Assembly: GCF_964204645.1 (NCBI RefSeq)
Contig: NC_134026.1
Coordinates: forward strand, 18,510,150-18,574,149
DNA: 64,000 bases
From: Tubulanus polymorphus
Taxonomy: Eukaryota; Animalia; Nemertea
Direction of reading: 5' to 3'
Shown: positions 1-64,000 of the stretch, one piece after another
How the letters are laid out: the number at the start of each line of letters is the position of its first letter
Position numbering within the stretch: position 1 is the stretch's first letter
Position numbers and translations under genes: made by a program
Notes under the pieces: generated by a model
What the model was told of the DNA's origin: nothing
Databases searched by the model: none
The model's input: the letters and a program-made list of their open reading frames with translations, nothing else

Positions 1-303
1 TTGACTCATGCATGGGGAATATAGAACTATATATACTCAGAACTTCCTATAGTTCTATTCCATGAGGGGCCCGAGACATGTTCAGTAGGTGAAGGACCCG
101 GTCTCCACAGAGACAGGTAATCTAAGTTCCAGAGATCCCACCTGACCTCCACAACACAGGAGATCACATACCACATATATCTAAACATTCTACAATGTAC
201 CGTTGCCTTCTTAATTCACAAATTCACTGAAAAGGTTGAATCTCCGGCCTAGAAAACCCCTTTTTGTTAGTCTATAACAATATTCATGTGTGCGTTCACT
301 TAC

Positions 304-3300
304 AGTTTTGTCTGCCCTGAATATAAATCCTTTTTGAGCACGAGTAAATGAGATATTTTTCGTTGGCATTTGAGCAGCGACGATATCACTACTCATCAGT
401 ATATCCACTTCATCTTCAATCTCTGATTCTGACTCCTAATTAAGATAAATAACGTATTGCTTGTAAAGATCGATATGCCAATTTCACCTATAGTAAGCCA
501 ACACTAGATTGTTTCGATTAACTTGCAAACACGCTCCCAAATCAATATTCTTTTGGAAAAAACTTTCAAATGCCTTAGTCCCAAAAAATGAAGCGTTAGT
601 TTCCAGTCCATTCATCAAAATAATTTGGGCAGTAGGGAAGCTAGTAAATTTGTCATTGAAAATGTTCAAACAATTTGAAATTTGCTTGAATGTCTTGTTT
701 ATCTTTAGAAAATTATGGTTCATGGTTCATTTATCAATTAAATGTTTCCATGAATAATGACAATAGCGTTATTACTAGGCGATGCCAAAGACACGAAAGT
801 ACACCGGAGCCACCCATTGATATCTCCGGCTATTCTCTGACCAATTACATTTATGCATAGAAATGACGCTTCACTTTCTCATCAATCAAACTGACAATAC
901 TAAATATTCTAACTTATCTTTTCATACGGAATGAATCAAACCATATACGAACTCGATCAAAACAATATTCACATTAACAAACTGACCAAGTTACGCCTTA
1001 AAAAGTTGCTGAAACACGAAAGATGCATCCGACAATTAGGGGCCAGTTGCTCAAAAGTTAGTAATAAAAGATACCCAGCAGATAAATACGATGATAATAA
1101 TAAACTTAAAATTAATTTTCACTATGTCAACTATCCACTGGTTAACTCTAAAAAAACATTTGAGCAACTGCAGCCCCTGATTGATATCCACAAAATCATC
1201 ATACACACCTCGTTGCGAATCTTTTGATAGCATCGAACTTTATTGTCTAACACCGTTAATGAGTTGTTTGGTTTGGCTTCGCCGTTGAATATGAATGTTA
1301 TATCGCCACGTTCCCATCGCATGTCATTGAAGTCGACTAATGTCGTGTCTAATCTAGAAAAGTAAAAATCATCACGAAACTGTGGAGGGAAATCGGAACA
1401 CACGCTATTTAAGCTCTACATTGCGCGCGAATTATCTGCAGGTGAGAATTTAGAGAAAAATTTCAATGGGAAGGTACATCTGGAATCAACTTCGAGAACC
1501 ACTTTGAGATGCGCGATGGGCTTTGAAGTAATATACAGCGCATGAAGAATTAAGCAGTGAATTTGTTGTTAGTTAAAACACGGCAATGATTCATATTTCT
1601 ATGTACATCTACATAGGCCCAAGTGGTACTTGCTTGACATTGATTTCCAAAATGGTGACACAATTTAAGATCATAATTATTTGATTTCTTCTCGACCAGT
1701 AGAAGGGTGGATCTAGGGTCTGATTCACGGTGGTGTGCAGATCCTGAAGTAGGCTATATCATATAATCAAAATGGCATCCCAAAAGAAAGCTCATCAGAA
1801 AACATTAACTTACTTTCAGAAATGCAGAGAACAAGCTTATAAATTTTAACTTTTTTAGGTATGAGATTATTTTTTTCATCTTCTCGTGAAAATTCTGGGA
1901 AACTTGACATTTTCAGTTGGGTTTGCACCCCTGCACCCTCCCGTTAAATCCGCCCCTGTAGTATTTCCATTGATTTATCATTTCTTACCATTTAACAGTA
2001 ATCAATGAGTTATAGAATTAACCCAAGAAAACCTTGTCAATCATCAAAAGACTTTGAATTGGCTATACAAATAAACCATACATCTTCCTCTATTTTAGTC
2101 AATGAAACAGGTTACTACACGGTCTTTTCGTTAAAACATCATACCTAATACTGGATCCTTTTTTATGTATCTTACAAATGTCTGATGGTAATATGCGCGA
2201 AACCAATGGCACTGAAAATAGAAACCACAAAATAACAAACATCAGTAATATATCAAGTTGAAGAATGTACCGTATGATCATTGATCATTTTGAATCAACA
2301 ACAGCTTGAACATTGGCCCAAAGATAGTATACATCGACCTATAGTTCACATTGGAAAGATTTATCAATAGACACACAGTTTCAGACAGTCTAGGATGCTA
2401 ATCAGAAACAAAAACAAAATAAGGCTGGCTTATGTCAACCTGTGACTAAATGCCTACTGGCGCAACTCATTCATCGGTGACTATCAGGAACAAACAGCCT
2501 ACGATAGGCCGCCGGTTGCCATCATATCTGCTCGAAATAAGACGGCTTGCCACCCGATTGTTGTAAGCCATATCCGGCTAGTTGCTCATGTTCTACTCCA
2601 GTTGATTATGAGCACAACCGACCCGAGCCCAGCTGCGAAGCGACGGAACTGAGTGCGGAAATTCCAGCCAATCAGAGACCGCATACGCATGGAACAAATT
2701 CTGACTGCTAGTTAGCGTCATTAGTTTCTAATGGCAATAATTTGAATTTATTCACAAAATGTTAATGACCATCTGCAGTCGGTTCAGTTGCCAGTGATCA
2801 AAACTGAAATTAGTGGGAAGCAACTCGCTGGATCTCATACTCCACTAGTCAACCTCAGTTGCTCGGAATCAGAGCGCAGTCGACATAAGCTGGGCTACGA
2901 TCATGGTTCCTCTCAGTTGGCAGGAAACTGCACTCGGCAACAGAGTTGTAGCAAGCGTCTATGTATCAGATGACCATACTTACAAGTGAATATGTGCTGC
3001 ATTATCAAGCGACTTTTCATCATCCTAGTAGCAATTTATTTGATATAGGCTAGAGGAATTCCTTTGTTCCTATTACATCTACTTTGTGATTAAGGGAAAA
3101 TTATATTAAGGGAAAATTATGAATTAGTTAATCTTAGTCATCCCATATCATCCAGAAAGTGATATCCATGTAATAAATCGATGATATTCTTCTCTGAAAA
3201 TGATATGCTAGCCGCTTGTGCAGCGCTCAATATCCACATTATTTGGCTCATGTGCAGGGGGCCTCTAAGCCCAGGCGGGAGAAGCAGTGCCATTGCTATA

Positions 3301-6300
3301 ACTTCCCCTGGAGAATACATTCAGGGGATAAATAACAAGTAGGCCTAATCTATGCATTCCCGTTATAACCTGGTTTAAAAAGCACCCGAAATAGCCTTTT
3401 ACTATGTTGACTCCACTTACCCCAACTATGAAAATCCCATCTGAGCTCTAAATAGAAATCACCGAGATCTTTCAAGGCTTTTATGAGAGCCGGTCGCCGA
3501 GCTTCGAGCGTTTCACGAGATTGCTGTTTCAGCTTCCTGAGCAGAGACGTTACTAAAAACAACAATCAGATGATCAAGATGAATAAATGACAATTAATCT
3601 ATCATTTTCCCTCGCTATATCAGTATCTGCATGCGAGCATTTTTTATACTGGGTGCAATGAACAGAGTTGCCACTTATGTGAAGCTAAAAATCCGGAAAA
3701 TAAGTCGGGGGTCTGGGGGCCCTCCCCCAAAAAAATTTTTGAAATTAGAACGCCAGGAGATGCGTTCTGGCGCAATACGCGTTATAGGCCTCACTTTCAT
3801 TACCGCCTATAGATCTTTTTTTCAAATAGCGATTGGTTCCGTCAAATACACCTCATACATAAACCAGAGAGAAAAAAAACAAACGAAGCGTCAATCGATT
3901 TCGATCGTCGCGTCATCTTGGTTTAATCGTGTACTGCGGGGTTGTTGCCACTACGTGGCAGCACAATACGGCTTTTTCGAACCCTCTACGGAGCCGTCAC
4001 GTTTTGATGTTTAGGGTCGAATCCCGAATTGATTTTATTTTTTTCGCGATGTTTTCTTTTGTGGTTATTTGACTTCTCCCGAAAATCGGGAAATGAAATT
4101 GGATTTTTTTTAAATCCGGAATTCCAGAGAAATCCGGAGAAGTGGCAACACTGAATGAATAACATCTTAATGTTCATAATTCTATTACGGTTTTTGAATT
4201 CTGATAGTATTGATAACCTATCTACAGAACCACGTCTTTGTGCACATAGTAACATTCTTAATCAATTGCTGGAATGAATTTATTGGATATGATCCACATA
4301 ATAATTGCAAATGGATGCACATCTGCATCAGATTATGTTATTAAGCTTTTCAATAAATCAGACAGCGCCCTAAGCAAAGAAGTAGTTCAAGAACTCACTT
4401 GTTTGCCGGTCTCCATAGCTGATAGCTTCGGCTAAAGGGTTCCAACCTTTAGCATTCTTCACTTTCACCGGAGCACCATGAGCCAACAGCAATAATACAC
4501 ATTCTGAAATCATAGCAAAGTACATGATACTATTCATTACATTAAATCTATCTATTACTTATCACTTAATATGTAACCAAGTGCCCATTTGATTTGTAAG
4601 GTACATATGATTTCTGATGTTAAAGACGAACATTATTTTGTGTTGGTCATCGAATGACTGATCTTATTAGAAACCAAATGAATGCTTCGTACAGTGCAAT
4701 GCATCTTTTGGGGATCAGTCTCCGACAGTAAAAAAAAAACAGCCAAATGAAAACTAGTGGTCGATACCAATCTATAAGATTTCAACTGCAGGCCATAGTG
4801 TGATGTATCTAGTAGGGCATTATGGAATTAACTGCTTGCAGTCTGGAAACATTCTTTCAAATGAGTTTTAAATGTATTCTGGGAGATTCTGTAAGTGGAA
4901 ACTCTGTAGAAATATACCAGGTACTGTTCACATAATTTCATGAATGAATAATTAGATATTTTTGCCGATGAATACACGTTGTGGGGAAGGAGGCGATAGT
5001 TCATTCTGAACAGCAGTGCGGAAAGTCCTGGTTAAGCTTCATAAAAACCCATTTTAAACGCATACAAAGCTACACCATATATCAATTTCCAGATTACGAT
5101 GAAGGATTTGCAGATGATGGAAGCAATGATATCTAATGAATACAATTTCCATCTTTAAGAGGTCTACTCTATTATCATCCTATTCATTTCCATACAAATG
5201 AATGAGCTTTACCAATATTACCACATACACAATACTATATCAATCCACATCCTGACCACACCCTTGTATCTAAAACATCACCAGTAGTTAACACTACACT
5301 TAACACCTAACTAGTACTAATCAAGATAAATTGGAGCTCAGCAGAAATATTCTCGTTCCTGGAATCTTGCAAATCAGTATTTTACCTGTCAACCTAAGCA
5401 CAGTTAAGCCTGATCAGGCCTATATCGTTTTTATCATACGTGTTTTCTGGCGATGTAATTCTACCCCACAGTACCGAGACAACATAAATCCATATTCCTA
5501 ATGTAACATACGTGCATTGAACTCGAGCTGCAAAATCTGATTAAACCTATCATCCGTGCAAATCCAACGATCGTTAATTTATAAAATGAAACGAATGAAC
5601 TGAATTAATTTGAACCCGATCAGGAAGAACCAAACCGGCAAACTTTTCGCTGTGTGGTATACATGTATTCTAAACCATTGATCACACTTTTTGGCCTTAT
5701 AATTAGATTAAATCTACGTTTTCCCTTGCACATGATGCTTCTTAGGCACTAAGCAAGGTCGATCTGTTGTTAGTATTTACTTTTGTTTTTTTCTAATAAA
5801 GATGAATGGCAAAAATTTATCTATTCATTAATGGAAATCATAGTGTTTTTTTTTCTTTAGCCCAACGTAATTAAATAGTCTTATAAATCCCTGTCACGAG
5901 TTTGGGAAAGAAACCCGTATTAGTCACATGCTACGAAAATTCAATTACAACTGTCCAGATAAAAATCCGATTGATCCCCAGTAAGCAGGTTTTGCTCCAC
6001 TCAATCAAATGTATTGTACACCTTGGATTCACCGTTGAGATGATTGCTCGTAGGATTCATCAAACCAGGAACCCTTGAATTTGAACTGATTATTAATTTC
6101 ACCAGAAATGGAACTGATTATTTATTTCACCAGAAACTGGTGGTAATAATAGCTAGCCTATTAATGAAAATACTACCAGGCGTACTTCATTGATGCTTAG
6201 TTGTAGCTCTGGAGTAATCAGATGCATACCCGAAGGTTTAGAGCGATCTGGAGTATAAAATCAGTTCATTCTACCCGAGTTGGCCCTGTTTTCTGATTGG

Positions 6301-9300
6301 CATTTCCTGAAATTCTGGCTTAAGCCTAGATCAGTGTCAAGTTCATTGCACTTCCAATGAATATTAGAAAACACTCGCCCATGAACATGTCTATCACCTA
6401 CACATAAGCCTTTGCTTTCAGGTGAAGTTTATCTAATTTTACGTGCTGTATAACTTAACATATTTAGTATTCGATAAGATTTGAAAATCTCGGAAGAAGT
6501 CATTTCATTATTTTACAATGCATAATTTGGCGCCTCCTCGTGGCAACATCAGGAAACCAATGAGGAAACCAGCAGCCAGAGTTGTCTCTGCCTTTCTTCT
6601 GCTCACTTTTTGAAACACACCCAAATGCGAAACATCTTTGAACTGTTGTGACTCTTCGAAACGATGAAACTACATGATACAATCAACAGAATGCACTATA
6701 GGGACCGCATTATACCCATGTGTGAACTCGAAACTGAGGACACTATTGTCACCAAACCTTACCATCCTAAACTGTTTAGGATGACGATATGCACATAAAT
6801 TCATGCACCATTTTTTTGTCAAGCCTAGCGTAACCCTTTACGAATAATCATGCCATTCTTTGTTGGTAAGATTTTCCATATCATCTCAACCCTTTCTTGA
6901 TCGACCTGAATCTTTCTAAATATGACTCAGCTCAGGAGTTTTGGCGGCCTATTTTTTTCATTTTCTTCAATCTTCGATGAAATTACAATTTTTTTCCCCA
7001 AATAGGCCTATCACCTATCATTTATGTTTTTGTTAGTATTTATGTTACGCTCAAGTGCTTTCTTTGCGCTCAAAGAGAGCATGACCTGAGACCTTTGAGG
7101 CTTATCAGTATCATCGACTTAAAAAATATATATTTTTTCTCAAAATTTCTATTCAATCGAATTCCATTGTCAACTCAAGTTATCACCTACTACCAAGAAT
7201 CAGGGGCAGATCTAGGAAAATTGTAAGGCCGGGTCCAGAAGAATTGAAACGCATTCCTCGGCCTAAAGCAGCCATGTCAAAGGCAACTAGCTGGCTGCGA
7301 CCCTAAGTGTTAATATACTTTTGAAGAAATACATTCTATCAGATGCATATTCCGAGAGGTTGAACATCAAATTTCGCAGGTCTTAACTATCTCTGTCTTG
7401 ACGAAAAGAGCAACCACAGTGGCAAGGCAGGAGTCCGAACCTACGAGACCACCCCCTAAATCAAACACTGTAGTTATACAGCCGTTGAAAAGCAGTTTGA
7501 AATAAATCTGTATTTTCCACAGAAAATATTGATTTTCAATAGTAGTTCCACGAATAGGCCTAGTGGTTTTCGATAATTATAGTGTTCTAAGAAAATAGCA
7601 GCGTCGATCCAGTTTTTCAGTGATTCACACAGTTCAAGAGCTCGGGATTTATCCATGACTGACTCTGTTCAAGTGTTATAAGATGGATGAGTCATATGTA
7701 AACAATTCAGGAAAAAAATCCCTACACATCACCAGTAACTGAATATCGATTCCATTCATACGTAGGCCTATTACACAGATTAGAATGGACAATACAGGGA
7801 TGTAAATGCGTGTAGGAGACAGAAATAGATGGATGGATGAAGTACAAACATAGTGATTATTGACTTGTTACAAAAATGCCCTCATAAAGATCCATAGGCC
7901 CGATAGCACGGAGACGATTAGGCCCGGATCAAACTGGTCCAGACCAGGCCCTGTATAATTTTTGGCACATATGCTATGAGAACATGTTCACATGTACATC
8001 GCTTACTATTTACTGAAATGCTATCAAAACAATATTATGGTAAACTATGTGAGTCAGTTCCAGAACCTGTTAGCCTGTTCGCACGAATCATGATTTTGAA
8101 ATTCGACTGGGTACGCCAAGTTTCAGGTCCAAATTTGGCCCATGTCAACCAAGCACGGATAAGGCCTACAATGTGAACAATTGGACTGGAACTAATCGAC
8201 CCAGCACGGGACACAGACCAACATGTGACATGGTTCAAAACCACTCAAACTCCGGTAATCGTGGCTTGTTGACCAGTTTGAATAAGCCAAAGACTATACG
8301 CTCTAGGCCTGATGATTTGATCTATCTTGTAAATTACTACGGTTAACTACACTGTAACTTTGCTATAACAAACTTCACAGGCAACCAGGAAATTTGCTCA
8401 CATTCTAACCAAAAATTCATAAAGATGAGATTAAAGAATGTTTGTTAACAGACAGTTCATTAAATCATCTAGTATGCCATATTAGAATTTTGACAAGCTC
8501 AATCAACAATCTGACGATTTTAATAGTAACGCCCCTGGTGTATATACATACAGAAACCTTGACCTTGAAAATCACCAATAAAACATGCTGTGAGCTAAAA
8601 TTTTGTAAATTGATCGTGGTGACAAAATATAGGTACCAATAGGCTAATATGGAAATACTTAGTTATTCTGCTATTCAATAGGCCTACCAACTGGTAACCA
8701 TACACAAAAACCAATGACAATGCATGGATTTAAGTCCCAACTGGGCTAAAAATCTGACTTTCTGATTTGTTTTTGGTTTTGGTGAAGAATTTCTTCAACC
8801 AATTTGGTCGTTGGACTTGATTTCCGACCTTCACTAAGTGTTATGAAGACCATTAGGATTTAATATTCATAAATTTCTCCCAGCCCACTTCACCTTCCAG
8901 CAATCGAACTGATCAGAAATTGAAGTAGGCCGTAGACTAAAAAGAAGATCGAACATAGGGGGATCTACAGTTTTCAATCATTTTTTGGTTCAGCCTATAG
9001 GCCTAGGTCTTATCAAAGTATATAGGCCTAAGCCTAATTGGCGATTCATGTTAATAAGGTTGAAGAAAAGATTGCTGCAATCATAGGGAAGATGATTTGG
9101 TCTGGGTCAAACTGGCCATGTCAGACCGGAGACATATTTTGAGCATGTTTAAACTGAAACACATTCACACAATGAAGCCCTAATCTAGCCAAGCCAGATA
9201 AGGTCTGGGTCAAAAAACGCTTGACATAAACACAGCTTAGGCCTACTGGAACCTGCACTGAATTTCTTATTAGCTCTCTATGAAGACTTACCTTTGTGTC

Positions 9301-12300
9301 CTAAAGCAACTGCCAAATGAAGTGGAGTATTACCTGAAAAACACAATGTCAAACCCAATCTAAGACAATAGTATAGAAATGTTTCAAACTAAGCCTCCTT
9401 AAACGCCAGAATCCATCCATGATAGGATTGCGACGAATGAACCTGTATAAAATGGGGCTTTACATGCTGGCACTGGTTCAGCCTTTTCACTCGACTGCAG
9501 TTCAAGCCAAACTGCTTTAATACTGGATTCCTTGCATTTTTGGGTTTAATCACTTAGGATATCATTCCGTCATATTCCTTAGCCAAGGGGGGTTGGGGGA
9601 ATCGAATGAACTCCCCTTGGCATTTGAGTTCTGCAATTTTTAGGTCCAAGATTGTTTCTTCTTGCATTCTTCTGGATAGTGGGGCATGGATATGCGTAAT
9701 GATACATTCACTTTTTCAGTCTAAATTTAGGTTTTAACCCTTTCAGTGCGTCTACACCGCAGTGCGATGTATAAATCGGTGATGGATTTTGCTAGTACAC
9801 CGTGCTGCGGTGTATTGATTTAATTAGTAATTATCTCTCTTGAAAGATGGCAGCACCTGTCAAACATAGTGAAATATTAGTAACTAATGAACACTGCGCC
9901 GCGGTGTAGACGCATTATAGTGCTATTCCTGTTATTCAACACACTAGGGTGGAATTTCCCCAAATTTTCACATTTTCTCAAGGACGCTGGGGTATTAATT
10001 AGTCAGCACGGAAAGGGTTAAGTCGTTCCTGCATGCATGAATCAATGTAGCGAAGTCTTCTTAGTTTTCAAATCTTTTAATAATAAGAGGTGGGGAGGAG
10101 TAATCTACAGAAACAGATTCACCAAGCACAGAGTAGCCTAACAGAGGATATCATAGTCATACCTAAACACATTATAAAACAATTGCAAGTCAAACAACAT
10201 TTTGGTGGTGAGAAAAACTCTGTACCAAACTCCTGAATCAAAATGAAAATTTCAATATCATACATAAACTCCCTACCAGTGTTCAAATTTCTTTGAAATC
10301 TGACAAAAATTTATTCAATCAAAATGAAGTATGTAAGTTCATAATTCATTACTGGAGCAATTCATTATCAAAAACACCTACAGAATAAGGAGGATCGATG
10401 TGATCAAAATTTCACAAAGATGCAGTCCTTTTTGCGTCTAAGGTCTTTTGAAAACTCACATCCTTGAATATATTTATTCGAAAAAACTTTTCAGAGGGTT
10501 ACCAGAGACATGCGTCGTGCCCTCAGTACACTGCATTATTGCAAAGGAGGAGGCAAAGTTTTATACTTTTAGTTCAAACAAGCATCTCCAAGTTTTGAAT
10601 TGTAAAATAAGACACCAGACATCGCATTCCCACAGCAGGGATTTGAACCTGATGGCATCACAAGACTACACACGAAACCCTGCTTGATAAGCCGAATCTA
10701 GTTAGTTACCTAATCGTTGGTGGTAAGCTTTTTATAATCGGATGGGCTTATACCAACGTTAGGGATGACAAGGGCCAAAACACGGTTGAAAAAAGTAACA
10801 CTTCAAAAATATACTTTCTATCCACTTCAGTCCACAAATAATGGCTTAATTCACAAACTAACACAGGTACCTTTCAAAAATAATCCAATTTTATGCATGT
10901 TTCGAGTGATTAATCAACATTATTTTGAGAAATTAATTAATTTCTCCACAAATTTCGCCATTGGCCGCCATTTCTCTGTATTGCACATGAGGCATGATAA
11001 GACAAGGGGACCTACAAGGATTTATATAAAACTTCCAAGACGAAACGACAATTTTTATTTTTGATGGTTTTCCAACCTATATTTCAAATCTTCGTGTTTT
11101 CCTTAATAAATAATTAAATAATAAATTCTGGTAAAAGAAAAATCTGAATAAGTGTTGATTTCTTAATATTTTTCAATTTCGTCGTTTCGCTTTGTTAGTT
11201 TGTGCTGTGGTCCTGGCCTCAGTCCACAGGTGCCAGCACCTCCAGTAATTTTCAAAATGGCAGCTGTTGACTGGACGGAAATTTACTCTTACTTTACGGC
11301 CGATTTGCACATGGATTAAGATCGTCAGATGATGTGTTATAGGTATCAGAAAAACTACGAATCTGTTGTGCGTCGATTTCAACAAAAATTAGACGGATAT
11401 CTTAAGAGACAATGAAATGCCAGGCAAATTACTCATCAGTCAAATTGGCTGACGAAGATTTCATACAAAAATGACCTTCCCATTCCTGACTGTGGTTTGT
11501 GAAAATATCCGATCGTAAAACTAAACCACAGACAGGTTACTGACTAAGCCGAATCATGCCTGTTGTATAATCACTGAGGCTAATTAAGAGGGGTAGGCCT
11601 AACTATAAGCCAAAATGGAATAACCGGGCTAAAACAAAACGTGATTTCTGATAATGACACCGATAATGACAAGTGTATGTCTGCTCACTAGCGCTAATCA
11701 GGTAGGGTTTCATGCCATGGCAGTCTCGATGCCATCATCAGGTTTGAATCCCTGCTGAGGGAAGAGGATGCACAGACACAAAAGAGGCAATTTCATTGCT
11801 TCTCCAATAGTTTCTTTGCCTTTCGCATTATAATAATGGGGTTGTTACGATGTCGAGTAATAAACCTGAAAACAGCACGTGTCAGTTTAACGTTAAAGGA
11901 GTTTGATCAATATTCGGTCTAAGGTAGCTAAATCGTCCTCCCTTGGCCTTGAGAATGATCCTTGAAAGATATCGTACAGAAACCAGAAAGAAAATCATAG
12001 TTACAACTGTAGTCTAGCCAATAATATGGGAGTTATTTGAGTCCACCCAATACCCTATCGCTTTATCATCTGTTTTCAACTTCTTTAAAGCAAAGAACTA
12101 GAGAGAGTGACATTTTATTCGCGCTGCCTGCGTGAAGTATTCCTGTTTAGTGGTGGTTGGTTTAAGAAGGAAACTGAACTCCTGAAGCATTGAATATTTG
12201 GTTTGAAATGATGAATTAAAAAAGGTTTGAACAAGATCTTTTGGCTGAAATCGAAATTGGCAATTATAGGCCTACCGTGTTTGTCCTTCTTTGAGCAGTC

Positions 12301-12381
12301 ACGACTTCTTATCAACTGAGATACGCGCGGAATATCACCTTTAAATACAGCTTCATGTAGAGAATAATCCAGCTCTTCCAT
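304..12381 (-). CDS. ANKRD13C: Ankyrin repeat domain-containing protein 13 (ANKRD13C-like), N-terminal 7 exons; gene continues past left edge
   Basis: Phase-compatible GT-AG exons: 12381-12276 (MEELDYSLHEAVFKGD...KKDKHG), 9333-9292 (NTPLHLAVALGHK), 4503-4399 (ECVLLLLAHGAPVKVKNAKGWNPLAEAISYGDRQT), 3552-3421 (...DLGDFYLELRWDFHSW), 2211-2145 (VPLVSRILPSDICKIHKKGSSIR), 1353-1209 (LDTTLVDFNDMRWERGDITFIF...), 435-304 (ESESEIEDEVDILMSSD...FRADKT). Motifs match ANKRD13 family as recalled. Confidence 0.93.
3663..4153. mobile_element. hAT-like MITE with 6-bp TSD
   Basis: TIR cagagttgccactt / aagtggcaacactg; aatgaa on both flanks. Confidence 0.65.
9738..10017. mobile_element. piggyBac-type MITE
   Basis: TTAA|ccctttcagtgc ... 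gcacggaaaggg|TTAA; related partial copy about 15247-15380. Confidence 0.8.
10699..11546 (+). mobile_element. Mutator-like non-autonomous element, copy 1
   Basis: Ends tagttagttacct / aggttactgacta; 9-bp TSD agccgaatc; near-identical to 13308-14154. Confidence 0.8.
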
Positions 12382-12769
12382 GATCACTAAAATCGATTAG
12401 TCTACTGATCGCTCGATAGAGGGCGCATTACGAAGGTAACCCATCCATGGGTTCGAATCCTACTTTACGAGTTAACAAATCTTGATTCTATTTCCCTTAT
12501 TCTTTTATTTTATTTATCTTATAATCCATACAGTTGGATTCCTTTCAATGTTGGGATTCTATTGATTCCAATTGTTTTTATTAATTATTGGCTTATTCAG
12601 TGGCATCTTCACCCGTCAAGGGATTCGAACCCACTACGCTAAAGCTGTTCCCCGAACGTGGAAGCGAGTTCGGGAGTGATACCTGACCCCTGGCAAGCGA
12701 GGATGATTCAGTGGTATCCAGTATCGAATGTAGAGGGCAGTAGCAGCTGGTCCACATATTGAAAGAAGG
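12382..12769. promoter_or_regulatory. Probable bidirectional promoter between ANKRD13C-like and LHPP, with two inverted Pol III B-box motifs
   Basis: Divergent ATGs at 12381 (-) and 12770 (+); tgggttcgaatcc at 12448-12460 and its exact reverse complement at 12621-12633; AT-rich centre. Confidence 0.7.
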
Positions 12770-15700
12770 ATGACAGCTGTCAAATTTTGGTCGGAACACT
12801 CGAAAAGCATCGGTGGTTTTTTACTGGACATTAGTGGGGTTTTATACAATTGCGGAGAAGGTTTAGGAACTGTCGTAGATGGTTCAGTTGCAGCTATTGA
12901 CAGGTGACATGCTCTTGGAATTACTTTCACTCTTTAACTTAACTGCAACTGTCTACATTTTACAAGCAAGTTTAACTTATGGAAGTGGATGTTTTGCCAA
13001 TGCGGCATTATTTTAGTAAACACTATTTTGCCAATGGCTGTATATAATTAGATATAGTAATAAAATATAACAATAAAGTCATTATATTGGGTTTAGGGTT
13101 AGGGTTTCAATAACTGTCGTTAACATTCAACGCCAGAAGTGGTCACGTCAATGTAAAGAAACAGAAACAGAAACTTAATTAGGGTCTAGTTAGTTACCTA
13201 ATCGTTGGTGGTAAGCTTTTTATAATCGGATGGGCTTATACCAACGTGAAAATATCCGATCGTAAAACTAGACCAAAGACAGGTAACTGACTAGGTTAGG
13301 GTCTAGATAGTTAGTTACCTAATCGTTGGTGGTAAGCTTTTTATAATCGGATGGGCTTATACCAACGTTAGGGATGACAAGGACCAAAACACGGTTGAAA
13401 AAAGTAACACTTCAAAAATATACTTTCTATTCACTTCAGTCCACAATTAATGGCTTAATTCACAAACTAACACAGCTACCTTTCGAAATAATCCAATTTT
13501 ATGTATGTTTCGAGTGGTTAATCAACATTATTTTGAGAAATTAATTAATTTCTCCACCAATTTCGCCATTGGCCGCCATTTCTTTGTATTGCACATGTGG
13601 CATGATAAGACAGGGGACCTACAAGGATTTATATAAAACTTCCAAGACGAAACGACAATTTTTATTTTTGATGGTTTCCAACTTATATTTCAAATCTTCG
13701 TGTTTTCCATAATAAATAATGAAATAATAAATTCTGGTAAAAGAAAAATGTGAATAAGTGTTGATTTCTTAATATTTTTTTCAATTTCGTCGTTTCGCTT
13801 CGTTAGTTTGTGCTGTTGTCCTGGCCTCAGTCCACAGGTGCCAGCACCTCCAGTAATTTTCAAAATGGCAGCTGTTGACCCGACGGAAATTTACTCTCAC
13901 TTCACGGCCGATTTGCACATGGATTAAGATCGTCAGGTGAGGTGTTATAGGTATCAGACAAACTACGAATCTGTTGTGCGTCGATTACAACAAAAATTAG
14001 ACGGATATCTTAAGAGACAATGAAATGCCAGGCAAATTACTCGTCAGTCAAATTGGCTGACGAAGATTTCATACAAAAATGACCTTCCCATTCCTGACTG
14101 TGGTTTGTGAAAATATCCGATTGTGAAACTAAACCACAGACAGGTTACTGACTAAGGGTCTAGAGGGTCCAGAGGGTTAGGGTTATGATTAGAGGGTGGG
14201 GTTTAGGGTCCGTTTTTACCCCTAGGGATAGGGTTAGGGTTAGGGTAAGGTGAGGCTATATGTAGTGAAAACCTACGGGTGGTTTTGAGTGAGCTCGGTG
14301 GTCTAGTGAAAAGACGTTAGGCTAGAAATCTGCTGGTCTGGGTTCGAATCTCGCTTTATGCTCCTATTTTCTCTAACTCTGTTCTCCACAATTTCTATGT
14401 CGCGCACCTCAGAGCGCATACGCGGAGTCAATTAGCCAATCAGAACGCGCCATCGGCAAAATAGCGTTAACAGGAATAATGCCGCATTGGCAAAATATCA
14501 CCTGCCTTAACTTTTTTCAACTCAAGTCACTTTTAAACTGCTGGAAGGTATGGAAGTAGTGGAAGCCCTGAAAAGACATCTTGAGTTCCTGATTTCCTGA
14601 ATCCTCAAGTTTATGAGTTCCCAAGCAACCCTGCAATAACGAAACGTAAACACGCTGTTTGCTTGGAAAGACCAAATCTCAGGTTCAGACTGAGACATTT
14701 GCCGACGGATACAGTTCCTAGGGTTATTAATGATGTATCTGTGTTTTGAGTGGTTGTTCTGCAATAAATCTGAGAAAAAACGTCTTGCTACTGGTACGTT
14801 TAAAAGATAATAGCAGCCGCTAGCCCCACACATGCTGGCTCCACACACAGCGAAATCACAGAATAATAATATAAAACTTCGTTTTTCCATCTAAAATTAA
14901 AACTTTTATTTTATATGACACCTACTTGTGATGTTACTGTTATAAATCCTATTATTACATCCAACTGTGTGACACTATCACAATTTGTGAAATGTCTTTT
15001 AGTATATAAAGGCGTTTCAACAAATTTGATAGTGTCACATGCTCAAGAAAGAGCATGGTAAGCATGGTAAGTAAATGTGATGAGTACCATACTTGAAAAC
15101 GAGTACATTCGTTGATAAATGCGCAGCTGGGGTACTCTGATCTTCCCTTTCAGTGCTGACTATGTAATAGGCCTACCTGATGATGCTGGAGATAATTTGA
15201 AAATTAAAAAAGCTGCGTCCAGTGTGTTGAATAATGGGCACGCTGCTTCAGTGCGTCTATATCCCGGCACGGTGTATCTTTACTTACTAATATTTCACTG
15301 TTTGACACGTCCTGCCATCTTTCAATAGAGATAAAAACTCCATCACCCATACACCGCACAGCAGTGTAGATGCACTGAAATTCAGGAGGCTATCTGAATC
15401 GAATAAGGAGTTAATCCTTTAGGCTATGTGAAACTGAAGCCCTGACTTTTTAACTGGGCCAATGGTCAGCAACAGGATTGATTGTTCAGTTTCACAAACC
15501 ACCCACTCCTTTAAGCCTATCCAAATAAAGTTGATACCAACAATTAGGTCACTAAGGAATCTCAATCCAATAATCGCCTATAAAGATTTATATTCTTTAT
15601 ATTTTCAGATTAATGTCCGCCAATGTGCCGGTTAGATTCTGCACGAATGAAACTCAATGTACAAGAAGTTATATCGTATCCAAATTGCAACGTCTCGGAT

Positions 15701-18700
15701 TTGAACAGATCAAAGATGCGCTGGTATTTCCACCAGCCCCTGCAGTGTGTAAAGTGTTGAAGGAGCGAGGACTTCGGCCCCATCTATTAGTGCACACAGG
15801 TTTTGAGTTCTTGCATTTCTAAGATTAGGGTCGTTAGCGAGTCTTTAAAAGTTTGAAAGTTCTACACATTTTTGCAAAAGCTCTCACATGCTCACTTTTG
15901 ATAGAAAAAAATTCTCTTCTCACAAAAAGTGCGTCTATTTCACAAAAACAGGTTCTTCAGCATATGTAAAGTTTCCACCAATGGAAACCAGCCATTTAAG
16001 TTAGGTTAGCGGCAGCATGGATCATCAACCAGAATGTCTTTGCATTTTTGGTGCTGCAATATATTGTGATTCTGCTCCTGATTACACTGTGATTTTTGCC
16101 TGTAAATAGCTTGAAAAATGCTCCTTGAGTAGAAAAGTGCTTTGAACTGCTTAGCCTGTTTACGTACTATTACTTATTAAGGATTTCACATTCATTTCGT
16201 AGATGTTGTACCAGACTTTTCTGAGATGGATCAAACTGACCCTAATTGTGTAGTAATTGGTGACGCTGGTGAAATATTTTCTTATGAAAATGTGAATATA
16301 GCCTTTCAAAAGCTCTTATCTATGGAAAAACCAGTGCTGATTACGATGGGAATGGGGTAGGTATAAGGGTATCCTATTCCTCACTTGCCTTAGACATATC
16401 CCTTCATTTTCAAATGTCAAAAGTATTTAGTTCAGCCAATCAAAGGCTTAAAAGCTTTTCGGATTGAGGATACAATGTATACTTGATTTTTACCTTCATG
16501 ACTTAGTCAGTTATGAGATGGTAGTGAGTCGATGACGTCATTTTAGTGTCGCCACTTATAACTTGTTGGTGGGAGTTCAGAGGAAGATTTGTCAAACGAA
16601 TAAATACTTTAATCTTATTAATGCAGAGTGTGGAATTTCTGGTGGCCATCTTGAATTTCTTGTTTGCATGATGCAGCCCGCAATTCTTGATGGATTTCCA
16701 CAAAATTTGGTGTGAGGATCAGAGTAGGTAAGCTGTCCATGCCTTTTGTACATGGAGGTCATCGGCTTTCAAATATGACCGCCAGGTCAGCCATCTTGAA
16801 TTTCTAGCACGAAACGGCCTGCAATTCTTGATACATTTTCATGATACTAGGTGTAAGAATTTCGGTCGGTGAAATGTCTACCCCTTATTGAAAATTGAGT
16901 TCAAGCATGGCCACCAGGGTTGCCATTTCTTTTCAGCACGATGCCTTCACCGATTCTTGATGCATCTTTTCATGTAGTGTGATCTTTGGGGCAGCTTAAA
17001 TGGGCTTGTCTTTTCATGTAAGGATATATTAACCGAAAATGAACATTATTGCCACATAGCCTATACCAGCTTAACTATTTCAAAACTTGTTACATCGTTA
17101 CAATGTAAATCTTTCTGTAAAACTTTGAATACTGAATCATTCTTCTTCTACTGCGTCATGAAGGTAAGGCCCGCGGGCCTCTTGTTGCATTATGAAGTGA
17201 AACAAACCACTGGGGTATTTTGAAGGCGGTTATGCGATACTGTAAACTCTGCCTTATTGGAAATGTTGGAACTTTAAATTTTTGCCAAATTGACCAGATA
17301 CTGAGTTACAAGGAATCAGGAATATTGAATTATTTTTTTTGTGAATAGAGTTTTGGTAGATCACCAACTTGAGCGGTTCTAAGTCAATTTTGAATGAAAT
17401 TTTCAGACTCAAAACTGATAAAGTAAACATTGCTTTCAAAATTGTAGGCTTTCATAACGTATATTTTTACTCCTCACTAACGTATATTTTTACTTATTGG
17501 TTGACAAGAATACATAATATGAAGTGTGTTAGCTTGTTACTTCATCAATACAATTAATACATGTATTATTTCAGAAAATTTTACAAGAGCGATGATAATT
17601 TGAACTTAGACGTTGGTCCATTTGCGAAAGCATTAGAGGTAAGCTTGTGTTATGTATGAAAAAACCTTTTCTCAAGCGCAGATGTTGTTCCCGCTCTACG
17701 TTAGGGCTGTGTCTCTGGACTATTAGTTCTTCCTATAAGATATTTTCTTAAGTATTTTGCCAATTTTCAAGCATAATTTCTTTACTGCCGGGCCGTCGGA
17801 ACAGGAGCGGCTAAAGCCGCCCCACTTTTTTGCTTAACAAACATTTTTTCAAAAGCACGCTGTACCGCGTAGCAGCTTGTTGTTCTCTGTACTAGATGGT
17901 TGGCTCACGACTTCTCATGCTTCTGTGAATGAGACCGTGAAATGGCCCCAAAATGCATCTCCAGCGATTGAATTTTCAAAATTTTTCTAGGGGAAGGCCC
18001 CCAGACCACCCTTCAGAAATAAGCCTCGCCACTGAAAAATTCCTTCCGACGGCTCTGTACTGGTTTATGTACTTTTTTGCAGTATGCTTGTGATATTAAG
18101 TCTGAAGTTGTTGGAAAACCCTCTGAAACATTCTTCCTAACAGCAGTTAAAGACATGAATCTAGAAGCCAATAAGGTAAGTTTTGTGATGGCACTGAATG
18201 ATGATAATCAACTGTCTACATAGACACATTAGCCAGTTGGTGAACCGGATTCACCAGTGGCCTCAACAAGCCACCTGATATTGAATTCGCTTTTGTCTAT
18301 CCATTTGCCCATCAATCTGTAGATGGAATCCAGTTTAGGCAATGGATTGTCTTGGCTTTTGGTTTCTACATGCATCTTTCTTAGACCTGCGTTTGCATAA
18401 CAAAAAAAGATTCTAGATGACTAACTGGTGGTCATAGTTGTTATTGATTTGGCAAAATCAGCACTTTTTACAAAGTTTTCAATGGAAATTTTGAAGACAT
18501 TTGAATTAATTTTCTTGATCTCCTTACGGCTCATCATCTTAAGTCTTAGTCTCATCAGACCTCATAGGTAAAAATGGTTTTGACTTTTAGTCTTGATATT
18601 TTATAATTGTCAGCATCGTTATAGGACACATCTCCTTGCATGAAATAATTAGTTCATCCAGACTTTGTTCTGGGGGCTTCAAATATTGAATAATTATATA

Positions 18701-21700
18701 AAGATTTTCCATGCATACTTTGTAAAATTCTAGCTCATGACAAGTTTTATGATTGTGGGGAGTTTCATCAAGCTCATTGATATCTGTACCGTATTTGTTC
18801 ACTAAGTGGGCATTGGCTTTTTATTTCAGTAACTGTTACCGTAACTGAAGTAAAAAGTCCAATATGGTGCATGGGAAGCGAATGTATGACATTTGTGGAT
18901 TATTTCATAACACTGTGAATTTCAGGTGGTCATGATAGGTGATGATATTGTAAGTGATGTAGGAGGATCGCAAAAGGCTGGATTATTCGGCGTTCAAGTG
19001 CGTACAGGAAAATACAGGTAAATTATTCATTTCTCTTTGATCCAGGTGGCTGCAAATTTTTTGCCCACTTGGGGCTTAGCCCCAGAGTGCTATTGCATTC
19101 ATTTTCTTTCATCCTTAAGCAGAATCTAATTTTCAACACACTTTGGTGTATTGTCTTGATATTTGGTTTATACATGTATCGTGATGTTTGATATCTATAT
19201 ACATGTATCCCCCTTGGGCCCATCATCACGAAAAACGATTTGGTTGATTACAAACAAGGTGCCCCCGTCTTGGTCTAAATTTTGAGGCTGCAGCAGAAAA
19301 AGGGGAAAGATATACTTAACCCAATGATAAAGCCCTGAGAGGTGTTCAGTGGGTTGGGGGCAAAAAACATGCAATACGATTTAGGAACAGGTAGGCCTAC
19401 ACCACAATTATGAAACCCAGTTACTGGGTTTCGACGAGTGTGAGATTTTATCAAGGATATTGATATTTTCAAGTAAGATTGAGAGGGTGAACTGGAATTC
19501 TCAAAGAAAGAATTTCAGCTTTGCGTGGAAGATGTTTGGAAGCCATCTGGACATTCTGACCGGAAGATGGATAACCAAAAAATTCGCTCTGTAAATGAGG
19601 AGTCATTTTGCTTGTGGAATTTAACCTGTTCTAGTTGGTTAATTCAGGTACAGGTGTATGAAAAGCAAAATGGCTTCAGATTTTGAAAGGGGGCTGCAGT
19701 GAGGGAGACAATCACATTTGTTTTGCTCTGACTCCAATTAAACTGCTGTTATTGTTCAATTTTTGCTCATCGATTATTTATGGTAGTGACATAGGCTTTG
19801 TATGTAAATTGTAAATATAGTTTATAGAAATTTTAGATTTTTATTTTAGACCTTGGACGTATAGCCCTATTTTAGACCTTAATTAGAGTATAATCTAGTT
19901 TATACTCCATGTTTAGACCTATGACACTAAATGAAATAGTCAAATTGAGCATATATAGATTTAATAGTTATAATAGTGCATCAAAAAGTGAATTTTGACG
20001 AGTACAATTTAATGATCAGATAAAATTTGTATGAACAGGGTCCCATCTAAGCACTTGTCCGATTGCCCGGGACGAGTATATTCTCATCAGGGCAAGTAGG
20101 TTATCATTATCACTTGTCCCCCGAGCTAGTGCAATTTCATGTCTCAAAGCTTTGTCCTACTCGATACAACGCATGTGAATGCCACCGATCGGAATGCCTG
20201 TGTAGGGCAACTAGCTTATGGAGGGGCAAGCGAAATTTCAGATATGCTTGCCCCGGGCAAGTGGCTTTTATTCCTTAGATCGGACCCTGATGAATAAACC
20301 ATTTTACAGTTGCTAGCCGCCATTTTGTTAGGGTACTTTTGTCCCGTATTGTTGGGTCATTTTTTTCTCTTTTTTAAAAACTATCCGTGATGTGTATTGT
20401 ATCATATTTCATCTGTCGATGGATGGATTTTGACAACTTCAGCAACATTCAAACCGCGTGAATCTCAAGTTTTCAGTTATGTAAAAATCATTTCTCAAAT
20501 TTACAACAATGCGACATGAGAGCGATATAAAAATCGGTGGTCAGTTTTTGCCGTGCGCATAGAAATCCAGGGTACTGAACTTTGAAGTTCGTTATTTTCA
20601 GAAATAATTTTCTAAAAAATCCAAACATTTCAAGCACTGTGCGCATAAACACCCCCTTTCAGGTGAACTTTGAAATTTTAAGATATCTTGCCTAGTTTTT
20701 TTCCTATGGCACTTTAACTGCAGCGCGTGTATTGTCATTCCGAGATTCGGCGCTGTTTTCTTTGCGTGTATTTCTGTATATGGGTGTTATTTCTTCATTT
20801 TCACTACTCTTGTCTCTACGGAAAATGGTTTTAATTGTTGGTACGAGTATCAGGTTTAAATATCACGTCGTTTATGCAATATAATAGATCGAAGACATTA
20901 GAGATGTTGGGGTTGAAGGGATTTTTCTGACCAGTTTTAGCAGCGAGACTGAGCGGCATTTTGATCACGCATTCGAAGTTGCGCGCGGGAGAATATATGG
21001 GCCTATATTGAGATGGAAGAAGAAAAGAAATATAACACTCAAAATCGAGTATGATGACCATTTAAATCAGTAGTCTATCAATAAATTTACATAAAAATCT
21101 GCTGAAATTAGATGGATGGAGAAGTGGTCAAAAAGCTGGACAAATGGAGTGGGGCAAATATTCAGCTACTTTCTATGAATACTTTCTATTAAGTACACTC
21201 AAGATTGATTAGATTGGGAAGAAAATATAGGAAAACGTTTTCTTGTTTTGGTGGTGAAATATCAAGTATCAAGTTCGAATGTCAGACGCAGGTGATAAAA
21301 AGTAAAAAGTGACATCTACCATCACAAAAACGCAAGAAGTGTGTGGATTGCATTTACAACAAAAGAGTGATATTTTGGGTTTTCTTGGGTGCATGTACGT
21401 AAGCCTCTGCCTGCTGTAAAAGCGGCTACCATTACAGCCATTACGAACTAGCGCCGGAGAACGGAATACAGTATTAATGCCGTAATATTTAAACCTGATA
21501 CTCGTACCAACAATTAAAACCATTTTCCGTAGAGACAAGTGTAGTGAAAATGAAGGAATAACACCCATATACTGAAATACATGCAAAGAAAACAGCGCCG
21601 AATCTCGGAATGACAATACACGCGCTGCAGTTAAAGAGCCATAGGAAAAAAACTAGGCAAGATATCTTAAAATTTCAAAGTTCACCTGAAAGTGTGCGTT

Positions 21701-22203
21701 TATGCGCACAGTGCTTGAAATGTTTGGATTTTTTAGAAAATTATTTCTGAAAATAACGAACTTCAAAGTTCAGTACCCTGAATTTCTATGTGCACGGCAA
21801 AAACTGACCACCGATTTTTATATCGCTCAAATGTCGCATTGTTGTAAATTTGAGAAATGATTTTTACATAACTGCGAAAAGTAGAGATTCACGCGGTTTG
21901 AATGTTGCTGAAGTTGTCAAAATCCATCCATCGACAGATGAAATATGATACAATACACATCACGGATAGTTTTTAAAAAAGAGAAAAAAATGACCCAACA
22001 ATACGGGACAAAAGTACCCTAACAAAATGGCGGCTAGCAACTGTAAAATGGTTTATTAAAACTTGACTAATTGAAACCTAATCTTGATATAAGACTGCTA
22101 TTTGTATTTCAGGCCGCAAGATGAAAATCATCCAACTGTGAAACCTCATTGTTACGTGGATAATTTAGCTGAAGCAGTCGATTTATACTTGAAATATAAA
22201 TAA
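12770..22203 (+). CDS. LHPP: Phospholysine phosphohistidine inorganic pyrophosphate phosphatase (HAD IIA), complete 7-exon CDS
   Basis: Phase-compatible GT-AG exons 12770-12903, 15609-15799, 16203-16356, 17575-17638, 18083-18175, 18926-19017, 22113-22203 (TAA). Motifs [73 protein letters not shown]. The DISGV motif favours LHPP over HDHD2. Confidence 0.96.
13187..13293 (+). mobile_element. Internally deleted 107-bp derivative of the Mutator-like element
   Basis: Same left about 60 bp and right about 48 bp as 10699-11546; flanks aattagggtc / ggttagggtc. Confidence 0.75.
13308..14154 (+). mobile_element. Mutator-like non-autonomous element, copy 2
   Basis: Near-identical direct copy of 10699-11546; 10-bp TSD agggtctaga. 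Confidence 0.8.
14291..14365 (+). repeat. tRNA-derived SINE-like head
   Basis: A-box-like tggtctagtg and B-box ggttcgaatc at tRNA-like spacing; no convincing full cloverleaf. Confidence 0.45.
16500..17186 (+). mobile_element. Helentron-associated (HINE-like) non-autonomous element
   Basis: Diverged internal repeats of about 140 bp (gccatcttgaatttct...caattcttgat at about 16645, 16790, 16922) and terminal hairpin aggcccgcgggcct followed by cttgtt. Left boundary uncertain. Confidence 0.5.
17788..18057. mobile_element. hAT-like MITE with 5-bp TSD
   Basis: TIR ccgggccgtcggaa / ttccgacggctctg; tactg on both flanks. Confidence 0.65.
20036..20289. mobile_element. hAT-like MITE with 5-bp TSD
   Basis: TIR cagggtcccatctaag / cttagatcggaccctg; atgaa on both flanks; internal ggcaag/cttgcc motifs. 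Confidence 0.7.
20293..22057. mobile_element. Foldback-type element with about 575-bp near-identical inverted arms
   Basis: 20293 to about 20866 is the reverse complement of about 21481-22057 with few differences; about 610-bp non-coding spacer; TSD ambiguous (possibly TA). Confidence 0.85.
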
Positions 22204-22368
22204 GAAAAAACTATGAAGGCAACTCCGTCGATCTTGGTTGTCTAGACGTCGATCTTGGTTGTCTAGACATCAGCTGCCCATGAAAACAAACTTAAACCTG
22301 GGACATAGAACTGACTAAGATAAAGCAGATGAAGTAGCTGCTAGAACTGTTCACCACCAGAAAATATA

Positions 22369-22845
22369 CAGTAAACCTTGCATATAATGTACCAGATGGG
22401 ACCAGATTTTTGCCGGATATATATGAAATCCATTGTATATCGTGCAATATCTTGCAATATCTTTTATATCAAATTCAAATACATAATCTTTTTTACTGGT
22501 ATGTATTTTTGGTTGTATGTATACAACGTATTTTGTCCTGTATGATGAATGTAGGCCCTACACATAAAGAAGACACAAAATGAAAACGTTTTACATAAAA
22601 TTTGTGTTTGAATTTTAAGAGCTAATCAGAGCTTCAAATGCAGGGCATATATCAAATCTGTACTGATCAGATTTAGGTAGTGTTTTTTTATAAGATTTCC
22701 AAGTAGTTCCTTTCGGTGCGGTGTATGTGAATGTTCCATTTTCAATACTTTGGAATTATAGTTGGACAGTAATGAGACCATTGTTTTCACTACAATATAA
22801 GTGAGTATCCAGTTTATCTGAAGGTGTTTTATGTTAGGTTTACTG
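22369..22845. mobile_element. Tc1/mariner/pogo-type MITE in the probable LHPP 3' UTR
   Basis: TA|cagtaaacct ... aggtttactg|TA; AATAAA motifs downstream at about 22992-23003. Confidence 0.7.
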
Positions 22846-23737
22846 TATCTGTAAGATGCACAGCTCTATAAACGGTTCTAGAAGTTTTAAGAGCAATGGA
22901 CAGTCTGACCTCCATCAGCCCATAGATATCTATAATTGGCTTTTCAGCATTTTATTTGTGAGATAAGTAGTTTACATTTGGTTTATAATATAATAAAAAT
23001 AAATTTACAATGAAACAAGAATTTCGTTTCTCAGAACTTGAGTATAATACCAGTGGGATTATTGCATTGACTTTTCATCCATCATCCGTCTGTTGAAGGA
23101 ATCTAGTTTATTTTTAGGCTACGCAGAAAATTTCTTGCTTTTTATCAGTTTCATTTTCCGCACGTAACAAAAGAATATACCAAAAGGAACGATGCACATG
23201 ATTGCGCACAAAACTTTGTTATATTGAACAGAGAGGAAATTAACTGGGACAACAGTTTATCATGGGGAGAGAAATCAAGGTAACCATTTACACAAGACTG
23301 AGAATTTATTTAAGCCGACTATTTGGTTGTACACAACCCCCTCCCCTTGTGGTATAGCTGTTCACAGTAATTAAAGAATGAATATAAGAAATGATGAATC
23401 AGTTATGTATGCAATCTTCAGGATAGGCCTAATGACTAGATATCATTCATTCATTTTGTGTTGATTTATAGAACGACTTCGATGTTAAAGTAATTTTTAA
23501 GATTAAGATGTAAGTTGAGTTCCAAGCTGTCAATTAAAGAGAAACATGTGCGCGGTGTGTGTGTGCGGTCAGACATGTGCCTCAACTCGACCAATAAATG
23601 CGAGAACCCACTATCAAATGCATCGATCAAAATTACTGGAGACATTTATTAATTCTGTTGATTGTTATCTAACGGGAAACAATGGTAGTCCGGTTGCCAA
23701 TTTTGATTTGGATTTTTAATACATTTTATTCTACCTT

Positions 23738-25320
23738 TTAGGTCTGCTTTTATTTTTCACTGTACATGAAACCATTGGGCAATCTTATCAATTCTTTTAA
23801 TCTTTCTTATCATATGTACGCAGATGATGACCAACTATATAAAGTGGTCCGCCCTGATACCGCTGAGATTTCTGAGGGATTACAGGTTTTGAGTGATGCT
23901 GTGTCTTGTATTGATGAATGGATGACGATAAGAATGCTACAATTAAATCAGCCAAAAACACAGTTTATGCTACTTCATGAGATCCGGTAAAGAAAAAGCT
24001 GCCCGTCAATATATCACTTACAAAAAGTAATCACGCTCTCTATCCTTCCAAGAGTGTAGTCAACCTTGGCGTCATTTTGATGATTCTTTTTAATTGGGCG
24101 AACAAGTAAAGAGTGTGTGTAAGAAAGCAAACTTCCATCTATATTGCTGAAACGAATAGACGTAAACTTTGTTTCGTCGATTCCACGATCAGGAGAAAGG
24201 TGTACTTTCGTGCTGGTGGACCAGTTGATACCGTGCGTATGTTGTAGAGAGACTATTAAAGAGGTGTGCTCTACTATCGGAAGTGATCCTTTGTCGAACG
24301 TCTTTTAAAATCCGAATCCAGACGAGGAGAATACTAACTAGTATATTTTCGATGATCTGACGTGAATATTATTTATTGATGTATGTCAAAGCTCGCGACT
24401 CGCAGGTCGGCCTTTTCGCTATAATATCCGGAGCTCACGACTCGCAGGTCGGCCCTGTTCTGATCTGATCTATCCTGAACTCGACTGAACTGAGCTGGAC
24501 TGGACTTTTTGAACTATCTCAAAAATGTTAAATAGATATTTATAAGTGATGACTAGAGTTGACATAAGCGTAAAACTGACATGTGAGAGAGTGCCAAACT
24601 TACAATATACTATTCAGAACTATGATGATATTAATTATCTTTCTCCAAAGTTGGTAATTACTAAATCAATAGAGTATCTACTTCAATTGTTATTTTACTG
24701 ATAATCATAAGATATACATCTGACATTGAAACTATAGTGTAAAATCCTCATTTCATAACATTGCCTTAGTAAGATACGACGTCTTTAGGATTTTGAAACC
24801 TGTGAACTTTTCTGTCAATTCGCTAGTCATTTCGAGAATTGATTAAGTTAATTCTCTTTAAACTGGATTACCTCTCTCATTACTAAATAAATTGCAGTTA
24901 GTCCAAAATAACGCTGCAAGACTTATTACTAGGACGAAGCGTGGTGAACACATAACTCCCATTTTAAAACAACTCCACTGGCTTCCAGTTCATAAACGTA
25001 TTTAATTTTGAAATATTACTAATGACGTACAAATGTCTAGATAATATAGCGCTTGAATATTTATCTGAACTTTTAACTCCATACATTCCATGCCGTCAAC
25101 TATGCTCAAGTTTGGATAGGTCAATTCTCTGTAAACCAGTTCCTAGGAGGAATATTGGCTCTAAATGTTTTAGCTATACGAGTCCTACTTTATGGAATTC
25201 ATTGCCAAAATCTACTCGTGATAGCAAGTCACTGACAATTTTTAAAAAGAGGCTAAAAACTCACTTTTTTAATGAAACTTATGATTGAAACGTTTTAATT
25301 GAAATGTTGTTTTTCAATTT
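23738..25320 (+). mobile_element. 5'-truncated, decayed CR1/L2-group LINE (RT C-terminal part), split by an insertion
   Basis: YHMYADDDQLY, LQLNQPKTQFML, LQLVQNNAARL, HITPILKQLHWLPV, TLWNSLP, FKKRLKTHFF; frameshifts and stops. Confidence 0.88.
24147..24759. mobile_element. Insertion within the LINE, possibly a solo LTR
   Basis: Interrupts the NFHLY/CLSKIRR frame; attg duplicated at 24143-24146 and 24760-24763; can also be read as TG...CA (24145-24760); internal 22-bp repeat gctc(g/a)cgactcgcaggtcggcc. Confidence 0.5.
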
Positions 25321-25454
25321 CGCTTGAAAGGTGAGAAAAACCGGAGTGGTTGCCTGCCTGATTATTACATTCAGCAGTAAATTTGGCTTTTCTGAGGTAT
25401 TATAAACGAAAGTGTGACTAATACTATAAGTCTACGAGACTGGCCCTCGGGTGT

Positions 25455-25745
25455 CCTTAATTATATCCAAATAAGGGCAATTTTTCTCGCAAATTGTCAC
25501 GAATATTCACGAATTTCAAAAGATACATGTAGAAATTTATCACATGGTTACACAGATAGAATTGTGTGAAAATGCTATATAAGAAATCTCTTCCAGTGAG
25601 ACTGGTAAGAATATGGCGATTGTATTTGGAAGTGTGAAATGCAAATGTAAGTGAAACTGTTACAAGTATTACTATTGTACATTTTGATTTATTAGTAGTT
25701 TACTGATCAGACGAAACCATTTTTGAACCTCTGAATAACTGAACT
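25455..25745 (+). repeat. Interspersed repeat, paralogous to about 27980-28341 (the target site of the hairpin-ended element)
   Basis: Shared blocks caaataagggcaattt, atattcacgaatt, atgtagaaattta, gaattgtgtgaaaatg, agtgagactggtaa, ctgatc(a/g)gacga. Confidence 0.7.
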
Positions 25746-26416
25746 AGTATAACATGATTAAATATTAGTATCTAAACTGACGTTATGAAGTAAAAGTAGA
25801 TGACAAATGTGGTGAAATATTTGATCTGGTCAATTAATTCATAGAAACATCCAAAAAACTGATCAGTAAATTGTATCGACATAGCAGGTGTGAGATATAG
25901 AACGGGAGAAACACACTAGATAATTGGAAGGTGTTAGTAGCAAGAGGGGTCTGATCGGTAGTAGTGTGACCTGTGTGCATTTCTGGCTAGCACCACAACG
26001 ATAATTTGTAATGTCGAGGGAGAGGTAACAGGTAGGGAATGGAACTGTGAACAAGGCAACCCACCATAGCAACTTATGTACTGAAGACTCCATCCTACTC
26101 GGTAAACCGACTGCATCGGTGAAATTCCATTACAAATTTTCTGATCCCCAACGTAAAACGGCTAAAATTCCCGATCTCTCGAGTCGGTATTCGGTAATTC
26201 GGCAAAAAGTTGCGGTCCAGCAAATAGAACCGAGTTAGGCGGAGTGTAACGTTTTTTTTGGAAAACAACAAGCGTCCGCCGTCGATGATGGGAATATCGC
26301 AATTACTGATTTGGTTCAAATTAATAGCTGTTGGCGTCATAAGCAAGGTATGGTGACTGATTCAGGCCATGTAAGAAAAAAAATCACAAATGGTGCAAAT
26401 TTTTATTACAGACGCC

Positions 26417-26720
26417 TAAAAGTCGTTTTAACGCGCAATAAAGCGAAAATTACCATGTTAAAACGAGAAATCCGCGCGATAAACGAAAAAAAGTCGTTTT
26501 ATGCACGATAAAGCGAAAAATACTCGTTTTATCGTGTGATAAAACGTTAATATCGTGTGATTTTTTTCGTTTTATTGCCGCGTTAAAACGGAAAATGGAG
26601 AAAACGGAATTTGTTCTTTCGTTTTATCATGATTTGAAACGAATAAGAAATCATTTAATTGCGAAAATTTTTCTCGTTTTAAATGGCGAAATATGTAATA
26701 ATGAATTTAAAACGTTTGGA
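26417..26720. repeat. cg/taaaacg-motif-rich repeat (probable DNA transposon end), related to 40524-40817
   Basis: Many short direct and inverted copies of ataaaacga / cgttttat. Confidence 0.5.
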
Positions 26721-27258
26721 AAACATTTTGGAAAATGTCTATCAGATCTAAACGGAGAAAACACAGGTCACACTTTAGCATCAGTTCATTATTCAACTTC
26801 ATAAACACCAGACAGTAACGAGGACCCTGTCCACAGTTGTGAGTTCAGATTTGACTGCGGAACTGGATCCAGAAGTTCCCAAGAGCTGTTATCTATTCCA
26901 AAAAGAGAAATCTTTCAATTACTTATCGAAAAGCCAAAAACTTGAACTTAAACCTAGACGTATTGGCCCCACTCCGCGCGGGTGCGCCACCGTGCGGGAT
27001 TTACGCGAAGCAGCAAACACAAACATGGCCACTCTCTCAATTTTCAATGATAGAAATCGTGTGTGCATTTCAATTATTTCGGCTGTTAGGGTTTTAAGGC
27101 ACAATATAAGTTGATGATGTGATATGGCGATGTTAATTAATGATAATTCCGCGGTGAAGCTAGTCACGAACGGTGCCGATTGAGTGTACAGCTGCCAAAA
27201 ACACTGAAATGTGCATAGTTGCGTTACTATTTGCAGTGAATTGCAGACGAAACATGAA

Positions 27259-27606
27259 GCCTTAACGGCCGTTTAAAAAAAAAATTATACCAATCGCAAT
27301 AGTAAAATAAAAATGAGATAGAACCTAAGTTAAAATTCTGGCCATTTCTAAAATGTTATTACTAATTTTTAGTCAGTGCGGAACGTTTAGTTTTCCAACA
27401 ATAATGAGGGGTGGTAGGTAGTCATGCAATTCAAGTCATCATTTATTACACGTTACTTCCGTGTTGTTGAAAATCTCGCGAGTCCTGGACCAAACCCAAT
27501 TGAACAATGTGATCTGTGTGCTGGCCACAAATGCACACAGATCACACTACCATACCCATTACACACTCCAGTACCCACAGCTTACATATATCCATCCAAA
27601 TATTTA
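27259..27606 (+). repeat. About 350-bp interspersed repeat, second copy at about 46595-46952
   Basis: Near-identical from gccttaacggccgtttaaa to tatccatc..aaatatttag; both give the same short ORF start MQFKSSFITRYFRVVENLASP. Confidence 0.85.
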
Positions 27607-27817
27607 GAGTGTCTTTCTCCCTGGATTCGAAACGGGGACATCAGGGATGCTAGACCTTTGAACAAGTTTGTAAGTAAGTCTGGTCACTGTGGTGATTGGT
27701 GACCAGTCAGGTGTGGTGACTATTCACTAACAATACCCGCGATCATTCTCTGATTACAACAATTTCTGGTACGATAACCACACTCAAACGTGGTGAACAA
27801 ATGATAAGATAACGGTG

Positions 27818-27950
27818 ACGGTGACGATGATCTCTAGTGTGAGATCGAAACGTCGTGTTCTTATATTTTAGATTGTTTCAATTAATAAATTCTCGATTTT
27901 AGATTTCTTTTAATTCGTAAATAGTGGGTTTTCATCTTACAACAATTTCA
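27818..27950 (+). repeat. Degenerate Penelope pseudo-LTR with hammerhead-like remnant
   Basis: gtgacga-t-gatctc-tagtgt-gagatc-gaaac-gtc, then aataaa and a gtggg-ttttcatc tail resembling the pLTRs at 38 and 50.5 kb. Confidence 0.5.
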
Positions 27951-28341
27951 TTGCCAGGAATTTGTTAGGGCAGTTATTAATTAATTTCAAATAAGGGCAA
28001 TTTCCACCAACATTTTCATATTGTGAGAAAACAAGAACATAAATACAAATTCGAAAACACGTTTGAAATCATTGCTTATTTGTCTGAATTTCTAAAGCGG
28101 ATTTTCAAACAGAAATATTCACGAATTCTCGTCCCAGTAAAAGATAAATGTAGAAATTTACTACATAGTTACAAACATTAGAATTGTGTGAAAATGTCAT
28201 ATAGAAAAATCCCTCTGTTCTAGTGAGACTGGTAAATGTATTGTAATGGTCGATGGACGTAAATATATTGCAAATGTGAGTTAAAATGTTACAAGCGTTA
28301 TTGTTGCACGTTTTGAGTTTGTAGTTTTCTGATCGGACGAT

Positions 28342-28684
28342 AGTAATAGGGGTAATGGGCTTTCAAATCAAAGGTCGAACGGTCGAGCTCATAAAAAATG
28401 AAAAATATGAAAATAATAACAATTTCTACTTGAATTAGTCGCGAAACTCATAAAAAATGAAAAATAATTCTCACACACTCGAATTTATTTTTCATTTTTG
28501 CTCGCTAGAAAAAAGTGCGAGTAAAGTGTGAGTGAAATAAATTCGAGTGTGTGAGAATTAGTTTTCATTTTTTATGAGTTTCACTCCTAATTCAAGTAGA
28601 AATTGTTATTATTTTCATATTTTTCATTTTTTAATGAACTCGACCATTCAACCTTTAACCTGAAAGCCCATTACCCCTATTACT
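28342..28684. repeat. 343-bp imperfect palindrome (terminal hairpin), left end
   Basis: agtaataggggtaatgggctttc ... gaaagcccattacccctattact; arms about 150 bp; centre ctcgc...gcgag. Confidence 0.95.
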
Positions 28685-28806
28685 CTTAAAATATTCATAT
28701 ACATGAATAAAATATATATGAATAACATATAAATCGGATAGGTTATTCAATATAAAAAGTGTGAGTGAAATAATTCATATTTAAAACATTGAATATTTAT
28801 ATTTGA

Positions 28807-29361
28807 ATGAGTTTTAATAAAAATTTTGTTATAAAAATGAAGAAAGAAGAAGAAGAACCCAACTTTAAAATCGAAATCAATGAAATCAATGAAACCAATA
28901 AATCATTTTCACAGTTTTACATTAAAAATTATGTTTCAGCAACAAATTTATTGTCCGCAAGGTATTATAAAATTGAAAATATTACTGTAATTAATCAAAT
29001 ATTATCAAATGAAACATATTTAATTACTGAACTAGTAGATACTTTTGATAATGGTGTTAAAAATCCTAAATTGTTCAATACAGTTTTAAATTTTAAAGGA
29101 ACTTTAGATGAAAACATAATTAATATTCTTAAAACTCCTTTCAATGAAAGAAATGATGATATAATACATTCAAAAGATTACAATGATTTGATTAACTTAA
29201 GAATTGAAAAAAGACAATTATATTATTTCAATTTTGATAATAAACAAATTATCTATAATGAAAATTCATCAAATATTGGAATTCAATGTGAATTAGATAA
29301 TGAAAAATCATTTAAAGATAGTGCAGTTCAATGTAATTTAGATGATGAATTTGACAGTTGA
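28807..29361 (+). CDS. Hypothetical 184-aa intronless protein of the hairpin-ended element
   Basis: Open 555-bp ATG-started frame in very AT-rich DNA; the 5' part is also open in the second TIR copy, where indels are multiples of 3; C-terminal GIQC and AVQC motifs. Confidence 0.6.
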   Translation: MSFNKNFVIKMKKEEEEPNFKIEINEINETNKSFSQFYIKNYVSATNLLSARYYKIENITVINQILSNETYLITELVDTFDNGVKNPKLFNTVLNFKGTLDENIINILKTPFNERNDDIIHSKDYNDLINLRIEKRQLYYFNFDNKQIIYNENSSNIGIQCELDNEKSFKDSAVQCNLDDEFDS

Positions 29362-31261
29362 AATGATAAACTGTTTGGCAGTTGAAATGATAAATTGTTT
29401 GATAGTTGAAATGTTAAATTGTTTGACAGTTGAAATGATAAATTTTTTGACAGTTGAAATGATAAATTGTTTGACAGTTGAAATGATAAATTGTTTAACA
29501 GTTGAAATGATAAATTGTTTGACAGTTGAAATGATAAATTGTTTGACAGTTGAAATGATAAGACAGCTGAAATGAAAAATTGTTTGACAGTTGAAATGAA
29601 AAATTGTTTGACAGTTGAAATGATAAATTGTTTGACAGTTGAAATGATAAATTGTTCGACTGTTGAAATGATAAGACAGTTGAAATGATAAATTGTTTGA
29701 CAGTTGAAATGATAAATTGTTTGACAGTTGAAATGTTAAATAGTTTGACAGTTGAAATGATAAATTGTTTGACAGTTGAAATGATAAATTGTTTGACAGT
29801 TGAAATGATAAGACAGCTGAAATGATAAATTGTTTGACAGTTGAAATGATAAATTGTTTGACAGTTGAAATGATAAATTGTTTGACAGTTGAAATGATAA
29901 GACAGCTGAAATGATAAATTGTTTGACAGTTGAAATGATAAATTGTTTGACAGTTGAAATGATAAATTGTTTGACAGTTGAAATGATAAATTGTTTGACA
30001 GTTGAAATGATAAATTGTTCGACAGTTGAAATGATAAATTGTTTGACAGTTGAAATGATAAATTGTTTGACAGTTGAAATGATAAGACAGCTGAAATGAT
30101 AAATTGTTTGACAGTTGAAATGATAAATTGTTTGACAGTTGAAATGATAAATTGTTTGACAGTTGAAATGATAAGACAGCTGAAATGATAAATTGTTTGA
30201 CAGTTGAAATGATAAATTGTTTGACAGTTGAAATGATAAATTGTTTGACAGTTGAAATGATACATTGTTCGACTGTTGAAATGATAAGACAGTTGAAATG
30301 ATAAATTGTTTTACAGTTGAAATGATAAATTGTTTGACAGTTGAAATGTTAAATTGTTTGACAGTTGAAATGATAAATTGTTTGACAGTTGAAATGATAA
30401 ATTGTTTGACAGTTGAAATGATAAATTGTTTGACAGTTGAAATGATAAGACAACTGAAATGATAAATTGTTTGACAGTTGAAATGATAAATTGTTTGACA
30501 GTTGAAATGATAAATTGTTCGACTGTTGAAATGATAAGACAGTTGAAATGATAAATTGTTTTACAGTTGAAATGATAAATTGTTTGACAGTTGAAATGTT
30601 AAATTGTTTGACAGTTGAAATGTTAAATTGTTTGACAGTTGAAATGATAAATTGTTTGACAGTTGAAATGATAAATTGTTTGACAGTTGAAATGATAAAT
30701 TGTTCGACTGTTGAAATGATAAGACAGTTGAAATGTTAAATTGTTTTACAGTTGAAATGATAAACTGTTTGGCAGTTGAAATGATAAATTGTTTGACAGT
30801 TGAAATTATAAATTGTTCGACTGTTGAAATGTTAAGACAGTTGAAATGATAAATTGTTTGTCAGTTGAAATGTTAAATTGTTTAACAGTTGAAATGTTAA
30901 ATTGTTTGACAGTTGAAATGATAATTTGTTTGACAGTTGAAATGATAAATTGTTTGACAGTTGAAATGATAAATTGTTTGACAGTTGAAATGATAAATTG
31001 TTTGACAGTTGAAATGATAAATTGTTTGACAGTTGAAATGATAAATTGTTTGACAGTTGAAATGATAAATTGTTTGACAGTTGAAATGATAAATTGTTCG
31101 ACAGTTGAAATGATAAATTGTTTGACAGTTGAAATGATAAATTGTTTGACAGTTGAAATGATAAATTGTTTGACAGTTGAAATGATAAATTGTTTGACAG
31201 TTGAAATGATAAATTGTTTGACAGTTGAAATGATAAATTGTTTGACAGTTGAAATGATAAA
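29350..31261 (+). repeat. 24-bp tandem array (gacagttgaaatgataaattgttt)n with interspersed 16-bp variants, about 80 units
   Basis: Directly visible. Confidence 0.98.
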
Positions 31262-31629
31262 AAAGTTGTCTGAGCATGGCTGCACCATTTCCAGAATCAA
31301 ATTGTTAAATCCGATGTAATAAAATGTTTTTATGGTGTTGATCTTAGTGCCGACATCATGATTTGATAAAAAATTAAAAGATATTTACGAGAAAGGAGAG
31401 TTTGGTAGTCGGTCGGCCACATGTATATTTTTGAAAAAAAGTTATTATACCCACAATTTTGAAAAAGGGTCGGTAGGAAATTATATTTTATTCTAAACAT
31501 GATTATTTGAAACGACGAAATATAGGGTCGGTCGGGCCCGAGAAGCAGGGTTTTCTTTTGGTTCTGGTCTTATGTGGTAAATTTTCAGTTTCACAACTTA
31601 ACTGTGGGGTCAATACAATAATAATCGTC

Positions 31630-32321
31630 AGTAATAGGGGTAATGGGCTTTCAAATCAAAGGTCGAACGGTCGAGCTCATAAAAAATGAAAAATATGAAA
31701 ATAATAACAATTTCTACTTGAATTAGTCGCGAAACTCATAGAAAATGATAAATAATTCTCACACACTCGAATTTTTTTTTCATTTTTTGCTCGCTAGAAA
31801 AAAGTGCGAGTAAAGTGTGAGTGAAATAAATTCGAGTGTGTGAGAATTATTTTTCATTTTTTATGAGTTTCACTCCTAATTCAAGTAGAAATTGTTATTA
31901 TTTTCATATTTTTCATTTTTTAATGAACTCGACCATTCAACCTTTAACCTGAAAGCCCATTACCCCTATTACTCTTAAAATATTCATATACATGAATAAA
32001 ATATATATGAATAACATATAAATCGGATAGATTATTCAATATAAAAGTGTGAGTGAAATAATTCATATCTAAAACATTGAATATTTATATTTGAATGAGT
32101 TTTAATAAAAATTGTGTTATAAAAATGAAGAAAGAAGAAGAACCCAACTTTAAAATCGAAATCAATGAAACCAATAAATCATTTTCACAGTTTTACATCA
32201 AAAATTATATTTCAGCAACAAATTTAGTGTCCGCAAGGTATTATAAAATTGAAAATATTACTGTTATTAATCAAATATTATCAAATGAAACATATTTAAT
32301 TACTGAACTAGTAGATACTTT
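31630..32321 (+). repeat. Second terminal repeat copy (hairpin 31630-31973 plus truncated ORF copy)
   Basis: Near-identical to 28342-29045; identity stops at gtagatacttt. Confidence 0.95.
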
Positions 32322-32367
32322 AGATCAAAAAGATTTAAATAAAAAAACAATAAGTTACTTTATCTAA
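32095..32367 (+). pseudogene. Truncated copy of the 184-aa ORF
   Basis: Matches 28807-29045 up to ELVDT, then runs into a fold-back junction. Confidence 0.75.
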
Positions 32368-32827
32368 TACTAGCTTATTTAACTTATTGTTTTTTTATTT
32401 AAATCTTTTTGATTTGTATTCGCGCTATTGGTTAACAAGAATTGACTAGAATTCAAATAGATTTAACAAAAAATTCAATAACTTTAACTGTTAGTATCAC
32501 TCTTGTATTATTTCATTGTTTCTCTTATTGAATAAGCCAACTAACTAATATCACTCTTCTATTATGCCAGTCAAATGTAAAGAATTTACAATATCATACT
32601 TGAATGAATTAAAACATAAATTACTTCTGTTACTTCATTTTCAGAAATAAAGCATAATATGTATTTAATACCATTAATACGTATTTAATACCATTAATAC
32701 GTATTTGATACGTATTTAATACATTGATACCTCAACCCTCCTTTTTTTAACGTAAATATAATTTACTCATTTTCATACATTTCAACTAATATATTTTATA
32801 TTTTCAGCTAATTTAACAGTCGATTTC

Positions 32828-33133
32828 TTATTTTGATTCATATAATTTTTCATCAAGTTCGTGAAGATACATGTGATTCCTTAATGATTTTTTATTTTTA
32901 TATCTTTTATTGCATATTTCACAGCATTTAATATTATTCAATCTATCTAAAATATATTTCATATTTTCTATTAATTCAGTGTATCTAATTTTACAGCAAT
33001 CATAGAATTCTAACAACTGTTTTATAGTATAAACTGAGAATGAAAATAAACCTGAAATCATAATAATTGATTTAGTATTCTGTTGATTTTTATATATTAG
33101 ATGTAATATTTCTAATACCTTATTTTCACTCAT
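32828..33133 (-). CDS. Small intronless protein with one C2H2 zinc finger
   Basis: CEICNKRYKNKKSLRNHMYLH fits C-x2-C-x3-Y-x5-L-x2-H-x3-H; first ATG gives MSENKV. Confidence 0.65.
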   Translation of the reverse strand: MSENKVLEILHLIYKNQQNTKSIIMISGLFSFSVYTIKQLLEFYDCCKIRYTELIENMKYILDRLNNIKCCEICNKRYKNKKSLRNHMYLHELDEKLYESK

Positions 33134-33180
33134 TTTTATAGACAAAATATATAGAATAAATTAAATTAAAAGATGTTGTT

Positions 33181-33399
33181 TTAATCCTCCAAATCATTTA
33201 AATCATTAACTTTTTTATTCTTTTTATTTCTGTGATTGTTTCCATTTAACTTCTTTAATTTCTTGCTTAATTTTATATTTTCATTAATCAAATCCTTACT
33301 GATATTTTCATAATAAAAGAAAAGCGCAGCCAATATTAATCCACCTGCTACTAAATAATGTTTCAAATCACTTTTCCCAGTTGGGATGAAACCATCCAT
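33181..33399 (-). CDS. 72-aa predicted single-pass membrane protein with basic tail
   Basis: Hydrophobic YLVAGGLILAALFFYY followed by a Lys/Asn-rich coiled-coil-like tail; ATG preceded by taa; tightly co-oriented with the zinc-finger ORF. Confidence 0.55.
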   Translation of the reverse strand: MDGFIPTGKSDLKHYLVAGGLILAALFFYYENISKDLINENIKLSKKLKKLNGNNHRNKKNKKVNDLNDLED

Positions 33400-33515
33400 T
33401 TATTTAAGAGAAAAATTAAACAGTTTGCTAGTTTGCTAGTTTTTAATTAAATATTTTATAATCATTTTAAAAATATTAAACTTTTAAATGATTAAATCAA
33501 ATAACAATTAAATTT

Positions 33516-35190
33516 ACAGCCAAACAATTTAACATTTCAACTGTCAAAGAATTTATCATTTCAACTGTCAAAGAATTTATCATTTCAACTGTCAAACAAT
33601 TCATCATTTCAACTGTCAAACAATTTATCACTTCAACTGTCAAACAATTTATCATTTCAACTGTCAAACAATTTATCATTTCAACTGTCAAACAATTTAT
33701 CATTTCAACTGTTAAACAATTTACCATTTCAACAGTCGAACAATTTATCATTTCAACTGTCGAACAATTTATCATTTCAACTGTCAAACAATTTATCATT
33801 TCAACTGTCAAACAATTTATCATTTTAACTGTCAAACAATTTATCATTTCAACCGTCAAACAATTTATCATTTCAACTGTCGAACAATTTATCATTTCAA
33901 CTGTCAAACAATTTATCATTTCAACTGTCAAACAATTTATCATTTCAACTGTCAAACAATTTATCATTTCAACTGTCAAAAAATTTAACATTTCAACTCT
34001 CTTATCATTTCAACAGTCGAACAATTTATCATTTCAACTGTCAAACAATTTATCATTTCAACTGTCAAACAATTTATCATTTCAGCTGTCTTATCATTTC
34101 AACTGCCAAACAATTTATCATTTCAACTGTCAAACAATTTATCATTTCAACTGTAAAACAATTTATCATTTCAACTGTCTTATCATTTCAACAGTCGAAC
34201 AATGTATCATTTCAGCTGTCTTATCATTTCAACTGTCAAACAATTTATCATTTCAACTGTCAAACAATTTATCATTTCAACTGTCAAACAATTTATCATT
34301 TCACCTTTCAAACAATTTATCATTTCAACTGTCAAACAATTTATCATTTCAGCTGTCTTATCATTTCAACTGCCAAACAATTCATCATTTCAACAGTCGA
34401 ACAATTCATCATTTCAACTGTCAAACAATTTATCATTTCAACTGTCAAACAATTTAACATTTCAACTGTTAAACAATTTATCATTTCAACTGTCAAACAA
34501 TTTATCATTTCAACTGTCAAACAATTTAACATTTCAACTGTCAAACAATTTATCATTTCAACTGTCTTATCATTTCAACAGTCGAACAATTTATCATTTC
34601 AGCTGTCTTATCATTTCAACTGTCAAACAATTTATCATTTCAACTGTCAAACAATTTATCATTTCAACTGTCAAACAATTTATCATTTCAGCTGTCTTAT
34701 CATTTCAACTGTCAAACAATTTATCATTTCAACTGTCAAACAATTTATCATTTCAACTGTCAAACAATTTATCATTTCAGCTGTCTTATCATTTCAACTG
34801 CCAAACAATTCATCATTTCAACAGTCGAACAATTTATCATTTCAACTGTCAAACAATTTATCATTTCAACTGTCAAACAATTTAACATTTCAACTGTTAA
34901 ACAATTTATCATTTCAACTGTCAAACAATTTATCATTTCAACTGTCAAACAATTTAACATTTCAACTGTCAAACAATTTATCATTTCAACTGTCTTATCA
35001 TTTCAACAGTCGAACAATTTATCATTTCAACTGTCAAACAATTTATCATTTCAACTGCCAAACAGTTTATCATTTCAACTGTCAAACAATTTAACATTTC
35101 AACTGTCTTATCATTTCAACAGTCGAACAATTTATCATTTCAACTGTCAAACAATTTATCAATTCAACTGTCAAACAATTTATCATTTCA
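33516..35190 (-). repeat. 24-bp tandem array, inverted continuation of 29350-31261, about 70 units
   Basis: (aaacaatttatcatttcaactgtc)n with the same 16-bp and cgactg/ggcag variants. Confidence 0.98.
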
Positions 35191-35410
35191 CGATGCTGAC
35201 GAGTAGTGACATGACAGAGAGACAAACAACGATTAACAACATAGCTATTTATATAACACAGATTCAAGACAGGTTGAGACATGGAAAATGATACAAAAAC
35301 AAAGGTGACGAGTAGTGACATGACAGAGAGACAAACAACGATTAACACACTCTGACGCAGACAAACGGACAATAAGTAATTAGATGGAGACATAAAACAA
35401 TAAAGAAATA

Positions 35411-36431
35411 CAAAGTAGGATATAAAGAGTTCAAATAATGTAAGAACCCATTCACATTAAAATCGGGGGAAACTAAACAAAGAATATCATCAACGTAACG
35501 TCGCCAAATTTTGGGTCTACTTTCGGTGTAAAGAGGAAGAATTTCACTTTCGACATGTTCCAAAAATAAACCAGCTAGAACAGGGGAAAGTGGGTTCCCC
35601 ATAGCCATACCAAAAATCTGTTCAAAAAAGTTAGAACCAAATTGAAAATATAAGTTTTTTGTACAAAGTTCAATTAAGTCCAAAAGACAATCAACCGGTA
35701 TATCAAAATGAAAATCTAAAGTAGGTAACTTTCTCCTAAGAAAGTCCAAAGTAGGTTCTAAAGGAACATTAGTGAATAAGCTAGCAACATCAAAAGATAT
35801 AAATTTATCATGCCCAGGAATAACATTTTTTAAACATTCCAATAAATCCTAAATGGGCATTCGAAAATGAGCCAAGAACCGGTGAAAGAGTTTTTGCCAA
35901 ATATTTAGATAGTCCATAAGATGGTGAATCACAATTGGAGATGATCGGTCGAAGCGGAATATCCTTCTTATGAATTTTTGGAAGTCCGTAGAGATAAGGG
36001 AGCGACGGTAACCGAGATTTAAATTTGTCCAGCGTTTTCGAAACATTGTCATCTTTAAAATTCGCAATAATGTCCGACAGTCCTTTATTGAATTTATTTT
36101 GCATCATTTTTAACGGGTTCGATTTGAGTTTTTTGTAAACATCCGGATTGTTAAGTAGATCTTGCATTTTAGATTCATACGATTCAATGTCCATGAGCAC
36201 AATTTTTCCTCCTTTGTCTGATTTAGAGATGCGGATGGTTTTAATTCTCCGAAGTTCACTGAGGGCAGATCTAAACCGGCGCGGGAAAAATTCATTGTAC
36301 TGAATCTTTAGTTGGTCTGAAATAGATTCTAGGTTCATGTATATGAAACCGTAATTGATGCTGTTGCAATTCTGGTATTCGAGTTGGCGTACAAAATCCA
36401 ATAGGTGTCGTTTCTGGTGCGGTAAAGCAAC
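35411..36431 (-). mobile_element. Penelope-like element, N-terminal RT half (decayed)
   Basis: KSDKGGKIVLMD, LYGLPKIHK, LRPIIS, SFDVASLFTNVP, GMAMGNPLSP, WRRYVDD. Confidence 0.92.
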
Positions 36432-37890
36432 TTTCCTCTTTGCAATCTTCTTACAAGATCTTGAGAAATATTTGCAAGACCACGGTTTTCTAGGATTAGA
36501 TAACTTACACTTACTATCTACCTCAGAGTTTGTGAGGGGGTTGGGTCATAAAATCAAAATGTTTCTACTCCTGTATGCTGATTACACCATTATATTAGCG
36601 GAGTCGAAAGAGCAACTACAATTAGGTCTCGATGCCATGTCTCAGTATTGTATTGATTTTAAACTATCAATAAATGTCAAGAAATGCAACATTATGGTAT
36701 TCAGTCGCGGAAGAAAGAGAAACCCAGAACCATTATTTAAATTATGTAATCAGACAGTTGATACAGTGCCCGAATATTGTTACTTGGGTGTACTTTTTTC
36801 TTCAAACGGTAGTTTTAAAGCCCATATTAAGTGGGCGGCAAACAAAGGAAGAAAAGCGATGTTTTCTTTGTTACGGCAAGGTAGAAAAGTTTGTCTGTCC
36901 CAACACTTATACACTTACGTATTTGGTCGTGCCAGTTATAACGTACGGTTGTGAAGTCTGGGGGTTTGAAGACTTAGATGAGATTGATGCAGCGCAAACC
37001 AAATTTTACAAATGTCTATTAAAGATGAAAAATTCTACTCCATCAGTTATGGTATTAGGTGAAGTCGGTGAGCTCCCGGTGTCAGTGTCTATCCACTGTC
37101 GTATGGTTTGTTATTGGGCTAAAATGAAAAACGAAATTACGAAGAACAAATGGAATGTTATTTTTTATATGATTTTAGCTGAACTTACTGAGAAAGGGTA
37201 TTTACAATCACCGTGGTTTTTAAAAGTTTAAGGTATTATTTCCCAATGCAATCTCCTTCACGCGTTCAATCAACTAAATGTGTCGGAAAGTTTTATTAAA
37301 AGAACTGTGCAAGGTGTCCTCAAAACTGCGTACATTAATTACTTTTGGAACGAACTGCATCATGAAAAAAGGTGTTGCTTTTATAAACTTGCCAAAAAAG
37401 AATTTTGTTTTGAAACGTATCTAAACTTGCCAGCCGATTTAGCTCTTCCTATTTGTTTTTTCAGAACATCAAATCTCTGTATGGATTCAATAAACTGTAG
37501 ACTTTCTGATTTACCCGATTGCCTTCGTTCTTGCTCTTTATGTCATAATATCATTATCTTCGACGAGTATCATCTATTTGCAGAATGTTCAATTTTAGAC
37601 GAGTATAGACAACTAGTTTGGAACGGCCCCATCTCTTTAAACTTATCTAAATTTGGAACCCTATTAAGTAGGTGTAACAACAAATCTAGAAGATTAGGAA
37701 TTTTTTGTAAAACGATTGTGAAACTTATCAACCCTCGTCGTCATTTTAGAACAAAATTTTGTCAAATTTTATTGATTATTCTATATTTTACGTTATGTTA
37801 TACAATTGTAAATACTTCTTGATGTCCCTCTGTATACCTCTCGTTGAGGTGATGAGTGTAAATAAATTTCAATTTCAATTTCAATTTCAA
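36432..37890 (+). mobile_element. 5'-truncated RTE-X-like LINE with (tttcaa)n tail
   Basis: LLLYADY, INVKKCNIMVF, YCYLGV, YGCEVWG, C-terminal CSLC...DEYHLFAEC; aataaa then tttcaa repeats at 37867-37890. Confidence 0.82.
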
Positions 37891-37993
37891 AATTTAGTCC
37901 GTATCCAAGAACTTGTGTTCCGTTAACAAGTTATCAAATACGGGTACGTCACGAGGAAAAAGGCGAAATATAAATCCGTGGGAATCATGTTAG

Positions 37994-39207
37994 TTGTCGA
38001 ATAAACACTATAATCCGTGTATACTGTAGATAAATGAAGAAATCCCACACTTCGAATTTAAAATTATACGATCAAATTTATTATAATGAAACCACAACGT
38101 TTCGGCTGTTGACTAACAGCCATCATCAGGTGGAATGACCAGAAAAACAAGTAACAAAGCATATAAACTCACAGGATCTAAAATAGAAGCAGTGTGTCAA
38201 AACTAAAGATAAACAGACCAAGCAATAAAACATCAAGGGGTACCGTGGACCACAGAAATTCTAAACAGTTCAGAGTAAAAACAAATTATGTAACTAAGTG
38301 AAGTGGACTGAAGAGGGTGGCGATAACTGAGTGACACATAGTGACATTAACCCAAATCTAATAAAGAATTGATGTGTCTGGATAATAATTGGTTATGTGG
38401 AGAAAAACCAGTATTTAAATTAGTAGATAAATTGGATTTCGAAAGTTTACATGTAAGGGCTGATTCCACTATGTGTCTCTTATAAATATCTTAATTTACA
38501 AGGATAAATAAGTTTCGAATTCTGAAAGTCAAATTGGTGATTGGTTGTAAAGACATGATTTGCTATTCCACTCTCAGGCTTTTGGTTTCGGATATCTATT
38601 TTGTGTTCTTTAATACGCTGGCTAAGATTACGTCCCGTTTCGCCGATGTACATCATATTATAATCTTTACATGGTATCTTATAGACCCCGGACTCAATTA
38701 GCTCACTGTTGGGTTTATTTTTGGTTAAAACATCAGTGAGTTTGTTATTATACTGAAAGACTAATCTAGTGTCGATGGTGCTTAGTGTGGATTTAAAGCG
38801 TTCCAAAGTAGGTAAATACGGGATTATAATATTCTTTTGAGCTCTGCGTTTTGTGGTCAGGTCATTACGTCCAAAGTGAGAAATTCGGGCTTTGAAATAA
38901 GCTTTGTTCAAAATTTTGTCTGGATAGGCTAGTTTCTTGAGAGCAGTTCTTATATGTTTGATTTCTTTATCTAAAAACATTTGATCACAAATATACGTAG
39001 AGCTCGAAGAAATAATCCTTGGGCTATTCCAATTTTGATGTTCAAATGAGTAAATGAGAAAAAATGAAGATAAGCTTCAGCATTAGTCGGTTTCCTATAT
39101 ACAGAGAATTTCAAATTTGTTTTGAAATTATGAATGAGTACATCGAGAAACGGGATGCAATTATTTTCTTCCCACTCAAAAGTGAAGTTCAAAGTAGGAT
39201 ATAAAGA
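37994..39207 (-). mobile_element. Penelope-like element, RT thumb + GIY-YIG endonuclease + pseudo-LTR
   Basis: IPFLDV, VYRKPT, SGVYKIPC...YIGETGR; near-identical to 50499-51660. Confidence 0.92.
38092..38133 (-). ncRNA. Minimal type I hammerhead ribozyme in Penelope pLTR
   Basis: Minus strand CCAC-CUGAUGA-U-GGCUGUU-AGUC-AACAGCC-GAAAC-GUU-GUGG. Confidence 0.82.
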
Positions 39208-39389
39208 ATCTGAATTCTAATTTGAAGTACATAACAGTGTATCATAAAAATAGTTATTGCTGTCACAGAACTAGACGTTTTTTAAAAACTATCATATTGG
39301 TTGACCTACGTATTGATCTAGGCATTGGTAGCTTCCTAAGTTTCATGGGTTTTATTTTCTTAAGGGCAATAGTGGATCGATTTTCAGTT

Positions 39390-40030
39390 CAGGCAAACTC
39401 AATGCTTGCATGCGGTAAATCCATTGAATAATGAATTTCCTTAAAATCCAACTGTTCTGAATACAATACTTTAATCAAAGTCTCACGCGAGTAGATAGAA
39501 AGGATGCTTGTATGGTAAAACAATCCGTCGATTCGACAGCAGTAACTGATCTGATGAACTCGTATTATACTTTCCATCGGGTAAGATGCCTCCGATGTTG
39601 TTGCGGCTGCTCACTGCAGCATCTTTCCATTTGCTGACGATGCCTCAAAACCTATGAAATAGTTTATGAATGATATGTTACTAAATAACTTTGAACTAAG
39701 CGGCACCTTAGTCCGAATTTGTAAATATTCTCACCTATTGGACATGATACCCCTTTTTTCAAGATGCAATATTGTTCCTTTGGCAACGTGTACTTAACTG
39801 TCTCGTAATATGTGATTGTCTTGACACAAAAAGAACTGTTCACAGAAGCTCTCGTGATGGCACCGTACCAATTAGGCCCTACTGTTCAAGCTGGCGTCCC
39901 ATTTGTTCACATGGGATGGGGCGTCTTGAAACCTCCAGCCGAGTTTCCATTCGTCTTTCTTTGATGGGCACGGCCCACCAATTGCCGGTAGAGCGTAGGC
40001 CTACATGCCTCATGGCCACTTAACCATGAA
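39390..40030 (-). pseudogene. Apextrin C-terminal (ApeC) domain pseudogene, two exon remnants
   Basis: KWP*...YALPAIGGPCP...WKLGWRFQD...FFCVK...PKEQYCILKKGVSCP, GT-AG intron about 39735-39652, then GF...ILPDGKY...ISYCCRIDG...PFYL; stops and frameshifts. Confidence 0.72.
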
Positions 40031-40523
40031 TTTCATTTTCGGATCATAAAAATTGAATGATCTCGTTAGATATGTAAAAGGGGGTCGTAGGTTTAATAAA
40101 ACCTATATATGATATACTAAACCTAAGACCCATAAACAGCTAAGACCCCCAAATATCTCGGCCTAAGTAGCCTACACAGAAAATGAATTAGAGTCGGGTC
40201 TTACGTTTTGTTTATGAGTCTTAGGTTTGGTGTGACACCCGAATTTTTATACATTTTTAAATAAAACAAATCTATGTTTATGTTTTTACAGTCGCCATTA
40301 TCGATGTTTGTTAATGAAGGGCAGTTCAATGACATAGGGTGTCGGACTACACACTACCGACTTTGATAAAACGAATGAGTCGATTTTTCTCTAAAAATTT
40401 TTTTCAGGGCCATTCTACGGGAAAAGGTCACCCAAAAAATTTTGGCCCTACTCTTAGGGGGACACTTGATTTTTTAGGGCTGGGTCCGAACCCCAGGGAC
40501 ACCCTACAGTAGATCCGCCCCTG

Positions 40524-40817
40524 TTGTTGTTGCCACGTTAGGACGAAAAATAGCGCGATAAAACGAAAATTACCGCGTTAAAACGAGAAAAAGTCGCTTT
40601 AATCCGCGAAAAAACGAACTTTTTCGTTTTATTGCCACGTTAAAACGAAAAATGGCGCGATAAAACGAAAAATTAACGCAATGAAAATGATTTCGTTACA
40701 AAGTACAAATGCCGTTTTCTCAATTTTTCGTTTTAATGCGGCAATAAAACGAAAAAGTTCGTATTATCGCGCATTAAAACGACTTTTTCTCGTTTTATCG
40801 CGCAATAAAACGACTTA
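40524..40817. repeat. cg/taaaacg-motif-rich repeat related to 26417-26720
   Basis: Shares gaaaattacc..gttaaaacgagaaa; ends aaaacgactta. Confidence 0.5.
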
Positions 40818-40889
40818 TACCGGTATTATATCTCGTGCGTACAGTTTGGCACAATAAAGTATTGAATTGAATTGTGGATACGTATCAGT

Positions 40890-41310
40890 ATGGCGCCCGT
40901 TCCAATCAGTGACGAAGTAAAACAAGTAATTCAGATCTTTGTGGATATTCTCCTGCCAACTGAACCTATGAAACTATTATATCGAAAATTTCAAAAAGTG
41001 TGTGATAGTTGCTGCACCTTTTCTACTTGTAATTCATCTGTTATTGATATAGCCAATATAAAGGACAGATCGTTTTCGCTTGCTGCTAGTGGTAGTGCTG
41101 ATGATAATAACACCCGTGTGTCATTTGGAATGTTTTTCAACTCTCTTTTTCGGCCTGGGATTGAAGCTTTAAAAAGGGTGAAGGATTCTGGTCATTATGA
41201 CTCGGAAACACAACCTGAAATTGACCAACTTGTGAAATATATTACAGAAAACAAGATAGCAAGTTATTGCTATAAGACAGGCGATGCCAAAAAAAGTGGT
41301 AGGCCTACCG
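40890..41310 (+). CDS. Possible first coding exon of an unidentified gene (140 aa)
   Basis: ATG-started open frame ending at a consensus donor G|gtaagt; no recognisable domain; no downstream exons identified. Confidence 0.35.
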
Positions 41311-41620
41311 GTAAGTAATACACTAAGATTTAATGTCTATTTCAACCTGACTGACTTGAGAGCATTCCCGGTGGCCTAGCTCAGTCAGTTTTGGTAGTAC
41401 ATAGGCCTACCTAATAGAAGTCTTATTAGGAACAGAATGCATTGGCAGCTGACCTAAAATATGGTTTTTTAATCCACTTTAAACTGTATTGAAGGATATC
41501 CAAAAATCTGCATTGAGAGGGGTTCCTGAGAGAAAAGAGGCTCCATGATTTGAAAGTTTAACAATTTGTCACCATGCCTTCCAAATTCTGAAGTTTGGTA
41601 CGTAGGCATGAAAACATACC

Positions 41621-44600
41621 TGTTGTTCCTCGTGCAAATGAATCAATCCACTAAAATCACTTGTCTTCGTTTGCAATGCGTAGTTTATTCTTCTTTAAAA
41701 TGAAACGTCACGATTGACTGCAAGTCAAACAAAAATAAAGCATTTACTAAAGATTGCATTAGGTGCTGCCATCTATGGACATCATAAGGCACTAAAAATC
41801 AAAATCAAAACTTTAAGAAAGGCTCTAAAGGCAAACTCAAACGCTTAGTACGAAATATAACTACTCAGAAAAAATTGCAAATGTTAAAGATAATATATGT
41901 GAGTCGTAAAACGTCTTACCAAAACATATGACCATCTAAAAACTTCTAAAAGATGTACACTAAAAACTAAAAGAAACAATTGATCCAAATTGCCACGAAG
42001 CAAAAAACCTCACCACTCCCGCACACCAGGTGGCGCCACACCACCACCCAGGCCAAACACTAAAACAAGGGAAGTATTTGCCGCAACACACCAGCCCCCC
42101 AATAGGGCAAGGCCCTATGACATCCTTACATAACCGGTCAAATGCTTCGACGACTCCAAACATACAGCATATAATGACTTATTTCACTAAACACAACCAT
42201 ATGAACGCAACTCAAACACTAAAAAACCTCCCTAAAGGGGGTAGAAACCTTGCATCGATTATACTAAACTCGATCATTACATAACTACTAAAATACAATA
42301 TAGACTACATGTATAAAAAATTTAAAAAAACAGTGCACTTGTTTTAATAGGTAGCCTAGAGCAAATCGATTGTCCTAAAATGCGAGTTATTGCACCAACA
42401 TAGTTAAAATAACAGATTAAATGCCAGGTACGATCGCGCAAAGTCATTTTGACCGAACTTGAAGCAGCGCAATATATTCTTCACACCATCTTTTCCAGAA
42501 CAACGATGCCAAGTATTGAACCTGACGCCACCTACGCTTCGCATACCAATCTTCTTTCGAGAAGACGCCGGTCGGGAAATCAGATTTCAGATTCATGAGC
42601 AGAAGATGATTTGGAGTGATGGGTCTCGGATCGTTAGGGTTGTTCATGTCCAGGTCGTACAGCGGACGATTGTTGAGTATCGACTCCGCTTCGCAAAAAA
42701 CTGTTCAGGGCTTTCGATTGCCCGCGCAACAAGTGGAACAGAATTTTGCGTACCAATCTGATCAATCTTTCCTAGATGCCGCCGAAATGTGAGGCTAGCG
42801 GAGGGTTGAAACTCCACTCGAAATGCTTTTCGAGGCAAAACTGTGATATCTTATCCAGACTCTCCAACGCACGCTTCATGTCGGCACTGGCACCGACTAG
42901 GTTGGTGCCGTTATGAGACCGCATTTTTTCAATTGCCCCACGCCTAGCTATAAAACGCCTTATAGCGATGATACATGAATCCGTATCTAACGAATTCGCT
43001 ACTTCCAGGTGAACAGCCCTGCTGGCCATACACGTAAAAACGACGCCATAGCGCTTCGCAACGTTGCGCCCAGCTTTTACATCAAAGGGGCCGAAGTAAT
43101 CCACGCCGGTGTTTGAGAACGGTGGTTTGTCGGCCGCTAAACGCTCTTTCGGTTAGTCGGCCATCTTTTATTCGACCTTATCGCCACGATATTTCCGGCA
43201 ATTGACGCACTTTGCTATTATCGATTTGATTAGACCGGCGCAATGAGTAATCCAGAACCTTTGCCTCACATATCGCAGGATATAATTCTTGCCCATGTGC
43301 CCTACAGCTCTGTGCGCATTTTTCCAATATGAGCAACGATATGCGGGAGGTTTTTGATAATACAATTTGGTGTTTCTGGTCGAAAGGCACTATTGCGCGT
43401 TCAAGACGACCACCGACCCGAATCACGTCATCGTTCAGGTATACGTCGAGAACTTGCAGCTGGCTAGCTCGTTTCACCCGTGCATCGGTTTTCAGCTGCT
43501 CGTGCTCGGAGCTGAAGGTCTTCCGCTGCGAATGCTTTACTAGGAGCAGCTCTGCCTCCTCTATGACGGATCGATTTAGGAACGCGGTTGTCGCTCCGGC
43601 GGGTTTCGTCAGGCCAAGTTTTCTTTCCTCGGCCGACTTACGGAGTCTTTTCGCAAACAGTAGGAACCATGCTTCAGACGCCACCAATCGGAGTAATGGT
43701 AAATGAGCTTATCAATAGGCTGCGTAATACGAACGACCGAAGTAGCAGCGACGGGTCTTTTTAATTCACTACTGTCGACTAGACTTCGATCCACGATGTT
43801 GAGCGGCCAATCCGATTGGTCTTTGATAAGGAATTCTGGTCCGTTAAACCAGATCTCATCCTTTACTGGGGACTTGCTTGGTTGCAAACCTTTTGAGACG
43901 AAGTTTGCTGGATTGAGCTTTGTGTCGATGTATCGCCACTGAGAAACTTGACTGCCGTCTCTTATAACGTTTACTCGGTTGGCCACGAATGTTTGGTATC
44001 TTGCCGTATCGTTTGCGATATATCTTAGGACACTCTTGCTCTCGGTCCAGTAAAAGACTTCGTCGAACTCAATATCTAGTTCTCTGGCTACCATACTGTG
44101 CAGGCAAACTGCAACGGTGAGCTCCATGCGTGCAGTGAGCTCCATGCGTGCAGTGAGCTCCATGCGTGGTATGGTTGTCTTCTTCAGAGGCGCAACCCTA
44201 GATTTCGAGATTACCAAGCTACACGTGACGTTGCCGGACGGGTCAGCCACTCGCGAATAACAAACAACGCCATACTCAGTTTTACTTGCGTCGGTGAAGT
44301 TGGTACTTTAGCGCATCTGATCGTTGAGGGGCGAGGCATCGTGGAATTGAGACTAGTTCCAAGGGGGGTAATTCCGTCGGCCCAGGCTTCGAATCGCCTT
44401 TGTTTGTCTCGGGTGATGGCTTCGTCCCATCCGATGCTGTCTCTGCACAATTCTTGCAGCAGGATTTTGGCTGGTAGAATATACGGCGACACTAGCCCTA
44501 AGGAGTCGTAAACCGAACTAACGACTGACAAAATACCCCGACGAGTGGCAGGTTTGTTTCGATCCAAGCTAATGTTAAATGTAAGGCTGTCGTTTTCGAC

Positions 44601-45989
44601 GTCCCAGGTGACGCCTAGGGCGCGCTCTGTTGGCAGTCGATTATTGTCCAAGTCTAAATTGACGCTTGGTGACCATTCTTCGTGTGAGAACGATTTCATG
44701 ACGACGCGACTATTACTTATTATTTTGTGAAGGTGGAAACCGCCTTCCTGACATATGTATATAATGTCTCCCAGGTTGCGGATGGCTTCTTCGGTATTGA
44801 GAGACTTCTGGCAGTCATCTACGTAGAACGAACGCTTAATTCCTTCAACAGCTTCGGGTCTTCTTTCGACGTCTCCATTCTCGGCGGTACGACTTAAGGC
44901 TAGATTAGCGCATGTAGACGATGAGACACTGCCGAAAAGGTGTACTTTCATGCGGTAACAGGTGGGTTCAGAATTGAGGTCTCCGTCTTTCCACCACAGG
45001 CACCTAAGATAATCTGCGTCTTCTTTAGGCACTAAGACTTGGTGGAATATTGCCTTGATGTCCGCTGTGACTGCTACTCGATTTTGCCTGAATCTGTGGA
45101 GAACACCGACGAGGGCATTAGTCAAATCAGGTCACTGCATGAGTGCAACATTTAGAGAAACTCCATGGTACTTCGCCGTGCAATCGAAAACCATTCTTAT
45201 CTTGTTCTTCTTTGGGTGATACACCCCGTGGTGCGGTAGGTACCAAACGTCTGTCTCTTTGTTTAATTCGCAATCAGGCACGATTTATCCTTTTTCGATA
45301 ACTGACTGCATGAAAGTCATGTAATCCTCTCGGAACTTCGTGTCAGCGTAAAGCCTTCTCTTTAGGCTATTCAAACGAATCATGGCCATCGACTTGTTGC
45401 ACGGCAACTTCACGTCCTTCAGAAGCAGAGGTATCTCATAATGGCCGTTCACTAGCTCGACTTTGCCACTTATCTTATCCATAAAGGCTTTGTCCTCTTG
45501 CGACCACTGCTTCTTGTCTTCAATTATTCTTTCTGGAAAGTCGTGATTGAACATTTCTTTCAGGCGACTATCGATTTCGCGCAACTGCTGGTTAGCCGAT
45601 ATCGAACTCATCATGTGAGCCTGATCCATGGACTGACGTGTTTTTCTGACGATTCCCCAGGTGATCCAGCCGAGTTTAGTATTGACCGCTTAAGGTCCGC
45701 CGCTGGGGCCGGTGATCGATTGGACTGGCAGGAACGCGTCGGGAACATTGCTTCAACAACGACTGGTTTTCGGATCTTGGCTGGTGGGCTGATGCCTTCA
45801 AGGTGTGGCCAACTTCTGATTTCCTCCTCTGTGACCATGTATTCTTCTGTCACTGGTATTTTACTGATAGAGAACTTAGGTGGGAGTCTTATCGAGTCGT
45901 GGTTTTCTGCAAATGACATTTCATTTTCATTGCTGTTTTCATCAGACGATGGACAGCTCAGGAGTGAATTTAATGTCTGAGACAGAAAG
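41621..45989 (-). mobile_element. Bel/Pao LTR retrotransposon, 5'-truncated and decayed (RT, RNase H, integrase, 3' LTR 42088-41621)
   Basis: WYLPHHGV, TADIKAIFHQV, FYVDD, SKSRVAPLK-TIPRMEL, VGGRL, DYFGPF, VFTCMASRAVHLE, PITPNHLL; purine-rich ggggggctggtg before an LTR with tgttg...caaca ends. Confidence 0.93.
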
Positions 45990-45992
45990 TAA

Positions 45993-46528
45993 GGGGCCGT
46001 GCATAAAGTATGTACGCTTGACTTCCGGGTATTTTTAACCCCCCCTCCCCCCTTGTACGCTCATCGTACGTTTTTTTATAACCCCCCTTGCGTACATACT
46101 TATAGGGGTAACCCCCCCCCCCCCCCCCCCCAGTAAAACAGAATTTTCAGGAATAATGGTTTAAAGAAGGCAAAATCCACCCTGATTCAACAGAGTTCCT
46201 GCTGACGTTGATCAACGATCTTTCATGGCGACGAAATGAAAGACTGAAAGTGGGGAATTCCCGAGATCCAAATATAATATATTGAATGCAACAAACCCAG
46301 GGAGACCGGTTTCGCAATTAAGGCAGTGTTTGCTATACATTAAAGGAAGACAGGTTTACCCACAGAGATATGTTTCGTGCACAAAGTACGTACTATTAAT
46401 ATTAACCCTCCCCCCTTGGAAAGTATGTACGTTTTTAGCTGACCCCTCCCCTCCCCTTGTACGCTTTTGTACGGATTTTAAGAACACCCCACCCCCCCTA
46501 CGGACGTACGTACTTTATGCACGGCCCC
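45993..46528. mobile_element. PIF/Harbinger (Tourist-like) MITE
   Basis: TAA|ggggccgtgcataaagta ... tactttatgcacggcccc|TAA. Confidence 0.88.
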
Positions 46529-47139
46529 TAATCAATAATAACATTAATAGTACCAGTACTTGAATCCTTGCAAATCAAAGAATAATCACTCAACGCCTTA
46601 ACGGCCGTTTAAAAAAAAATTATACCAATCGCAATTGTAAAATAAAAAATGAGGTAGAACCTAAGTTAAAATTCTGGTCATTTCTAAAATGTTATTGATT
46701 ATTATTACTAATTTTTAGTCAGTGCGGAACGTTTAGTTTTCCAACAATAATGAGGGGTGGTAGGTAGTCATGCAATTCAAGTCATCATTTATTACACGTT
46801 ACTTCCGTGTTGTTGAAAATCTCGCGAGTCCTAGACTAAACCCCAATGAACAATGTGATCTGTGTGCTGGCCACCAAAATGCACACAGATCACACTACAC
46901 TACCCATTACACACTCCAGTACCCACCGCTTTCATATATCCATCAAAATATTTAGTGGCTTTCTTCCTGGATGCGGAAATTTGTGTAAAGATACACCATC
47001 CTTATGTGTGTTAGAACACCCGTACACGACACATTTTTTAACCATCGTAAACTCGAAAAAATAACGCAGAGAAACAAACGCATTGCATGTAATTTTCATT
47101 TACTTCCGGGTTTGTGTTGCCAACCTCTGACGTCATCTC

Positions 47140-49020
47140 ATCACGCTCCGCAAGGGCCAGGATTTGGTAGCCAGGAGCCATCTGTGAACGCCAGGGTCGT
47201 GTCTGCTCTGTTGACCTCAGTAAGTTGGCGTATAATGTCTCTAGCCAGCGTTACATGGTTTGAGTCTCTTGACTTGGAGGAGCTGAGAGCCATCCAATAG
47301 CCAGGTTTGGGCAGAGTGTGATGTAGCACACCAGGTACGAAATCCGGTTCAGGTTGAATATTTGCGACGCATTTTTTCTTGACGCAATAACTGATGTGTG
47401 AGAGCCAAGCCATGGCTCATTGGAGATAGATACACCTGGCAGGCTATACAGCTAGATAGTTGGCTTTTCATGGGATCTGAGTAGGCCTTAGCGTGGATTT
47501 TAGCCATATCATTAATGAGCAGCTGGGGGAAACAGAGGTCAAGGGGAAGAATCCCTGATGCTACTTCCATGACATCCAGGTTGGCTGTCGCTGGGACACC
47601 CAGACACAGAGCAAGTGCTTTTTTCTGAACGTTTAAAAGGGGCTTGAGTTGGTGAATTGGAACGTTTGACCATGTAGAGCGCCCATATTCCATAATCGGT
47701 CTTACCATTGCTTTATAAAGGCTTAGAAGGACTGAGGTGGAGGCGTCTGCAATTGATCTGACCTCTCTAATGGCTTTGAGGGCCCTGTTTGCCTTGCTGC
47801 AGTTATTTCGATGTGGTGTGAAAAGGACAGCTGTTTGTCAAAGTAGATTCCAAGCGAGCGAGGTTTACTGTTGTGGGGAATGTTCACTCCATCAATACTG
47901 ATTTGGGGAATGACACTTAGACTCTTCGGAGAGAAAATGGCAAATTCCGATTTTGGTAGGCTAAGGGAAGCTCTCCATTTCCAGCACCAGTTCTTGACAA
48001 GCTCGATATCTCCGGAAATGGTTGAGATGACCGACGATAGGTCATTTCCGGAAAGCCACATGCTGCTGTCACCAGCGAATTTAAATTTTTCCGAGTCTAC
48101 CCCATCAAGCATGTCCCTTACGTACAGGTTGAATAGCAAGGGAGCTAGCACGCTCCCTCGCGGGAGACCGACCGTTGATTCGATTGGATGACCTTCATAC
48201 TCGTTGACTCCGCACACCACCTTCCTGTCACGAAGGAAGTCAGCTATCCAAATTTTGAAGAGTAGACCGTCACGCCACACAGAGTCGTAAGTCCAGGAAG
48301 ACAGCCACTGTCACCTGCCCTGCGTGGAAGGCATATTTGATGTCTTGACATAAACGCATGGTATCGAAAGTAGTGGAGTGGTGCTTCCTGAAACCCTCTT
48401 GTTCTGGGTCTAGGAGACGTGTGTGTACAGACGGTGTAGGATTATTCTTTCCAGAAGTTTGACGACAGCACTAGTTAAACTAATCGGTCTGTAAGAGTTC
48501 GGGGAGTAGTAGGTAGGTTTGCCCGGTTTTCTGATGAAATTTGCCCTTGCGATCTTCCATTGGTGTGGGACTGAGCCGCTGGACCATGACATGTTGAAAA
48601 TCTCTAGAAGGGCTGCCCTAAAAATAGGACCCGAGTTGATGAGCATCTCGGGGGTGACACCGTCAGGTCCAGGGGCCTTCTTTTCCTTGAGAAGATTGAT
48701 TGCCGTGTCAAGCTCACTTATGGATATTTCATCGTTCAGGATTGATTGAGTTTGCTCAGAGGCATTAGAGCGTGATTGTAGTTTGACTTGAGCTTAAATT
48801 TCCTGCTTTAATAAATCGTCATACCATTTGGACTCAGCGCTTTCTTTAAAGAAGGTGTCCTGTAGGAGTGCACATTTGTTATCTTCTTTGAAGATAGGGT
48901 TACCCTGGCCATCCAGGAGGGGTAAGACCACGCCTTACTTCTGCCTGTTGGTTAGTTTCTGAAATGAGGACCACATACCTCCTGGGTTAGACCGTTCATT
49001 GAGTTCAAGCCACCCGGAAT
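47140..49020 (-). mobile_element. Decayed RNase H-containing non-LTR retrotransposon (I/Nimb-like) fragment
   Basis: KAPGPDG, SYRPISLTS, GLPRGSVLAPLLF, LGIYFD, RPIMEYG, then RNase H start AFTDGS...NPGPCGA. Confidence 0.85.
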
Positions 49021-50498
49021 GCTCTCAAGTCAGGTTGAAATAGACATTAGGCAGTAATCTATTTGTGGGATTTTTGGGACTATTTCATGCCTTCCTCAGC
49101 AAATTTATTTTTACTGAGACTGCTGTCTGAATCACAGCAGGGGCTCCAGGACGGAACGGGGGTTCCCCCGGCTCTTTTCTGACCAAGTGCCCTTTTGAAA
49201 ATCACGTGTGAAAAATTCCACCCGACATTGATCTATGACGAAAATCCCCAGTACTTCTTAAAGCAATTATATGCACAAAAATTGCATAAAAATGTGCCTG
49301 ATTTTTCAAAATGCCGGTACGTTCTCCACAAGTAGTAAAGCAGGCCTACCCTTGTAAAAGCCTATGAAGTGAATCCCCCCTTTTGATCAGCCTCGATCAG
49401 CCCTGGGGCTGGTATCAGAGTTTCAGTAGAGGCCTACCGGTACCTAATTGGTGGTATGCTTTTATAGGCCTAATGGATGGGCTACCATCCCTGTACAAAG
49501 ATTATAAAAGTGTAAAAATGATTATCTGTTAATCAAATGTCATACATTGTTGACAATGGATTAACAGATTATCATTTTTACAAGCCCTGTAGTCTGAATA
49601 AACCCTTACTTTTATTACCATTTTACACTGATTGCTAAAAAGTGTTGGTGACTGAATTTTGAATGTTTTTTTATTATTTCTAGCATGAAAATGTAGGCCC
49701 TTTTTATAAACCCTCATTCTTAAGTGTTGTGTTAAGCTTAGCGTACATCGATAAAATGACTGGAAACAACTAGTCTCTATTGAGCGAGTACCACGCGCAC
49801 ATCGAAAATCTAGTAAAAACCAGCAACTGCATGGCTCATGCCGGTCGCTTGTTGCGCGTGGCTCTAGAGGGGCTTGAGGGAACATTTGCGATTGCCGATG
49901 ATATTATCGTGGCCCAGGCCTTGAAGTTGGGAAAATCAGACCTGTAGCAAAAACATTTCAAAATGCTCTGGGTTGAGCATTTTACCAAAGACCATCAGCT
50001 TTTTAGAATCCCAATTTGCCTCCGTAATCTTAAAAGCCCATGGCAAAAATTGTGACACATATATATATATTACATGTATTTACAGTAAGGGATACATTAT
50101 GGATCAGTCACTCTGAATTGGTAAGTAAGTCATCACATCACATTAATCGTACATACATTCAGAGTCACTATTATATGACTGAGAGTCTAAATCTAAATCC
50201 TGTTTATAATTTCGCGCACCATATGGACGAATATTGGGCTGCCTCTCGCGACAGCCCGAAACCAACCGCTGTTTGACGACTGGTGTTGCATCAAATTCCT
50301 CAATGGGAACTCTTGGCCAAAATTCGTACTAACGATTCCATGATTTCAGGGGCAAGGCAATGCCGCCAGTCTTCCAGATTACACTTTGTTACGGAAAAGC
50401 GGTATAGTCGATATCATTCTTATCAACCGGAGAATATTTGTATATTTCTGTGAGATACTAGGATACATTATATACATTCGAATACAAGGCTAGGAATT

Positions 50499-52185
50499 TG
50501 TCGAATAAACACTATAATCCGTGTAAACTGTAGATAAATGAAGAAATCCCACACTTCGAATTTGAAATTATACGATCAAATTTATTATAATGAAACCACA
50601 ACGTTTCAGCTGTTGACTAACAGCCATCATCAGGTGGAATGACCAGAAAAACAAGTAACAAAGCATATAAACTCACAGGATCTAAAATAGAAGCAGTGTG
50701 TCAAAACTAAAGATAAACAGACCAAGCAATAAAACATCAAGGGGTACCGTGGAAACCACAGCAATTCTAAACAGTTCAGAGTAAAAACAAATTATGTAAC
50801 TAAGTGAAGTGGACTGAAGAGGGTGGCGATAACAGAGTGACACATAGTGACATTAACCCAAATCTAATAAAGAATTGATGTAGTAAATTGGATTTCGAAA
50901 GTTTACATATAAGGGCTGATTCCACTATGTGTCTCTTATGAATATCTTTACAAGGATAAATTAGTTTCGAATACTGAAAGTCAAATTGGTGATTGGTTGT
51001 AAAGACATGATTCGCTATTCCACTCTCAGGCTTTTGGTTGCGGATATCTATTTTGTGTTCTTTAATACCCTGACTGAGATTACGTCCCGTTTCGCCGATG
51101 TACATTATATTACAGTCTTTACATGGTATCTTATAGACCCCGGACTCAATTAGCTCACTGTTGGGTTTATTTTTGGTTAAAACATTAGTGAGTTTGTAAT
51201 TATACTGAAAGACTAATCTAGTGTCGATGGTGCTTAATGTGGATTTAAAGCGTTCCAAAGTAGGTAAATACGGGATTATAATATTCTTTTGAGCTCTGCG
51301 TTTTGTGGTCAGGTCATTACGTCCAAAGTGAGAAATTCGGGCTTTGAAATAAGCTTTGTTCAAAATTTTGTCTGGATAGGCTAGTTTCTTGAGAGCAGTT
51401 CTTATATGTTTGATTTCTTTATCTAAAAACATTTGATCACAAATACGTAGAGCTCGAAGAAATATTCCTTGGGCTATTCCAATTTTGATGTTCAAAGGAG
51501 TAAATGAGAAAAAATGAAGATAAGCTTCAGCGTTAGTCGGTTTTCTATATACAGAGAATTTCAAATTTGTTTTGAAATTATGAATGAGTACATCGAGAAA
51601 CGGGATGCAATTATTTTCTTCCCACTCAAAAGTGAAATTCAAAGTAGGATATAAAGAGTTCAAATAATGTAAGAATCCATTCACATTAAAATCGGGGGAA
51701 ACTAAAAGAATATCATCAACGTAACGTCGCCAAATTTTGGGTCTACTTTCAGTGTAAAGAGGAAGAATTTCACTTTCGACATGTTCCAAAAATAAACCAG
51801 CAAGAACAGGGGAAAGTGGGTTACCCATAGCCATACCAAAAATCTGTTCAAAAAAGTTAGAACCAAATTGAAAATATAAGTTTTTTGTACAAAGTTCAAT
51901 TAAGTCCAAAAGACAATCACCCGGTATATCAAAATGAAAATCTAAAGTAGGTAACTTTTTCCTAAGAAAGTCCAAAGTAGGTTCTAAAGGAACATAAGTG
52001 AATAAGCTAGCAACATCAAAAGATATATATTTATCATGCCCAGGAATAACATTTTTTAAACATTCCTATAAGTCCTGGTTATGGCGTAAATGGGCATTCG
52101 AAAATGAGCCAAGAACCGGTGAAAGAGTTTTAGCCAAATATTTAGATAGTCTATAGGATGGTGAATCACAATTGGAGATGATCAG
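50499..52185 (-). mobile_element. Penelope-like element (RT + GIY-YIG, 391-aa ORF 51975-50800), 5'-truncated, with pLTR
   Basis: GMAMGNPLSP, RYVDD, SGVYKIPCKDC..YIGETGR, NH..HQFD, RHIVESALI. Confidence 0.95.
50596..50637 (-). ncRNA. Minimal type I hammerhead ribozyme in Penelope pLTR (G-U at base of stem II)
   Basis: CCAC-CUGAUGA-U-GGCUGUU-AGUC-AACAGCU-GAAAC-GUU-GUGG. Confidence 0.72.
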
Positions 52186-52211
52186 TTAGGGACCGTACCA
52201 GGCTTGGCATA

Positions 52212-52326
52212 ACTGTTTAGAATTGCTGTGGTTTCCACGGTACCCCTTGATGTTTTTTTGCTTGGTCTGTTTATCTTTAGTTTTGACACACTGCTTCCAT
52301 TTTAGATCCTGTGAGTTTATATGCTT
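52212..52326 (+). repeat. Inverted partial pLTR at the Penelope 5' junction
   Basis: Reverse complement of about 50660-50776. Confidence 0.85.
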
Positions 52327-52329
52327 ATT

Positions 52330-55300
52330 GCATCTCTTAATCACACGGCCAATTTGCTGGTCTACAATGATCGTTGCTTGCAGTAGCTCATCTTCATCCA
52401 TAAAATTAGCAAATCTGCTTTTCTTACAATCGAGTCTACGATTTTCCGCCTGTCAATTTCAAGATTATTGACCAGCTCTATGTTTTCTTTTATTTGCCTG
52501 TGTTTTCTTTGATTTGCGGATTCTGTTGATAAAGACATGCGAGATGATCACCATCAGTGACATTAAACGATTCTATTTCACTAATCAATATATCAATTTC
52601 TATTCGCACACACGATATCGATTTCTCGTTACTTTGCATTGATATTGAAAGAACAGAGAGTTTTGTTGCTATATCCAGATACACGCCACAGTACAGTTTG
52701 AACATTTCTGAAGCTATGTGCTTCAAATACCCCTTGACCTTAGCCACATCATCTGATTTGATATCCGATCGTTCTCCTGAGGCCATGTCATTCATGTGAT
52801 CGATTTTGACGCTTAGATTACGTAACATGGCTTTGACGCCGTGACTTTGTGATCATTCCATCTTGTCCCGGATGACTTGGGCGGTTTTAAAACTGTCAAG
52901 CCTTGTACGGTCCCTAGGTCCTTCAGTTCACGCAATCGCTTTGCTGAATTTTTGTTGAAATAATTCATTCGCATCAACATTTCATCAATAACCTGCAAGT
53001 AAATCATAACAAAAAGAAATTTTACTGATTTTTTCTATCAAATAAAGTACCGGTGGCTGAGCTACATAGTAAAATACTTACTTTTGAGAAGTATGTTGAT
53101 TTGAAGAAAGCATCTTTCAAAGCCATTTCAAGCTTATGAGCTACACAGTGAATACCAATAACCCATGGATGGTCAGCCTGTACTTTGGTTATTATGCCAT
53201 TTCTACATCCAAAATTGACAGCTGCTCCATTAGCTGCAATGGAAACTAAACTATTTGTATCCAAGTTAAGTTCTGCACATTTACTCATAATTGCATCATG
53301 AATAGTACTTGCATATTTCACATGACAAAAACTGAAATAGACATAAAGAAACGAAATTATGAAATAAAGTAAATTAATTTGTTGCAGCAGTTGCTGTTTC
53401 AACGATAGGCTTTTTGATGTTTTCCTCCTTCAAATATTTGCCTTTTCAGATATGAAATTCTGACATTGTTTTGTAACTAATATAGAAATATTAACGCTTA
53501 CAGCAAGTTTTACCAGCTCTAATTACCCATACCCATTTTAGTTTGCATGTTTATTTATTAGCTGTATTTTCTACTCATTATTATTATATGTATTGTTTTT
53601 ATTATTTATACTTATTATAACTATTATCTCGATCATAACCTTAGTTTATATTTTGAGTTTTGTTAATAATCATTTGTAGCCAATATTTCTAGTATGTCTT
53701 TTATATACATATGAATTTGCTAATAATGTACTATTACTGTACCTCAGTGAATTCTATACTGTAAATCTTTATTTGAAAATTAAATTCTACATTAAAAGAA
53801 ACAAGAAAATTAATTTTAGAAAATTATTTGACGCCTGCGAAAAAAATGTATAATTTCTGGGCTAAGCTAATGTGGAATTGCAAATTTGAAATCGAAGTTT
53901 TAAGAAATTTGGGGAATGATGAGATTTTGCGATTGGGTAGATGATACAGCGGGTCTTCGACTCTAGTAGTGGTTTAAATTTTTTTATTGAAAATTCTCAA
54001 TAATTGATCGCGAACTTGCGACCGACTTCATTTACTTATGCCTCTAAGCTGGTCTGCAACTTCATTGCCTCCATGGTTGAAGAACGAGCTCTTCTGATGT
54101 CTGCTTCATCATGACTTCGAGCATATCGTGTGGCCTAGCCAGCCGGCCCAGGCCACGGGTTTGGCTGTCACTCGATATCCTAGAGTCTTGAGTCTGGGTG
54201 GGTTGAAGTAGACATTGTCATTTAAAATAACATGCTTATGTTGTTCTGTATGAATTACCCGTGTGTCATGTATGTTGTATTAATTTATTTTAAAATTTGT
54301 ATTTATTGAATTTGGGAATTTTATCCAGAAATTTCAATGTAATAAGGATCAATAAAGAATTGAATTGAATTGTCACCTAATACACATGCCATCAGAGGAC
54401 GCGGAGCCGTATATGATAGCTATGCTATTATAAATTGCTTATCTCACGAAACCTGCATACTCCTAATATCAAACATATTTTCTAAAACGTTTGAATATTG
54501 AAATTATATGTTTACACATTTTCATATTGACCGCTTGTAGCCGCTGATGAAATTCACGCCGGCCCTACACACATCGTATATAGCTTCGTCATTCCACCGG
54601 CATGCACACGTCAGGGTCTGACTTTTATATCAGACTTCCAAATCGTGTATACATCCGCCATTTAACCGAATAATCCGATTTACTTATCATTTCTATTTAT
54701 GCCTGCCGCTTCTGATATAATCATACATCCTTTACTATTACAATACGTCTTCTAATGATATTCAATGCAATATAACATTTCGACGTTCAAATATAGGTCA
54801 TTATATAATCACAGGAAGCCATTCTACATCTATGTCAATAATATTTTGCCAGATAGCTTATTTGTGTACACATAGACCTGTGACGTTTTGCACATCGATT
54901 TACGGCTGTCGTTTGTAAAATGACGCTGAATGGTTAACATTGTTTAGGTTTCATAATGGTAACGTTTTATAAGGCGTCAAAAAATTCCGACATTGTTTAT
55001 TATTCCGATAGCTAATGCCGACTTCGACACCAAATTTATGTACTTGTTGGATAAGTGGTTCGAATGATGTGAACGGAAATTCCAAATATGCCACAGTGTA
55101 CGCAAGTTTAATTAATTTTTTTTTTTGACGCTCGAATGCGATTGCATCTATGTTCGTGATTGATTTGACGATTGTTCGTTCACTTAATCTCGTTGTATCC
55201 TCTGCCTCTTTTTTTGCCGTGATTGCTTTTGGTGACCGGCACTCTTCTCGTGTTTAACTGCATTGTTTTTTTTTTCACGATGGAGGTTCCCTCAATGTAG

Positions 55301-55620
55301 TTACCATTACTAGCCAACAATTGTTTCTGACTGACATTCAATTTGGATTGAGCTCCCTCCTAAAAATCACACCAAATTCTCTCAACAAATTTGCGGTTTG
55401 CGGAATATCCAATATAATCAAGTTTCCACTTAACAACCGCAGACGTTTTGACCAAATTTTTACGGTTTTTGACCACCACTGGAACTAAAATTGTCATTTC
55501 CGGAGCAGCTGAAGATTCATTCGTCGAAGATGAAAGCGTCGGAGGTTCTATCGTCAAATTCACTGTATTTTGCTGATCTCCTGTTGTTTTAGACAATACC
55601 AAGAAATTTGACATGTTACT
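52330..55620 (-). pseudogene. Fragmented intron-containing hAT-family (ZNF862-like) transposase
   Basis: IWCDF...KHEKSAGH...AYTVAYLEFPFTSF...GVEVGISYRNNKQC (about 55.6-54.9 kb); ANGAAVNFG...IHCVAHKLEMALKDAF (53.3-53.1 kb); SGTRW (52.9 kb). Confidence 0.75.
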
Positions 55621-55813
55621 CCATTGATTCGAGTAAATTTTTCGTTTTTTGTGGATGGCAAAGCCATGGTGATGTGCTGAATATAACGAGTTCAGTAATG
55701 CTAATGTTGTGACGAAATAATGAGATATATACAGTCTTGTCCAGATTGACAAACTATTCTTACTTAGGGGTAGAATAAAAGGAATAAAAGAGTTACAACT
55801 AAAAACTAATTAA

Positions 55814-58766
55814 CCCTTTGGAACCTGGATTATTTTACAACAATACACTGAGCAGGACTGAATTAATTTTGGGTAAAACAAAGGAAACAAGTATTTACCA
55901 AGCCTTGAAACTCATAAACCAGTGGAGTTAGAGCTTCACTGTAAATGGTAGGTTAGTAGTACTCATTTCAAGCTTTCTTTTGATATATAGCATTTAGTAA
56001 TTATCAAAATTTTTTAGGGGTAAAAAGCCTGTTTTTCAATTAAAATGCGCATTTTTTGACAAATTTCGCTAGAATTCATAATTTTTTTTCTAGAAAAGCA
56101 CATGAGGTATTCATAACTGTTTTATGTTTAGAAATAATTGAAATAAATACCGTAAAGGTAAAAAATTTATTCAACAGAAGGTTAATGTTCACACGTTTTC
56201 ATCATGTACGCGAGTTCTGAAAACTTTCATATTGTTCTGAAAAACTTTCATATTGTTCATGCCTGTAACTTTCCATATCAAATTAATTAATTTGTATAAG
56301 GTTGTCCTACCTTACTGCTGCTGTAGTTGTTGTTGTTGTTCAAATATATCTCGAAACACAGCGTGACGCACAACGGAATGTGCGGCATACATGATTTGCA
56401 CTGAAAGTGCAATTGTCGCCGGTGAATATATTTGTTGTCGTCTCAGAGTGTGCAAACTACACAGTCAGGTCTACCAGCTATCTTTTCAATAAAATGACGC
56501 TCACTCAGCCTGAATGGCAAATCAACATTCATGACGCGACGACCTGGAGTATGCGACCCACGTTGGTAATTTACAAGTAACTGATGGCAAATCTTTAGAT
56601 GAAAATCTTGGTTTGTCAAACATTTTTCTGGATTTGTTGACTTGTACATAATATACGCATTTGATGTTGCTGTTATAAGCAAATGGAGAAAAATTTTTTC
56701 CACCATTTCATGCTTCTGTGCATAATTGCATAATACGAGTTATACTGATCAGACTTATCCACACCACCCATGTTTCTGTTGTAGTCCTCAACCACATTCG
56801 GTTTACGAATTTCACGATAACCGTCTTCACTGTCACGTCCCCATATTCTTTTTCGAGTAACGCCTGAATTACTGATGCTAGATAACATGCACCCAGGCCT
56901 TTTCTCGAACCAGCCAATAGCAAGGAAATCGTCTGTATTATGCAACATAAACAATGGCGATAGTGCTTCCAGTACAGGTTTTCTTGTTGATTTCTTGAAC
57001 TTTGCGAGCATGATAGGATTTCCTTGCCTATTCGATTTCACAGTGCCACAAAATCCAATATTACGATGCTTCAGTTGTGAAACTAATGCAGCACTAGTGA
57101 AAAAATTGTCACAAAATATACGCTGACCAGTTTCTACATTTTGACTGAGCTGAATAACTACACTCGGCCCCAGATTTACAGTTCGCTCCTCTCTTGCACC
57201 TCGATATAAATTCCATTCATGAACAAAACTGGATGATGAACTAGCAAGTACCCATCCTTTCAGTCCCCATTTTGTTGTGTTGGCTTATTTCGTTAGTATT
57301 GTTTTAGTATTGTTCTGCCCTTGAAGGCAACCATAGCCTCATCAACTGAGATATTGCGCTCCATGTAAAAAGCGTCTTGCCATGCTGCAACCAGTTTTTC
57401 TACGAAAGCTTGGATTTTATAAGCAGGATCATAACCTTGCTGGCCTCGCGGTATCATATGCTCATTGTCAACTACGTGCAGGAATCATAGAATCATGAGA
57501 AAGCGATCACGACTCATAATATTACGGAAACCTTTCATTTCGATAAGTGGGTCTGTTGACCAGTGTAGTTATTAGTTGGCTCTAGGTGTAATGGACATAA
57601 TAATGAAACAACACAGAAAAGCGTTTAGGCCTATCTCTTCTGGACTCACATCTTTCCAGGCTTCAATAGTAGATTCCTTTACTAGGTTTGAGTCTACACA
57701 CTGACGATAATAACGATTTGTTTCGGGAAATCCGGAAATGCGTGCCGGAAAAAGTCAATAGGCATTTTTTCAGTAGTGTCGAATTTAAACATGCCAGGTG
57801 CAACACAATTATAGTCTGGAAGCCAATCAGGAACAATATGATGCCCATCATCTTCAGTCCTGTTTAGATCTGGAACTCGACTCAACAACTACCGGGGCAG
57901 CAGCACGACGCCCTCTGCCCCTGCCTCCTCCACGGGCCCTTTCACGGATAGCCCAACCTCCTCTGGGTCCGTTTATATTATTAACAGGCAGTGGGCTGGC
58001 AATGACACCTCTAGGACCAGGTGTTATGGCACGTCTAGGACCGCGTGTTCTAGGTCTACACAACCTCGCTTCTCCTACCCGTGTTTGAACTCTACCTGGC
58101 CTGCTCGGACTTGCATGTGGCTCAGAAGCTGTCGATCTGGCTGGTTGGACCAGCTGTTGAGGGGGTTGGTCCTCATCAGCAGAATCTGAATAATCATAAA
58201 TGAAATTATTATTAGTATTATTATTATCATCATTTGAATGTTCAGATTGACTAAAATAATTTGGATTACCTGAAATATCACTCCCATCATCATCATCAAG
58301 GCCTTGGGCCTGTGATTCATCATGAGAATGGCTCGATTCGTTATCTGATTCTATGTAATCATCATCAGAATCTGGCCCTTATCCGACATCCTCATCTTCT
58401 GAGCCTTCGTCGGCAATCAGTTCGAGGATTTCTTCATCTGTCAGAAATTTCCGAGGCATGTTTAGCAAAATAAACAATGCGAAAGACACACGTCTGTTTC
58501 CTGGTTGTCAAATCTACGAAACCGCCACCTGCCGATTCAACGCGAATTTCTCGAGAATTTTTAATTATACGCTATGAGTTTGTGTACCGAAATGACTTCA
58601 TTGGAGAGGTCCAAAGGCGCATACTGCTTGTCGTTACTAAATTTAAAACTTTCATTGTGCTATAGCGGTTACAAGGCGAAACGTCGACCTCTCGCAAATT
58701 TGCGAGATCAGTCCATTCGGCGTCATTTCGTTCTCTCGCAAATTTGCGAGAGCTGGTTCCAAAGGG
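55814..58766 (-). mobile_element. Full-length piggyBac transposon with inactivated transposase
   Basis: TTAA|ccctttggaacc ... ggttccaaaggg|TTAA; MPRKFLTDEEI start at about 58459, MSRDRF, SVDEAMVAFKGR, CDNFFTS, YNRNMGGVDKSDQ, KWWKK, C-terminal Cys-rich domain; many frameshifts. Confidence 0.95.
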
Positions 58767-58770
58767 TTAA

Positions 58771-59135
58771 AACTATTAAAGGTTACCGCTCCGCGATTTT
58801 CCAAACATTGCGTGCTTCTAGGTGGCCACATGTAACAACGGATCATCGGATATCCCAGCAGCTAGTTGCAAGGTTTTTTGTTTTCTGGCCTTGGGTATCG
58901 AGGATAGTTCCACCATGCGAACCGTCAGTAATTTTGAAGAAGTTAATGAAGGCTCCATTTGAACCTCTTTTACGCGGGGTCATTTGCGTATTTGTCAAAA
59001 AAGACTGTTATCTTGCTGTTCTCGGCCCATCATTCTGAGATTCATGCACTTTCAGTTCGACTAGGTCATATTGTCTTCGGGCCAGTGAAGGAATTTGTTT
59101 CGCTGCGGCCTGCTTTTGAGTTTTTGGCAAAGAAC
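58771..59135 (+). mobile_element. DIRS-type tyrosine recombinase fragment
   Basis: KTIKGYRSAI, LMKAPFEPL, HALS, LRPAFEFLAKN across frameshifts. Confidence 0.65.
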
Positions 59136-59177
59136 TAGCGGCCAGGCTCGGTCGGTCGTCAATGGCGAATTGAAGCC

Positions 59178-59420
59178 CTAGTGAAAAGGCATCCTGTTCT
59201 CTTCTATTATTATACTCAAATCTTCACTATGGGTAAATATCACGTCTCGTGCACATTTAAAGTCCTTCACATAAGGATTGCATGCGTTAACTTCATCTGA
59301 TAATTTATCAATGGTGAGTGAGTTACGGTCACTGCATGTAGACTGATCTGAGATCAAGCTGGTATTTTGTTGGTCTGCTGCGAACCTTCTGTCAATTTGT
59401 CTTTGTAGGATCCTGAAATT
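59178..59420 (-). mobile_element. Possible Helitron Rep/helicase N-terminal fragment
   Basis: NPYVKDFKCA...DLSIIIEENR resembles the Helitron NPYV..FK.A motif; short. Confidence 0.4.
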
Positions 59421-59589
59421 CTCTTTGATGTCGGTTAGGTAGTCGTCAGCGTCAGTTATAAATTTATCCATGTCACCCTCCTTGACGGTCAGCAAGAGTT
59501 GTTGATCCAGATCGGTGAGGCAACAAAAGATTACGATTGAATATCCTTTCGGCCCCAATTCCAAACTCTGATCGCACACCATACACCAC

Positions 59590-61800
59590 CTCACCTAACT
59601 TTCTTCACAATATGAACTTCAGGACACTATCTATTAGCTAGCTTATGTTTGCCTTTTAAACCTACATTTCTGATCAATACTCTGTCACCTATCTCAAGAG
59701 CGCTACGTTTCACCTTGGAGTAATCATTTCTCCAAGGTTTCACATGCTGATTTGTACCGTGCCTGGTTATATCCAGCATTCACCAAGGCCTTCTCTTGAG
59801 CTAGTTTGTATGAGTCGTCAAGCTTTTGTCGGAGGTCTTCCACATATTTTGGGTAAGGCTCATCCTTTCCCGTATGACCTAGATCAAAAATCCTATCAAC
59901 TGCCAACCTAGGTTGTCAACCAAACATCAGTTCGAATGGTGAAAACCCAGTTGCATCATGTCTCGTACAATTTTATACATGTGTTAAGTACATCGACATA
60001 CTTTGACCAGTTGTCTTTCTTCGATTCTTCTAAAGTTCCTAACATGCCTAAGAGTGTCCGGTTCATTCTCTCACATTGGCCATTACTTGGCGGGTGCCAC
60101 GGTCTAGATAGAGAGTTTTTAATGCCTGCTATCTTCTTGAGCTGGACACAGAGCTTACTAGTGAAACAAGCACCTCTGTCTGAATGAAGCCTTCTAGGGA
60201 AACTAAAATCCAAGAAGAATTTTTTCCAAGAGTCTCAGCTACACTCTTAGTCGTCTGGTTCTTAGTCACCACTGCACGAGGAAATCTGGTGTAGTGGTGA
60301 GTGATGACCAAAACATTTTCTCGACCAGACTGGTCTGGCTCGATTGAAAGGAAATCTATGCATACAAGATCCATAGGTCCAGCTGAATAAAGACCAAGCA
60401 TAGGAGCAGCACTTGGATCTTTTGCCTTTAGTAGGATGCAGTTCTCACAGGTGGCACAGTAATTTTCGATGTACTGATTCATATTTGGCCAATAAAATCG
60501 ATCAACAGCAAGGGACATTGTTCTAACCGCACTCAGATGGCCCATGTCATCATGAAGTCCCTTCATGGCAGTTTTCAACAATTTATCGGGAACCACTAAT
60601 CGTCCAACTCGCTTACCCGACACTACTGATGTTTTATATAAAACACCATCATCAAAATAGAAACTCCCAAAGTTTCTCAGAAGTGTCTTCACCCGCAGAT
60701 TTTCTGCTCGCCTCTGTCTGGGCTTAGGTGGTCCATTCGAGTCATGCAAAAGATCGATCAATTTTTTAATGTCGGGATCCGACTGCTGTGCATCCATAAG
60801 CTCCTGTGATGTCAAGGATTTTATTTCGGAAAATTCAGTCTCCAAATCTACGACATCGTCTAACACCTGCCCATTGGCAGGTAGGCAATGTATTGTGGGG
60901 GACGTGCCCTTAGCCAAAATTGCATCGACAATGGCCAATCCTGGGGCACTGGACATCGTTTCTGCCGATGGTTTCACCCGACTTAACATGGACGGTCCGG
61001 ATCCGTGTTACTATCTTCGACCAGACTGTGGTCGCCTGGATAGCCCATCTGCATCCTGATTCTGTGAGCCTGCCCTATACTCCACATTAAAATCGTACAT
61101 GGCTAAGTCAGCCAGCCAGTTGCATGGCCAGTTGCATCCAACTTGGCTGTTGTTTGAACATAGGTCAGTGGGTTATTGTCAGTCACCACCTTGATGTTTT
61201 TTGATCCATATAAGTAGACGTGGAACTTATGGGTTACCGCCCAATGTAGGGCCAAGAACTCAAGTTTGTGTGCCGGATTGTTCTTTTCACTTTTGGAGAG
61301 TGATCGACTCGCAAAAGCTTCCGGTCGGTTAGAACCATTCTCTTTCTGATACAACACTGCACCAACTCGCAGTTCTCAAATATAGTCTCAGTCGTCTTAT
61401 CTGAACTAGTTGGTTCATGTACTGAAAAATTATGTCCACTCAAACCTACGTCTTTCTCCTTACCACCCTTGTGCCCGATTGGACGTATCCATTGAGGTAA
61501 AAATACATCGGCGATGTTACACTCAGGGGTATGGTAATCACTTTGGCTGAGTAATTAGTGACAGGGACCTTAACTCGTTTTTTCTTTCTTCATGCAGTGA
61601 CTTGTCTACTCTCTACTTGTAAGCCACCCGGTAGGTCGCTTCCATCTGAACAGGAGTCTATCAACGCTGGATAGTTACTCTTTACAGGTGTTGAATGTGA
61701 CATACAGTCAACGTAAACAGTCTGACCGGGGTTAACTTTCGTACTGTCAAGAGACAGCACTTTACCAACCTTGCCTGTTTCTGGGTCAATGAATTTCTCC
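59590..61800 (-). mobile_element. Ty3/Gypsy pol remnant (RNase H, integrase; RT deleted)
   Basis: AFASRSLSKSEKN..HKLEFLAL, VTDNNPL, LHDDMGH..RFYWP..CENC, VCIDFL, LHSDRG, HPPSNGQCER. Confidence 0.9.
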
Positions 61801-61822
61801 ATATTTACAATGGAATCCGATA

Positions 61823-61965
61823 TTTAGGGTTTTCTGTTTCTTCACAGAAAACCCTATTGAAATTCGCGTGATTATTAGGGTTTTCTGTTACATCACAGAA
61901 AACCCTATTGAGATTCGCGTGTTTCTTATTATTATTATTATTATTATTATTTTTTTTTTTCCACA
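61823..61965 (+). mobile_element. Probable Helentron/HINE-like 5' end with duplicated stem-loop
   Basis: Two tandem copies of tagggttttctg-N8-cagaaaaccctattg, followed by (att)n. Confidence 0.45.
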
Positions 61966-62974
61966 CTTTTTTGTCAAAAGTACATAGACTTTTTTACATT
62001 ACCGCTGTTGCCGATACAATCTGTCTGATATCATTCAGCTCACTTCGCTCTACAAATACTCCGTGCGAATATTGAAGAATCAACGTTACAAAAGCACTGT
62101 CGGGCCGTTTTTCTAAGTCGTCTTTCCGAAATCTATCGCACGTTTCTTGTCACGTCGATTATCAATTCAAGCATAAATTAACAAATTTATTACCCAAAGA
62201 TTGCACATTCTGTCGCGGTTTTTAAAAACTAATTTTAACAATAGCCCATTTTCCTCATCAAATCATATTACCGATATACAGGAAATTTACTACTTTAGAT
62301 TTTGAAAGCACTGTCCAGCCGTAAACATCCACGAATCGACGAGTGTCACTACATCGTCGTTCCGGGGATCAGCTGCGAGTTTCTCCTCATCATGAGAATC
62401 AAATCGAGTACAAATTAATTTATTACTACCAGTGATTTGGCCACGGGCCTCAAGCAGTTAGTTTAGCAATACCTATTTTTCTTTATCAAATTAACCGTGT
62501 ATTTACTAAGATAAATCATAAGTGTACCAGGGAGTCGTAGGCCTAAACGAAACACGCCGAAGAGATATAGCAGAGAAAAGCTGTCATGTCGACGAGGTAT
62601 CAAAATAAAAGAATATATTACTTTATTCGGCCGCAGGCCTCAACCTCTATATCAATACCATCAATACTCTATATTTCTACAGTACATACCGATCATTGTC
62701 AAATCCACAAGGTATTTACTAAATACAAGTATATAACACACTCCTATCCGTATGCTGGACTCACACTTGACATTCGGAGTAAGCGTTCGCTGTGGGGGAA
62801 AGGAGATCGTTCGCTGTGTCGCTTGAAGTGTTTATCAAGTTTAACGCGACCTTAAGGCTTTAGTATGGTGGCTGATAAGATAAAAAAACACGAATATGCA
62901 AATGAGGGCGACATTACGACAAAACTAAAATAACGCGAGATATCAATGATTTTGATTTTGCATTCATTTGATTT

Positions 62975-64000
62975 TGACTTCATTATTTTGGTTTTGTCAC
63001 ACCGACAATTCAATATTTTGGTTTTATCGCCAGCGACAATTCATTATTTTGGTTTTATCGCTTGCGACAATTCATTAGTTTGGTTTTGTCGCCCGCGATT
63101 ATTCAATGTTTTTGTTTTGTTGCCCGCGACAATTCAATATTTTGGTTTTATCGCACATGACAATTCATTACATTGGTTTTATCGCCAGCGGCAATTCATT
63201 ATTTTGGTTTTGTCGCCCGCGACAATTCTTCTTTTTGGTTTTGTTGCCTGCTACAATTCATTATTTTGGTTTTATATTTTGTTTTTGTCGCCAGCCTCAA
63301 TATTTTTGTTTTATCGCCCGCGACAATTCATTATTTTGGTTTTATCGCCCGCGACAATTCAATATTTTGGTTTTATCGCCCGCGATTATTCATTATTTTG
63401 GTTTTGTCACCCGCAACAATTCATTAGTTTGGTTTGGTCGCCCGCGACAATTCAATATTTTGGTTTTATCGCCCACGACAATTCATTACTTTGGTTTTAT
63501 CTCCAGCAACAATTCATTATTTTTGTTTTGTCGCCCGTGACAATTCTTCTTTTTGGTTTTGTCGCCCGCGACAATTCATTTCTTTGGTTTTATATTTTGT
63601 TTTTGTCGCCCGTGACAAATTTTTCTTTTGGTTTTGTCGCCGGAGACAATTCAATATTTTGGTTTTATCGCCCGCGATAATTCATTATTTTGGTTTCATC
63701 GCCCGCGACAATTCATTATTTTGGTTTTGTCGCCCGAGACAATTCATTATTTTGGTTTTATCGCCGGCGACAATTCATTATTTTGGTTTTATCGCTTGCG
63801 ACAATTCATTAGTTTGGTTTTATCGCTCGCGACAATTCATTATTTTGGTTTTGTCGTCTACGACAATTCATTATTTTGGTTTTATCGCCCGCGACGATTC
63901 AATATTTTGGTTTTATCGCCCGCGATAATTCATTATTTTGGTTTTATCGCCCGCGACAATTCATTATTTGGTTTTGTCGCCCGAGACAATTCATTATTTT
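62975..64000 (+). repeat. 31-bp tandem satellite (gcccgcgacaattcattattttggtttt[a/g]tc)n running off the right edge
   Basis: Directly visible; diverged units at the left edge; inverted partial unit at about 62917-62934. Confidence 0.97.

Follow-up and report, generated by a model that had tools for sequence, protein, structure and literature searches.

Polinton/Maverick elements are described as 13–25-kb units with AG...CT ends near an (AGT)2 motif, intronless AT-rich ORFs and dispersed copies (PMC8097293, PMC10748475), with TIRs of 46–1,447 bp and a 6-bp target-site duplication (TSD) (PMC8097293). Mavirus and EMALEs are also TIR-bounded, with a TSD of 5–6 bp in mavirus, a stand-alone C2H2 gene (MV04) and shared AT-rich upstream motifs (PMC8547959, PMC3671162). 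The transpovirons of Mimiviridae and pacmanvirus are reported to be about 7 kb long with 22% GC and TIRs of 380–520 nt, to have a tandem repeat at the centre and to encode a zinc-finger protein and a small membrane protein (PMC7031253), and to carry terminator hairpins at gene ends (PMC7031253, PMC11788076). Foldback elements such as Tetris are non-autonomous, with long, structured, modular TIRs that contain tandem repeats, TSDs of 8–10 bp and rearranged copies in which inversions are typical (PMC4079207). At the Caenorhabditis elegans eri-6/7 locus, Polinton TIRs of about 700 bp have been turned into direct repeats by an inversion (10.1101/2024.01.15.575659).

Here we analyse an element of 6,481 bp (the sum of two halves) in a 64-kb window, the whole stretch of DNA under study. 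The element shares with Polintons/Mavericks its AG...CT ends, TIRs of hundreds of base pairs, an apparent 6-bp TSD, intronless AT-rich ORFs and dispersed copies, but it spans only 6.5 kb, lacks any core gene, begins its TIRs with a 343-bp palindrome and devotes more than half of its length to a central array; palindromic TIRs receive no mention in the Maverick/Polinton literature searched. It resembles mavirus and EMALEs in its boundaries, its apparent TSD, its stand-alone C2H2 gene and its upstream motifs, but is without capsid, ATPase, protease, integrase or polymerase and lies in a context that is not protist-type. Transpovirons match it in size, base composition, TIRs, central repeat, both gene types and gene-end hairpin, whereas the element has no helicase or detectable homology, fewer genes and a much longer array, and sits at many sites of a cellular (animal-type) genome, with an apparent TSD. 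As at eri-6/7, its repeats of about 700 bp now stand as direct repeats; the TIRs there are tied to elements with pPolB and integrase elsewhere in the genome, a link not shown here.

A likely inversion within one element

Two direct repeats, one of 708 bp that contains the 5′ half of ORF184 (28342..29049, plus strand) and one of 696 bp (31630..32325, plus strand), align at 96.3% identity over 709 columns with 12 substitutions and 14 gap columns, bearing out the near-identical repeats of about 700 bp that the first-pass annotation placed at 28342 and 31630. Each is preceded by one copy of a putative TSD: GACGAT on the plus strand (28336..28341), and ATCGTC (31624..31629), which reads GACGAT on the minus strand. 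These 6-mers are exact reverse complements and match over exactly 6 bp, for which the chance is about 2 × 10−4 given host composition. The left copy is host-derived, and a paralogue at 25502–25714 matches through five of its six bases. The 6-bp TSD claimed earlier is putative, being an exact complement at one locus. The left-flank paralogue, which does not run on into the right flank, speaks against a clean TSD: continuation into the proposed right flank was scored as well by 1,390 of 2,000 shuffles, with 0 of 2,000 for the positive control.

Both window repeats also share two states that are rare among reads. The base at 31807/28518 is absent in 294 of 307 reads (96%), and an extra base at 32024–32025 is absent in about 183 of 210 (87%). 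This sharing, together with the 6-bp complement, supports the earlier proposal of a single element broken by inversion, and on sequence grounds the window copy is likely to be one element that a local inversion has split. The DNA would have broken twice after insertion, once in the array and once in the host flank, and inversion of the stretch between would have left the originally inverted repeats in direct orientation. An identical 12-mer closes the array at either breakpoint. Ectopic recombination was rejected as the cause of the inversion because we found no homology between the two breakpoint sides. The DNA outside the element at 31262..31623 would represent the right host flank, inverted; it includes a dispersed repeat distinct from the element (31262–31562), delimited by loose ends of reads at 31262 and 31562, and GC is 0.345 across 31262–31629. 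Pieces of Penelope lie nearby in swapped order, in a heavily rearranged region.

Palindromic termini of a dispersed family

The outer part of each repeat is a palindrome: an imperfect one of 343 bp at 28342..28684, defined by alignment and folding, and one of 344 bp at 31630..31973, defined by alignment and reads, which place the true terminus of the element at 31630. The two are 98% identical (338 of 344 columns the same, with the second copy trimmed one base short), and ten arm-versus-arm differences are identical in both. As a single strand, the palindrome is predicted to fold at −139.5 kcal/mol (z = −28; 0 of 100 shuffles equal it). The hairpin ends of the earlier description are a prediction of this kind for single strands; neither free nor covalently closed ends were seen. 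The terminus AGTAAT agrees with the (AGT)2 end motif at five of six bases, and the repeats have the AG...CT ends and lengths of hundreds of base pairs of TIRs, being inverted only under the inversion model.

Raw reads of run X5 demonstrate that this terminus is shared by a family of dispersed copies. Reads leave the terminus at 31630 into heterogeneous flanks in 1,361 cases, and 1,361 plus 262 reads continue before 31630/31629 with an agreement of 0.35 and 30 of 30 bins covered. Inner-arm coverage is 40–125×, and the inner continuation is constant at about 290–500× over 32008–32319. This constant continuation speaks against an ordinary MITE, in which a solo palindrome would have variable flanks on both sides. 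Among the six X5 loose-end positions listed, of which the smallest has 247 reads, none falls at 31973 and none shows diverse flanks at the inner end of the palindrome; flop ends accordingly number fewer than 247 reads per position versus 1,623 at the terminus. Solo palindromes or flip-flop ends are thus a minority at most, so that the element is not an ordinary MITE. The 343-bp palindrome alone with unrelated flanks, set by the first-pass annotation as a test of its proposal, was not seen among the positions listed, and the reads show that the element ending in this terminus is multi-copy. Its ends come in at least three variants, including shortened palindromes in which 104 X5 reads skip 31731–31871. 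The family is therefore multi-copy and dispersed, with a constant terminus and several end variants. Among the X5 positions listed, the palindromes seem to lie in a single, constant orientation, with the read counts setting an upper bound on any other. Such orientation fits protein priming better than supposed in the earlier view, which did not expect folded ends of a protein-primed Maverick.

Three small genes and a central array

The element has a GC content of 0.20–0.30 and contains three small AT-rich ORFs, of 184, 101 and 72 aa. ORF184 (28807..29361, plus strand) encodes an acidic orphan protein whose stop codon lies within the first array unit; its likely start is Met11 (28837), giving 174 aa. 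The minus-strand ORFs are ZF101 (32828..33133), with one C2H2 zinc finger detected at E = 1.9 × 10−4, below the Pfam cut-off, and a 72-aa ORF (33181..33399) with one predicted membrane segment (KD 1.48) and a basic tail, which also holds the only Walker-A-like string, too short to matter. The minus strand of 32400–32830 has no intact ORF. Three features go beyond the earlier reading: the 12-mer at both breakpoints, a truncated 90-aa copy of ORF184 in the second repeat (32095..32367, plus strand), and a 90-bp hairpin at the end of that repeat (32324..32413; folding z = −11), in which the truncated copy ends. The hairpin lies between convergent ORFs and is predicted to be a bidirectional terminator. 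The motif TATAAAAATG occurs upstream of Met11 in both ORF184 copies and of ZF101 and nowhere else in the 64 kb (3 found versus 0.74 expected; 4 of 100 shuffles yield at least 3), two of the three matches being copies of one gene start. Of eight segregating variable places in the two right-arm ORFs, six fall at third positions of codons (p ~ 0.02), a result that concerns the variant rows listed, with 443 more outside them, and in which six of the eight places are clustered. Length differences between the ORF184 copies are 3 and 9 nt. The third-position excess and these lengths suggest that the ORFs are coding.

Between the ORFs, both halves carry one tandem unit of 24 bp, accompanied by variants of 17 bp and, rarely, arranged in higher-order patterns. 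About 83 units lie at 29350..31261 on the plus strand, ending at breakpoint 1, and about 73 lie in the opposite orientation at 33521..35190 on the minus strand, ending at breakpoint 2. The arrays total 3,582 bp, over half of the element, so that the layout proposed earlier, with a 184-aa ORF, zinc-finger and membrane ORFs and an array of about 3.6 kb of 24-bp units, is borne out. We ruled out a coding repeat because the 17-bp units shift the frame.

Homology searches yielded no relatives. ORF184 had 0 matches among 88 protein candidates, 0 among 1.84 billion representatives, 0 in the PDB, 0 in 34 viral-contig stretches and 0 in 62 from prokaryote genomes, with a best Atlas score of 0.85; ZF101 matched 0 of 4 and 0 of 10 candidates; and the 72-aa ORF had no candidate in one search and matched 0 of 69 in another. 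Those of the searches that were restricted to near-length proteins covered unfused forms. The best PHROGs hit had an E value of only 0.06 or worse, Rfam gave 0 matches and a BFVD structure search 0 at E ≤ 0.001; single-sequence structure predictions were unusable (pLDDT 29 and 43). An array 30-mer matched neither viral contigs nor prokaryote genomes (0 each). The terminal 18-mer had 0 matches in viral contigs; its occurrences at 11 metagenome loci, all matching over only 18–21 nt, were treated as chance. Outside the arrays no ORF is long enough for a protein-primed PolB, and we found no PolB motif or Pfam match to one. ORF and profile searches found no retroviral-type (rve) integrase gene in the element, which is likewise without a capsid, ATPase and protease module, any helicase-sized ORF or a Rep/HUH or SF3 helicase gene. 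The element is thus non-autonomous, as first proposed, with no integrase, polymerase, capsid or helicase gene. Of the Polinton/Maverick hallmarks cited earlier, AG...CT ends and TIR lengths stand, but protein searches link no ORF to Polintons or viruses. Judged from sequence, the three ORFs are without detectable relatives and the family is without an enzyme gene of its own.

Origin and mobilization

We favour, with slightly better than even confidence, a non-autonomous element of Polinton/Maverick type mobilized in trans by the integrase and protein-primed polymerase of a helper. The repeat length and apparent 6-bp TSD fit Mavericks and count for this reading, as do the near-(AGT)2 terminus, the dispersal, the fixed palindrome polarity, the coding signs in the ORFs and the eri-6/7 precedent for inverted Polinton TIRs. 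The 0 matches to any Polinton or virus across all protein searches count against it, and no helper was seen; further points against it are a TSD known from one locus with a negative paralogue test, breakpoints that share no homology and the silence of the Maverick/Polinton literature searched on palindromic TIRs. A retroviral-type integrase supplied in trans would recognize the conserved terminal decamer and leave the 6-bp duplication. Once a single strand is displaced, its palindromes could each fold locally, giving the 3′ end a double-stranded origin with no need of the far end; priming by a protein at the folded end would preserve the single palindrome orientation that the reads suggest. 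The three ORFs would be accessory cargo, with short AT-rich sequences as their predicted promoters and transcription ending at the internal hairpin.

The same anatomy would suit a satellite DNA akin to transpovirons that depends on a large DNA virus or a polintovirus, is copied and transcribed by helper machinery, is carried in particles via its small membrane and zinc-finger proteins, and enters the host's chromosomes through an integrase that is not its own, an origin we consider rather unlikely. An AT-rich DNA of 6.5 kb, near the 7 kb of transpovirons, with TIRs and a central tandem repeat is present, as is a hairpin between convergent ORFs; the zinc-finger and membrane-protein genes agree by type only, with no homology shown. 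The restriction of TATAAAAATG to the ORF184 and ZF101 starts also favours a satellite, although two of these matches are one gene start copied, and Nucleocytoviricota clusters take Atlas ranks 1, 3 and 4 for ZF101 (score 0.91), although these matches have just 106–117 of 256 features in common and reflect the generic C2H2 motif. The core helicase is missing, no homology was found, and the transpoviron insertions described in the literature searched lie in virus genomes rather than in the chromosomes of animals. We regard as similarly doubtful the fuller proposal that such a satellite, with self-folding 343-nt ends, virus-type promoters and a hairpin terminator, colonized an animal-type genome while relying on a polintovirus or large DNA virus to be replicated, packaged and integrated. 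A hairpin-ended virus genome (parvovirus-, bidnavirus- or poxvirus-like), defective and integrated, would replicate by self-priming and hairpin transfer; by inspection, the 3′ palindrome would fold into a primer–template junction, and the arm mismatches are conserved between copies. Hairpin transfer usually yields both flip and flop ends. Such termini are described in pox- and asfarviruses (PMC11788076), but no flip/flop position appears among the X5 rows listed. The element also has no Rep/HUH or SF3 helicase gene, and its family integrates precisely and in many copies at one terminal base. Such integration is not known to be typical of these viruses, and this origin seems highly improbable.

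Mobilization may instead have involved no virus-like replication. A non-autonomous cut-and-paste TIR transposon, foldback-like or of another DDE group, with orphan cargo would account for the long modular TIRs, internal tandem repeats, rearrangement and inversion, and for the shortened palindrome variants. The array here is central, however, rather than within the TIRs, the flanking match is 6 bp instead of 8–10 bp, and the element has ORFs, which Tetris does not share; these ORFs, compact, intronless, AT-rich and with a start context in common, seem unlike captured host fragments, and we judge this explanation unlikely. Two independent truncated copies lying head to tail, with the 6-bp complement arising by chance and no inversion, are very unlikely. 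The abundance of the family, the rearranged surroundings with their displaced Penelope pieces and the failure of the paralogue test to join the flanks speak for two insertions, whereas the low chance of the 6-mer match, the two rare states common to both repeats and complementary halves broken inside the array at the same 12-mer speak against them.

Implications

The non-autonomous Polinton/Maverick-type reading bears on the replication of these elements and on whether satellites of them exist. A high-copy, enzyme-free family whose palindromic ends persist across sequence variants, while three small genes are retained, would indicate which cis signals are minimally needed to replicate and integrate. 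Screens that depend on core genes or demand 15 kb between TIRs, as in a coral screen, would miss such a family. If the element is just a deleted Maverick, the family would be new but ordinary; if the transpoviron parallel is true, satellites of the giant-virus type would extend to animal genomes, a satellite class undescribed from animal chromosomes.

Paired repeats with palindromic ends

The stretches at 28342-29049 and 31630-32325 (repeat 1 and repeat 2) are direct repeats, as the first-pass annotation had proposed, with 96.3% identity over 709 alignment columns; 12 columns differ by substitution and 14 by a gap. At the start of each lies an imperfect palindrome of 343/344 bp, predicted to fold at -139.5 kcal/mol (z -28; as good in 0/100 shuffles), and 10 arm-versus-arm differences are identical in the two. 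The reverse complementarity noted between the preceding GACGAT (28336-28341) and ATCGTC (31624-31629) also holds, extending over exactly 6 bp with a chance of about 2e-4 given host composition. GC content is 0.20-0.30 in the parts of the element versus 0.36-0.37 in the flanks.

A tandem array of a 24-bp unit with 17-bp variants occupies 29350-31261 on the forward strand and 33521-35190 on the reverse; both parts share rare higher-order patterns and end against non-array DNA on one identical 12-mer. ORF184, a 184-aa open reading frame, lies at 28807-29361 and recurs in repeat 2 as a truncated 90-aa copy, and the right arm holds ORFs for a 101-aa C2H2 zinc-finger protein (ZF101) and a predicted 72-aa membrane protein. 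A 90-bp hairpin (32324-32413; z -11) sits where repeat 2 ends and the ORFs converge. The C-terminal end of ORF184 (29279-29361) contains two 13-residue repeats with IQCE/VQCN motifs, which may resemble LC8 dynein light chain motifs. The final codons of ORF184 look like, and overlap, the first unit of the array, as though the array had expanded out of the end of the gene.

BEL/Pao fragments (43178-46060), a piggyBac-like transposase fragment (56673-57284), a gypsy-type integrase fragment (60129-61007) and a 31-bp satellite (62979-64000) mark the window as transposon-dense DNA of animal type. It also holds small, unrelated palindromic MITE-like repeats (14968-15039, 40574-40802, 49511-49582 and 61825-61907) and a Penelope-like reverse transcriptase plus GIY-YIG element (35405-36545, 37994-39207 and 50498-52326), whose pieces at 35-39 kb flank a LINE reverse transcriptase fragment and, compared with the 50-52 kb copy, have exchanged places and overlap by 24-31 bp.

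A multi-copy family in raw reads

Four runs of one study contain part of 31262-33500; we mapped reads to 31228-33540 from three of these and from X5, a raw Illumina run of a separate study with matching species label. A scan of 1,934 million letters placed 9,791 reads, of which 6,300 were 90-95% alike. Before 31630 the sequence continues in 1,361 reads, and before 31629 in 262, with an agreement of 0.35; these many diverse flanks identify 31630 as a true terminus. The terminal bin is covered about 2,250x, the interval 32086-32319 is covered 290-340x, and the arm with the zinc-finger and membrane ORFs 40-125x. For an assumed genome size of 0.3-2 Gb, these depths would correspond to about 6-130 arm copies and 400-2,600 ends.

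The ends vary. A shortened palindrome skips 31731-31871 (104 reads), and loose ends (31630-31686, 31917-31999 and 31649) include at least two further variants. The first has no more than the outer 57 bp in common with this element and departs from it at 31686 (914 reads) and at the mirror position 31917 (286 reads); because its loose ends are, by eye, reverse complements over 23 letters, a palindrome of its own is likely. In a second (247 reads), the first 10 terminal bases are retained and the 9 that follow are different. Of the six X5 loose ends listed, the smallest with 247 reads, none coincides with the inner boundary of the palindrome; 712 rows over all runs lie outside the listing. Solo palindromes and flipped ends thus make up a minority at most, which argues against a MITE of solo palindromes. 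X5 coverage drops from about 337x to 75x at the end of repeat 2 (32320-32325), where a loose end in run X1 runs into the continuation of ORF184. Over half of the copies of the repeat thus continue into other sequence, leaving room for longer or differently built family members.

Likely inversion of a single element

Both repeats carry a base at 28518/31807 that is absent from 294 of 307 reads, together with an additional base at 32024-25 missing from about 183 of 210, although X5 comes from another sample than the assembled individual and allele shares may differ. These shared rare states assign both repeats to a single element or to one rare sublineage. With the 6-bp complement, they support the earlier reading of one element, likely inverted after insertion. 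A separate host repeat at 31262-31562 has other copies whose reads continue differently before 31262, as expected at a breakpoint. At the eri-6/7 locus, inversion likewise left Polinton terminal inverted repeats (TIRs) of about 700 bp as direct repeats, according to the portion consulted of 10.1101/2024.01.15.575659.

Two observations count against this reading. No homology was found between the two breakpoint sides, and the left flank does not fit. An old host repeat (25502-25714 versus 28114-28340; 74% identity) matches up to the putative target-site duplication (TSD; GACGAT), and its continuation into the proposed right flank was not found (1,390/2,000 shuffles as good; control 0/2,000). 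That the similarity ends exactly at the insertion point is not accounted for by a simple insertion model.

Coding content

Protein searches with ORF184, ZF101 and the 72-aa ORF found no homologues beyond a generic C2H2 motif, and predicted folds were unusable. The element has no integrase, polymerase or capsid gene, in agreement with the first-pass annotation, and no helicase or Rep gene. Third codon positions account for 6/8 segregating places listed in the two right-arm ORFs (p ~0.02; places clustered), copy-to-copy indels in ORF184 are 3 and 9 nt, and TATAAAAATG lies 5′ of Met11 of ORF184 and of ZF101 and nowhere else in the window; together these point weakly to genuine coding. Among the Atlas neighbours of ZF101 are Nucleocytoviricota clusters scoring 0.91; few features are held in common, and we treat this as no more than a lead.

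Relationship to known elements

The main alternative, that a transpoviron-like satellite resides in an animal-type genome, is unlikely. In the sections of PMC7031253 consulted, transpovirons are about 7 kb long with 22% GC, TIRs of 380-520 nt, a central tandem repeat, a zinc-finger gene and a small membrane gene; they also have terminator hairpins. Every one of these traits has a counterpart here, but the transpoviron core helicase does not, and we therefore do not class the element as a transpoviron. A foldback-type transposon is less likely still, as the TSDs given in the part of PMC4079207 consulted are 8-10 bp against a 6-bp match here. Two independent truncated copies, set beside the shared rare states, appear improbable, and a hairpin-transfer virus remnant more improbable again.

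We favour, with modest confidence, a non-autonomous Polinton/Maverick-type family. In the part of PMC8097293 consulted, the ends of vertebrate Mavericks read (AG)3 or (AGT)2, their TIRs span 46-1,447 bp and their TSDs are 6 bp long; the terminus here matches (AGT)2 at 5/6 bases. Insertion would be by the rve integrase of a helper and copying by its protein-primed polymerase, with each palindrome folding on the displaced strand to provide a local double-stranded origin for the 3′ end. Protein priming at a folded palindrome would preserve a single orientation, in keeping with the reads. No helper was seen in the data examined.

Among the titles and opening lines of abstracts surveyed, no title describes a Polinton derivative that has few genes and long palindromic TIRs, or reports an element resembling transpovirons from animal chromosomes. 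Repbase, Dfam or the original 2006-2007 Polinton papers may include non-autonomous Polinton entries. A term search for 'palindrom' returned nothing in the available text of PMC8097293, PMC10748475, PMC12220804, PMC8547959, 10.1101/2022.07.12.499685 and 10.1101/2023.10.06.561300. In the portion consulted of a 2026 preprint (10.64898/2026.10.13.758929), a figure of polisuvirus genomes shows a palindromic repeat along with small arrays of repeats, and these features are therefore not unknown in the group. The element belongs to a real, multi-copy, virus-like family that looks undescribed.

Follow-up and report, generated by a model that had tools for sequence, protein, structure and literature searches.

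The window, i.e., the whole stretch of 64,000 nucleotides analysed here, contains what is likely, judging by its sequence, a non-autonomous relic of a Polinton/virophage-type element. It begins with a 343-bp imperfect palindrome (28342-28684), whose outer stem carries mismatches that form G·T pairs on the minus strand only, i.e., on the strand whose 3' end is the element terminus. Integrated ends of the family hold one orientation of this palindrome. The likeliest reading, to which we give a probability of roughly 0.45, is that the 3'-terminal strand would fold back and serve as a primer, with helper enzymes acting in trans and with the differences between the arms marking the duplex tip.

The window is transposon-rich eukaryotic DNA (GC about 37%) with relics of BEL/Pao, piggyBac-type, Gypsy-type, and other reverse-transcriptase elements; BEL/Pao elements are mostly animal, which makes an animal host likely. 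The 2 end repeats of the element, 28342-29049 (709 bp, plus strand) and 31630-32325 (696 bp, plus strand), share 96.3% identity and lie in direct orientation in the assembly. They can be read as probable left and right terminal inverted repeats only because the right part of the element (31262-35190, about 3.9 kb) appears to be inverted, either by a true rearrangement or by an assembly misjoin. The first-pass annotation had placed the palindrome within terminal inverted repeats, and both end repeats do carry it; the copies, however, are direct as assembled and become inverted only given this inversion. The inversion is backed by a 12-bp microhomology, the array edges, and a 6-bp flank. Thus, 31250-31261 (plus strand), the first apparent breakpoint, is the reverse complement of 35179-35190. 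A 24/17-bp tandem array is split into a first part at 29350-31261 (plus strand, degenerate start and abrupt end) and a second part at 33521-35190 (minus strand, abrupt at 35190 and degenerate at 33521), and in each part the degenerate edge faces AT-rich element DNA while the abrupt edge carries the shared 12-bp word, in opposite orientations. The 6 bp of host flank next to the left end (28336-28341, plus strand) match 31624-31629 (minus strand) in reverse complement, which is likely a target-site duplication; the match breaks at the seventh base and has a chance probability of about 2e-4. Within the inverted segment, 31262-31623 is host-like DNA, with 34.5% GC versus 20-21% in the coding parts of the element. 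One observation does not fit: the normal continuation of the left-flank repeat (window position 25716) is absent behind the second 6-bp copy, while 814 reads of X5 (raw Illumina reads from another sample, covering about 12% of the run) carry it.

The simplest reading of the sequence is thus a single element of about 6.5 kb (2920 + 3561 bp) with AGT..ACT tips, terminal inverted repeats of about 700 bp, and a 6-bp duplication. Both ends begin with AGT (28342 and 31630), as in the 5'-AG..CT-3' termini of the Polinton type. An LTR-like direct-repeat reading of the 2 copies was rejected because it accounts for neither the reversed 6-bp flank nor the host-like island nor the broken array. A 3-kb inverted repeat with the arrays as arms was rejected as well, since both arrays turn their natural edge toward element DNA and have the 12-bp word in common at their abrupt edges. 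Exact matches of 17-19 bases to the tip, found at 6 metagenome loci and 2 loci on viral contigs, were attributed to chance, all 8 being without the palindrome.

Several further features of the window were recorded. The left end is inserted in a high-copy host repeat (28114-28340), an empty copy of which (74%) lies nearby at 25502-25714. Some 155 units of the 24-bp repeat, including variants of 17 and 16 bp, form higher-order patterns in the arrays, which make up more than half of the element. Broken copies of reverse-transcriptase elements at 35197-36545, 37994-39207, and 50498-52183 look Penelope-like by eye, with Pfam reporting only RVT_1, and the first of them begins right at the 35190 breakpoint. 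A 31-bp tandem array of more than 32 units (62951-64000) extends beyond the window edge.

The coding content of the element amounts to 3 small ORFs. The longest, of 184 codons (28807-29361, plus strand), starts inside end repeat 1, and a short 90-codon copy of its start is found at 32095-32367 (plus strand). On the minus strand, a 101-aa ORF (32828-33133) contains one C2H2-type zinc finger (Pfam zf-C2H2_4, E = 9e-5, under the curated cut-off), and a 72-aa ORF (33181-33399) has a hydrophobic stretch. Protein searches, some of which compared near-length candidates only, returned no homologues for the 184-codon, zinc-finger, or 72-aa ORFs. All Atlas matches of the 184-codon ORF are below 0.9, and its single-sequence structure model has a pLDDT of 31. 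Small Nucleocytoviricota clusters and archaeal zinc-finger clusters are among the Atlas look-alikes of the zinc-finger ORF at 0.91, which we treat as a lead only. A RepL match on the 90-aa ORF (E = 0.012) was discounted, being under the cut-off and missing for the longer copy. According to Pfam profiles, no integrase, polymerase, helicase, ATPase, protease, capsid, or Rep gene is present among the element ORFs, and integrase, polymerase, helicase, and Rep genes were not found elsewhere in the window either. Without integrase, polymerase, and capsid genes of its own, this copy must be a non-autonomous derivative. The stop codon of the 90-codon ORF lies in the loop of a 90-bp AT-rich hairpin with perfect 34-bp arms (32324-32413), which lies right at the inner boundary of end repeat 2 and is flanked by convergent ORFs; its fold has z = −13.8, with none of 200 shuffles as good, and it is likely a transcript end signal. 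Mimiviruses and their virophages use hairpins as transcript ends.

The palindrome itself starts at the first base of the element and recurs at the other end (31630-31973). Its existence as a 343-bp hairpin is confirmed by DNA folding (z = −30, equalled by 0 of 100 shuffles). Within it, the outer, or tip, arm of the conserved stem (28342-28442) pairs with the inner arm (28583-28684), which continues into the element, and between them lies an inner variable stem module (28443-28582) that is often partly deleted in other copies and seems to have arisen from the outer stem by duplication. The non-wobble internal loop tcgc/actc, reported by the first-pass annotation, is present as well (28439-28442 with 28583-28586). 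Some short motifs are common to both arms and to DNA outside the palindrome (28388, 28447, and 28566; 28526, 28549, and 28759; 28529 and 28762), and they may be protein-binding sites.

Regarding the folding energies of the 2 strands, the minus strand is indeed the more stable one for the whole hairpin, both as DNA (−144.9 vs −139.5 kcal/mol) and as RNA (−227.1 vs −209.2 kcal/mol). Its advantage as DNA, however, amounts to no more than 5.4-6.5 out of roughly 140 kcal/mol (about 4%), compared with 12-18 kcal/mol as RNA; a second DNA parameter set gave energies identical to the first and is not an independent confirmation. The difference is distributed unevenly: in the outer stem the minus strand is favoured by about 9.5 (DNA) and 27 (RNA) kcal/mol, whereas in the inner 140 bp the plus strand folds better, by 4.1 and 9.2 kcal/mol, respectively. 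On either strand the outermost 24 bp are free of mismatches, and priming from the 3'-OH would therefore not need the wobbles.

The mismatches at 28366, 28367, 28369, 28376, 28380, and 28388 are all A/G or C/T and give G·T on the minus strand, exactly as the first-pass annotation had described; a seventh at 28442 has the same direction, and all 7 recur in copy 31630-31973, in line with its statement that the second copy shares the differences. In each copy the outer stem consists of 92 matches, 7 minus-strand wobbles, no plus-strand wobbles, 2 other mismatches, and 1 bulge. The corresponding minus, plus, and other counts for the inner stem are 0, 3, and 2 in copy 1 and 0, 5, and 3 in copy 2. 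Thus, the claim that the mismatches are wobbles on the 3'-terminal strand only does not hold for the stem as a whole, the inner part being biased the other way.

Three control inverted repeats from the same window have 9 minus, 5 plus, and 22 other among 36 mismatches. They include an imperfect palindrome at 40574-40802 (229 bp, 78%, short AT-rich repeats; 5 minus, 2 plus, and 12 other) and a 1.76-kb element at 20293-22057, whose 575-bp inverted arms (97%) have mixed mismatches. The outer stem (7 of 9) differs from the controls (9 of 36) with two-sided p = 0.003, or p = 0.008 if the adjacent pair is counted as one (6 of 8). For the entire stem (7 of 14) the comparison with the control rate gives p = 0.02-0.08; the division into outer and inner stem was chosen post hoc, with family depth and the short form described below supplying a basis for it. 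Direction alone yields p = 0.016 for the 7 of 7 outer sites, but p = 0.34 once all 10 wobbles of the stem are counted (7 of 10).

The X5 reads provide a view of the family beyond these 2 copies, with 11,219 reads on 28200-29340 and 8,369 on 28330-28720, mostly 90-95% alike. At the element end 1600 reads break off at 28342 and a further 527 at 28341, and the flanks behind them are unrelated (agreement 0.34-0.36). Since these 2127 reads leave the element for unrelated sequence, 28342 is the true element end at many sites, and the family is high-copy with many insertion sites. The edge of the palindrome therefore coincides with the end of the element, so that a folded 3' end would sit on the internal template. 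A large subfamily shares only the outer 57 bp or so, with both arms diverging from 28398 and 28628 (1018 and 419 reads, respectively).

Arm variants were taken from the 40 of 123 that are listed (lowest share 19.6%); they are unphased, and reads may be assigned to the wrong arm. Among the listed variants, 14 fall in the right arm of the paired region, and 7 of these exactly complement a left-arm variant (28352/28674, 28357/28669, 28406/28619, 28409/28616, 28420/28605, 28473/28552, and 28477/28548), while of the other 7, 3 restore pairing with the left arm of the window and 4 do neither. The 7 complementary variants compare with 0.66 expected (p of about 1e-6, rising to 0.0015 under a lenient null). 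As for the original mismatches, restoration to a perfect pair at 28376, 28380, 28388, 28442, or their partners is absent among the 40 of 123 variants listed: 28380 has transversions only, and the other 3 have no listed variant at either arm. Positions 28366, 28367, and 28369 are partly restored in the family (21-44%). An additional minus-strand wobble appears at 28368 (2339 of 3395 reads) and a plus-strand wobble at 28518 in the inner stem (398 of 430 reads). The net direction over 21 transition pairs, with unlisted positions taken as having no variant, is 13 minus, 3 plus, and 5 near zero.

These data bear on a neutral account, which we consider possible but on the doubtful side. It assumes a one-off fold-back accident, neutral arm-to-arm copying, and a bias that is due to chance or to one-strand C-to-T decay, e.g., on the non-template strand of outward transcripts, with no role in priming. 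All 7 differences are indeed those expected from C-to-T (or A-to-G) change on the minus strand, and direction-only significance is modest (p = 0.016-0.06 for 5-7 independent events, besides the value for the whole stem given above). The 7 sites are moreover shared by descent, so the family adds no independent support, and without them the transition pairs split into 6 minus, 3 plus, and 5 near zero (p = 0.51); the free loss of the inner stem from other copies agrees with this account as well. Accidental annealing is also the alternative offered by the authors of the Halocafeteria study discussed below (10.64898/2026.07.28.741278). However, CpG-context positions are not enriched among the mismatches (3 of 8 vs 4 of 26 elsewhere, Fisher p = 0.32), for which reason CpG decay was rejected as the cause of the bias. 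Raw change types, unpolarised and with restorations included, show no strand bias outside the palindrome (67 vs 56, p = 0.37, obtained by subtracting the counts for 28330-28720 from those for 28200-29340), contrary to one-strand decay; their balance inside it (30 vs 32) speaks against the fold-back reading. If arm copying were common enough to produce the 7 two-sided changes, it ought to have removed the mismatches too, and non-pairing mismatches are nearly missing from the outer stem, unlike in the controls.

A shorter form of the hairpin is found in the family, in which 28443 is joined to 28582 with 2 letters in between (240 X5 reads; also in the X1, X2, and X3 contigs), and the tcgc/actc loop is its terminal loop. 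The X5 depth is 275-470 at the palindrome centre versus 3800 on the outer arm. Together, the joint and the low central depth mark the outer stem as the constant part. Past the inner arm, X5 depth changes from 2381 at 28680-28693 to 1933 at 28694-28707.

It is rather improbable, though worth weighing, that the palindrome functions as RNA, with outward (minus-sense) transcripts folding via G·U into a long hairpin that yields small RNAs or a transcript end. The strand difference is about 3 times larger with RNA parameters, most visibly in the outer stem, and the 28368 variant permits 4 consecutive G·U pairs at 28366-28369 (unphased). Two internal ORFs point toward end repeat 2. Endogenous hpRNA loci are long inverted repeats whose mismatches are compatible with G·U on one strand; such a pattern is present in the outer stem here and reversed in the inner stem, which favours the opposite strand. 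However, nothing requires an RNA hairpin to stop precisely at the first base of the element. In addition, the ORF adjoining the palindrome reads inward on the plus strand, and a separate 90-bp hairpin lies between the outward ORFs and the palindrome.

In X2, a set of contigs from another sample, the depth ratio of the element ORF (28863-29330) to the flank repeat (28278-28316) is 4.8, versus 0.16-0.43 in X1, X3, and X5. This excess of 10-30 times would fit either expression or amplification, contig depth being a poor measure; it would suit the RNA function if X2 is RNA.

Simple hairpin transfer would place inner-arm letters at the tip in about 50% of ends. Against this expectation, flop ends make up less than about 13% according to loose ends (none behind 28684 among the 6 of 205 listed, the lowest with 320 reads, vs 2127 tips) and less than about 20% according to diagnostic variants (none at 28369, 28376, 28380, 28388, 28638, 28646, 28650, or 28660 among the 40 listed); both bounds assume that the listings are ranked, by reads and by share, respectively. 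No opposite-strand joints appear among the 15 of 73 listed for 28330-28720, and one, with 2 reads, is found on 28200-29340. With integrated copies in one orientation, simple AAV-like resolution is excluded for them, and the rarity of flop isomers argues against simple parvovirus hairpin transfer. The copy alignment suggested by the first-pass annotation, made here with unphased reads, shows compensatory changes but flop isomers only as a rarity, and parvovirus-type rolling-hairpin replication is disfavoured in the simple form, the window also having no Rep nickase. A fixed orientation is compatible with a mechanism like that of the MVM left end, where a mismatch leaves only one duplex arm active, or with an integrase that would accept flip ends only.

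A fixed orientation would also be expected from protein priming. Here the element would replicate by protein priming and strand displacement, the displaced plus strand would fold, its G·T pairs would be repaired while A·C pairs survive, and the palindrome would be a protein-binding end signal. We regard this as quite unlikely. In its favour, the short motifs in both arms recur at 28759-28773. Three of the 7 G·T pairs are in CpG context, and MBD4/TDG-type enzymes would strip such pairs from a long-lived minus-strand DNA hairpin in the nucleus. On the other hand, deamination of a displaced plus strand would yield the opposite bias, mismatch repair corrects A·C as well, and plus-strand G·T pairs persist near the loop. 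The AGT..ACT ends, the likely 6-bp duplication, and the 700-bp repeats match Mavericks with a protein-primed polymerase, pPolB (PMC8097293). The Halocafeteria palindromes, in contrast, are preferentially found in elements with non-pPolB replication genes (10.64898/2026.07.28.741278).

Fold-back priming by the 3'-terminal strand would combine these observations as follows. In a free phase of the element, the 343-bp tip likely folds back as single-stranded DNA, and DNA synthesis across the internal sequence would start from the folded 3'-terminal strand, with enzymes supplied in trans by an unseen autonomous partner. The arm differences would be kept because they make the duplex tip distinguishable from its inner copy, as the mismatch of the MVM left hairpin does, and G·T would let the 3' strand still pair despite them. 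Such marking would lead to a scarcity of flop ends and of solo palindromes. The coincidence of the palindrome edge with the element end points to a DNA-end mechanism, and the joint variation of the arms suggests that either fold-back or copying from arm to arm takes place in the life cycle. Thus, the proposal that the 3'-terminal strand is shaped to fold back gains from the terminus, the covariation, and an outer bias exceeding that of the controls, but is weakened by the opposite inner bias and by a 24-bp tip that is neutral with respect to strand. Against the mechanism stand also the almost equal folding of both strands as DNA and the absence of a replication gene from the window, and the two-sided changes can be explained by neutral arm-to-arm copying.

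A wider interpretation, which we hold to be unlikely, is an animal family of virus-derived integrating elements that would use hairpin self-priming instead of protein priming and integrate by flip ends only. Its tip palindrome would be doubly tuned: the arms would differ in the duplex so that only the outer arm is an integration end, and only G·T-compatible changes would be allowed, which would keep the 3' strand able to fold. If so, the X2 excess would reflect ongoing amplification. If the bias is merely mutational, the tip is still unusual, but the element is an ordinary non-autonomous one. At issue is the way in which replication begins in Polinton-like viruses and virophages that have no protein-primed polymerase, for which hairpin priming has so far been proposed from palindromes alone. 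Because an imperfect palindrome marks its arms, orientation and strand can be read directly from sequencing data; the family thereby makes the hairpin-priming proposal testable and already narrows it to integrated ends of one orientation.

Among known systems, the closest likeness is with endogenous virophages (subtypes 1, 2, 5, and 6) and the subtype 4 PLV of Halocafeteria seosinensis, which have terminal palindromes for which the authors, drawing on the parallel with parvoviruses and poxviruses, put forward hairpin priming as a hypothesis (10.64898/2026.07.28.741278). There, and probably here too, the palindrome lies inside a terminal inverted repeat of an integrating element and adjoins a target-site duplication. 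The Halocafeteria palindrome is, however, much shorter (52 nt in subtype 5 vs 343 bp), the host is a protist, against a likely animal here, and the elements are complete with capsid and integrase genes, whereas the element described here is a relic with neither. The account of these palindromes in the preprint text mentions neither mismatches biased to one strand nor covariation of the arms nor counts of flip and flop. Vertebrate Maverick/Polinton elements share the AGT..ACT termini, the 6-bp duplication (likely here), and a repeat length within their range of 46-1447 bp, but the second tip triplet here differs from their (AGT)2 motif and none of their 8 core genes is present (PMC8097293); the words "palindrom" and "hairpin" do not occur in the main text of that paper.

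As for parvoviruses, the likeness is an imperfect terminal palindrome that would set the 3'-OH on the internal template, here by the minus-strand fold. In MVM the left-end mismatch leaves only one duplex arm as an active origin, and for the LuIII left end only flip is reported (PMC1185569). Unlike in parvoviruses, no NS1/Rep gene or nick site was identified here, the ends are of integrase type with a likely target duplication, and both ends are alike, both flip only, and formed by a simple unbranched stem. Vaccinia telomeres are likewise AT-rich, incompletely paired terminal hairpins, with mismatches that function in packaging and I1 binding (PMC8956199); they are, however, covalently closed, present as both isomers, and not integrated, while the element here has one dominant orientation and outer mismatches that can pair on one strand. 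In a literature search covering mostly open-access papers, neither a G·T bias toward one strand nor counts of orientation turned up for Polinton-type tips. The combination of integrase-type ends with parvovirus-like priming is already in print as a hypothesis; what is new here is the length of the palindrome, the one-strand bias, the fixed orientation, and the likely animal host.
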